The position numbers were made by a program, and so were the translations under genes. A DNA stretch of 64,000 nt from Eledone cirrhosa (Eukaryota), in NCBI GenBank assembly GCA_964016885.1, contig OZ024742.1:115630001-115694000 (forward strand), read 5' to 3'. Position 1 is the stretch's first letter, and each line of letters opens with the position of its first letter. Below, one piece after another: positions 1-64,000 of the stretch. The notes beneath the pieces were generated by a model. That model was not told the origin of the DNA. It worked only from the letters and a program-made list of their open reading frames with translations, and did not search any database.

Positions 1-1796
1 TGCCTCATTCTTGGATCACCAAAATCCTGGAGTTCTTCAAGGTGGCAGATAACATCAGACAGTGTTGGGCAAAAGTATGAAGTCCTGGGAAACAGAGTTA
101 ACATCAACTGGAGAATCATTGGGAAGCGTGAAGATCAAGAGAGGGATCTTCCAGGGAGATAGTCTGTCCCCTCTGCTGTTTGTCCTTGCCCTGATGCCCC
201 TGACCAGTGTACTGCGAAAAGTGAGAGCAGGTTACAGGTTGGGAAAGGGAGGGCTTACCATCAATCACCTCCTCTTCATGTACGATCTTAAGCTCTTCGG
301 GAAGAGTGAGAAGGAGTTGGATGTGCTTGTTGACACTGTCCGTATTTTCAGCAATGATATATGTATGCAATTTGGTATTAGTAAGTGTGGAGTCATTGTG
401 ATGAAGAGGGGTAAGCTGAGCAGAAGTAAAGAAATCCAGATACTAACAGGTGAAATGATAAAGGAAATTGACTCTGAAGAAGGATACAAGTATGTGAGTG
501 TTCTTGAGGCTGATGACATCAAGAACAATAAAATGAAGAAATTAATAAGAACTGAATACATTCGGAGAATAAGGAGCGTATTAAAGTCACATCTGAACAG
601 TAGGAATGCCATAAATGCGGTAAATTCCCGAGCTGTGTCTATTATTAGTTACTTGCGGGAATTCTGAGATGGAATGTTGCTGAACAAAAAGAAATGGATA
701 GGAAGACTACGAAGCTATTTACTATCTATAATATGTTCCACACGAGGAATGATGTCGTTAGGAGATCTGAAGGTAAAAGAGGTTTTATAAGCATAGAGGA
801 CTGTGTTCAGATGGATGAAAACAACCTACACAAATACGTGACTGATAGTAAGGAGCCAATGCTCAGAACTGTACTGAAGGAGGGGACAATAGGCCAGGGG
901 ATGTCCAAGGAGGAAATAACATCAAGGAGAAAGAGCAGCCTTCAGGAAAAATCCCTTCATAGTACCTTCTTTGAGGAAACTGAATTTAGAGATCCACAGA
1001 CATGGAACTGGTTGAAAAGAGGAGACCTTAAAAAGGCTACAGAAGGAATGTTAATGGCTGCGCAGGAGCAGGCCCTCAAAACAAAGTGGTTGAAACACCA
1101 TATTTACAAGGAGGAGGCTAGCCCACTGTGCAGGATCTGTGGAGAGAGAGAGGAGACTGTGGCTCACATTGTATCCGAGTGTAAACACCTAGCCCAGACT
1201 CACTATAAGGGCTGGAGACATGATGTGATGGGCAGGGTGATCCACAGGCACCTATGCAAAGTAAACAATTTACCACATTCTGAGAAGTGGTATGAGCATA
1301 AGCCAGAGTCTGTGATAGAAAACGATCAGGTTAAAGTGCTGTGGGATTTTAGGATACAGATGGACAAGAAACTGGAACACAATAGACCTGACCTGGTGGT
1401 TGTAGACAAAGAAAAATGATCGTGCCTGATTGTGGATGTGGCCTGCCCATTCGACACGAGAGTGCAAGAGAAGAAGAGGGAGAAAATTAACCGATACCAG
1501 GACGTAAAGTGGGTGGTAAAAAGGATTTGGAACTGCCATTAAGTCAAAGTGATCCCGATTGTCATATGCGAACTAGGGACTATCTCAAAAAGTTTCCAGG
1601 GATGGTTAAAGAAAATTAGACCCTACACGCTTTTTGGAACGCTTCAATAGGCATGCTTGCTTGGAACAGCAAGAACCCTCCGAAATGTCCTGAATATCTG
1701 AGGCTGCAGGTAGTGGCTTGATATTCATTTCAACAAACTTTCCAGTTAACTAACATCAATGACTGAGACTCAAAGAGTAATAATAATAATAATAAT
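1..1796 (+). mobile_element. R4/Dong-like RLE non-LTR retrotransposon, 3' part, inactivated
   Basis: Motifs GIFQGDSLSPLLF and HLLFMYDLKL (catalytic DD mutated), zinc knuckle CRICGEREETVAHIVSEC and RLE motif RPDLVVVD..DVACP. Contains frameshifts and stops. Short 3' UTR, then (TAA)n tail at 1778-1796. Confidence 0.9.
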
Positions 1797-1887
1797 TGTT
1801 TCTACGTTTGGCACAAGGCCAGCAATTAACCAGTCTATTACTGGTACTTCATGTTATCGACCCCGTAAGGATGAAAGGTAAAGTTAA
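1791..1887 (-). mobile_element. SINE 3' fragment, same family as 59297-59497
   Basis: Reverse complement matches ctttcatccttacggggtcgataa...gtaccagtaat...gccttgtgcc..gtagaaacaattatt. Confidence 0.8.
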
Positions 1888-1899
1888 ATAATAATAATA

Positions 1900-2700
1900 A
1901 TACAAATAATAATAAGTATAATGTCCTGGAGATAGACATTGGAAAAATGTGGTTGTAGATGCTCTTGGAATATTACCAAAGGGGTCTAATGATTACTTAT
2001 CCCAAATCCCAGGAAACCCGCATCTAGAAAGAATTCAAAATATAGCACTAATGGAAACTGACCATATACTAAGAGACATCCTATTGGCAATGAGCAGGCT
2101 CGGCTACTCTGTAGGAGCTGTGGAGAGAGAGAGAAACTGTAGTACACATCGTATCAGGGTGTAAACACCTATCTCAGACTCACCATGAAGTTTGGAGGCA
2201 CGATATAATAGGAAAGGTGATTCACTGGCATTTATGCAAACTAAATAATTCACTACATTCTGGGAAGTGGTATGAGCATAATGAAAGTCGCTGAGAGAAG
2301 ACGATCGAGTGAATTTGCTATGGATTTCAGGATACATACAGACAGAAAAGTAGAACACGATAGGCTTCACCTGGTGGTCTTTGACGTGGGAAAAAGATCG
2401 TGCTTGATTGTGGATTTAGCCTGCCCTTTTGTCACAAGAGTGCAAGAAAAGTAGGAGGATTTAAAGTGGGACTGTCATGAGATCAAGGCCATCCAAATTG
2501 TCATAGGACGACTAGGAAATATCTTGAAGAGTTTTCAAGAATTGTTAATGAACCAGCACCCTTTTCTGAAACACTTAAAAAGGAATGCTTGCCTGGAACA
2601 GTAAGAACCCTCCGATACCTCCTATAATATGTGAGGCTGCAGATAGCGGCCTCATATTCTTTTGAACAAACTTTCCAGTTTAACAACATCAATGACCGAT
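1900..2700 (+). mobile_element. Degenerate RLE-retrotransposon 3' remnants (one divergent C-terminus plus an older Dong-like copy)
   Basis: VVDALGILPK..ERIQNIALM..HILR resembles an RLE C-terminus. 2090-2700 aligns with 1130-1765 (DFRIHTDRKVEHDR, CLIVDLACPF, 3' UTR aacatcaatgac). Confidence 0.7.
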
Positions 2701-3814
2701 ACTGATCGCCCACATCCTACTTCGGGTCGGGTGTATATCAACGTCTTTAATGTGTGTAGTAGTAACTCGAGATTCAAGAAGTACAAAAGTGATGACTGAG
2801 GACAATCTTCACGAACCGTGTTTGTGTAATTTTCGTAAGGCTTCCAACCAATGATATTTACCCCTTGTGCGTCCCATATTTTATTTGCAACACTTCGCCT
2901 CATTCGCTAAGTGTTGTGGCAAGCCATCGATGAAGGAACTGAAATTCATCCCTTGTCCCGACACAGCACTGCTCCTGAACATGTGAAATGTCACTGAAAA
3001 TCCGCATACATCTGCTGAGTAACGAGTACCCTGCGGAGGCAATCAGGAGATTTAAGCGGAACCCATGAATCTGTAAAATATCCGGCTGTGGCGTGTAAAA
3101 TACTCGATTGGTGACCATTGCGAGAAGGCTCACGGCAATTTTAAGGTTTCAGTGGCCATTAAAGTTGTTTCCGACCCCATCTAAGGATGGTGTCTCAAAA
3201 GGAAGCACCGGTTGTGGTGGAACCTTAAACCCACTAACTTCAATCAGTGAAATGAATCAAAACATTTGTTTACATAAAGACGTGAATCTTCTAAGAAGGT
3301 GCGTCGTCTGGCAGGTTTCCTGTGGTTGAGCAGATCAGGCGCAGTCATCATCATGATACTGCTGGAATGAAGAGGAGTAAGGAGCTAAACAAGGCTGTTT
3401 TGGAGTTTCATTTTAGAGCAGGTCTCTGAATAAAATTGGTTTGTCAATCAGAGGATATAGACAAAAGATGTTACGAGTATAGCAGGAGATGGAGCTCTTT
3501 GAATCAACTGAATCGAGGATTTATAATCAGATAAAGAAAATAAGCGAAAATGGATGATTATTTGAGATGGGGATTGAAATGATAAAATACAAGATAATCC
3601 AGGAAGGTGTGGAGGAGTAAGAACATGAGGATGTTGGAGATTCAAATAGAGAATAGTGTGTGGAAAATTATGGAATACAAAAGGAAGAGGCGGAACACGA
3701 TATTAATATATCTTGCTCCCTCCTATGTGGTGGATTATGAGAGGTGTCATTGCTGAGGCAATGTATGAAAACCTGGAAGAGACACTACATACAGAGCAGA
3801 AGGGATATAAGAGA

Positions 3815-3940
3815 AGTAGCCTGGAACGACTACGGCAAGGCATATCACATAGTGCCACATAGTTGGAATGTTTGGTATTGCAGCTAACGTTAGACAGTTC
3901 CTGCTAAGCAGTATGGGTAGTTGAAAGACAAAGCTGACAT
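3815..3940 (+). mobile_element. Short R4/Dong-type RT remnant
   Basis: Reads AWNDYGKAYHIVPHSW..FGIAANVRQFLLSSMGS*KTKLT, matching GWIDYKKAFD.V.H.W...NIRQLL..SMKSW in the larger copies. Confidence 0.6.
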
Positions 3941-4149
3941 TATGGTGACAAGAACGAATAGAATATTTCAAGGAGACAGTCATTCGCTTTTGGTTGTTAT
4001 AGTTCCACTTTTTTATTAGCCACACAGACTCACATTAAGGAGACATCACATACGGTACAGCAAAAGAGAATGCGTTTTGTTTTTTTCTGTAAAATAGAAT
4101 TTATAACAGAGATTAAGTTAATAATCTTTAAAAAAAAAAAACTAACAAA

Positions 4150-5115
4150 TTCCAAAAGGTTAGAAGACCCCAAGGGTTACTCGTGGAGAAAGAACACAAA
4201 CCCCACGGTCACCCAGACCGCTAGAGCAAATACCCTACCCCAGTTGTCATCGTTCAATACTTGCATCTCTCATCCACCTTCCTACAAACTGGCTGGAAAG
4301 CAGAAGTTCTTTCTCCACCCTGATTTCCCTTTTCAGGTGAAACATGAACATGTTAATGTGAGCGACGCCATGGTCATCAGATAGATAAAAACTACCATCC
4401 CTTCCTGGGCGGCGAGTCAATCCTCATGATGTACTTAGCTGATAGCTGGATCCGTCCTACAGGTGACAGAAGGCGTTAGACATAAACTCACAAGTCAGTG
4501 ACTCACGGACACTGTACGAATGCATGCATGACTGTCTCATCACGCTGCGCGCATGTCTGACAGACCCGGTTGACGGCACTTCCATGCCTGTAAAGATCTC
4601 AAACTGGCACTGCTCCTCAGTAGCACTTCCAGGCGAGGGATTTTTGGAAATGATCTATTGGCCCGGACCGAATGTCCTCCGGAAGTCAATAATAGCTAGT
4701 TTGCTTTCCCCAAGGACATCGTCTTTCTGGCCCTCCACTAACCTCCTATAGAAATCCAAGCTGGAGTTTCCACCGATCCCACAGCCCTATTTCCAAAGGG
4801 TAGTGAACGCTTGGAGACATTCCTGTTTCTAAGCGCACTTTCTCAGTTTCTGCTTGGCCCAGGATGGCAGATATGGGGAAGAACGTTCTTAGCAAAAGGT
4901 TACCATAACTGTTCCCCATCTAGGAATATCTTCAGATTTCCTAATCTCGATGCATATCTGCACATCATCAGCTATGGCATGCCTAATCTCCAACCTAGCG
5001 TGTGTTGACAGCAGATGGACAACCTGACCATCGGAGTGCATCATTTCCACATAAAGCGAAAGAGCAACTTTCTAGTGCAGTCAAACGAAGTTTATGACAA
5101 GGCACGACGGTCAAG
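4150..5115 (-). mobile_element. 5'-truncated degenerate L1/Tx1-like copy (ORF2 C-terminus and 3' UTR)
   Basis: Reverse complement aligns with ~21060-22150 (LTVVPC, CCQ..L, FYR, FGPGP.D.FQK, 3' UTR ctttctccac). Confidence 0.75.
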
Positions 5116-6350
5116 AGTCTACATAAATATTAAAGACGGTACATGACGGTACAAATATTGATTTCTGTGTCTGTAAAAGGTAGCACGATAACCAAAACAA
5201 AAGACGTAACAAAGAAAAATAGAAACAAAAACAAAATCCCCAATAGGGGGAAAACCGCCGAAGGTTACACGTGGAGAAAGCCCACAAAAAGCCATGGTCA
5301 CCGTCATCGCTAGGGCAAGCGCCCTTTCCCGGTTGTTCTCCTTCAATGCTATAGGCACATTCTGACCCCCATCTGGAATGCAGAATTTCTCTCTCCACTC
5401 TAATTTTTTATTTCAGTTGAAACCAGAAAAATGGATGAGAATGTTGCCGAAGAGAAAAGTGCATGTCATTAACCATTTCAGACGCATCCACCATACGACA
5501 TATTTCACCATGGCAATCAGGCACATAAACACTGCGTGTCTTCCTTGATTAAAGGAGTTTGGCAGGGTGATCTTTATGATTGACTCAACTGATAATCGCA
5601 TCCGTCTTTCACGCGACAGCAGATGCTCGACATATATCTACAAGTAAGCAATATTCGGACATTGTACGAGTGCGTGCAGGACGGTCTCGTCGCCACGCCT
5701 GCATCTTGGGTTCATTTCGAACCGTTAACGCTCCCCGCCCGGTAGCATTTCCTGGCCAGCGATTTCTGAAAATTATGCATTGGCTATGAACTGAAGATCA
5801 TCTGGAATAGATTATCTAGTTGACTTTCCTTGAGAGCCAGAGTTTCTCCAGGGACGTCGACTTCTGTGTCCTTCGATAACCTTTTATATTGCACTAAGTT
5901 GGAATTCCCACCAATCACTATGCTCGATTTGCAAAGAACAGTGAACGTTTGAAGACATTCCAGTTTCAAAACGCTCTCTCTCTGTCTCCGATTGACCTAA
6001 AATTGCAGCTCCGCTATGGAGACAAACTGGGGAAAACGTGCCTAGCGAAATGCGACTATACTTGTTCAGCGCCGAGGAAGATCTGGAGATGATGTAGTCT
6101 CAGCGCATGTCGACGCATCATCATCTAAGTCATACATAATCATCCACACAGCGGCTGTTGACAGCAGATGCACCACCTGATATTCAGAGCGCGTCCCTTG
6201 AACATAGACGAAGGGGCAAACGCATCAGTGTGGTTAGGCGTGGCTTAGAAGAAGGCACGACGTTCAAGTGGTAGTAGATGACGGAGGCAATGTACGCGTT
6301 CACCACCTCCGTCCGATCCTTCGAGGATAGTTTCCTCTCAGCCCATTCTC
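5116..6350 (-). mobile_element. Second 5'-truncated degenerate L1/Tx1-like copy, tandem to the previous one
   Basis: 3' UTR ccccctattgggga..tttgtaccgtc; protein remnants WAERKLS..NAYIASVIYYHLNVVP and FMCLIAMVKYVVWW.RLK. Confidence 0.75.
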
Positions 6351-6359
6351 ATTGGCCTA

Positions 6360-7080
6360 AAACACTCAGCACTTTCGAAAAATAACCAACGAAGCACCGT
6401 AAAAGGTACATATACGATCTTCCCTCACGGAAAACGATCTTGATTTCCGTTGCAAAGTGTTTACCTTCACTTAATCGTCTAAACGCACTTGATAAGACAA
6501 AGAATTTTGAGATGAATGTAACCAGCTGAGTTTTACACATATCTCGAAGTAGGAAGTTCAACAACGAAAACAAAACAACAACAAATAAAACCAGCAATAG
6601 CTCAGAAAGCAACAATATTAATAACGGTAACGGCGATTTTTCAATCTCAGTTTCTATGGCAAAACGTAAAAAAATAACAACATTAAAACAAAACCAACAA
6701 TTAGAACAACGACAACATCAGCAACACTTCAGATACTAACAACAATATCTACGCCTACAGTAACACTGTTACCGCGGCTACAGAGGGTAGCGACAAAACA
6801 ACAATATTAGGTTTAGTAGCAACCTTACCTGAATCGAAAGTATAAGCCTGCACCTGTCTATTTCTAGACCAGTGCCGCTGATCTTCACCCCGGTTGTATC
6901 ACTCACCCAACAACCAAACGATGAAAAACAATTAATAACACCCGTAATGACAGCAATACCATCACCATTCCTGCAGCTGCAGCACCAGCACCTAGGTGAT
7001 GCGACAGTTAAAGAAAATTAGACGTTGTAATTGACTCCAAGGTTGAATTAGAAACCATGGAAGTTGAAGTACAAGGCATG
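6360..7080 (+). mobile_element. Possible degenerate Tx1-like ORF1 remnant
   Basis: AAC/ACA-rich low-complexity tract; caatctcagtttctatggcaaa and atggaagttgaagt resemble ORF1 at ~17015 and ~17965. Confidence 0.35.
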
Positions 7081-10000
7081 AATATTAATAGGGAATGTAA
7101 CTTAGATGATGCGAATTGGAAATGTAGGAAACAGTGATTACAAAGAAAATGATGTTACTAATTTTAAGGTATATTTGCGTTGTCATGTTTGAAAATAACG
7201 GATAAGACTTACCGTAATGGATTCGGGGAGGAGACACTATATTTTAATGTAAATTATCTGTTTCTGTCTTTTGGACAATTTTTGTTCTATCCTAAAAGCA
7301 TTCATGGCTGAGTGTTTGATATTTATCGGTTCAATGCGTACATATTGCCTTAAATACAACTTGGTGACTCAGTTGGTACAGTTTTCCAATGTAAATAGCA
7401 TATCAAACAAACTATATCTTTCCTCACTTAGTGTTAGGGCAAGTCGTCAGTTCTTGAAAAATGTCATTGTTTGTATATGCATGTCTCTCTATTTATTTAC
7501 CAATCAATGTAATTATATTAAAAAAAACTTATATATTTTTAAGCGTTTTGTTCCTATAACATATTTTAATTTAATTTGTGTTCCATAAAATGCAACAAAT
7601 AGAGTGCGGATCATAAAGAGAGTTGAAGAGACTAAAGGAAATAACAACCTTGTAAACCATAACTTAATCTCTAAAACATATAACGTTTGGCATATTCATA
7701 TTTCAGAGTACCATATGTCACCGGCACACGTGAAACGCCTTTGGTCATATGCAGGTGGCATTAAATATGTCCAGGAGCTAAACTAGAGGGAAAACAATTC
7801 GGTTTGAACGCAAGAGCAACTATCATGCTTTTATTTTCAACTAACATACATGTACTCAGCGCTACATTATTAATGTTTATTTATGAAATCCAGTCATAGC
7901 ATTTTTTTTTTTGTTTTTGTGCTAGACACATACACACCCTTACTCATATACATGCACACGCGTTATGTATGTTTGTATATATATATATATATATATATAA
8001 TCATAACCATCATCTACCAGGTGATCTCTTTGCTACTCATGTTTTATCAATCACTGCTGTATTGATTATTAAGCATCCAACTAACTCTTTTATGAAAGAA
8101 AGCAGCATATATTTTCTTATATGTTGAATCTGTATTTCTATTATCTTTATCTTAAAAGAATTCAAAAGAAAATATTAAATGAAATTGATTTTATAGTTGT
8201 AGGACATATCCTATTTTCTAAATTGAACTATATAATTGGTTTACGTCCATTCTTTCCATTTATGTAAGATGTTTTATTTTTTGTGTTGTTTTAAAACCAT
8301 TGCATAATTCTAATATAAAAGATTGGAAAAGTATCGTGTATATGGAATTTCTTGCACTGAGATCCTTGAAACACAAAACCAATAATTGATGATTTTAGCA
8401 GAGAAGAAGAGCAATTGCTCCCGCAAGGTGAAGATGTATTTAGATGGAATTTGACTTTATTGACATCGAAAGACTTCAAGTTAGTTTCCATGGTAGAAGG
8501 CATTCCACGAATTTTCTGTTATAGATTCTTACTGAAATATATTTAATCTAATTTCAGCACAAAAATGGTTTTCTCTCTTTTTTATAAGGAATGTGAACAA
8601 TTTCGTTGTGAAAGGTTTTTGGATAAATTTCAGAAGCGGTAAAACATTGATCAAAATACCCAGCAGTTTTTTTAGTTACATCCATTTAAGTTTTGAGTTT
8701 AAATCCAACCTAGGTCCACTTTATGTTTTGTTATATTGTGGTCGAAAAAGCATCCGTAATTTAATAAAATATATACTGGAATCGATGTTATGCAATTGGT
8801 AGAACGTACATGCTTCATGTTTCATGCCCAACCCAAGAAAATATGTTTGGCGTTAGCAGATATAATGCACAATTCAAAATAATACTAACCCAATGTATTT
8901 CTAAAGAGAATTATATATTTATGCCGATAATCATTAGACCGGTTAAACTGTTAGTCGCCATGTATAATCCGATTCATAAAGTTCTGCGTCGAAATCCCAC
9001 CGAAGTCAGCTTTGCCATTCGGATTTTGAGTGTGATAATAAAGTAATGATGTAATGCTTGGAAGAGCTGTGACCGTTAGAGCGTTGGACGAGATACCTTG
9101 CATTATACATTCCTGTTTTTTTGCCTCCTGAATTTAAATCGAGCTGTAATCTATTTCGGTAGTATATTTATTTGCTCACCAGATCTACCATGACATACTG
9201 TCTCTATTCTGTTTAGTGTAATCCATCTGTTGCAAACATTTGAATTAGGCATCTGAAATGAGAATAATGTTATACCACTTGACCTGTCGGAGGAGCAGGT
9301 AAATCGCCATGAGTACAATGAAGAAAATCATTTAATTGTAGTTTAGCTTGTTAATGTTTTGCGCTGAATCACTTCCTTTGACTAACCAAAGATGAAACGT
9401 ATTCCAATCGTGTCCATATGAGCGTTTATAAAGCCATTTAGGACTAGCTTATCTCCTCTATATCAATTTAATTTAGTATGCTGATATGAGATGTGGTTGT
9501 TGTTTCTAGCACATCGAGGAACCATGTAAAGGCTCTTTCATTATGTCTATGGTAATAGAAAAGATCTAATTCATGAAATATTTAACATTTGTGAAAGAGA
9601 TAAATGGATATGTCTATATTTAGAATAATGTTATTCTGAAATTACACACTTATGTTGTGGTTAATAACAGAAGCAATTAACCATATTCGATACAACACCG
9701 TTTCTTGTTTTTAATACAAATGTATTTATTTCAAAATGGTAAATTATTTAAATTGTAATATTCCATCAATATATTATGTGAGAATATTAAGGTTAAATTA
9801 TCTTCGAAATATAATGTTGATAATGACCAAAATAATTTTAATAAGCCGCTTAAAATTCTTGATTATTTTCAATTAATAGAAATGCGCAGGCGATTTATCT
9901 GAATAGAAACATTCCAATTACTTACTTATTTAATACCATAATGCCAATCAAGTATAAATACAGCTATATGCTCTAAAGATCTATAAAATTAAATATGTAT

Positions 10001-11215
10001 TAAAATGACCATTAGATATTGTGGGGATGAGTAAATGTTCTCCTCTAGACGGTTGGTAGGTATCAATCCTGCTCACAGAGGTGTCCAGACTTCTTTTTTA
10101 TTTAACTCTTGTGTTTTTAACGCTAGAGAAAAGGTGTTGCCAATTGTGTTAGTTTGCTCATCATAAGGTTGTGTGTTAGATTCACAATATGAGGTGCGAC
10201 CTATCCGTTAGCAATGCTCTTCCCTTGACATTGATTTAACAGCAGAAACTTATAGCACCTAAAGCTGTGTCTATCCGTGCAATGAACTAGCATCTTACAC
10301 CCAGTTGCTTGAATTCAAACGAAACCGTTATAAGCCCCGGCATGATGAGGACAAATATTAACTCTACAATATACAATATTGTATTGTTATCTTGCGTGAA
10401 TGAGATTAATTTCTTTCAATGAAGATAAACACCATCCATGGAATCTATCATGGATTCGAATATATAAGAATAAAATACAATCTGATACTGATATTACGGG
10501 AAATATAAAACATTTATAGGATAACGCAACGGATTGAATTTGTAAGAAGATGAGAGTAAAGTGCAATCTCTATATGCATCATATGTTTTCTGATTTAATC
10601 ACACGGCCAGACATTTCTGAGTAGGTTTTATTTTCATTCAATTTCGTTACTAGTCTCCTCCCACAATTTATAACTACTAAATATGAAATAACGTTGAACT
10701 TGTCTTAAAAAACTACAGTACATCTTTTTTTAACGAATGCACTTTTAAATTAATTTACTAACATATTTTCAATATACTTTTTTCTTGTTAATTATATTCA
10801 TCAAGACGATTTGGCAGAATCAGTAGAACATAAAATTAAATAATTTCTGTGTTTACTTTTTGCATTCCAAGTTCAAATGTCTCTTTCAGTCTTTCGGGAC
10901 TAATCAACACAGTGAGGTTGATTGGAAGAACTGTATGTCTGCCTGAAACGTAATTTTAAATCCCACCCAAATAAATTGCACCTGTCACCTTTTGGTGCTC
11001 AATATGTGACTTATTAATATGTCAAAGAAATAAGTAGACTGATTTAGAAAAAAATATCCTGACATCATGTAGTACAATAGACTGCGATGCCATCGATCGA
11101 AGGTTTTGTTAGGTCTGTCATAGCCAACCATAGTGCAAACAATAGCAACAACGACATAATGGACGCCACACCATTTACTCAGAGCATTTCGGGAAAATAT
11201 CCGATTGAAATGATA

Positions 11216-12011
11216 TCTATATATATAAAGTTGTATTTCTGTATGTTTGTTTGTTCACGAACTCCTCCTATGGGTTTGGAGATAGACCCCCATAACCATA
11301 TATATTCCGAAACTAGATCGCCCAATGTACGTGGATAAGTATATTTCATTTTAATCAAAGGTGTGCTGGGGCATAAACCCCTTCTGAAAAGCCCCGCTAA
11401 CATTCTTTTTCCCTTCGATTTATATGAAATTGAAACTACAGGTAAATGACAAGATATCATACCTATTCACAAAATTCTAGGAAATTTAAATAACAGTAAG
11501 ACACCTTAATGGTGGTTAGATCCCCTATAGTGAAAATGTTGGCCAATAAATGGAACAAGATCTCACGAACTCCTCCTTTGGTTTTGGAGATACACCACAA
11601 TAACCATATATATTCTGAAACTACAGCGCCCAGGATACTTGGATAAGTATATTTCATTTTAATCAAAGGGTTCCCCGGGGGCACAAAACAACCACTGAAA
11701 TGTTTTCCCTTCGATTTAAACCATAGATAAATGCCAAGATTTGATGCCTATTCACAAAAGCTTTGAATTGATATTTTGAAAAAAAATGATTTACAAAAAA
11801 CAAAATAAGAATAAGATTTAATAATGTAAATGTTGATTGGATATATTACAAAATATGATGTTTTCCAATTTTTCATGCATTACATTTTACATTGGGTAAT
11901 ATTGAAATGCAGAGGTTTTCTCCATATATTATATCACTGATTTAAAATCAATCAACATTTTTTTACAAAAGAAATGTGTGAAACGCAGCGATGCGTGGGT
12001 AATTCGGCTAG
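11216..12011 (+). mobile_element. Non-autonomous Helitron
   Basis: Starts A|TCTATATATATAAAG with (tgtt) repeats. Ends with hairpin acgcagcgatgcgt, then CTAG|T. Internal ~200-bp duplication at 11255-11480 and 11562-11760. Confidence 0.7.
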
Positions 12012-12795
12012 TTTCTAATAAAACACGCTTCATTTCAATAAATAAATACTGAGATGTGTTAGATGTCGTAACAGTATTAATCAGTTAAATAATAAGACAG
12101 TAATTCAACATAGAATGCTAATATAAAATTAATACAGAACGTTTTAATATAAAATGGACTTCATTAATTGGCTTTATTTAAGTGACTTTGTTTCATAAAA
12201 CAAGGGACGGTTTCACCGGCCTAATATCAAATGTGTTACAAGTCTATCTGATCACGAATGTAACGCATTACACGGAGATACAATATCCTACAATTTTGTC
12301 GGGAAATATATGACGCTCCATGACGAATACCTTCCTCGTATATGGAGTGTGAGAAATTTGTGTAAGGGTTTGTAGAAATATTGATGGTTTGTTCGCCATA
12401 CGTCTGATGACAACGAAGTTTCTGATGTGTTAATGAAGACATCTTTAATTGATAGTTTCAAAGAACACACCACTTGATCGTTTGCTCTCTCTTATATTCA
12501 AATCAACTGATCCATTTGATTTCCAGCAAATTGAATTTTCCAGTTTCAAATAGTTTTCCTCCTTTCATGGTTAGGCAGTTGAGGGTCATAATTTTCAATA
12601 TTTCTGCTTTAATGGAGACGAACACATCGTCAAAGTTGGAATTGTTCTTGTCACTTGCGTCCCTACACACTTCAATTTTAAATGTAGCCTTTGTTTCTTT
12701 ATCCTCGTAGCAAGATTTTACTTTGATGCTTCTTGGCATGTTATTATTAATATTATTATTATTAGTAATATATGTATTGCTGTTGCTTGTTGTTG

Positions 12796-12933
<138 letters not shown>

Positions 12934-12943
12934 CGTTGTTACA

Positions 12944-15900
12944 CTTTGAGTCTCAATCATTGATGTTAGTTAACTGGAAAGTGTGTTGAAATGAATATCA
13001 AGCCACTACCTGCAGCCTCAGATATTCAGGACGTATCGGAGGGTTCTTGCTGTTCCCAGCAAGCATGCCTTTTGAAGCGTTCCAAAGAGCGTGAATGGGC
13101 CAATTTTCTTTAACCATCCCTGGAAACTTTTTGAGATAGTCCCTAGTGCGCCTATGACAATCGGGATCACTTTGACTTCATGGCAGTTCCAAATCCTTTT
13201 TATCTCCCACTTTAAGTCCTGGTATCGGTTAATTTTCTCCCTCTCCTTCTCTTGCACTCTCGTGTCGAATGGGCAGGCCACATCCACAATCAGGCACGAT
13301 CATTTTTCTTTGTACACAACTACCATATCAGGTCTATTGTGTTCCAGTTTCTTGTCCGTCTGTATCCTAAAATCCCACAGCACCTTCACCTGATTGTTTT
13401 CTATCACCGCCTCTGGCTTATGCTCATACCACTTTTCAGAATGTGGTAAATTGTTTACTTTACATAGGTGCCAGTGGATCACCCTGCCCATCACATCATG
13501 TCTCCAGCCCTTATAGTGAGTCTGGGCTAGGTGTTTACACTCGGATACAGCGTGAGCCACAGTTTCCTCTCTCTCTCCACAGATCCTGCACAGTGGGCTA
13601 GCCTTCTCCTTGTAAATATGGTGTTTCAACCACTTCGTTTTAAGGGCCTGCTCCTGCGCAGCCATTAACATTCGTTCTGTAGCCTTTTTAAGGTCTCCTC
13701 TTTTCAACCAGTTCCATGTCTGTGGATCTCTAAATTCAGTTTTCTCAAAGAAGGTACTATGAAGGGATTTTTCCTGAAGGCTGCTCTCTCTTCTTGATGT
13801 TATTTCCTCCTTGGACATCCCCTGGCCTATTGTTCCCTCCTTCAATACAGTTCTGAGCATTGGGTCCTTACTATCAGTCACGAATTTGTGTAGGTTGTTT
13901 TTCTCCATCTGAACACAGTCCTCTATGCTGATAAGACCGCTTCCACCTTCAGATCTCCTTAAGTAGAGTCTATCGACATCACTCCTCTTGTGGAACATGT
14001 TGAAGATAGTCAATAGCTTCCTAGTCTTCCTATCCAACGAAGAGCTTAAGATCGTCCATGAAGAGGAGGTGATTGATGGTAAGGTCTCCCTTTCACAACT
14101 TGTATCCTGCTCTCACTTTTCGCAGTATAATGGTCAGGGGGATCCGGACAAAGACAAACAACAGAGGGTATAAACTATCTCCCTGGAAGATAAATCTCTT
14201 GATCCTCACGCCTCCCAAAGATTCTCCGCCCGATGTTAACTTTGTTTTCCAGGACTTCATACTTTTTCTCAACAACTGTCTGATGTTATCTTCCATCCTG
14301 AAGATCTCTAGGCTTTTGGTTATCCAAGAATGAGGTACCACGTCGAATGCCTTTTTGTAGTTTACCCATCCCATTGCAAGACCAATGTGTCTCCTCCTGC
14401 AATTCTTCATCACCATCTTATCAAGAAGTAACTGGTAACGGGTGGAGGGATGTTAAATTTGTAATCCAATAACCCTACACACCATGTGGGCCTGGTGATT
14501 TCCAGTTGGTTAGTTTTTTGGCCTGCACCTTAAGAGTTACAACTGTGATACTCAAATCAGTTTGTTGGTGTGCCTGTTCACTAATCTCCTTTTGTACTGT
14601 CTCAATCCTCACTGCCTGATCATTATGTCCAACATCCTGCTCCCATATTCCTCTCCAGAATGTCTTAGTTTGTTCCGCTCCAGGGAGCAGATCATTGCCT
14701 CTTTCTTTCCCTTCAAGTTGTCCAAACAACATTTTCTGATTGTTGTCAGACATGCGGTTCTGTCTATACTGACTGACTCTGCTCTCGTATCGCCTAATCT
14801 TTGCCCTCTTTGCTACAATGCGTTGCTTCAGTTCCTCTATGATAATATTTAGCTTTTTCCTCCTAGTTTTCTACTTTATTTCCAGTATATTTTTAGTGTC
14901 TATGTTTTTTAGTTTCCCATTCAGTAGGGACTCAAGCTTTACAATGTCATTTCTCATTTACCTGATTTGACCATTCAGTCGTTTCTTCCACCAAGGTTGT
15001 GATCTTTCTTGTTTGTTGTTTCTTCTCGCTTTTATGCCAAGTAATTTCCTCACCGCATTAGTTGTTGCTTTGAGGATATTGTTGCACAGGTGAAGGTTCC
15101 TCGCCTCAAGTTATGGGATGACTTTGTTTACCTTAGCTGTTGTTTCTTTTAACTTTTTCCTGTCTACAAATCTTAGGTTCATAGGTTTCCCACTATCATT
15201 GTTCATTTCATCTACCACTGAGTTTAGGATATCAACAAATCTTGTCCTAGCCCGTCAGCATTCATTTCCTCAATGGCCGTATCTTTGTTCCAGGTATTAT
15301 TTATTTCAACATTCAGATCATTGTCTGCTTCGGATGCTTCCTCCGTTCTCTCAACCTTTTCACCTTCATCTCCCACTGGCTCGTTTGTCTGGCATACTCC
15401 ACTCTCCATTTCCAATCTAATCACTCTGCTGAGTTCCTCCAGTTCTAGCTCGCTTATCCACCCATTAGTTCCCTTTAGCCGAGCCTGCCCGGCCAATTTT
15501 TGTTCATCTAATTCAAATAGACCAATCTCGTTCCAGATGCTATGCATCCGTTTCCTATAGCCTTTTTCCTTGGGGTTACCCTTCAGGTAACATTGCATAA
15601 CAGTTCTATTCAATTCTTTCGTCCAGTTGGTTCTCGTCCCTTTCCTTCTTCCACTAACACCAGCGGTATTTGGATGACAGCCAGGTCCCTGCTGCTGGGT
15701 CAGGGAACACCTGCTGGGTGAGTGTCTGTCACATGACATTCAAGTCTCCAATTCACCGTTATTCGAACAGTTTAGGTTCGATGTTTAAACACTCATATCG
15801 AGGATTGTTGACTGTATGGTTACATAACCACCGGTGAATTCATCACCCCCAGTGATTTGATCTCCCCCCGGTGATTTTAGCGCGGCACTTTCACGCTGTA

Positions 15901-16216
15901 GACGAACATAAATAAAATAACAAACAGGTAAAGACCCCCCAAAATAAGCATAAGTTTCATTGTAATGTAATATTGGAATGGCCGACTTAGTTTTTTTGTT
16001 TGTCTGCCTGTTTGTTTGTTTTTCTTTTCTTTTTTCTTTTCTCTACGTTCTTCGTTGCTGCTGTGCTGTTTTGATTTTGATTTTTGATTTTTTTGATATT
16101 TTGACCGGGTCATCAAATCAGTCTATTTATATATGTTGATGCCTTCCTCACTTAGTGGGAATACTACGATACCTCTGTCTTAGCAGGAGGTAGTGGGAGA
16201 CAATAGCGGCGGTAGC
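12944..16216 (-). mobile_element. R4/Dong-like retrotransposon, near full-length with internal RT deletions
   Basis: N-terminus RTNWTKELNRTVMQCY..GYRKRM (ATG at 15739), RT pieces KSPGPHGV and FQGDSL.PLLF, CCHC knuckle, RLE motif RPDMVV..DVACP. Deletions at ~14035 and ~14437 relative to the 59501-63875 copy. (ATT)n on both sides. Confidence 0.9.
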
Positions 16217-16230
16217 AATTATTATTATTA

Positions 16231-16262
<32 letters not shown>

Positions 16263-16476
16263 GAATGCCATGGTTGACGGAGGCTCGGCTCTGTCGGGTA
16301 TAGTAATTTTTAACCGCTATAACAATTGTAGATTGTTTAAAACTTTAACCAAATTGTAGATAAAAACAACCTCCTCCTCGTGAGAGGAGTATTTCTGCTC
16401 GTTATTTGGCCCTTCGGGGTTATATAACCGCTTATTGGGGTTCTGTGCCCAATATTAATTTTAAACCCCAAAAAAC

Positions 16477-16851
16477 ATGGCTACAAAAAATAATCTTCAC
16501 AAGTCACTCCCACTCATTCCGTCTACTTCTTCCTCAATCGTCACTACATCTGAGAGAAGAGTGTCTGTCTCCCTCCCTCCCTTCTATAAATGTGTCTCTC
16601 CGCCTTCCTTCTCTTTCGCAAGCGACGCCAGTAAGAAAAAGAAAAATATAGTTTATGATAGTTTCCAAGAGCACGTGCAACATTTCTCCACGACGGCGAC
16701 AACGATGAAATATGTGTGCGGTAAATACGGAAAGCCATTTCATTCGTCTGACGTCATGAATAATAGCAGTAGCAGACGTAATAAAAGCAGCAGCAGCAAC
16801 AGTGACAAGGAAAACAATAGTAGCAGCCGCAACACCATCAGCAGCATCATA

Positions 16852-16914
<63 letters not shown>

Positions 16915-18626
16915 CTCAGCAACAGCGGCGGCGGCAGTCGTAGTACCAGCAGCAACAACAAAAGTAACAGCAGCTCTGACGACAACAACAACAATAACAA
17001 CAACGCAGAAAAACCAATCTCGTTTGCAGCTATCGCAAAGAACCTGGAAACCAACCTCATGACAAATGAGGAATTACAGGAAGCAAAGAAGATGGTGACG
17101 AAAACTGGACACTTGCAATCTGCAAGGCAGCCGAAACATTTTTCGAAACCCAACAGCACTGTACGGTCACGTACCGTACAGTAAGCACAAAAACCCGTAG
17201 GGTTGAAAGAGCCACAGAGGCTCAAATACAAAAAGACTTAGGGTCTCTGAGGCAGTGGAAAACTCATATCACCCGAGGCAAGAAATATGCCACCGTGGAC
17301 GTGCTTTTTGCCATACCCCTGGAGGCAAAGGCTCAATCTTTAGTGACCCTAAGGAGCGAGGAAATGGTGTTGGTGCCCTCCTACTACGGACAAAATATTG
17401 TGAGTATCAAACTGACCCACGTCTCCCCCTCTGGGATGGCCCCTTCTTGGCTGGCCGTGTCTGTCCTCGTCGGAATCGAGGACAAAACAACTGTACTGCA
17501 AGTACAGAAAAAAGTACGAGAAGATTGGGTCGGCACGTCCATTGAGATGTTAATCCAAACCAACCAGGAGTGCATCGAAGCTATCCCGGCTGTAATAAAC
17601 TTCGATAACGGCACTCAACTGCCCATAAGTGTTGAGGGCAAACGCCTGAAATGTTTTCTCTGTGGATCGAAGACTAACCTCAGGGCCTTCTGCAATGAGA
17701 AGGCGATGAGCAAGGAGAAATCCCACCTCCTTCCGAAACCGGCTCCACTGCTACCAGCAACAGAACAGGCGGCAACAAAGAAGGATAGGTCCGTGGCACC
17801 CATACCCACACCAGGGAAATCAAGAACAGCAGCAGCAGTGGAAGTATTAACAGCAACAACAGTAATACCAAATGCAGCTGCAACAGAGACTCCACTGCAA
17901 ACATCACCAACAACAAGTGAAAGAGTGGAGCTGGTACCCCTCCCCGACCTCACAGAATCAAACATGGAGTGTGAGGTGCGAGAGGGATCGCAGAAGGTCG
18001 CAAGAAGGCACAAACGCAGAAGCAGCGCATCGTCGCCTTCGAAAAGGGAGGAAAGAAATGAAAAAAGTAAAGGCTACTGCAAAGAGACTTACAGCAGCAA
18101 CACCACCAACACGATCACCATCCATACTAGAACCACCATCACCACCGGCGGCAACCCCACCGCGAACAACAACACCTTCAACACCACCACCACAAGCACC
18201 AACATCGCAAACACAACAACAAAACACACACACCCTGCAACAACAAGAACATAACAGAACCACACCCTACCCCCAGAAAAACAAATGCACAGCAATAAAT
18301 ACACACAACAAGAAACTAATGACTTACATAATTGAACACACAGAGATTCACAGCACGACAACATAATACCAGCAGCAATCAAAACACCAACGAACATGAG
18401 ACTGGTAAGAAAAGCACAGAAGCAATTCACAAACAATAAAACGAAATTCCCCAACGCAGTTGGTGATTTCAGAGACCTAAGCGGGACACTCAACCGGGGA
18501 ATATATACGGATATACTCACAGAAGAGCCGAAGACCAGCCGAAGGGACGATTCAACAGTCCCTCCACCAGACGATCAAGTGAAAAGGGATGGAGAAACCA
18601 TCCGTCCTCTACGAAAAGTAAGGTAA
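16477..18626 (+). pseudogene. Tx1-like ORF1 (Ser/Asn-rich, degenerate CCHC knuckle), broken
   Basis: ORFs 16477-17184, 17295-18254 and 18396-18626; CFLCGSKTNLRAFC; lies directly upstream of the APE domain. Confidence 0.7.
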
Positions 18627-18660
18627 GTGGTTTTTCCCATTTTTTCCACTCTATTTCAAC

Positions 18661-21600
18661 ATGACCTCACTCAGAATAGGCAGCAAAAATGCGCATGGCT
18701 TGGGGTCGTCTTGGTAGCAGGGCCACCTGCTCAACGACCTCAAGTCACTAAACATAGATGTAGTGGCCATCAGCGAGACCCGAATCTCCGAGGCACGGCT
18801 CTTCGCACTGATCTTCGGCGGCTACGATGTGATGCATCTCTCAGCCGTCCTGGATCGGGGAGGAGGAGTTGCTGTGCTTTTTCGGAGAGGTTTGGATCTC
18901 GCCATACGGGACATCTTCCTGGACCCAGAAGGTAAGTTGATGTTGCTGGACGTGACCAGTGGAGACGGACCAGCTTTCAGGCTAGTGGTCGTCTATGCCC
19001 CGACAGGAGCAGGGTGGCCTGATTTCTTCCGGCGTCTGGTGACCTTTCTTGGAACGTCCCGATCTTTAGTGTTAGTGGGCGACTGGAACTGGATCTTAGA
19101 TGCACGCTGGGACTGTGTGGGAGTAGCGGATTGGGCAGGAGAGTGCAAGAGCCTCACCCACCTGCTCAGGCGTTTTGAACGGTCTGACAGGTACCGATTG
19201 GATTTCCCGAATGTGCCAATGTGGACTTGGACGAACCGCATAGGATCATCCAGATCATATCTAGATAGAGTATTTTGTAGGGATATAGATAGGTCTAGCA
19301 TAGGCTGTCCACAATTCAAGATAGTCAGCTATACGGACTACAAATTCGTGATCTGTGTGCTTGATTAGATAGGCTTCATAGACGAGGAACCGGCTACTGG
19401 AAGCTAAACGCGTCCTTACCAAAGCGCAAGGCCTACATAGACCGGATTAGCGAACTAGTTTATCGGGTATTGACGGGGGCCATCTTCAATAACAAGTGCT
19501 GGTTTGCTCTGAAAAGAGCGATTAGAATAGAGTCCATTAGGTCTAGTAAGGCTTTAGCAATAGATAAAAATAGAGCAGAGGGAGAACTAGTTAGAAAATT
19601 AGACGTGGCGCTTAGCAAAGTCATCGCGACCGACGTAATTGCGCCGACATATGCCCTTGACCAATTCTTCAATGCAAAGCACGAAGGCTGCGTTGTCAGA
19701 GCTAGGGTGCGAGCTCTCAGACACGAGGGGACGAAAGCCGTTCAATGGGCCCGAGTGGCCGAGGCGCGTCGTGGCAACAAAGCCACGAGCCGGTGTTTGT
19801 TGGACCACGTGGGTACATGCTACTCGATCCCGGGCAAATGTGTGAAGCTTTTCAGCGACACTTCGCTCAGCTGTTCGAGAGCAGCGTTGGGCCGGGTCGC
19901 GGGGTGGACTTTAGTGTCTACCTCGACGGACTGCCGCGGCTATTGGCCACTGAAGCGGAGTGTTGCCAAAAGCCAATAACAGCCGCTGAAGTACGGGAGG
20001 CAATTACTGGCTGCACAAGCGGTAAATCGCCTAGTTTGGATGGTCTGCCCTATGAACTTTACGTACAGATGCCAGACTTATTAGGAGGCCGCTTGGCTCA
20101 CGTCTTATGCAACGGGCAACAGAACGGGATAATTCCCAGCTCTATGAGCCGAGGAGCGGTGGCGTTGCTGTGAAAGGATCCGAACAAGGGGGATAATAGA
20201 TAATTTCAGGCCCGTAACTCTGCTAAACACAGAGTTCAAGATTTTGGCCGAGGTGCTAGCAAAGAGGTTGGCGCTTGTCGTTTGTGGTCTGATGGGAGAG
20301 GCGCAGACATGCGCCATTCCCGACAGATCCATCCACGCCAACCTCCACCTCATGCGATACATCGTAGAGAGGGTAGCTAGGGAACCTGGCACGGGTGTGT
20401 CCTTGATCAATTTAGATCAGTAGAAAGCTTTCGATAGGTTCGACCATCTTTACGTGGAGGCAGACCTGAAGGCGACTGGCTTTGGGCCCGTCTTCAGAGG
20501 CTAGATCGCTGACATGCCCCAGCGACATCTGCTCTCTGGTGAGAGTGAACGGTCACCTTTCAGAACCGCTCAACATCATGAGTTCGGTCCATCAAGGATG
20601 TCCCCTCTCGTCCCTCTTGTATGTATTGACTCTCGAGACATTACTGCACAAACTGGAGACGTTGAGGGGGGTCCCGCGCGAACTGGGATGCGTGTCAGCA
20701 TATGCGGACGATGTCACCGTAATGGTGTCGAACGCGAAACACATCGAGGCGATCGGCACTACACTAAGAGAATACGAAGCGGTGACAGGAGCAATGATCA
20801 ACCAGGAAAGGTCAGTAGGCATGCAGCTCGGAACCGGGAGGGGCAGGTCCATGCCGTCCAATAGCGGCGTCGGGCGCTGAACAGACGGACGGGCTAAATT
20901 GCTAGGGTCTGGTTCGATCCGGATCTCCAGACGGACAAAAACTGGGACGAGGTGACGAGCAGGGTGGCTTCTCTCACCCAGAAATGGGCGGAGAGGAAGC
21001 TATGCCTGAAAGGTCGGGCGGAGTTGGCTAACGCGTACATCGCGTCCGTCATCTCCTACCGCCTCACCGTTGTGCCTTGTCCTAAGCCCCGCCTGACTGC
21101 GCTGGAGCGTTTGCTCTTTCGCTTTTTGTGGAAGGGACGCGCTCCGATGGTCAGGCGGTCCATCTGTTGTCAACAGCCGCTACGTGGAGGGATGGGTTTG
21201 CCGTGGCTGATGATGCGCAGACACGCGCTCAGGCTACGACATCTCCACCTCTTCCTCGACGGTGATCAGGTGTGGTTTGCTAGACACGTCTTTCCCCAGC
21301 TCGTCTCTTTGACGGAGCTGCAGTCCTGGGTCAAGCGAAGACCGAGAGAGAGGGCTTGGAGACTGGAATGTCTTCAGACGCTCACAGCCCTCGACCAATC
21401 GGGCAATGTGATCGGTGGAATCTCCACCTTGGCGTTCTATAGAGGATTAGTGGAGGGGAAGAGCGACGACGTTCTTGGAGAAACTCTAGGCGTCGGCGAA
21501 AATCAACTATCCAATCTCTTCGTACGGACTTTCGGGCCGGGGCCTATGGACAACTTCCAGAAATCCCTGGCCTGGCAGTGCTACCGGGGAGCTTTGCCAG

Positions 21601-22060
21601 TTCGGATAAACTCTACAGGCATGGAGTTACCGTCAGCCGGGCATGTCCGAGATGCGCGCAGGGCGACGAAACCGTCCTGCACGCACTCGTCCAGTGTCCG
21701 AGCATTGCTGACTTGTGTGTTTATGTCGAACACCTGGTGTCAAAATTAGGACTGATCCAGCTATCAGCTGAGTCCATCGTGAGGATTGCCCCGCCCTCTT
21801 TCTGTAGCCGGGAAGGGCAGGCAATTTTTATCTGTCTGGTGGCCATGGCGAAAGAGATAGTATGGTGGACACGTTTGAAAGGGCTGAAGACGAGCACTTC
21901 CTTCTTCGGTGATGCCCTGATTAACTTTTTCAAATTTCATTTGAAAAGGAAAATCAGGGTAGAGAGGGGAGTACTCTCTTCCCAGCATTTTGTTGATAGA
22001 TGGGTGAGAGAAGCAAGTATGGCCCGAGTGAATGGGCCTACTCTGAGTATGTGTCTGTAA
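18661..22060 (+). pseudogene. Tx1-like ORF2: APE endonuclease, RT and C-terminal CCHC, frameshifted
   Basis: MTSLRIGSKNAHGL, AISETR, VYAP, VGDWN, SYLDRVF, YTDYK (APE); KSPSLDGLPYE, FRPVTLLN, QGCPLS, AYADDV (RT); CPRCAQGDETVLHALVQC. Confidence 0.9.
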
Positions 22061-22304
22061 ATTAAAGGTGGAAAACTGGGAGAGGGCACTTGCCCTGGTG
22101 GTCAGGGTCACTATGGTCTTTTAATGGGCTTTCTCCACAAATGTTCCTCAGAAGTCTCCCCCCTATTGGGGAATTTTTGTTTGTTATTTTATTATATCCT
22201 CTGGTTTTTTTTACACGCAGAAATGCCCATTTGTACCGTCCTGTATTGTCCTTTACTGTCCGTAATGTCTACTTTATGTAAACCCTTGTGGTTAATAAAG
22301 AAAA

Positions 22305-22365
<61 letters not shown>

Positions 22366-23369
22366 TGGTCAGTATTTATAGAGGTAGCGTGAAAACATCT
22401 ATGTCTTACGTTCCAACGCCAGCCGGTGACACTTCATGACCATTTACGTTATAATACCTCAGAAAATCGGGGTCTACATAACACACTATATTCCTGGAGC
22501 TGATAATATACTGAAGATGATTTCCTTGACCGTGTTCTTTTAGTCGCAGCAACGGAGGTATTTCGTTACAAAATAAAACGATAACAGCAATTGGATTATG
22601 GGAGCCAATGGTTAGCTGCACGTGAAACAAACCGCCTTGTTTAGATGGTCTATCCACAGTGTTTTACTCTTAAATGCAAATTGTTCGTTGAGAAATTCCT
22701 AGATATCTACTGTAACTGAGAGCAGAGTGACTCCTAGTCCTGCCAGCCGATTTCTGCTGAGAAATGACATGAACAAGTGGGAATAATATGACAAGCTTCA
22801 CCTCTTGTGTCTGTTAAATGCATTTCAAGTTATTAGCACATTGATTAGCGCTTGTGGTCTATGCTATGATAGGAAAGGAAATACACCATACCGAAGAGAT
22901 CACTACAGTCCCCCCACCCCCGCACACACACATGTGATACATCATAGTAAAGCTGGGTAATGATCCTGGTATGAGCTTGGCCCTAATCAGCTCTAAATCC
23001 AAAGAAGGCTTCGTTTATTGTCACCATTCAGTATATTTCAGCTGTCCTCCAGGCAGTCAGTTACGATATAGTCATCAGTGCATTGGTCCCTTAAATGTAG
23101 AGCGACTCCTACTCAGTGTCCAGTGTAAATGGAGACCGTATCTAAAGCAGCAGGTTACGGACCCGTTCGGAGAAGCTGGATTCTTACGTTTTACTGTGCC
23201 CTGGTCAAATGGGGCGGTCACTTATCAGAAAATGTCCATGTGGAACGACTTGTCAGTCCCACTTGGCACCTTCTTAGTTTTAATATAACACTCCCTGTAA
23301 TATTTTCCTTGTATTTCCACAGTATCATGATCATTATTATTGGTTTTCTGGTTGTTGTTAATATTATTA

Positions 23370-23694
23370 CTAGCTGGCCCCGTGCCAGCAAGTTGTAATA
23401 CCTATTCATATTATAAAAAAAGAGATTTTTTTTGGGGGGGGGGGGGGGGTTTAGGTGGTTGGATCCTTCGCCCTCACTTACATAAGAGATAGAAACACAC
23501 AAACACACAGCTGTTACCTCTATAGCTTCTCACCCCTACCTCAGTCATCACATAGATGTGTGTGTATTAGACACCCTTCCTCCCTCAGTCGAAATTATTA
23601 ACCCATCCTTCACAGGTCGACATAATCACTCTTTCCTTCCTCGGTTATCTCTAATGTGTGACGGACAAATACACAATGCTATTATATTAGTGGA
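23370..23694 (-). mobile_element. Probable short non-autonomous Helitron
   Basis: Minus strand starts A|TCCACTAATATAA and ends in a GC-rich hairpin (gctggcacggggccagc) overlapping CTAG|T. Confidence 0.5.
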
Positions 23695-23899
23695 TTTTTT
23701 ATTATTTTGTTCATCTATCGACACCTGTTGCAAAATGCTTATCTAGATTTTGAATATTTTATATTTTTTCATAGGTAACCTAACCATTATCACAGCGAGC
23801 TGATGATTTTTTTCTATATGTATTCCTAAAAGGCTAAACCTGTGTCTATTTCCCAAGTATGCTTTTTTCAGAAACAGAATTGCGAGACAGAGCAGTCGC

Positions 23900-26800
23900 C
23901 TGTCTACAGTGTGGAAGAGCCAAAATTCATAACACAACGACAGCAGAGGCAACAAAAACATCCATAAAATTACCATAAACACTGTCACCACCATTTCCAT
24001 CAGCAACACCCCTACACGCATAACTACCACCTCTACCACTGCGGCCTCTGCCACCACTAACACCAGCAGCAGCAGCACCACCACCACAACCACAACTATT
24101 GAAACAACAGCAAATTATAACAAGAATAAAAGAAATAGTAGCGCAGACATCAACAACAAAATGACAGATATATATAGCAACAACAATGACAGATTTACAG
24201 CGACGGCTGCCAGTTACAGACGTCTTTAATATAAACCTCGTAGAAAAAGAAACGATTGGTCGAACCTTATCAAATTAGAAATATCATCGCTTCACATAAC
24301 CAAGTAGCTGGCAGAAAGTAAAATAAAACTGTAATTTATAAATGCGTGGCCACAAAAACAAAACGCCTGGAGCCACCGAATGAAGCCGGGGTAAAGAGAG
24401 AGTTGAAGGAAGAAATACCCAATATACAGCACGTCGCCACGTCCAGGCAGTTTGCGAGCATTTCAGTGCTCTTCAAGAGTAAAAGGCTGACCGGTAAACG
24501 CTTTGGGTACCCTGCCGGAGTGACAAATATATTCTCTACGCCTCTTATTTAGGAAGAAGCATGATAATGGGCAAGATTTTCCGGAACTCACAGAAGCTGA
24601 TTATCTGGTGGATGTTAGCCCGAATCTTCATAGAAAGAAACGGAACGTTCCTGGAATTGAAATAAGTTCGACGAGAATGCCAGTCGGAAATGTGTGTAGA
24701 GGTACTAAACTGCATTAAACCAAATATCATGCTAAGATTTCGAGACCACATTCTCCTTCCGGGAGGGACTTGCATATTATTTTGAAGAACAGAAAGAGGT
24801 GTCGCACCTACATGTGAAAAGTGGACACATGGAAACGTTCTGGTCTCAACAGAAGACAGAAACCTGCGAAGACAAGAAACAAAAATGACACAATAACACT
24901 AACTGCAAACAAAAACAACAGCATCAGCGTATTGCAGGTATTCCTAAATGGTGTACTGGTGTGGCCACCGTTTGTGAGGAATTTCCTTCCGCAGCTCGTC
25001 CCAATGATTGAGCTGCTGTTCGGGTTCAAGTCAAGACCAAGATTGTTTTCTTTGGATCTAAAATATTGTCAGATGCTCAAATCACTTTACATGTAGATGT
25101 TTAGTAGTGAGCATGTGCGTGGACATTTTTGAGGAGACACGAAACGTCAACGTAATTTAAGAAAGCCAGTCTGCCCGTCGGACTTTAGTTCCGGGTCCTG
25201 GGTATGCATTCCATAATTGTTGGGACTGTCAATGATACTGGCTAGCAATGCAGGTTCTGGGCAGATTTCCAGCCACGGAAGTCTAGTCAGATAGATCTTT
25301 GCGAGATGCGTACAGAGCGTGGAAACAATTATGTACACACTCCTCCAGTTTCCGGATATTTCTAGCTTGTGGAGACTTGTCGAACAACTATTGTCAGGTG
25401 TGAGGTGGATCAGGCTATCGGGTGACTCCTTGGTTAACATTGCCACATCATCTTCTTTTGATAGGAAAGGACAGGATATTGTCTTTTGCTTGATGGCTCA
25501 GGAAAAATACATTTTGTGGTGTATGCGACTGAAACGAATGTAGACAGAGCCATTCCTCTTTGTCCGATAGGAAAGTGAGCGTGAAGAGGAAAGTGCTACT
25601 CCCAGTACATTTGTTAAAGTGTCGGTGAATTCAGTGAGGAAAGCTTGCGTGATTAGCCAACTCTAAGTTTGCTCCTGCAGATCAGAGAGGATGATTCTAT
25701 TGCGAATTAGCTTGGTTTCGGATCTATGGCTTTCACAGACTAACAGTGAGAGATGTTTCCCTATTTGGGGAATGATGTTATTATTTATTTATATTTAATG
25801 ATTACATATGTTGTATTGTTCATACGTTTTATGTAAATACCTCTATCCCTCTTCTTTCGAATTGTCCTGTATGAGAGTTTAGTATATTCACAAAACATGC
25901 TTAGTACTCTTACACAGGATAGGCAGTGTAAGGGCACGGGCACCACAGTCGTCTTGGAACTAAGGTCACATGCTCATCGACCTCAGTTCACTGAACATAC
26001 ATGTGGAGGCAATCAGTGAGACCAGAATTTCTGAGGCACAAGAAGTTGCACATATTTTCAGTGGCTATGAGTTTTATGAATCCCCAAGCCGTCCGGGATC
26101 TGGGAAAGGAGTCGCTGTGTTGTTTTGGAAATATTTTGATCTCATGATCTGGACCATCTTCCTGGACTCATATGGTAATTGTTGATGTCGCATGTGCCCA
26201 GCAGAAACGGACATGGTTTCAGTCTAGTTGACGCCTATGCATCGATAGGAGCAGGACGTCCAAAAGTCTTCAGATGTCGGGAAAGTTTTCTAGGAACATA
26301 CGCTTTTTAGGGTTAGTGGACTACAGGAACGCTATTTTAGATGCAGGCTAGGACTATGTGATGTTAGCAGTTTGGGGAGGATGGTGCAAAAAGCTTCAGA
26401 AACATGTTCAGACAATAAGGTTCTGAGGATGGAAGTACGGGCATAGTTTAACCGCATCGGATCATCCAGATAGCATCTAGATAGAGTAATAAATTGGAAG
26501 TAGAAAATGCTAACATAGGTTGTCCAGAACTTGAAGTAATCCACGACGCAGGTCATATATGTATGATCTGTACATTCAACTTAGAAATGCTTCAGGGACC
26601 TGGTTGCTGGATGCTGAATTAGCACATAATTTACATAGAATAGATTAGCAAAGGGCCAGCACGAGAATAGAGGAAGGGCTAGTCGGGATCTTGGATGTGG
26701 TATTTAAAAGGCATTGTTATCGACGTATTCGCAGTGAGATTGGCATTCGAACAATACTTCGACGCCCATCACGAAGGCTGCGTTGGCATAGCTAAGGCAC

Positions 26801-27410
26801 AGTGCTAATGTAATCAGTGACATATTAACTTAGGCATTCTATAGGATCAGTGGCGGGGAAAAGTGACTAAGGTATTGGGGAGAGGATGGGTGTCGAAGAC
26901 GAGCAGCTAGATGCCCTCTTATGTAGAGATTTGGGGCCCGAGCCGAAGGATAACTTTAGCAATATTTGACTAGGTTTTTCCAACGGGGATAATTGCCAGC
27001 TGGAGATATACTTTACAGGTATGCAAGTGTCGTTAGCCGAGTCCCTCTGAAATGTGCTCAGTAAGATGACACATTCCACTACGCACTTGTTTAGTAGGAC
27101 ACTTCCGACTGTCAATAGAATCTATTCTGAAGACAGGCAGGGCTATCTTCATTTAACCGGAACGGGCAGGCAGTGTTTAGATGCCGGGTGACAGTGGCAA
27201 AATATGTCATATGGTGGACGGTAAAGAAGAGCCTGAAGACAAACGCATTTTTGTTTGATGTATCACTCACCAACTTCTTCACGTCTCATCTGAAGTGAAA
27301 AATCAGGGTGGATGTGGAAGCATTCCCTTCCAGCCATTTTGTTGAAAGGTGGATTAGAATGGCAAGCATGTACCAAGTGAACCAGCCTGCCTTGAGTATA
27401 CCCCTCAGCA
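23900..27410 (+). mobile_element. Old rearranged Tx1-like remnants (ORF1-like, ORF2 3' end, APE, ORF2 3' end)
   Basis: VWPPFVRNFLPQLVPMIEL (24950-25860); DLSSLNIHVEAISETRISEA APE region (25895-26810); AFYR..GKSD.VLG region (26830-27410). The RT core is missing. Confidence 0.7.
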
Positions 27411-27957
27411 CATAGGGTAACCGTGTTTATATTTGTTATGTGTGTGTGTGTGTGGGGGGGGGTCTACAGGAGTAGCCATCACACGTCGCAACCCTATTCA
27501 GAAATACTTACTGTTCTAATGTTATCGTTAACCCCCTCCCCGTCGGGCGTCGCTTCTAAATTATGGAATACACAGTTAAAATGTTATTGTTACCTCCCTT
27601 TCTTCAACGTAAAACCCGTACACCCACACGCAAAACACACACGTGCACATAAGCAAAGCTTTAACATAGTAGAGTGGTTTATAACAAATAAACCAATTGT
27701 CATGCATTTCACCCTCTTTACTACATTAGTAGTAACGTTCTGAAAACTCTGGCTGTTTCTTTTCCAGTAATTCAATCAAAATTTCTACATTGATTACGAG
27801 ATGAAGTTTGAAATTTCTTCATATACACACCCGGAGACCCAAGACAAACTGGCTAATCTTCCGTTCCGTTCAATTCCCGAATCCAAATTATTTCAAAATT
27901 GATTGTATGATAGTTATCTTACTTCCCATTATTAGAGTTATTTAGAGTTATTTAGAG

Positions 27958-28093
27958 GGTTACGTCCCTTTACCATCTGAGTTCAAATCCCGCCGAGGTT
28001 GACTTTGCCTTTCATCCTTATGGGGTCGATAAAATAAAGTACCAGTAATGCACTGGTAATTGCTGGCCTTGTGCCTAAAGTAGAAACAATTAT
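27958..28093 (+). mobile_element. SINE, 5'-truncated
   Basis: B-box gagttcaaatcc; body nearly identical to 59350-59490. Confidence 0.85.
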
Positions 28094-28554
28094 TAGAGTT
28101 ATTTATTTTTTTGTTGTTGCTACTTTTTTTCTTGCTTATGTTGTTATTATAAAAATTGTTCCCAGACATTCTCTCACATAGTTGTCATGACTGTCAGACC
28201 ACCCCCGCATCAATTCTATTCTTTGTTTATGTATTGCTATCATCCAGTATATTGATTACTCAGTCTCTGTGAATTACACCTGCTGACATCATGATTCTTC
28301 TTGCGTCATGATGTGATGTTGTACGCCTGCCGGCCATAAATATACGTATGCAATTTTTCCGATATTAAAGAAATATTAGGAATCCAGCCTCCTTTTTTCA
28401 TTGAAGTATTTAACTCGGTTTCTGTACCAACCAGAAAATGCATCTACGAAGGAAGATACACATAACATTGATTGATTTTTCTTACTGCATTTTCGTCTGC
28501 CAATCGGAATGACATATAGACATTAATTAGATCAGCCAACTTAATTTGTATATG

Positions 28555-28650
<96 letters not shown>

Positions 28651-28834
28651 TCTACTTTTGGCACAAGGCCATCAAATTACCTCTTTCTCTCTCTCTCTCT
28701 CAATATATATATATATATATTGAGAGAGAGAGAGAGAAAGAGGGAGAGAGGGAGAGAGGGAGAGAGGGAGAGAGAGATAGAGAGAGAGAGAGAGCAAGAG
28801 GTAGAATACTGGAAGGTAATATCCGTAGTGGTAG

Positions 28835-28940
28835 AAGTGGTAACATAACAGTTAGTTCAGCATACCGGTACGAGCTGAGGATCTGCTAAGGTGAAACTAA
28901 TTGTTATCGGTCTGTTGAACTAACTGTTGTGTTACCACTT
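28835..28940 (+). repeat. Fold-back PLE-type end with a hammerhead-like core in the loop
   Basis: ~33-bp inverted arms (aagtggtaacataacagttagttca... / ...tgaactaactgttgtgttaccactt) enclose CTGAGGA-tctgctaaggt-GAAA-ctaattg-TT. Followed by TA-rich sequence. Confidence 0.6.
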
Positions 28941-29017
28941 ATATAAATATATATGTATAAGTATATATATATGTATATATATATATATATATCTATATAT
29001 ATATATATATAAATATT

Positions 29018-29704
<687 letters not shown>

Positions 29705-30237
29705 TGTATACTCATATATATAATGAAAAATAACGTTGTCTACCAGGAATCATTGGTATTTCTTCGCTTAGAGACAATATACCTCAGCCTAGGGCGAATA
29801 ATAACTGAAATAAGTTATTGGGATAACAGAAGTGGGTGGGGGCACATGTAACAGACACGAAGGGTGAAGCACGTAAAGGGAGGAAAAAGTAGGAAAAATA
29901 GCAAGTCAACAACATATTTCGAAAGTAAGAACTGGCGAATTTTGTCGAGAGACGAAATAGACACGTCTTAGCTGTAGCAGTGTTAGCGAACGAAGAGGCT
30001 GCGTACAGTGCCGGACGAGGGAGGAAGTGAGCTAGCGGAGAGAGCAAGGGAGTGAAAGTAAGAGGAAGCGAGGAAGAGATCGTTATAATGGGAGGCTAGC
30101 CGAGAGAAGGTGAATAGCAGAGGAGGTGAGCGAAATTAAGAGTGATAAGGTGATATATTGAGTTAAATACACACACTAGCCCCCTATAATTAAAATAGCT
30201 CAATGAGAAAATGTTTTCCGATAGTAAGGAGAGACGG

Positions 30238-30731
30238 AGACGAACACATGTATATAGCTATATGTGTTCCAATCCCAAAATAATTCTCCTTGAGTTGTTT
30301 CAATTATAGGGGACTTTTGACAAATTCGCTCCATCGCTTTGTTGAGCTTTAATACATTGAATAGTTCTTACTGCTATTTTTCTAGTAACCAACGTTCTAT
30401 TCGTTCCGCCTGGCACATTATATCCATGTGCTCTCTCTTTTACCTCATATGTGTTATTTAGTTTTCTATCAACCATAGTAGTGAAGTGAGTATTCATGTG
30501 GATACTTGTTGAGAAGTACGACCCGAATAAATCACTCCCGGAATTTTGCGAAACAGTTCTACCCATAACCTGCCTGGGTACATGATAGTTATAATGTTAG
30601 GTTCGTTTTCCTCAACTTATCCTTTTGTTTGGGTTCTGTGAACCATACTATTTTAGTCAATATTTTCATTAGCCGGACTGTCGCTGTCCCTTGTGATTTA
30701 AACACATATAGCTATAAATCTGTGTTCGTCT
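30238..30731. mobile_element. MITE-like element with ~31-bp terminal inverted repeats
   Basis: agacgaacacatgtatatagctatatgtgtt ... aacacatatagctataaatctgtgttcgtct. Confidence 0.5.
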
Positions 30732-30864
30732 ATCTTTACCATATATATATCAACTAGAAATTAATTGATATATATATATTTAAAATAAACACATGAGCTT
30801 ATTCTACAGTGGATATGGATCATGTCTCTCGGACATGACACCCTTAATTTAATGTTGTATATAT

Positions 30865-31019
30865 TATAGAAGGAGCTTCTACAGGACTAGTACTGTTTCA
30901 TTCAGATGAAATCTGAATGAAACCTGTAGAAGCTCCTTCTATAAAATAAAACAATTTACTCTGCCATGTATTGAGTCCCTTACTTACTGTGGTTATCCCC
31001 GACTCAACACGGGACCTAC

Positions 31020-31020
<1 letters not shown>
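30865..31020 (+). mobile_element. Fold-back PLE-type 3' end (hairpin plus unique tail) followed by (TA)n
   Basis: ttatagaaggagcttctacagg...gtttcattcagat / atctgaatgaaac..ctgtagaagctccttctataa. The minus arm retains GAAAC-agtact-aGTC, resembling a hammerhead 3' half. Confidence 0.6.
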
Positions 31021-31056
<36 letters not shown>

Positions 31057-31358
31057 AGTACCAGGATAAATTTTCATTTAGTCCAGAATTAGCCGTCGAA
31101 ACGGTAGCTCAGCTGTCGGGGTCTTACTGGTTCCTATATATATATATATATATATATATATTTGAAAACAAGGAAAGGAATTACTTTACTTGTAGTTCTA
31201 AACAATTTGATTTAATTTTATAATATTATGATATTATGAGTTGGTAGATGTAATAAGTTATTTGTTAATCTGGGTGGGAAGGTTTTTTAAATATTCCTGG
31301 TTAACTTTCCTGGAAAACTTTCTAGCATTCGTCCGTGGAGATTGTCAAACTGAGATCA

Positions 31359-32008
31359 GGTTGTGTTGTGATGTGTGACTATATATATAAGAGAGATTTG
31401 GATGTGGTGGTGGTGGTGGTGGGGGGGGGGGGGTTAGTCTTAATGAGTGTGGGAGTGAAGGAGTTTTGATGAAGATTTAAAGGAATTAAAGCACACGCAC
31501 ATACACACACATATACATATACACAGAAAATGGTGAATGTTGACAGCAAGATAATGGGAGGGTAGTGTTTAAGAAAGGGTGTGTAAAAGTGCCCTCCTGC
31601 TGATTCCATTTCAATAAATGACCTTCTATGAATATAATAGCAGGATGTTTTTCAAATTCGTTTCTTATAGCTGAATCAACTCTCTTAAATTTACAATGAA
31701 TAACTTCAACAATTGTCTATATTAAAGATGAATTTAGGTGCGTGTATAAATATAAATATATATATATATAGGTCATTTGTTGAAATGGAACCAGCAGGAG
31801 CGCACTTTTACACATCCTTTCTTAAAAAATGTTATCTTGCTGTCAACTTCACCATTTTCTGTGTATATGTATATATGTGTGGGTGTATGTGTGTGTGTGC
31901 TTTTATTCCTTTAAATCTTCAACACTCCTTCATTCCAGACTCATTAAATCCGCACCCCCAGACACATCCAAATTTCTCTTATATGAGTCACACATCACAA
32001 CACAACCT
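31359..32008. repeat. Diverged inverted repeat, ~250-270-bp arms, ~135-bp spacer
   Basis: 31359-31630 mirrors 31768-32008; the ORF track shows mirrored MESAGGHFY / MEPAGAHFY peptides. Confidence 0.8.
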
Positions 32009-32464
32009 TGATAGACAGCTGTCAGTTGACCTTTGAACATGACTGCAACTCATGGTCAACGACTATTTATTTCATTCAAACTCTCCCACAATTATGGAAA
32101 TAATCGATAAAACTAAATACATGACGCTTTACCCCCTAATAGAATCTGATTACCTCTCTCTACTCCACTTAAAATTCGATAAAACTACATACATGCTTAC
32201 AAACTTCCTTTAGGAACGCTCAACAGAGAGAGAAGAGAGTGAGAGGGAGAGAGAGAACGTTTGTTTTTGAGTGTGGAACGGTCAAACATTGATTTACTTC
32301 AATGACAAAGAGATCTTATTACATTTCATACGAAACAACAATTATTCAAAAGCAACAGATAAATGTATTCAACAACAACAAAAATAGCGATAAATCTTTT
32401 TTAAAACCTCTCAACGAACGTGGAAGAAAGAAGTATCTGTTTATTTACTATACACAATAATATA

Positions 32465-32736
32465 CTCTATGAGGTCACTACACCTGCTAGAAACAGCAGC
32501 TAACTCTGCCCCATATCACACCCCTCCCTACTGTCTTAAATTTAGAAAACATATCCTCTATGAGGTCACTAAACCTGCTAGAAACAGCAGCTAATTATCC
32601 CCCATATCACACCACTCCCTACTGTCTTACATTTAGAAAACACATATCCTCTATGAGGTCAGTAAACCTGTTAGAAACAGCAGCTAACTCTCCCTCATAT
32701 CACACACCTCCCTACTGTCTTAAATTTAGAAAACAC
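32465..32736 (+). repeat. Tandem repeat, three ~92-bp units
   Basis: ctctatgaggtca.ta.acctg.tagaaacagcagctaa...ccctactgtctta.atttagaaaa repeated three times. Confidence 0.9.
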
Positions 32737-32805
32737 ACATTAGACAAGCATGCAGAACAACTCCATCGCAGCTCTGTTGTTCGGTTGGCATCGTCTACGC
32801 GCGTG

Positions 32806-33131
32806 TTTATTATAATGCTCGGTTTGTTCGTTTGTAAACAAACAAACAGCCTGAATTACGTCGTTTTCGGTGCGCCTGGCCGACTGAACTCACTCGATAT
32901 GCAAATTAGGCTGCTCAGCCGTTAATTTTCATATGGAAAGTATATACTTTCGGACGTTCAACCATCTGGCAGAAAGGTATACGGTGCTGACGATAGCTAA
33001 TGAGCTTGAAACTACTACATCGTTCCTGTGTCAGTGTTGAACAAAAAGGTGACGTGGTTGCCTAAACACTGTACGGCGTAATTCAGGCTGTTTGTTTGTT
33101 TACAAACGAACGAATCGAACATTATAATAAA
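32806..33131. mobile_element. MITE-like element with 59-bp terminal inverted repeats
   Basis: 32806-32864 mirrors 33073-33131 (tttattataatg..tttgtaaacaaacaaacagcctgaattacg). Confidence 0.6.
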
Positions 33132-33297
33132 TGTTTGGTAAACTGATACGTGCATATATATATGTGTGCCTGTATGTATAAATATACATGCTACTGTACG
33201 TCTGTATACATATATGTATGTAGGTATACATACATACTTACATTTAAGTAAGTGCCGTACTAAGAGTGAGAAATGAAATTTCGTTTCATTCTATTCC

Positions 33298-33452
<155 letters not shown>

Positions 33453-34433
33453 GATAAATACTTATTTAAGGTGAGATTTCACAGGAAAATATAAACATTA
33501 TAATGATACACCATAATCCGTTTTGTCACGAGGATTAATAAACATACGATTGTGGTACGAGTGTTTATGTACCCAGTCGTCTATATGAATAAAGGGCATA
33601 CTTTTGAAGTATATGACTTGAAATTTATTTCATGTCATACAATACATTACTGCTACTTGATTCATCTAGCGTATACAAACTAAGTAATCAAGTGCATAGT
33701 TAATTATGAGAGGACAAGTATTCTGGACTTGCAGTTATGTATAATCATTATACTTCTTCGTCCTGTGTTTGGCGGTTTCTAATATAGAAACTTGAGTTAT
33801 GATATATAATTTAAATTACTGTGTCGTATATACCTTGCTAACATAGGAAATGTTTTTAAGTAGAAATTGGTAATAATTACAATGCATTAATTTTATGATT
33901 AGAAAAGTTATATTTTTAAATGTCTCCAACAAAAATTGTGCTTAGATATGATGAATACACTGTCAGCAATTCAGCGAGACTGATAGACTGTAAAAAATGA
34001 ACTATGGTTTTGCCAAGCATTTCAAAGGTTAATCACCTCACCTGCATGATGTATAATATAAGGTCATTAGATTGATATGCTAGCAGTTTGGTAAAATAAT
34101 ATTCTAATCTTAATTTTGAAAATAAACACATGTTATTTAAATATCTAAATATTTGTGTAACATTGTTGCCAATAAGATTATAATTTCTTTGGTCTATTAA
34201 CTTTAAATATTTAAACGGAATGTGAATATTCATAGCTACACTATGTTTCTGAAGACGCTCTAATGCGAAATTGTTTAGTAGTTGGCCTCAAATCATGCAG
34301 TTTCATTTCCCTTCAAAATGCGTGATATTTTTGGTTAGTATACTTTTCAATAATCTCATGTCGACCAACGTCCTTTGGCTAAAAAATCGCTATCAAAAAA
34401 CTGCCCATGTAATTCATAGACACAGCCCTTCTA

Positions 34434-34543
34434 CAAAATGCGATATGCTGCATCAACCCGAGTAAGAACTAATGCGTGCACGTGACTATAGAATACAACA
34501 CCACTTTTCATTTACTCGGGTTGATGCAGCATATCGTATTTTG
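34434..34543. repeat. 32-bp inverted repeat (hairpin)
   Basis: caaaatgcgatatgctgcatcaacccgagtaa / ttactcgggttgatgcagcatatcgtattttg. Confidence 0.85.
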
Positions 34544-35144
34544 AGATTAATCCAATAATTAATCTAACCAAAGAATTGCATTCATATATCACATTAGTCC
34601 ACGGTATATCATGTTCCCGCAACTGGTGCAGTCAGTCGTTGAGATGCCAATCTCGACCATTTCACAAACAGCTGCTGCCGTCAATTTTCTCAGTCATTAG
34701 TCACCGGGGAAGAGTAGGGATGTTGCTGCCATCAAGTTCTTGATGGATCGTCTGTGTTAGCTTTTTATTGCCCTCCATCAAATTTCTCCTCATAAATTTA
34801 GACAGGAGTCTTGTAATTATTAATTGTCTAGTGCAGGTATTTATTTGTAAACTCATCCAGTGCCGCCCATTTAGTCAAAACTCATTCAATTAATAAATTT
34901 CAGTGTTTATAATAAATGCCATCTACATATTGCATAACTGCAGACAGTAGATACTGTGCACCTCTATTGCTGCATTAAGTGCAGCCGGAATTTGAGTAGG
35001 GGTACATATTGAAAGTACCCATTTACGTGTGTTGTATTGAAGCGAATAAGTGTATTTATTCTGGGATTTTACATAACATTACCTATTGAGTACGCTGAGA
35101 ATCAACTGGTACTAGCTGTTAAACCCATGCTAGTCGCGTCAACT

Positions 35145-35243
<99 letters not shown>

Positions 35244-35546
35244 CGATTTGATGAGGCATACACTGTATTTAAGGTCGAGTGATTAGCGGCCTTTTGAAAT
35301 ACGTAATCAATGAAACAAGTGTTAATACTGTAAATAAAACCCTTTTTGTACTGTTGACCATGTTATTCTTAATATTTTCACTATTATTACTCCAAGAATG
35401 ACCTAGATAGGAATTCTCACGAATTCGCTACCTAGCTAAGGAAAGCTCTTGTTGAGTCAAACAACGCTGTACGTTAAAACTATTCACAATACAGAGTACT
35501 CACAACCTCTAACTGGATTATCTATAACAAAAATTTGTTATCTCAT

Positions 35547-35616
<70 letters not shown>

Positions 35617-35926
35617 TCTTGTATTCAGCAGTAATGGCAGGCTATTTTCATTTCATGTTGCATTACAAATGGGAGCAAGATATATTTGAATGAATTTGAA
35701 TGTATAATTGGTCAGGGTGTGAGAACGAGAAATATGTGTTTTCGTTTTCATTGTAAATGTTTTCATTTTCCTCGATATTTTATGATTCAAAGATCATGTT
35801 TCCTTGAACCAAAATATCGATTACACTGAAATAAATGTGAGCTACATGTGACTTTATATATATATATATATATGGGGGGTATGTGTATGTGTGTGCGTGT
35901 GCATATGGATATATACATATATAGAT

Positions 35927-36023
<97 letters not shown>

Positions 36024-36183
36024 AGGGTAATGATTAATGGTGTGAAAAATAATTACATATTGGAGATATTAAATGTGTGCAGGAATACAAAATAAATGGT
36101 TTCACTGTTATTAAGCACTTCTTCGCTCTTGATTCTCGTTTTATAAAAAAAACCTGTATACTTTTCTCTACAATTAATTACAG

Positions 36184-36217
<34 letters not shown>

Positions 36218-36223
36218 ACACAT

Positions 36224-36273
<50 letters not shown>

Positions 36274-36370
36274 GACAGCTAGAGCACCGGAGTCTTCAGG
36301 AAGTTAGCTCAAATTTAGACAATAAATTTTCTAAAGTGATCGCGCCAACAATACATTAACAAATGAGCTA

Positions 36371-36448
36371 ACTTCCTGAAGAGTCCGATGCTCTAGGTGT
36401 CCGATGCTATCGGATATCTTAAAATGCAGACGAAACCATGGTAGAGGT
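36371..36448 (+). ncRNA. Type I hammerhead ribozyme
   Basis: Stem I acttc/gaggt; core CTGAAGA; stem II gtc..gac with an internal hairpin; GAAA; palindromic stem III ccatgg; GUA site. Confidence 0.8.
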
Positions 36449-37020
36449 AACTAAATAAGTTCACTTTTCTCCTAGTTTATTTTACACCTAATTCTGCTTA
36501 ATTGACTCTATATTTGAGCGATTCATACACGCTGTCGAAATACTCGATAAATACTCCGTCGCAACCGACGCGAAGGGCTGATCTCGGTTATTTGTCGGAG
36601 ATTTCTTCATAGAAGCCTTTATTCTTATAGCTTGGTCTAATCGATTTTTTATATGGTTAATTATGCTAATTGGGAGAGGAAATGGTATATATTTTATCTG
36701 GTGATTCTATAGACATGTTTTATGATATATAGCTCTGATTATTTAATTTATTAACTCTTCATTGAGCCACAAACTGACCCGTTGCAAAACATATATATAT
36801 ATATATATATATATGTAAACCTTTATATGTAATAATCCCTCTTAGCTTGAGATACAATTTTGGCTGTATTGTGCTGCGCTTTCTAGCAAAAAGGCACCAG
36901 CCGTAATCAACTAATCACATTCTTTCTAACCTGACCGCTGCTACGTCACGATTCTTAGCCATTTTTTAATGTTTTCTTGGCGCGATCACTTTTGAAAATG
37001 TATTGTCTAAATTTGAGCTA

Positions 37021-37098
37021 ACGTCCTGAAGAGTCCGGTGCTTTAGATATCCTATGTTATCGGATGTCTTAAAATGTGGACGAAACCACGGTAGAGGT
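37021..37098 (+). ncRNA. Type I hammerhead ribozyme (tandem copy)
   Basis: acgtc-CTGAAGA-gtcc...ggac-GAAA-ccacgg-TA-gaggt. Confidence 0.75.
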
Positions 37099-37448
37099 AA
37101 TTAAATATGTACACTTTTCTATTAGTTTATTTTACACCTAATTCTGTTTAATTGACTGTATATCTGAGCGATCCATACACGCTGTCGAAATACTCGATAA
37201 ATACTCCGTCGCAACCGAGGCGAAGGGCTGCTCTCGGTTATTTGTCGTAGATTTCTTCATAGAAGCCTTTATTCTTATAGCTTGGTCTAATCGATTTCTT
37301 ATATGGTTAATTATGCAAATTGGGAGAGGAAATGGTATATATTTTATCTGGTGATTCTATAGACATGTTTTATGATATATAGCTCTGATTATATAATTTA
37401 TTAACTCTTCATTGAGCCACAAAGCGAGCCGTTGCAAAACATACACAA

Positions 37449-37560
<112 letters not shown>

Positions 37561-37567
37561 GTAAACC

Positions 37568-37636
<69 letters not shown>

Positions 37637-37649
37637 GTAAACCTTTATA

Positions 37650-37711
<62 letters not shown>

Positions 37712-40700
37712 TTAGTAAGTCACCTATAGGACAATATACCTCAACCATAGTTACATACTCCAGTATGGACGGTACACTCACCCCAGGCATGTTTATCTCT
37801 TCAATAGAGAATCCATACTCTCCACGTATTCCATCTTGTAACATATTATATTTTCTGTATATCAAATACTTACCCTGTGTTATCTCATACGCATACACGT
37901 TCCTCCTTCTTATTTTTTATATATCTCTATGTGACGTTATATGTATATTTTTAATACATTGTTAATTTCTTTTATATACTGTATATTTCTTTTATATATA
38001 TGTATATATGTATGTGTATTATATAGATGTATATATATATGTAAATATTTGTATATGTATATATGTATGTGTATGGTTATATTGTTTATATATGTGCTTG
38101 CTTATAAGAAGATGCATCATTTTATGTATGACCCATTGTGTATCTTTATATGTGTTTGTGTATATATCCTATTTGTGTATATATATATATATATATATGT
38201 ATCAAATATTGAGTTATAAACTCGAAATAGTCTTTTACAATTAAATAGCTCAAAAAATGAAAATGTCCAACCCGTGTAATACAAATGAATATATGATGGA
38301 TGAACACCTACATAATTATATACGTGTTCGAATTGCAAATTACCAAGTTAGCTAGGTTGAAAAATACTAATTTAACATAATATGGTTTGCCTTTCTCGAT
38401 TTACAATAACAAATCAATAAAAATAACAAACCTATATTGGCAATGGCCGTGATACCCGGACACATTATAAATTAGTTTCGCAACAATTACGTGAAAGTTA
38501 CTATTCCTGTGCCCTTCTGAGGGTATCCAGGAAAATTCGTATCAATCACTTCAGAATACTTAATAAGACTAAGAAATACGTGTTGTTGAACGCACATGTG
38601 TCCCAGCGTATAACTCGTCCCTTACCCGTGCAGCTACAAATAGCAGTCGGTTTTATGGGACTAAAATTAGCTCAATGTATGCAGCCGTGAATATCAAATA
38701 TTGAGTTATAAACTCGAAATAGTCAAGATTGGCCTGGGACTATATATCAAGAACAACAACAATATCAACCAAATAAAATCTCACCGACAAGATTCTATTA
38801 AAGTAGATCACGGGCAACACATTATGTGATATCTAAATCCAACTGTTAAACTGCTATATGATTGTTTGATCTTACAATTTGTAGTTGAATATCCCTAACA
38901 CCCTGCCGTATCACTTTACAAAAGAAAGTATACACTGATCAATATAATCAAAGATTACTACAAACAATTTTTACGACAATCAAATATAGAACGTTTGTGA
39001 TTGTAGCTCTGTACAATCAGAGCCGACCTAAGGGTAAGTTGTATCAACGACAACAATAAAAAAAACTCTTTATCTGTAGTCATATTTACGGAGGGTGATG
39101 TTAGGTTTGTATTCATTTTCAAATGTAAATCAACATGGTCGTCAGTAAATTGACACAGTTGAACTAAAGACACGATATAGTCTCCAATAGAATACTCTCC
39201 GATTTCAAGTTATACTTTGAATGAATTATAACACTAAGAAAATACCTGAAAATAAAGTCAAGTTGTTGATATCTGAGAAATTGACAAGTCTTAATAGAAA
39301 ATAAAAATGTTTAAAATGAATAATAATTGTTTCTATTAGACAGAACTGTTGCATTATTTATAAGATGCGGTCGACATCTGACATGTTTATTTTTTAATTA
39401 ATTAATGAAGAACATCATATGTTTTTGTTAAATAAAATATGAGTGGAACAACTGAAAACAAATGAATTAATATAAAGTTCTAAATTAAACAGATTATTTG
39501 GCAGGCTACGGGCATGACTGAGTTGTAAATTAGATGTCTCTGAATTTACGTGGTTCATGATTCAATCTCACATCACTTTATGTTAAGACTGTGTCTACTA
39601 ATTGCATTTTGTGTCGTTCGAGGTTTAACGAACGAAATGGATTGAATCCTGTGTACACTACGCGTTCTTTTCATAAAGCGTTAAACCTCTACTTTATGCT
39701 TCAATGTCTTTAGTGCTTATTTTGAGATGGACATTCGATTCGGGTATACGTTGTCAAAATAGAGATAATCTTAGACGATTTCTGTACTTTTGTAGTTAAG
39801 TAAATATAACTGGTTTCACGTGCGTATAAATGGAAGATGTGTTGGGTGTGTTTAATTATAAATGCCTGCTGTTAGTGTGCTACATAATTCAGGTGCGAAT
39901 CCTGTATTTTAATATCCATGTTCTCTCCCTGCCTAGGATTGCATCAAAATGGGTGTGGTATCTGAAGAAGCTGTTGGAGTATTCAAAGGGACTGTATAGA
40001 CACACTCCAGGCGCTCCCGTGAATATGATTGTTAGTGTACGATTGTTTGTACTTTACTTGTATTTGAGAATTAACAAGGTGTATTTATAAAAGGTGATGT
40101 TACCTTATATTTCATCTATCATATCAGATTCTATTGATATTATAAATTATGGTTTCAAGCTATAATACTTAGTAATCCATCTTAATTAAATTATTTTATT
40201 CATATAGTGCATAATAAAATAGGGATGTGCTATGGAATGAAAACTGATGTGTTAGGAAAATGTATACCATATTTGAAACCCACAACTCAAAATAAGCTAA
40301 AAACAACAACAAAACTTAATTCAGCAAAAGTGTGTTGACCAGTGTAATTTAAAGGTAGCATGAGCAGTTAAGATATATTCGTACATTTGAATTTAGATTT
40401 AAAATGTCACTCAATATTTCTAGAAGGACATTTCATTTAGCGAGGGACTTTTGTTGTTCATGTTAATCATAATTCTTCTGGGATATTTTCAGCAGATATA
40501 TGATTAAAGAAATATGAGACCAAATACATTTTAGCCGTGACCTTTCTATAATTCTTCCTCAAGTATGATATATAAACACTATGAATGTGACTTGAAGAAA
40601 TGTTATCAGAACCAAGAGAGCTTTGCATACAAGGACTTGTGCTACCTGTTGTAGCACTCTGCCCTCTGAGATGGAATACCATGGAGATTACATTGCTTTT

Positions 40701-41355
40701 CACACATTAGAGTCAATAAATATGTGCAACAACTACAATATTAATAACAACACTATAGAATTATATCATTCTGAAAATGCTTTGTTAAACCAGTTGTAAT
40801 TGTAATTTTTAACTAACTTCAATTTCAACTAGATTTAAAACTCACAAATTACAGATATAACACATACGAAGTTCTGGCGTTCTGAAAGAACTATGGATAT
40901 TTTCGTCCATCATGAACGCAATTAATTCACAACAGATTATACCAAATCTTGAGTTCATTAACATTGATATTACCTAATACATAACTGAACCACTCATGTT
41001 TATTATCAATTCTCAAAATAATTAATCACACTATTCATAGTTTCAACTATACTTATGACCTAGTTTAAGTAAGACAACAGTTTATAAAATATTTTTTCTT
41101 GTTATTTTAATTAGAGAGAATAACAGAAATACTTCATCCATCTCCTGGTTTCGACAATGAGACCTACAACTGAGCAGATTATGAGGTAAGTTTACGTCTA
41201 AATCCCAGAGTATTCCGCAGACACATTTACACCTGACCTGATTCTTGTTTAAGACAAATAATACGTGCATCATTCTTTAGTATACTTCGATGTATGTTTA
41301 CTACCATCGATGACCTTAGAGGAATATTAATCAAATCATATTATTGAACATGAAT

Positions 41356-41543
41356 AGGGCGGTGAATTGGCAGTATCGATAGAGGATCGGATACCATGCT
41401 TTGACGCATAGAGTTCCGGCCCTTGCCATTCTGAGTTCAAATGCAGCCGAGGTTAACCTTGCTTTTCATCCTTACGGGATCGATAAAATAAAGTACCAGT
41501 AATGCATTGAGTAATTGCGGGCATTGTGCCAAAAGTAGAAACA
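41356..41543 (+). mobile_element. tRNA-type SINE, full length, with 16-bp target-site duplication
   Basis: A-box-like tggcagtatcg; B-box gagttcaaat; TSD attattgaacatgaat at 41340-41355 and 41544-41559. Confidence 0.85.
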
Positions 41544-41799
41544 ATTATTGAACATGAATGTAAATAAATACCAAACAATGTAATACCCGGAATTATTTTA
41601 GATATCCTCTTCGGGATTCCTTTCACTGTTTAAACTTTCAGAAAAAGGAAACTCACTAGGTATATTTCAGTGTGTTACATGTTTGAAAAAATATATGTGC
41701 TCGTATTATAATTTGTCAATTTACGAGCGTAAAGAAAGATACACACACGCACATCAAGTCACACGCACATCAACGCACACACACATACACACACATACT

Positions 41800-41842
<43 letters not shown>

Positions 41843-41847
<5 letters not shown>

Positions 41848-42022
41848 AACGAGTAGGACCCCGACGGCTAATTCTGGACTCAATTAGTCCAGAACTAGCC
41901 GTCGAAACGGCTTGAGCTCAGCCGTCAGGGTCCTACTCGTTCCTATTACCCACTCTACTACTCTAAGTATTGAGTACTTTGGTGCGTTATGGTCCACCTC
42001 GTTCCTTACCACATTTCCTTCG

Positions 42023-42023
<1 letters not shown>
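41843..42023 (+). mobile_element. Fold-back PLE-type 3' end between (TA)n tracts
   Basis: ataggaacgagtaggaccc...gggtcctactcgttcctat palindrome containing GAAA-cggc(ttgagctca)gccg-TC; unique tail 41947-42023; related fragment at 31077-31135. Confidence 0.65.
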
Positions 42024-42054
<31 letters not shown>

Positions 42055-42209
42055 GTTATTAATAAATGGAAACTATATTTATAAAACCATATTTATTTCA
42101 TTATACATATTTCAGGGATACCATATTAAATTATGGTATGCCTTCATCAGACAAAATACAATATATAACAGTTTTACAAATAGCTTTGACGTACCCTTTT
42201 AAAATACAA

Positions 42210-42259
<50 letters not shown>

Positions 42260-42351
42260 ATATATATATATATACATATACACTTATATGTATAGTTTCT
42301 AAATAGTATATTCCCGAAGAATTCCATGATTCATCAGACTGCAGATCACTC

Positions 42352-42820
42352 CCTTCTTCTTCTTCTTCTTCTTCTTCTTCTTCTTCTTCTTCTTCTTCTT
42401 CTTCTTCTTCTTCTTCTTCTTCTTCTTCTTCTTCTTCTTCTTCTTCTTCTTCTTCTTCTTCTTCTTCTTCTTCTTCGTTTTCTTCTTCTTCGTTTTCTTC
42501 TTCTTCTTCTTCTTCTTCTTCTTCTTCTTCTTCTTCTTCTTGGAGGATTTCTGGGACGATCTATCTCGATCCTTAGAGGCGCCCAGCCGAGCTCTTCGAT
42601 GTCATTCAACCATCTTGCTCGTGGTCTACATCTGGTTTTCTTGCCGGTTGGTTTCCCCGCATAATCAATTCAAAGTTCTTACATGAATAATCCGAACAAT
42701 ATGTCCGTAATATCGGCGCTGAGATCGCTTAATTCAGATAAGTAATGGTTCTAATTGTAGCGACACTCATATCTCCGAGCTACTCATTATATCAACTAAT
42801 ATTACTCCAAATCCTCTTTT
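42352..42820 (-). mobile_element. RTE-like LINE 3' fragment with long (GAA)n tail
   Basis: Minus strand RSQRRYYGHIVR...GKPTGKKTRCRPRARWLNDI resembles an RTE C-terminus; (CTT)n at 42352-42541. Confidence 0.6.
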
Positions 42821-43432
42821 GGATTATATCTATATTTCTATAAGTATATATTTCTATAAGTATATATTACTATATGTCTATATTTATATAAGTTCAATAG
42901 TTTGCTTCGTGGAAGAACTCAATGAGTTCAGTTATTTATATACTTTCAACAATTTCTTAATAACTCATCTTTTTCTATACTTACCGTACATCTACTATAC
43001 TACTCAACTCTATACCTTAATAAATGAAAACATCTATATAATTCATACAACCACCTAACACTATACATCTGCTATACTGAGCACACACTAACACACGAAC
43101 TCGAACAAAGTTGTTTCAACTTTAGATCTTTGAGTTATTTCCCTTCGCTGTACTATGTTTCATTTAAAAAAAATCGTTTAAAATGCTACATTTTTATCGG
43201 TATCGTCAAACACGTCCACGCGCGTAATAACTAGGTCACAAATCTTGTGAGATGGTCAAAATTGGGTCTTAAAACCTTACACATAACTTTTGTTCTGTGT
43301 TCTGCTTGATTTAGCATTGTTTTCCTTTTCCAATTTTCACATCCACCGATATTTTAGTGTATATACACATATATACATACATAAACACATACACACATGC
43401 ACTCACACAGATATATATGTATATATGTGTAT

Positions 43433-43472
<40 letters not shown>

Positions 43473-43867
43473 GTGTATAAGAGTAAGATAGTGTATCTGC
43501 GTCTGAGTGTAATGTTTCTGTATATTGGATAAAGGAAAAAAAGAGCTTTATGTTAAGTACATAGGTAATATAAACTATATTATTATAAATAAATTCCAAA
43601 CACACGTGCATGCTTCTAGGCTTTTAAAGCATATTCTAGCGTAGTTCATATAGACAGCATATTTGCTAGTGTTGCTTAGCTTTCAGCCTGTAATATAAGC
43701 AACGCTAGCAGATATAACATCTCTAAAACGTATGCTACAGTAGGCTTTGACACATCAGGGGGCATGCAACTGTGTCGAGAATTTATTCTTAATAATATAG
43801 GCATATATATTCATATAAATATATATATATATATATGAATATATAAATATAGTATATTTGGCAATAT

Positions 43868-43966
43868 ACTGTATGCTTAATTAAATACACTGTATGCTTA
43901 ATTAAATATACTGTATGCTTAATTAAATATACTGTATGCTTAATTAAATATGCTGTATGCTTAATT
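43868..43966. repeat. 21-bp tandem repeat (about 5 units) inside a duplicated ~130-180-bp segment
   Basis: Unit actgtatgcttaattaaatat; segment 43830-44010 recurs at 44210-44335. Confidence 0.85.
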
Positions 43967-44024
43967 GCGCTATTATTTTAAAGTAGTGACTATCTCACTT
44001 CTTTTTTCAACAAACAAAGGGAGA

Positions 44025-44070
44025 TAAGCTGACAGATCTGTTTCATACTGTTGGTAATCTTCAGAACTTA
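44025..44070 (-). ncRNA. Minimal type I hammerhead ribozyme
   Basis: Minus strand taagtt-CTGAAGA-ttaccaacagtat-GAAA-cagatctg-TC-agctta; partial inverted copy at 44337-44375. Confidence 0.7.
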
Positions 44071-44398
44071 ACACTCGCCGATGCCTGTTGAAAATTATAG
44101 ATGTTAGTTTATTATAGAATTCCAGTAATAATCAGGAACTGATTATACAGAGCGATTGCCGGTCCAGCAAATATTGAAAATTAGAGTTGGTGCTATGAAA
44201 TAGCGATGTATACATGAATATATAAATATATATATAGTATAATTGGCAATATACTGTATGCTTAATTAAAAATATTTTGAAGACGTTGCGCTATTATTTT
44301 AAACTAGTGACTAAGTCACTTACTTCTTTTTTCAAGGATTACCAACAGTATGAAACAGATCTGTCAGCTTATCTCCTTTTGTTGTAAAACGAAGTAAG

Positions 44399-44492
<94 letters not shown>

Positions 44493-44537
44493 TAAGCAAA
44501 TAATGAACAAACAATTCCTTATATTAAACAAAAAAAG

Positions 44538-44692
44538 TTCACTATTTAACGATCGTTTCTAGGGTATATATGTGTTATAATTGGTATGCATATTTAACAG
44601 ATCTATGTACAAAATTATACAAAATTATACAAATTATCAAGATTAAATATACATACCTAACTCATATATACGCCGTCTTCAGAAATAATGAA
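44538..44692 (-). ncRNA. Type I hammerhead ribozyme with extended stem II (mirror copy)
   Basis: Reverse complement of 54968-55122. Confidence 0.7.
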
Positions 44693-45465
44693 GTATATTT
44701 ATTGATAATAACAACAATTCAAAATATCAGTTCAAAATTGACCAATGAAAACACAAAGGGTTAAAAAGCAGTTTGGTGTGTGTATATACATGTAAAAACC
44801 TTATACATATTTTACAATAATGTGTGTATAATTTGTATGTGCATACTAAAAAGATGGATGCAAATATAAAATTTCAAGGTTAATATCTCTGTAAGCTTAA
44901 TGCGCTGATAAGATACGCAATGATACTTATGGAGTCAAGCATATAAATATATTTTTTTCATACTCACACATATCAGTATAATCACACATACATGTGCGTA
45001 TATATATAAATATACACATAACCACGAACACACAAACACACACACTCCCCCACTCACATTTATATATGTGGATATAAAATCATAAGCAAAAAGAAATTAA
45101 GTCACTCACATAAAAACACTGGTACACACATTTCAAGATCAAGATACAGAAATTAGGTGGGAGGGGGGGGGGGGGAGGGGTCAGTATTAGATTGTCAGAC
45201 CAGACAGCCTAATATAAATGTATCTATAAATTAAGAAAAATAAAAAAATAAAAACAATAAAATATAGTACATATAATATAATGTACATACGCATACAGAT
45301 ATACATACACATACATACATTTACGCGCACATAGAGATATCTACACATACATACATACACACATACCTATACTGTCATACACACACATACATTTACATGA
45401 ACATACACATACACATATAAAAAGATATAAATACACACACACACACGCGCAACACATACACACAT

Positions 45466-45512
<47 letters not shown>

Positions 45513-45624
45513 TATACACACACACACAGACTCATATATATATACATACACATACATACACATATACAAACATATATATCCCCACACTCATACCACCATA
45601 AAAACACATACAAACACCCAGATG

Positions 45625-45659
<35 letters not shown>

Positions 45660-45872
45660 ACATACACACACGTACACATATATGTATATATACATACATA
45701 TATACACACATACACATATATATATACACACACACATAAAATACAGACATGCACATATATATATATATATATATATATATTTCATTACTCTTATATATAC
45801 ACATAGTATATATACATACACAACCTCACTTATACACATATACACATAAGTTATATTACAATAATAATAAAG

Positions 45873-45927
<55 letters not shown>

Positions 45928-46048
45928 TATACATACACATATATACATACACATACATACATACACATACATACATACACCTAAATATATACATATATAA
46001 ATACACATATACGAATAAAGACATATATTCACACATAGACACCTATAT

Positions 46049-46084
<36 letters not shown>

Positions 46085-47909
46085 ATATACACACACATAC
46101 TCATATATACACATATATATATATACACACATACACACACACACACACACACAGACACACATACACACTCACATATATATATATATATATATGTGTATGT
46201 GAGTGTGCGCAAATACATATATATATACACACACACATACAAACACACACAAACACATACATAAGCATACGTGCACACACACACACATATATCACATAGA
46301 CACTAAGATAAACATATAAATAGAGAGACATACAAATATATACAGAACCCATATACACATACATACAAACACGCATATACATATATATACATATATACAC
46401 ATATATATATTCCTATATACAAGCATACACATACACACACATATATACATATACATACACATATACATACCACACATTCACATACACATACATATATAAT
46501 ATACATATATATACATATATATACGTACATATGTATGTACAATCATATATACACACTCAATCTTACATTCATATTTACATGCTCATATATATATTATTAT
46601 ATTTAGAAATAAATACCAAAACCTATATAGACACTCATCTACACATATATTCATACATATACGCTTACAAAAACAGATGATAATAGTATGGGGGAAAGGG
46701 GGGGTTTGGAGAAGGGGATCAAAGTAAATATATTTTTCAAGAAACATATAATATTTTCCATATCTTAATTCAATGTATGTTCTTACATATTTTCAGTGCT
46801 AGGAAATACGAAATCTATGCATCACAAAATAAAAAAGTATACCATTAATCATATGTTAACTAAACCAAAGATAGTCAACATATTGATTTCCAAGGTGTAA
46901 ATTAGTTAGGTTTATAATATTTGAAGCAGAATTATGAAGTCAAACAGTAGTAGATTATTAATTACATTATAACTAAATTAAAGTTAATAACGTTATGGTA
47001 TCAATATTAGGAGATGAATTTAGTACTAGGGAAAAGAAACCCAAATAAAAATAAAATAAAGTATTACATCGGTAGTAGCATATAAATTATATGTTAACTA
47101 AATTAAAAATTATATATTTATTTCAATAGTATACGTTAATTAGTATATGTTAATTAGGTATACAATACATAAAGCAGATATTGTATTTCATCAATAGCAT
47201 AATATAATTATATGCAAATAAAAATCAAAATTAATACGCATACATATACATATATATACACATACACATATATATACATATACATACACATATATATATA
47301 TATATATATACATATATATATACATACATACATATATAGTCACATAAATATACATACAGATACACATACAACACACACATATACATATACATATAGATAT
47401 ACATATCTTTTTCAAAAAATTTGCACAGAATATATTAACTAGGTATATATCCAAAACACCTCCCATTCTATGATTACATGACATTCTGCAATTCGTCTGT
47501 ACAAGGATACTAATTTTAAGCAAATTAAAATTAAAGTTTTAGGTTGATTAAAACTAAAACCAAATAATAAATATATTTCCAAAATGTATATTAATTAGGT
47601 CTATAATACTAAAAATTCTTTCTCCGTCATAGGATACATGATATTATTTTGTTATATTTTATCTGTAAAGGAATTATAATAAAAAAAATTATAATAAAAG
47701 GTTAAACTAAATTAAAAAATTATAATAAAAGGTTAAAATAAGTTAAAATTAATCTATAAATTAAATTACTGAATATATATTAGTAATATTTAAAGGTTTT
47801 TCAAAATTTATGATTACATAATATTTTCTCATCTGTAATAAAATATTAATTAAATTAAATTTATAGGTTAACTAACATTTAAATTAAATTAAATTCTAGA
47901 ATAATGTTA

Positions 47910-49850
47910 TTAATTAGGTTTATAATATTTAAATGTTTTTTTTAGTTTATGATTACACGATATAATTAATTCCTGTCTTTTATTTAATAAGATATCCCTA
48001 GACTTCATTATTTCAAATAGTTCTTGGGAACATAATCTACATTCCTTTCTATTATTTTGATAAGGGGTGGCTCTTTTGAGCACACTCCAGGTCAAATCAT
48101 ATTTTATATTTTTATTTTTATAACTATTGATTTTTTCTGCTAGAGATGTTGTATTAGCCAGTGCGGCATTTTTAAAGCTATGTTTGTGGGTATTATACCT
48201 TGTCTTAAAATTGTTAGAGGTAGCTCCTATATATGAGCAAATAGAATCTTTAGTTTTAACATTACATTTATAGACTATGTTGTTAACAAGACAATTCCCT
48301 TTTAATGGGCAGTTTGTTTTGTTTCTACAGTTACATCCTTTCGTTAATTCTGTATTTGAGGAGATATTATTGTTAATTTGATGTACTGGTGGTATACTTA
48401 TGGTTTTCTTACATTTATATGCATTATATGCACTTATATTTTGTTTTATGTTATTTGTTGTAGAGTATGAGAATTTAACTGTAGACCTATTTAAGATTTG
48501 ATGGTATTTGTGGTTTGGCGGGAAGTTTTTCTCAAGGATATAAAAAAATTTTTTAGCAATATTATCCTTAACTTGTAAATTAAAAGGAGCATTATACCAA
48601 GTAACTCGTCTATTACGGTTTCTATGTTGTTTATTATTTTTATTATTTTTATATGTTGTATCATGATTTTTACTAGGAGGAATAATGTTAATGATCTCAC
48701 CACCACTATTTTTAGTTATATTTGTAGATTTAGGTGTTTTATCTTTTTTATTAGGAGTTTTATTATTAATATTTATTATAGTCGTATGATGAGTAGTTTT
48801 TTGAGGGTTACTATACTTTATATTAGAAGATTTAGTATTTTGGGGTATACTGTGGGTGGCATTTAGGTGTGTACTTTTCATTTGGTGTTTGTTGGTAATA
48901 TTATGCTGTATGCTTTCAGTATTTTTAGTAGAAGGTATATACTCTAATCTATTTTTGTGGCCACTTCTATCTAGAGCTTCATTATAAAAGGTCGCATTTT
49001 TATCAAATACATCTTGGTTAGAAGAAAGGTTAGAAATTCTAAGTGATATATTATATGCAAGGTTTTTAAGGATAGATTTAGGGTGATTAGATTGTGAGTG
49101 TATGTAATGTAAGTTTTGGTTAGGTTTATGGTAAGGTTGGTATATACCCGTAGCTAAATCTAAAGTTATATCTAGGAAATTTACTACTTTACTTGTTTTT
49201 TCAAAAGTAATATTAAGATTATAATAGTCTTTAAGGAAAGTTCTAATATGCTTTTTGTTTTTTTCGATTTCTGAAAGGCTAAGGTTGTTAGAAAGAAGAA
49301 GACAGTCATCACGATATAAACCACCTTTGAGGTGGGGAAAAGAGGCATTTATGTTGAAAAGGAGAAAGAGGCCAACAAGATCAGTAATTTGGGCAGAATC
49401 GCTTGAACCCATAGTAATATCAAAAAGATTACTATAAGTGTTTCTGGTCCAGTATTCATTCTGAAATTCAATAAGTGTTTGTCTAGCATGTGTAATAATG
49501 TTAATGTCATCCGAAGTTAAATTAGATCTATTTTTAGCAAATATTAATGCTTTGTTCAGGAGTATGGGTGATATAGAAGAATAGTAATTATCTATATCAA
49601 ACTGTAGGAAAGAAGCAGAAGATTTACACCTAATATTTTTAAACCAATTAATTACCTGGGAGGTGTTTTCCCAGAGTGGTAAAATAACGTATTTTCTTAT
49701 TTGTGGGATGACTCTATCTAAAATTTTTTTGCTAATTATTCCAATATCTGATTTGGAGGGACATATAAGTCTAATAGAAGGATTAGAGTTAAAGTTAGAT
49801 TTGTGATCTTTCAGGTTGAAGTGTGTCCACACTTCAACCTGAAAGATCAC
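47910..49850 (-). CDS. PLE RT + GIY-YIG endonuclease, 5'-truncated, uninterrupted (mirror copy)
   Basis: Translation identical to 49803-51743 except the two residues at the loop. Confidence 0.85.
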   Translation of the reverse strand: MIFQVEVWTHFNLKDHKSNFNSNPSIRLICPSKSDIGIISKKILDRVIPQIRKYVILPLWENTSQVINWFKNIRCKSSASFLQFDIDNYYSSISPILLNKALIFAKNRSNLTSDDINIITHARQTLIEFQNEYWTRNTYSNLFDITMGSSDSAQITDLVGLFLLFNINASFPHLKGGLYRDDCLLLSNNLSLSEIEKNKKHIRTFLKDYYNLNITFEKTSKVVNFLDITLDLATGIYQPYHKPNQNLHYIHSQSNHPKSILKNLAYNISLRISNLSSNQDVFDKNATFYNEALDRSGHKNRLEYIPSTKNTESIQHNITNKHQMKSTHLNATHSIPQNTKSSNIKYSNPQKTTHHTTIININNKTPNKKDKTPKSTNITKNSGGEIINIIPPSKNHDTTYKNNKNNKQHRNRNRRVTWYNAPFNLQVKDNIAKKFFYILEKNFPPNHKYHQILNRSTVKFSYSTTNNIKQNISAYNAYKCKKTISIPPVHQINNNISSNTELTKGCNCRNKTNCPLKGNCLVNNIVYKCNVKTKDSICSYIGATSNNFKTRYNTHKHSFKNAALANTTSLAEKINSYKNKNIKYDLTWSVLKRATPYQNNRKECRLCSQELFEIMKSRDILLNKRQELIISCNHKLKKTFKYYKPN

Positions 49851-51743
49851 AAATCTAACTTTAACTCTAATCCTTCTATTAGACTTATATGTCCCTCCAA
49901 ATCAGATATTGGAATAATTAGCAAAAAAATTTTAGATAGAGTCATCCCACAAATAAGAAAATACGTTATTTTACCACTCTGGGAAAACACCTCCCAGGTA
50001 ATTAATTGGTTTAAAAATATTAGGTGTAAATCTTCTGCTTCTTTCCTACAGTTTGATATAGATAATTACTATTCTTCTATATCACCCATACTCCTGAACA
50101 AAGCATTAATATTTGCTAAAAATAGATCTAATTTAACTTCGGATGACATTAACATTATTACACATGCTAGACAAACACTTATTGAATTTCAGAATGAATA
50201 CTGGACCAGAAACACTTATAGTAATCTTTTTGATATTACTATGGGTTCAAGCGATTCTGCCCAAATTACTGATCTTGTTGGCCTCTTTCTCCTTTTCAAC
50301 ATAAATGCCTCTTTTCCCCACCTCAAAGGTGGTTTATATCGTGATGACTGTCTTCTTCTTTCTAACAACCTTAGCCTTTCAGAAATCGAAAAAAACAAAA
50401 AGCATATTAGAACTTTCCTTAAAGACTATTATAATCTTAATATTACTTTTGAAAAAACAAGTAAAGTAGTAAATTTCCTAGATATAACTTTAGATTTAGC
50501 TACGGGTATATACCAACCTTACCATAAACCTAACCAAAACTTACATTACATACACTCACAATCTAATCACCCTAAATCTATCCTTAAAAACCTTGCATAT
50601 AATATATCACTTAGAATTTCTAACCTTTCTTCTAACCAAGATGTATTTGATAAAAATGCGACCTTTTATAATGAAGCTCTAGATAGAAGTGGCCACAAAA
50701 ATAGATTAGAGTATATACCTTCTACTAAAAATACTGAAAGCATACAGCATAATATTACCAACAAACACCAAATGAAAAGTACACACCTAAATGCCACCCA
50801 CAGTATACCCCAAAATACTAAATCTTCTAATATAAAGTATAGTAACCCTCAAAAAACTACTCATCATACGACTATAATAAATATTAATAATAAAACTCCT
50901 AATAAAAAAGATAAAACACCTAAATCTACAAATATAACTAAAAATAGTGGTGGTGAGATCATTAACATTATTCCTCCTAGTAAAAATCATGATACAACAT
51001 ATAAAAATAATAAAAATAATAAACAACATAGAAACCGTAATAGACGAGTTACTTGGTATAATGCTCCTTTTAATTTACAAGTTAAGGATAATATTGCTAA
51101 AAAATTTTTTTATATCCTTGAGAAAAACTTCCCGCCAAACCACAAATACCATCAAATCTTAAATAGGTCTACAGTTAAATTCTCATACTCTACAACAAAT
51201 AACATAAAACAAAATATAAGTGCATATAATGCATATAAATGTAAGAAAACCATAAGTATACCACCAGTACATCAAATTAACAATAATATCTCCTCAAATA
51301 CAGAATTAACGAAAGGATGTAACTGTAGAAACAAAACAAACTGCCCATTAAAAGGGAATTGTCTTGTTAACAACATAGTCTATAAATGTAATGTTAAAAC
51401 TAAAGATTCTATTTGCTCATATATAGGAGCTACCTCTAACAATTTTAAGACAAGGTATAATACCCACAAACATAGCTTTAAAAATGCCGCACTGGCTAAT
51501 ACAACATCTCTAGCAGAAAAAATCAATAGTTATAAAAATAAAAATATAAAATATGATTTGACCTGGAGTGTGCTCAAAAGAGCCACCCCTTATCAAAATA
51601 ATAGAAAGGAATGTAGATTATGTTCCCAAGAACTATTTGAAATAATGAAGTCTAGGGATATCTTATTAAATAAAAGACAGGAATTAATTATATCGTGTAA
51701 TCATAAACTAAAAAAAACATTTAAATATTATAAACCTAATTAA
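49803..51743 (+). CDS. PLE RT + Cys-rich linker + C-terminal GIY-YIG endonuclease (Nematis/Neptune-type architecture), lacks native N-terminus
   Basis: LKDHK..SIRLI, QFDIDNYYSSI, TMGSSDSAQ, LYRDD, VNFLDITL, YHKP..SNHP, WYNAPF, CNCRNKTNCPLKGNC, IVY..YIGAT..KTRYNTH, CRLCSQE, LLNKRQE. The listed start is a GTG created by the fold-back. Confidence 0.88.
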   Translation: MIFQVEVCPHFNLKDHKSNFNSNPSIRLICPSKSDIGIISKKILDRVIPQIRKYVILPLWENTSQVINWFKNIRCKSSASFLQFDIDNYYSSISPILLNKALIFAKNRSNLTSDDINIITHARQTLIEFQNEYWTRNTYSNLFDITMGSSDSAQITDLVGLFLLFNINASFPHLKGGLYRDDCLLLSNNLSLSEIEKNKKHIRTFLKDYYNLNITFEKTSKVVNFLDITLDLATGIYQPYHKPNQNLHYIHSQSNHPKSILKNLAYNISLRISNLSSNQDVFDKNATFYNEALDRSGHKNRLEYIPSTKNTESIQHNITNKHQMKSTHLNATHSIPQNTKSSNIKYSNPQKTTHHTTIININNKTPNKKDKTPKSTNITKNSGGEIINIIPPSKNHDTTYKNNKNNKQHRNRNRRVTWYNAPFNLQVKDNIAKKFFYILEKNFPPNHKYHQILNRSTVKFSYSTTNNIKQNISAYNAYKCKKTISIPPVHQINNNISSNTELTKGCNCRNKTNCPLKGNCLVNNIVYKCNVKTKDSICSYIGATSNNFKTRYNTHKHSFKNAALANTTSLAEKINSYKNKNIKYDLTWSVLKRATPYQNNRKECRLCSQELFEIMKSRDILLNKRQELIISCNHKLKKTFKYYKPN

Positions 51744-53570
51744 TAACATTATTCTAGAATTTAATTTAATTTAAATGTTAGTTAACCTATAAATTTAATT
51801 TAATTAATATTTTATTACAGATGAGAAAATATTATGTAATCATAAATTTTGAAAAACCTTTAAATATTACTAATATATATTCAGTAATTTAATTTATAGA
51901 TTAATTTTAACTTATTTTAACCTTTTATTATAATTTTTTAATTTAGTTTAACCTTTTATTATAATTTTTTTTATTATAATTCCTTTACAGATAAAATATA
52001 ACAAAATAATATCATGTATCCTATGACGGAGAAAGAATTTTTAGTATTATAGACCTAATTAATATACATTTTGGAAATATATTTATTATTTGGTTTTAGT
52101 TTTAATCAACCTAAAACTTTAATTTTAATTTGCTTAAAATTAGTATCCTTGTACAGACGAATTGCAGAATGTCATGTAATCATAGAATGGGAGGTGTTTT
52201 GGATATATACCTAGTTAATATATTCTGTGCAAATTTTTTGAAAAAGATATGTATATCTATATGTATATGTATATGTGTGTGTTGTATGTGTATCTGTATG
52301 TATATTTATGTGACTATATATGTATGTATGTATATATATATGTATATATATATATATATATATGTGTATGTATATGTATATATATGTGTATGTGTATATA
52401 TATGTATATGTATGCGTATTAATTTTGATTTTTATTTGCATATAATTATATTATGCTATTGATGAAATACAATATCTGCTTTATGTATTGTATACCTAAT
52501 TAACATATACTAATTAACGTATACTATTGAAATAAATATATAATTTTTAATTTAGTTAACATATAATTTATATGCTACTACCGATGTAATACTTTATTTT
52601 ATTTTTATTTGGGTTTCTTTTCCCTAGTACTAAATTCATCTCCTAATATTGATACCATAACGTTATTAACTTTAATTTAGTTATAATGTAATTAATAATC
52701 TACTACTGTTTGACTTCATAATTCTGCTTCAAATATTATAAACCTAACTAATTTACACCTTGGAAATCAATATGTTGACTATCTTTGGTTTAGTTAACAT
52801 ATGATTAATGGTATACTTTTTTATTTTGTGATGCATAGATTTCGTATTTCCTAGCACTGAAAATATGTAAGAACATACATTGAATTAAGATATGGAAAAT
52901 ATTATATGTTTCTTGAAAAATATATTTACTTTGATCCCCTTCTCCAAACCCCCCCTTTCCCCCATACTATTATCATCTGTTTTTGTAAGCGTATATGTAT
53001 GAATATATGTGTAGATGAGTGTCTATATAGGTTTTGGTATTTATTTCTAAATATAATAATATATATATGAGCATGTAAATATGAATGTAAGATTGAGTGT
53101 GTATATATGATTGTACATACATATGTACGTATATATATGTATATATATGTATATTATATATGTATGTGTATGTGAATGTGTGGTATGTATATGTGTATGT
53201 ATATGTATATATGTGTGTGTATGTGTATGCTTGTATATAGGAATATATATATGTGTATATATGTATATATATGTATATGCGTGTTTGTATGTATGTGTAT
53301 ATGGGTTCTGTATATATTTGTATGTCTCTCTATTTATATGTTTATCTTAGTGTCTATGTGATATATGTGTGTGTGTGTGCACGTATGCTTATGTATGTGT
53401 TTGTGTGTGTTTGTATGTGTGTGTGTATATATATATATGTATTTGCGCACACTCACATACACATATATATATATATATATATGTGAGTGTTTATGTGTGT
53501 CTGTGTGTGTGTGTGTGTGTGTATGTGTGTATATATATATATGTGTATATATGAGTATGTGTGTGTATAT

Positions 53571-53606
<36 letters not shown>

Positions 53607-53727
53607 ATATAGGTGTCTATGTGTGAATATATGTCTTTATTCGTATATGTGTATTTATATATGTATATATTTAGGTGTATGTATGTATGTGTATGTATGT
53701 ATGTGTATGTATATATGTGTATGTATA

Positions 53728-53782
<55 letters not shown>

Positions 53783-53995
53783 CTTTATTATTATTGTAAT
53801 ATAACTTATGTGTATATGTGTATAAGTGAGGTTGTGTATGTATATATACTATGTGTATATATAAGAGTAATGAAATATATATATATATATATATATAAAT
53901 GTGCATGTCTGTATTTTATGTGTGTGTGTATATATATATGTGTATGTGTGTATATATGTATGTATATATACATATATGTGTACGTGTGTGTATGT

Positions 53996-54032
<37 letters not shown>

Positions 54033-54144
54033 CATCTGGGTGTTTGTATGTGTTTTTATGGTGGTATGAGTGTGGGGATATATATGTTTGTATATGTGTA
54101 TGTATGTGTATGTATATATATATGAGTCTGTGTGTGTGTGTATA

Positions 54145-54189
<45 letters not shown>

Positions 54190-54967
54190 ATGTGTGTATG
54201 TGTTGCGCGTGTGTGTGTGTGTATTTATATCTTTTTATATGTGTATGTGTATGTTCATGTAAATGTATGTGTGTGTATGACAGTATAGGTATGTGTGTAT
54301 GTATGTATGTGTAGATATCTCTATGTGCGCGTAAATGTATGTATGTGTATGTATATCTGTATGCGTATGTACATTATATTATATGTACTATATTTTATTG
54401 TTTTTATTTTTTTATTTTTCTTAATTTATAGATACATTTATATTAGGCTGTCTGGTCTGACAATCTAATACTGACCCCTCCCCCCCCCCCCCCCCCCTCC
54501 CACCTAATTTCTGTATCTTGATCTTGAAATGTGTGTACCAGTGTTTTTATGTGAGTGACTTAATTTCTTTTTGCTTATGATTTTATATCCACATATATAA
54601 ATGTGAGTGGGGGAGTGTGTGTGTTTGTGTGTTCGTGGTTATGTGTATATTTATATATATACGCACATGTATGTGTGATTATACTGATATGTGTGAGTAT
54701 GAAAAAAATATATTTATATGCTTGACTCCATAAGTATCATTGCGTATCTTATCAGCGCATTAAGCTTACAGAGATATTAACCTTGAAATTTTATATTTGC
54801 ATCCATCTTTTTAGTATGCACATACAAATTATACACACATTATTGTAAAATATGTGTAAGGTTTTTACATGTATATACACACACCAAACTGCTTTTTAAC
54901 CCTTTGTGTTTTCATTGGTCAATTTTGAACTGATATTTTGAATTGTTGTTATTATCAATAAATATAC

Positions 54968-55122
54968 TTCATTATTTCTGAAGACGGCGTATATATGAGT
55001 TAGGTATGTATATTTAATCTTGATAATTTGTATAATTTTGTATAATTTTGTACATAGATCTGTTAAATATGCATACCAATTATAACACATATATACCCTA
55101 GAAACGATCGTTAAATAGTGAA
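54968..55122 (+). ncRNA. Type I hammerhead ribozyme with ~115-nt stem II in the PLE 3' region
   Basis: Stem I ttcattattt/aaatagtgaa; CTGAAGA at 54978-54984; stem II helices gtatatatg/catatatac and ggtatgtatatttaa/ttaaatatgcatacc; GAAA at 55101-55104; palindromic cgatcg; GUU site. Confidence 0.72.
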
Positions 55123-55306
55123 CTTTTTTTGTTTAATATAAGGAATTGTTTGTTCATTATTTGCTTAATATTTTATCTTGACTCTGTATACCGTTTATCT
55201 TTCACCGAAATTGGATTTTCATTTATCTCTTCTTTCCATGATATCCGGAATACATTGAGTTCTTCATACGGATTGGACACTAACGTAAACTCTTGGTAGA
55301 TTTATC

Positions 55307-55348
<42 letters not shown>

Positions 55349-55492
55349 CATTAGTTAAGCAAAACAAGACCAAAAAATTCACAAGGAAGACGTTATCTAA
55401 AGAGTGTCAACATAGTTGCAGTTTAATGTAAGGAATAAGGAGTGTAATTATAGTTTAATGTAAGGAATAATAATAATAATAATAATAATAAT

Positions 55493-56734
55493 GTTTTCTT
55501 TATTAACCACACGGGTTTACATAAAGTAGACATGAAGGACAGTACAGGACAATACAGGACGGTACAAATGGGCATTTCTGCGTGTAAAAAACAGAGGATG
55601 TAATAAAATAACAAAGAAAAATTCCCCAATAGGGGGAGACTTCCAAGGGACATTTGTGGAGAAAGCCCATTAAAAGACCACAGTGACCCTGACCACCAGG
55701 GCAAGTGATCTCTCCCAGTTTTCCACCTTTAATTTACAGACACATACTCAGAGAAGGCCCATTCATTCGGGCCATACTTGCTTCTCTCACGCATCTTTCA
55801 ATAAAATGCTGGGAAGAGAGCACTTCCCTCTCTACCCTGATTTTCCTTTTCAAAGGAAATTTGAAAAAGTTAATCAGGGCATCACCGAAGAGGTAAGTGC
55901 TCGTTTTCAGCCCTTTCAAACGTGTCCACCAACTATCTCTTTCGCCATGGCCACCAGACAGATAAAAACTGCCTGCCCTTCCCGGCTAAAGGAAGAGGGC
56001 GGGGCAATCCTCACGATGGACTCAGCTGATAGCTGGATTCGTCCTACACGTGACAGCAGGTGTTCGACATAAACCCACAAGTCAGCAATGCTCGGACACT
56101 GGACGAGTGCGTGCAGGACGGTTTAGTCGCCCTGTGCGCATCTCGGACATGCCCGCGTGACGGCACCTCCATGCCTGTAGAGTTTATCCCGAACTGGCAA
56201 AGCACCCCGGTAGCACTTCCAGGCCAGGGATTTCTGGAAGTTGTCCATAGGCCCCGGCCCGAAAGTCCTTCCGAAGAGATTGGCTAGTTGATTTTCGTCG
56301 ACGCCTAGAGTTTCTCCAAGTACTTTGTCGCTCTTACCCTCCACTAATCCCCTATAGAACGCCAAGGTGGAGTTTCCATCGATCACATTACCCGATTGGT
56401 CGAGGGCTGTGAGCGCCTGAAGACATTCCAGTCTCCAAGCGCTCCCTCTCGACTTCGCTTGACCCAGGACTGCAGCTCCGTCAATGAGACGAGCTGGGGA
56501 AAGACGTGTCTAGCAAACGGCGACCACACCTGATCACCGTCGAAGGAGAGGTCGAGATGTAGCCTGAGCGCGTGTCTGCGCATCATCACCCACGGCATGC
56601 CCAGCTCTCCAAGTAGCGGGAATTGACAGCAGATGGACCGCCTGACTATCGGTTTGCGTCCCTTCCACAATAACCGAAAGAGCAAACACTCCAGCGCAGT
56701 CAGGCGGGTCTTAGGACAAGGTACGACGGTCAGG
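55493..56734 (-). mobile_element. 5'-truncated Tx1-like copy flanked by (AAT)n
   Basis: High similarity to 21063-22305; (AAT)n at 55466-55492 and 56735-56755. Confidence 0.9.
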
Positions 56735-56754
56735 AATAATAATAATAATAATAA

Positions 56755-59284
56755 TGTCCGTTTACGATTGTTTCGCTACTTCATATAATCTTTCTGGATC
56801 AATTGATTATAGATCATTATTGATATGGTTCAGATGAAGATAAGTAACTTAGGTAATATAATGGAGAACTCATCTATTAGGCTTATAAGTCCAACCACAT
56901 CTGACTTGGGTCGTATCAGCAAGAATATTCTAAATAGGATCATCCCTGGCCTGCGATATGGTATCACCTACAAGATGTGGTCCAACACCGGCCAAGTCAT
57001 TGAAGGTTATCAGATCTAAGATCCAAGGAATCGTTAAGGTTTCTTCAATTTGACATTGACAGCTACTACGCTTCAATAAACCCGGCACTGCTTAACAAAG
57101 CATTAACCCTAGCTGGCACCAACTCTGACATAACTAATAACGAGATTGACATCATACTTATTGTTAGGCAGACTATCATTGAGCTCAACGGCTCATTCAG
57201 GACTAGAAAGGAAAGAACAGACAACTTCGACATCACAATGGGCTCAAGCGACTCTCGCAAATCACCGATTTAGTTGGAATCTATCTATTTCTTAACATCA
57301 TAGCTGAAATCCAACCCTTGCAAGGCGGAATATATAAAGACGACGCCCTATGTGCAGTCCACAATTGCACTAAGCGAGTAACTGACTTGCTCAAAAAAAA
57401 TTACATAGATTTTTTTGAAAATAATGCTCTCTCTATCACTATCGAGCCGAACCATAAGGTAGTAAACTTCCTGAACGTTACCCGAGATCTTAACAACAAC
57501 TTATATTACCCTTATCATAAACCAGGTGAAATACTTACATATATTAGCCCGCACTCTAACCACCCACCGGCAGTCATCAGAGCAGTCATTAAATCTATAT
57601 CTTATAGGATCTCCGTGCTATCCGCAAATGAGGAGATATTTATGAACCACGCCGCATATTACAAGCAGGCCCTTTCTGAATCTGGTTATGAACTGTCCCT
57701 TTACTACATACCTAAATGCCATAACACCGAACTTCACCACAACCATAATAAATTTAACACTAGAACTAGAAATACATTAGCATATAGCCAGATACGCCGG
57801 AATGTTAGCAGTAACAGCACCTATACAGGGAACCATAATGCTGGCAGAGGCCTACTTCACACTCCTAGTAGCAGACTCAGAATCAACCCTAGAATAGGAA
57901 TAAACAATGGGACGACAAATAACAAACACCCAGGTAATAATAACCCTATGAAGGCCCTCGCCAACTCCACTAGAACCCCTAGAAGGAATAGGCGTAGAAA
58001 TATCACCTGGCTTAACCCCCCATTATCATCTAATTAAGCCACTAATATCCCTAAACGCTTCTTCTCTATTCTATCTACCCCCCCCCCCCCACCATAGATA
58101 TTACAAATTCTTTAATAAAAACAACATTAACATCTCATTCCCCACGGCACCTAACCTAACTAGCCACATCGCATCCAGTAACTATCATGAACTAAGAGAG
58201 TATAACTCCCACATCACGGTACCACCACTCCCCCTGAAATACACCACGCCACTACACCAATACTTACTCTGGTAGCATGCCTCCCCCCTCTAATCCTATT
58301 AGCACACACCAACCAAATAGTTTAAACAACCCTAACCTGACTAACCGCAACAGTAATTGCAACTGCCGTTACCCTAATGCATGCCCACTTAATGGACAAT
58401 GCCTTACACCCAATATAGTATATAGGTGCACAGTTAAAACAGCATCACACAATTGCCCCTATATTGTCTCTACCTCGAACCCTTTTAAGATACGCTATAA
58501 CGCGCACTCATTTTCCTTCCGAGACCCTAGCAATAGATGTTCAACATCTCTAGCTAGGCTCATTAAAAACCTTAAATTAACCAACATTGAACATTCACTA
58601 ACATGGGATATCTTGGCTAGATCCCCAGCGTTCAATGGACGAAGACACTGTTGTGATGTCTGTGTTACCGAGGCCTATTACATAACTATATCACTACCAC
58701 AACCTATTAATAATAGAAATGAGATAACTATTAACTGTCAACATCTAAGGGCAAATTCCTTCTACAACAGAATATAATATCGTTATTACATATAGCTAAC
58801 ATCTTACATATTTAACCTAGCTTGGATAATTATAAGTTACCTCCCTACACTGTCTCTCATTTAAGCTCATTAGCACTTCTTAGCTATAAATCACCTATGA
58901 TTTTAAATTCTCAAGGATTTACATCCGTGAAACCCGTCTCTAATTAGTAAGGAAAATGTCCTTAGGTGGACATTTGTTACGCATAGGCAGATCTCGCTTA
59001 ACACAGCCTTGACCGAAGTGTAATGCTTGCTTATAGCTGACAATAGATAGAATCGTGAAATACCAATATGTGGAACATTACATTCATGTAACCATCTGTC
59101 TTAACCTTATATTCCTTGTTCCATTTTGTTTTATCAATATTTTCAATATCTCATTTGAAATTCTGAGAACCGCTCCATTATATTACCTAAGTTACTTATC
59201 TTCATCTGAACCAGATCAATGACGATCTATAATCAATTGACGCAGAAACATTATATGGAGTAGTGAAACAATTGTAAACGGACA
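56755..59284 (+). mobile_element. Second, older PLE family copy with an inverted copy of its 3' end at the 5' junction
   Basis: SIRLISPTTSDLG, QFDIDSYY, ITMGSSDS, IYKDD, VNFLNV, SNHP, WLNPP, CNCRYPNACPLNGQC, IVY..YIV, CDVCVTE, with frameshifts. 56755-56866 mirrors 59173-59284 (9 mismatches in 112 bp by eye). Confidence 0.85.
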
Positions 59285-59296
59285 TTATTATTATTG

Positions 59297-59497
59297 AGGG
59301 TGGTGGATTGGCAGTATCGGTAGAGGGTCGGACGTCATGCTTTCCAGCATAGTTACGTCCCTTTACGATCTGAGTTCAAATCCCGCCGAGGTTGACTTTG
59401 CCTTTCATCCTTACGGGGTCGATAAAATAAAGTACCAGTAATGCACTGGGTAATTGCTGGCCTTGTGCCTAAAGTAGAAACAATTATTATTATTATT
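59297..59497 (+). mobile_element. tRNA-type SINE, full length, (ATT)n tail
   Basis: A-box-like tggcagtatcgg; B-box gagttcaaatcc; ends gtagaaacaattattatt. Confidence 0.85.
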
Positions 59498-59500
59498 GTT

Positions 59501-62500
59501 CTTTGAGTCTCAGTCATTGATGTTAGTTAACTGGAAGGTTTGTTGAAATGAATATCAAGCCACTACCTGCAGCGTCAGATATTCAGGGCGTATCGGATGG
59601 TTCTTGCTGTTCCCAGCAAGCATGCCTTTTGAAGCGTTCCAAAAATCGTGAAGGGGCCAATTTTCTTTAACCATCCCTGGAAACTTTTTGAGATAGTCCC
59701 TAGTGCACCTATGACAATCGGGATCACTTTGACTTCATGGCAGTTCCAAATCCTTTTTACCTCCCAATTTAAGTCCTGGTATCGGTTAATGTTCTCCCTC
59801 TCCTTCTCTTGCACTCTCGTGTCGAATGGGCAGGCCACATCCACAATCAGGCACGATCTTTTTTCTTTGTCCAAAACCCCCAGGTCAGGTCTATTGTGTT
59901 CCAGTTTCTTGTCCGTCTGTATCCTAAAATCCCACAGCACCTTCACCTGATCGTTTTCTATCACCGCCTCTGGCTTATGCTCATACCACTTCTCAGAATG
60001 TGGTAAATTGTTTACTTTTCATATGTGCCGGTGGTTCACCCTGCTCATCACATCATGTCTCCAGACCTTATAGTGAGTCTTGGCTATGTGTTTACACTCG
60101 GATACAATGTGAGCCACAGTCTCCTCTCTCTTTCCACAGATCCTGCACAGTGGGCTAGCCTCCTCCATGTAAATGTGGTGTTTCAGCCACTTCGTTTTGA
60201 GGGCCTGCTCCTGCGCAGCCATTAACATTCCTTCTGTAGCCTTTTTAAGGTGTCCTCTTTTCAACCAGTTCCATGTCTGTGGATCTCTAAATTCAGTTTT
60301 CTCAAAGATGGTACTATGAAGGGATATTTCCTGAAGGCTGCTCTTTCTCCTTGATGTTATTTCCTCCTTGGACATCCCCTGGCCTATTGTCCCCTCCTTC
60401 AGTACAGCTCTGAGCATTTGGCTCCTTACTATCAGTCACGTATTTGTGTAGGTTGTTTTTCTCCATCTGAACACAGTCCTCTATGCTGATAAGACCTCTT
60501 CCACCCTCATATCTCCTTAAGTAGAGTCTATCGACATCACTCCTCTTGTGGAACATATTGTAGATAGTCAATAACTTCCTAGTCTTCCTATCCATTTCTT
60601 TTTGTTCAGCAACATTCCATCTCAGAATTCCCGCACTGTACCTAATAATAGACACAGCTCGGGAATTTACTGCACTTATGGCATTCCTACTGTTCAAATA
60701 TGACTTTAATACGCTCCTTACTCTTCGAATGTATTCAGTTCTTATCAATTCCTTCATTTTTTTCTTCTTGATTTCATCAGCCTCCAGAAGGCCCAAATAC
60801 GTGTATTCATCTGCAGAGTCAATTTCTTTTATCATCTCACCTGTTGGTATCTGGATTGCGTTACTTCTGCTCAACTTACCCCCCCTCATCACAATGACTC
60901 CACACTTACTAATACCAAATTGCATACATATATCATTGCTGAAAATACGGACAGTGTCAACAAGCACATCCGACTCCTTCTCACTCTTCCCGAAGAGCTT
61001 AAGGTCGTCGACGAAGAGGAGGTGATTGATAGTAAGCCCTCCCTTTCCCAACCTGTATCCTGCTCTCACTTTTCGCAGTACACTGGTCAGGGGCATCATG
61101 GCAAGGACAAACAACAGAGGGGACAGACTATTTCCTTGGAAGATACCTTTCTTGATCTTCAGGCTTCCCAAGGATTCTCCAGTTGATGTTAACTCTGTTT
61201 CCCAGGACTTCATACTATTGCCCAACAACTGCCTGATGTTATCTGCCACCTTGAAGATCTCCAGGCTTTTGGTGATCCAATAATGATGCACCTTGTCAAA
61301 TGCCTTTTTGTAGTCTATCCATCCCATTGCAAGACCAGTGTGTCTCCTCTTGCAATTCCTCATTACAATCATATCAATAAGTAACTGGTCCTTTGTACCA
61401 CGTGACATCTTTCGGCATCCTTTCTGTTCGTCCGGTAACAAGTTGTTTGTGTGGAGGTGATGGTAGATTTCCTCAGACATAATGCTTGTCAACAGTTTCC
61501 ACATTACGGACAGACATGTGATAGGTCTATAGTTGGTAACATCATTATCATTGATTCGGTCTTTCATTATCAGAACTGTGGTACCTTTTGTCAACCACTC
61601 TGGTACCTCACCTGACATCAAGCAGTCATTGAATATGTTTGTCAGTTTCGGGTGGAGGGATGATATGTTTTTACTCCAATACCTCTGCACACCACCTGGG
61701 CCAGGTGACTTCCAGTTGGTTAATTTTTTGGCCTGCCCCTTAAGGGTTTCAACTGTGATACTCAAATCAGTTTGTTGGCGTGCCTGTTCACTGATCTCCT
61801 TCTGTACTGTCACTGATCTCCTTCTGTACTGTCTAAATCCACACTGCCTGGTCATTATGTTCAACATCCTGCTCCCATATTCCTCTCCAGAATGTTTTAG
61901 TTTGTTCCGCCTCAGGGATAAAGTCGTGGCCTCTTTCTTTCCCTTCAAGCTGTCCAAACAGCATCTTCTGGTTGTTGTCGAACATGCGGTTCTGTCTATA
62001 CTGGCCGATTCTGTTATCGTATCGCCAGATTTTTGCACTTTTTGCTACAATGCGTTGCTTCAGTTCCTCTATGATAATATTTAGCTTTTTCCTCCTAGTT
62101 TTGTACTTTATTTCCAGTCTATATTTAGTGTCTATGTTTTTTAGTGTCCCATTCATTAGGGACTCAAGCTTTCCGATGTCATTTCTCATTTCCCTGATTT
62201 GACCACTCAGTCGTTTCTTCCACGAAGACTCTGCTCTTTCTTGTCTGTTGTTTCCTCTCGCTTTTATAACAAGAAGTTTCCTCACCGTATTTGCTGTTGC
62301 TTTGAGGATATTGTTGCAATGGTGAAGGCTCCTCGCCTCAAGGTATGGGATGACTTTGTTTACCTTAGCTGTTGTTTCTTTTAACTGTTTTATGTCTACA
62401 AATCTTAGGTTCATAGGTATCCCACTATCATTGTTCAATTCATCTACCACTAAGTTTACGATATCTACCAAATCTTGTCCTAGCCCGTCAGCATTCATCT

Positions 62501-63875
62501 CCTCAGTGGCCGTATCTCTGTTCCAGGTATTATTTATCTCAGCATTCAGATCATTGTCTGTTTCGGGTGCTTCCTCCGTTCTCTCGACCTCTTCACCTTC
62601 ATTTCCCACTGGCTCGTTTGCCTGGCATACTCCACCCTCCATCTCCACCCTCCATCTCCAAGCTAATCTCTCTGCCCAGTTCCTCCAGTTCCAGCTCGCT
62701 TATCCACCCATTAGTTCTTATTACTCGAGCCTGCCCGGCCAGACTGTGTGCTTCTAATTTAAATGGACCAATCTCGTTCCAGATGTTATGAATCCTTTTC
62801 CTATAGCCTATCTCCTTTGGGTTACTCTTCAGGTAACATTGCATAACAGTTCTATTCAATTATTTCGTCCAGTTGGTTCTGGTCCCTTTCCTTCTTCTTC
62901 TTCCTCCAACACCAGCAGTATTTGGTTGACAGCCAGGTCCCTGCTGCTGAGCCAGGGAGCACCTGTTGGGTGAGAGTCTGTCACATGACATTCTAGTCTC
63001 CATTTCACCGTTACTCGAACTGTTTAGGTTCGACATTTAAACACTCTTATCGAGGATTGGCGAATGTATGGTTACATAACCACCGGTGAATTACTTGTCT
63101 CCGGTGGTTTCGTCACTCCACGTGACTTGTGTGTGGCATTATCACGCTGTAGACGAACCCAAACAAACAAACAAACAGGCAGAAAACCCCCCCAAAATGA
63201 ATAAGCATAAGTTTCATTGTAATGTAGTGTTTGAACTAGTTTTTCCCTGCCCTTCTCTGTCCGTCCGTTTGTTTTTCTCTTTATTTCCTTTACGTTTTTC
63301 GTTGCTGCTGTGCTGCTTTGATTTTGATTTTTGGGTTTTTTTTTGATTTTGACCGGGTCATCAATTCAGCCTATTTATATATTTTGATGTTTTCCTCTTT
63401 TAGTGGGAATTCTACAATGTAGCAGCGGATAGCGGGAGAGAATAGCGGCGGTAGTGATACTGAGGCAGCGGCGTCGGGGGTGGTGGCGGTGCTGTGCTAG
63501 CAGCAACTAGCAGGAGGTAGTGGTAGGGAATAGCGGCGGTAGCGATAGTGAGCAAGCGGTGGTGGTGATGTGGTCGTATTACTTTTGTAAAACTAAAACT
63601 TGATTTCGATTATTGTTCTTTTTTGTTTTCATTTTTTTTTTTATTTTGATCGGTTCATCATTTCAGTCTATTTATATATTTCGGTGTTTTGCCTCTTTTA
63701 GTGAGAAATCTACAATGTTGCAGGGGGTAGCAGGAGAGAAAAGCGGTGGTAGTGATATTGAGGCAGCAGCGGCGGTGACGGTGCTGTGCTAGCAGCAACT
63801 AGCCGGAGGTAGTGGGAGAGAATAGCGGCGGTAGCGATAGTGAGGCAGCGGTGGTGCTGATGTGGTCGTATTACT
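59501..63875 (-). mobile_element. R4/Dong-like retrotransposon, essentially full-length, frameshifted
   Basis: ORF 62991-59575 in pieces: NRTVMQCY..GYRKR, KSPGPGG, NYRPITCL, EQKGC, WIDYKKAFD, FQGNSLSP, FVDDLKL, CRIC..H..C, RPDL..DVACP. Confidence 0.92.
63318..63875 (-). repeat. Two ~290-bp tandem monomers at the Dong-like 5' end, each with a TATA-like motif
   Basis: 63318-63583 resembles 63600-63875; ctatttatatat on the plus strand (TATAAATAG on the element strand) in each unit and at ~16123-16134. Confidence 0.75.
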
Positions 63876-64000
63876 GTAGTGATGGTGTTGAAGTTGGAGT
63901 AGAAATTTGAGTCAACTTGACCAGAGTTTTCATCGTGGTAGTGGTGGTGGTATTGGTGGTGAAATTATCTTTAGTGAAATTATCTTTAGTCGCGTATATG

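Follow-up and report, generated by a model that had tools for sequence, protein, structure and literature searches.

A 10.7-kb palindrome of a Hydra-like Penelope-like element and its probable origin by twin priming on one RNA

The window analysed here, a 64,000-nucleotide stretch of Eledone cirrhosa DNA, carries a near-perfect palindrome of a retrotransposon set in a (TA)n repeat. We propose, with a probability of roughly 0.7, that it is a head-to-head insertion which arose through programmed twin priming on a single RNA, followed by microhomology joining. The main evidence comes from the family: 52 of 53 inverted pairs combine one arm ending at base 6061 of the 6,196-nt unit (u6061) with one ending at u6196, in (TA)n. 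The inverted layout is already known; we did not find the strict pairing rule in print.

The palindrome and its two arms

The palindrome is confirmed in the assembly as the earlier note had described it. Performing self-BLAST, we found a sole inverted match (44484-55176), 99.7% identical over 10,704 columns, with the fold centre GAAGTGTG-TC-CACACTTC and the TC at 49826-49827. The arms, 44484-49825 and 49828-55176, have outer flanks that differ from each other. In unit bases, the tailless arm is u682-6061 on the minus strand (44484..49825), its outer end being the family's fixed upstream end site. The tailed arm is u679-6196 on the plus strand (49825..55310), ends at the fixed downstream site and is 3 nt longer. 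The head-to-head joint (49825..49827) reads G-T-C, the parent's bases u679-681; the G at 49825 is common to both arms (1-nt microhomology), and the remainder is the apparent 2-nt loop. As had been noticed, the left arm directly adjoins (TA)n, while the right arm has ~134 further bases before it. By sequence, the left part of the target (44399..44485) overlaps the arm end by ATA, and its right part is 55311..55345. The further bases are the tail (55177..55310, plus strand), unit bases 6062-6196, which measures 135 nt in the reference copy and occurs in one arm only.

Eight differences separate the arms, in repeat lengths and substitutions as reported before: four substitutions (46164/53491, 45757/53898, 45471/54184 and 44804/54856) and four indels, three of 2 nt in microsatellites and one of 5 nt in a G/C run. 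Counting from the fold, no difference occurs within 3,598 bp, and at least six variants private to the locus are found in both arms. The view that the insertion is very recent, with both arms from one template, is supported.

Both flanks are repeats themselves. The end of an older TA-targeting Penelope-like family lies beyond the right (TA)n; in 3-kb loci, this older family is too interrupted for the pairing of its arms to be read. Searching for an empty site via paralogous flanks, we found the right flank absent from 19 of 19 left-flank relatives, and the left flank was not across (TA)n at any of 14 right-flank loci. A target-site duplication is unreadable inside (TA)n. ARAGORN reported no tRNA.

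An assembly or library artefact, in which a fold-back chimeric read was built into the contig, is very improbable. The arms end at two family-specific sites and their flanks differ; in a read chimera, the flank would be mirrored as well. The eight differences between the arms also speak against it. Furthermore, the same layout with different joints recurs at 52 loci, and one short-read contig from another sample holds a head-to-head joint (u1287-1264 antisense to about u820 sense). In favour of an artefact, no read or contig across the fold was seen among the matches listed when four read runs were compared with 49770-50330. These runs differ from the studied copy at several bases, and contigs drop rare variants, so the result speaks neither for nor against the locus. 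No RNA data set was among the matches listed.

The element, its protein and a predicted ribozyme

We mapped 69 loci of this young family, 60 of them fetched without regard to shape. By its sequence features, the element appears to be a Hydra-like Penelope-like retrotransposon (PLE). Like other EN+ PLEs, it has a single ORF with RT and GIY-YIG, pseudo-LTR partial tandems (u6196 joined straight to u1 at many loci, e.g. L033, L043 and L076) and an inverted 5′-truncated copy with a tail at one end. The Hydra clade is described in Craig et al. 2021 (PMC8557442). Its motifs (RWK-like, here RWR; DKT, CxCx5C, CxxC and CxH, with a C-terminal GIY-YIG endonuclease) are all present, and the outer ends enter TA repeats at the family loci listed, matching the (TA)n target of the clade. 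Hydra elements are generally below 3 kb (1.1-3.0 kb in the families listed in PMC8557442). Since our unit measures 6,196 nt, we filed the family as Hydra-like and not as a plain member. Membership in Naiad/Chlamys was rejected, as the GIY-YIG domain is C-terminal, not N-terminal.

The earlier reading of the same uninterrupted protein in both arms holds for the frame but not for the whole protein. Both arms carry the same 637-codon open frame (47910..49823, minus strand; 49830..51743, plus strand), residues 177-813, including the stop, of an 813-aa protein. The first 176 of 813 codons are missing from both arms, a start codon is lacking, and no in-frame Met occurs before residue 314; the studied copy is unable to make the full protein. 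The frame is open from u684 onward in 42 of 46 segments tested, and the reference copy has an 813-aa single ORF with YRDD and IVY..YIG. The 637-aa frame retains YRDD, CxCx5C, IVY..YIG, CxxC and CxH, while RWR and DKT fall in the lost part (motif positions RWR37, DKT115, CNCRNKTNC673, CRLC771 and CNH799). Pfam gave no RT or GIY-YIG match on the 637-aa part, only one sub-threshold DUF, so the RT and GIY-YIG call, which bears out the earlier identification, rests on the motifs and 117 homologues. Residues Y694, Y707, G709, R718, H722, E777 and N790 are kept across 40 aligned homologues. Hydra elements have no CCHH motif in the endonuclease. In our protein, two Cys are found inside the core (C696 and C705, with 8 residues between), neither of them conserved among homologues, the consensus at 696 being A.

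Downstream of the ORF lies a microsatellite-rich 3′ untranslated region of about 3.2 kb (51744..54967, plus strand), followed by a predicted type I hammerhead ribozyme with a 116-nt stem II (54968..55122, plus strand); its mirror copy, placed by mirror coordinates, is at 44538..44692 (minus strand). The predicted cut falls after 55112, which places it 66 nt upstream of one end site and 201 nt upstream of the other. The long-stem fold scores z -5.1, and one compensatory pair is seen in 3 of 24 sequences. A type I hammerhead near the 3′ end is shared with the Hydra clade, but the long stem II is unlike that clade, which has the canonical short form (format compared with File S2 of PMC8557442). 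The canonical CUGANGA-N5-40-GAAA pattern is absent from either strand. Rfam gave no hammerhead match, only microsatellite-driven miRNA matches below gathering score.

Arm ends, arm lengths and donor haplotypes across the family

The 53 pairs counted are those with both outer ends visible. Their one-of-each pairing gives a binomial p of 6e-15 against 0.5, and it holds for 43 of 44 pairs in the shape-blind batch of 60 loci. Locus L088 is the only tailless/tailless (6061/6061) pair. Among single arms, four end at 6061 and eight at 6196. In 47 simple pairs, the tailless arm is longer in 23 and the tailed arm in 19, with ends at most 10 nt apart in five; two pairs, L054 and L126, show no overlap between their arms. 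The differences in arm length follow a bimodal distribution, with five pairs at 10 nt or less, none at 11-300 nt and 24 above 3 kb. Joints across loci have 0-8 nt of microhomology or short templated inserts.

These data bear on the mechanism put forward earlier, a snap-back in which the cDNA served as template for a copy reaching almost to its own start. In an extended version of it, cDNA primed at u6196 would fold and be copied back, the copy being stopped or cut at u6061 by a protein block or the endonuclease, and asymmetric loci would arise later via one-sided deletion of the palindrome centre. However, the tailless arm stops at the fixed, family-wide u6061 also where it cannot copy the tailed arm: where it is the longer one, where there is no overlap, and at the four loci where it stands alone. 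Because of the 23 longer tailless arms and the two pairs without overlap, simple snap-back fails for the family. It would further require multi-kb one-sided deletions at most loci, and none of 11-300 nt.

Near-perfect folds speak for snap-back. Palindromes of about 10 kb with 0-9-nt centres occur at 5 of the 69 loci. The four besides the studied one measure 9.9-10.9 kb, so the size is not exceptional, contrary to what the earlier note had supposed. Permuting arms across loci, we obtained 0.5 such folds by chance pairing (p 1.5e-5); in the shape-blind batch the count was 3 of 39 against 0.18 expected. The excess follows straight from snap-back; under twin priming it requires a stop shared by both cDNAs, or else an RNA with a broken end. 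The studied fold falls within the family truncation hotspot (u658-695). Against snap-back, it is the tailless arm that ends in the hotspot at L037, L052 and L054, the tailed arm there being much the shorter of the two. At L031, also near-perfect, the tailless arm exceeds the tailed one by 5 nt, a geometry that snap-back of the tailed cDNA could not produce. An RNA structure behind the stop zone was not supported in 70-nt windows over u631-760 (z -0.8 to +1.0 against shuffles). At the studied locus itself snap-back could have acted, since the tailed arm is 3 nt longer with 1-nt microhomology, but the fold would prime from a 1-bp stem with a 2-nt loop. By hairpin geometry, this makes a poor primer. 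Self-priming and endonuclease resolution are also published readings (PMC3846280; PMC8557442). Weighing both sides, we consider snap-back unlikely.

The donor haplotypes of the arms were also compared. Of 5,518 comparisons at polymorphic sites, 76 showed a disagreement between the arms, where random copies would be expected to give 1,382; save at L088, the arms carry one donor haplotype. Clearly different donors are seen at L088 alone, where 731 nt contain 6 mismatches (0-3 in the 43 others measured). Apparent discordance at u5743/5745, L122 and L142 proved to be alignment noise on direct alignment of the 3′ 730 nt; the whole-overlap alignment of L122 is poor (74 mismatches, 61 gaps). Arm identity, including the variants private to the studied locus, fits twin priming, snap-back and gene conversion alike. 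The target ends might also have been primed independently by two RNPs, each bringing an RNA of its own from a shared donor locus. This would explain non-nested arms, plus shared haplotypes if one donor dominates in the cell, and L088 shows that arms of two donors can be joined. Yet it leaves unexplained both the one-of-each pairing and the excess of coincident 5′ ends after permutation, and we regard it as quite improbable. One RNA is preferred over two RNAs of a single donor on the strength of the coincident ends and of one locus, L088.

Twin priming and its relation to known systems

Under the twin-priming reading, the protein, probably a dimer, would cut both strands of the (TA)n target and start one RT per site. 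The cut ends would prime on one RNA, one at u6196 and the other 135 nt upstream at u6061, so that the tailed and tailless arms would be the first-strand cDNAs from these respective sites. The leading cDNA would be displaced by the trailing RT, after which the two cDNA 3′ ends may anneal, copy each other and become joined. At the studied locus, both cDNAs would have halted at most 3 nt apart, either within the stop zone u658-695 or at a break in the RNA common to both; the hairpin-like joint with its 2-nt loop would result because both stopped within 3 nt of each other. A stricter version, in which insertion always requires two RTs acting asymmetrically on a single RNA, with one subunit always at the upstream site and the other downstream, in convoy, is tentative, and we give it slightly less than even odds.

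The inverted, 5′-truncated copy with a tail at one end is indeed canonical for EN+ PLEs, as the earlier note stated (PMC3846280; PMC8557442, whose File S1 lists the Repbase family Penelope-13_HM). Our family shares with it head-to-head arms, partial tandems, a one-armed tail, palindromes at the joint and a microsatellite target. It differs in the tail (135 nt versus 30-40 nt), in arms of 5-6 kb that are not nested and in near-obligate pairing (52/53); these sources describe the canonical tail as optional and appeal to self-priming or endonuclease resolution. The PAc Poseidon protein cuts and extends both strands in vitro, and two RT start sites bound its tail, downstream of the hammerhead (Frangieh et al. 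2024, PMC11167929). Twin priming fits these data on two start sites, and the AT-rich target and the predicted PAc dimer are further likenesses. Against it, the PAc start sites are alike on both strands, so that the in vitro data do not extend to the strict pairing, and the main text makes no link between these sites and the arms of a single inverted insertion (PMC11167929). LINE-1 offers a parallel in its twin priming with internal duplication: there, a single RNA is primed from both target ends, microcomplementarity joins the cDNAs, extra template switches occur and the 3′-primed cDNA can pass the internal primer (bioRxiv 10.1101/2024.08.27.596794). The LINE-1 internal site is a chance complementarity at variable places, whereas ours lies at a single fixed base, 135 nt away from the end, in most insertions, and almost all of the element is duplicated as a result. 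That here too both target ends primed on the same RNA is suggested by arms that are not nested and by their shared haplotypes.

The origin of PLE inverted arms and the one-sided tail has been called an open question (PMC8557442) or left to 'additional steps' (PMC11167929). What the family offers is a rule that can be counted: each insertion combines the two end types and has a single donor, and the sole exception comes from two donors. The question is thereby reduced to a simple two-site, two-RNA experiment. If twin priming is right, the tail rule, the inverted arms and the near-loopless 10-kb palindromes would be one mechanism, and the 135-nt spacing would make the family an easy system for proof. 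Long palindromes are expected to be unstable, and to give long double-stranded RNA if transcribed; this family keeps placing 10-kb palindromes in an animal genome.

The window palindrome and its element

Comparing the window with itself, we found a single large inverted repeat (44484-55176), whose arms are 99.7% identical. It folds at TC (49826-49827), and its arms are 4 substitutions and 4 small indels apart, the inner 3,598 bp being free of differences. The left arm adjoins (TA)n with nothing in between, whereas about 134 extra bases separate the right arm from its (TA)n. The earlier note had described these arms, their fold, loop and differences and the one-sided tail, and our re-analysis bore out all of it. 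Its uninterrupted protein stood in part: the frame is open and common to both arms, but it is incomplete: of the 813 aa of the protein, either arm codes for residues 177-813, while other copies retain the 5′ region and the first 176 codons. At least 6 variants are common to both arms and absent from every other fetched locus. The insertion is real, recent and not competent to code the full protein. Its layout is already known; the accessible portions of PMC3846280 and PMC8557442 describe the inverted copy, tail and junction palindromes of Penelope-like elements (PLEs).

As coordinate ruler (u), we chose a natural, full-length copy of 6,196 nt on chromosome C5. Its protein carries RWR, DKT, YRDD, CxCx5C, a C-terminal IVY..YIG, CxxC and CxH, and most of the 117 homologues found have this motif set. 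The same set marks the Hydra clade in section 11 of PMC8557442, and by its sequence the element is filed as Hydra-like. It shares with that clade, as far as the accessible text goes, the protein motifs and C-terminal endonuclease, but its unit is twice as long as in the Hydra clade families listed there, and the canonical hammerhead was not found by pattern and Rfam searches. On the forward strand, 54968-55122 is predicted to fold as a type I hammerhead whose stem II spans 116 nt. The fold scored better than 200/200 shuffles (z -5.1), and the covariation evidence is weak, as 24 closely related sequences yielded one compensatory pair. Unit, tail and predicted hammerhead stem are all unusually long in this family. 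Short older copies at L088 and L112 have 5′ ends at u5854, within stem I, which at L112 creates a small perfect palindrome.

The surrounding sequence is rich in older elements. A second Hydra-like PLE family is represented by an older, decayed copy with inverted ends at 55346-55470 and 56740-59290; its end likewise adjoins (TA)n, and other elements break up the (AAT)n run inside it. Decayed non-LTR retrotransposon copies of an RVT_1 family occupy 1-1900, 12900-16200 and 59400-63450. Another, with an exonuclease-endonuclease-phosphatase domain, lies at 17070-22330, its 3′ part recurring inverted at 55466-56734. The left flank (43840-44400) is a small repeat that contains inverted segments and is abundant, with 2,380 first-look candidates.

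Paired ends across the family

Four element searches of the 3.0-Gb assembly, each taking the best 40 of 927-2,839 first-look candidates, gave at least 102 clusters besides the window. We fetched 8 loci first (7 for their inverted look, 1 as ruler) and then 60 chromosomal loci regardless of shape, excluding loci matched solely by the 5′-end query, unplaced contigs and several large tandem arrays. With the window, these 69 regions comprised 53 inverted pairs with both outer ends, 12 single arms and 4 unresolved loci. One arm ended at u6061 and the other at u6194-6196 in 52/53 pairs, and in 43/44 of the shape-blind batch. Single arms ended at u6061 (4) or u6196 (8). Arrays of at least three tandem 6.1-kb units, some with inversions, are possible donor loci (C2:170420000-170454000 and C3:372030000-372043000).

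Opposite arms disagreed at family-polymorphic sites in 76 of 5,518 comparisons (67 segment pairs), where random copies would be expected to disagree in 1,382; the 76 mostly reflect alignment noise, either at u5743/5745 or within microsatellites. When the last 730 nt were aligned arm against arm, 43 pairs had 0-3 mismatches, L088 had 6, and 3 pairs offered no anchor. The sole exception to the pairing, L088 (7637-15395), has two ends at u6061 and arms differing at 26/2,093 columns. Its arms come from two donors, and this single case could be two insertions.

Arm geometry and snap-back

The earlier note had proposed that the cDNA snapped back and was copied on itself. A snapped-back strand copies solely the content of the first cDNA, so the tailed arm must extend 5′ at least as far as the tailless arm. 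Among 47 pairs, tabulated without L088 and the multi-switch loci L035, L110, L142, L144 and L156, 19 have the longer arm on the tailed side and 23 on the tailless side, and in 5 the two arms stop within 10 nt. The tailed arm of L054 and of L126 consists of the tail alone, so that the arms there have no sequence in common. Simple snap-back therefore fails as the family rule. Because of these arm lengths and non-overlapping arms, u6061 behaves as the start site of an independent cDNA, not as a chance stop of copy-back.

Length differences were bimodal (none at 11-300 nt, 24 above 3 kb). The 5 near-perfect palindromes (window, L031, L050, L122, L146; spans 9.9-10.9 kb) compare with 0.5 of 47 expected by permutation (p 1.5e-5), and 3/39 with 0.18 in the shape-blind batch. 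The excess is real and gives snap-back its strongest argument; with later loss of the palindrome centre, that route is still unlikely. The tailless arm of L031 reaches 5 nt further, and its joint has 2 nt of microhomology; this agrees with annealing of two cDNA ends but not with a tailed cDNA folding back. At the window joint the tailed arm is longer by 3 nt and 1 nt is common to both arms, so this locus, taken by itself, fits both snap-back and priming by both cut target ends on one RNA (twin priming).

The window fold falls where the family's 5′ ends pile up. We examined 28 loci first fetched via two queries whose starts lie at or beyond u954. Of 13 truncated arms that bear the query, 6 have their 5′ ends at u658-695 (p 5e-6); the rest of the 28 are full-length or tandem, or show a locus already counted from its mirror side. 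L031 also joins in this 38-nt zone, which covers 49828-49841 together with the missing sequence immediately upstream. No RNA hairpin was found in it; an RT block, RNA break or internal start may cause the pile-up. A second cluster may lie at u911-968.

Probable twin priming on one RNA

We consider programmed twin priming the probable explanation of the family's insertions (roughly 70%). The observations are outer ends that are fixed and paired, arms that are not nested and stem from one donor, joints with short homology, and TA targets. A single RNA would serve both target ends, one priming at u6196 and the other at u6061; the trailing RT would displace the leading cDNA, and the two cDNA 3′ ends would anneal and be filled in. 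Two RTs halting at the same break or block would yield coincident arm ends. Priming on two separate RNAs is an improbable alternative. In the accessible text of PMC11167929, PAc, the purified Poseidon PLE protein, both cleaves and extends the two target strands, initiates at two internal RNA sites bounding the tail and is a predicted dimer. LINE-1 twin priming with internal duplication, as far as described in 10.1101/2024.08.27.596794, works alike, but here the second site would be programmed.

The 56 joint rows comprised 30 overlaps, 9 blunt joints and 17 with inserted letters, some being unaligned tandem sequence and others repeated local copies; the L112 row is a neighbouring older insertion. 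Joints of 80-100 nt (L064:10919-11021, L074:9889-9969, L112:9009-9100) are built from nearby sequence copied over and over in short pieces, as if by repeated slips on the template. Additional template switches lie between the two arms in L035, L110, L144 and L156, resembling the switching variants reported for L1.

A fold-back read chimera is very improbable, as its two flanks would be mirror images and its arms could not each have a family-specific end of their own. In a public short-read run (X3), moreover, a contig carries a head-to-head joint, its loose end (antisense u1287-1264, 24/28 letters) joined to sense near u820. Among the pieces listed from public runs, none crosses the window fold, which is uninformative for a private insertion.

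The literature searched yielded no statement of twin priming or of a one-of-each end rule for PLEs. The main value of this analysis is the counted pairing rule, which puts the PLE insertion mechanism within direct testing.
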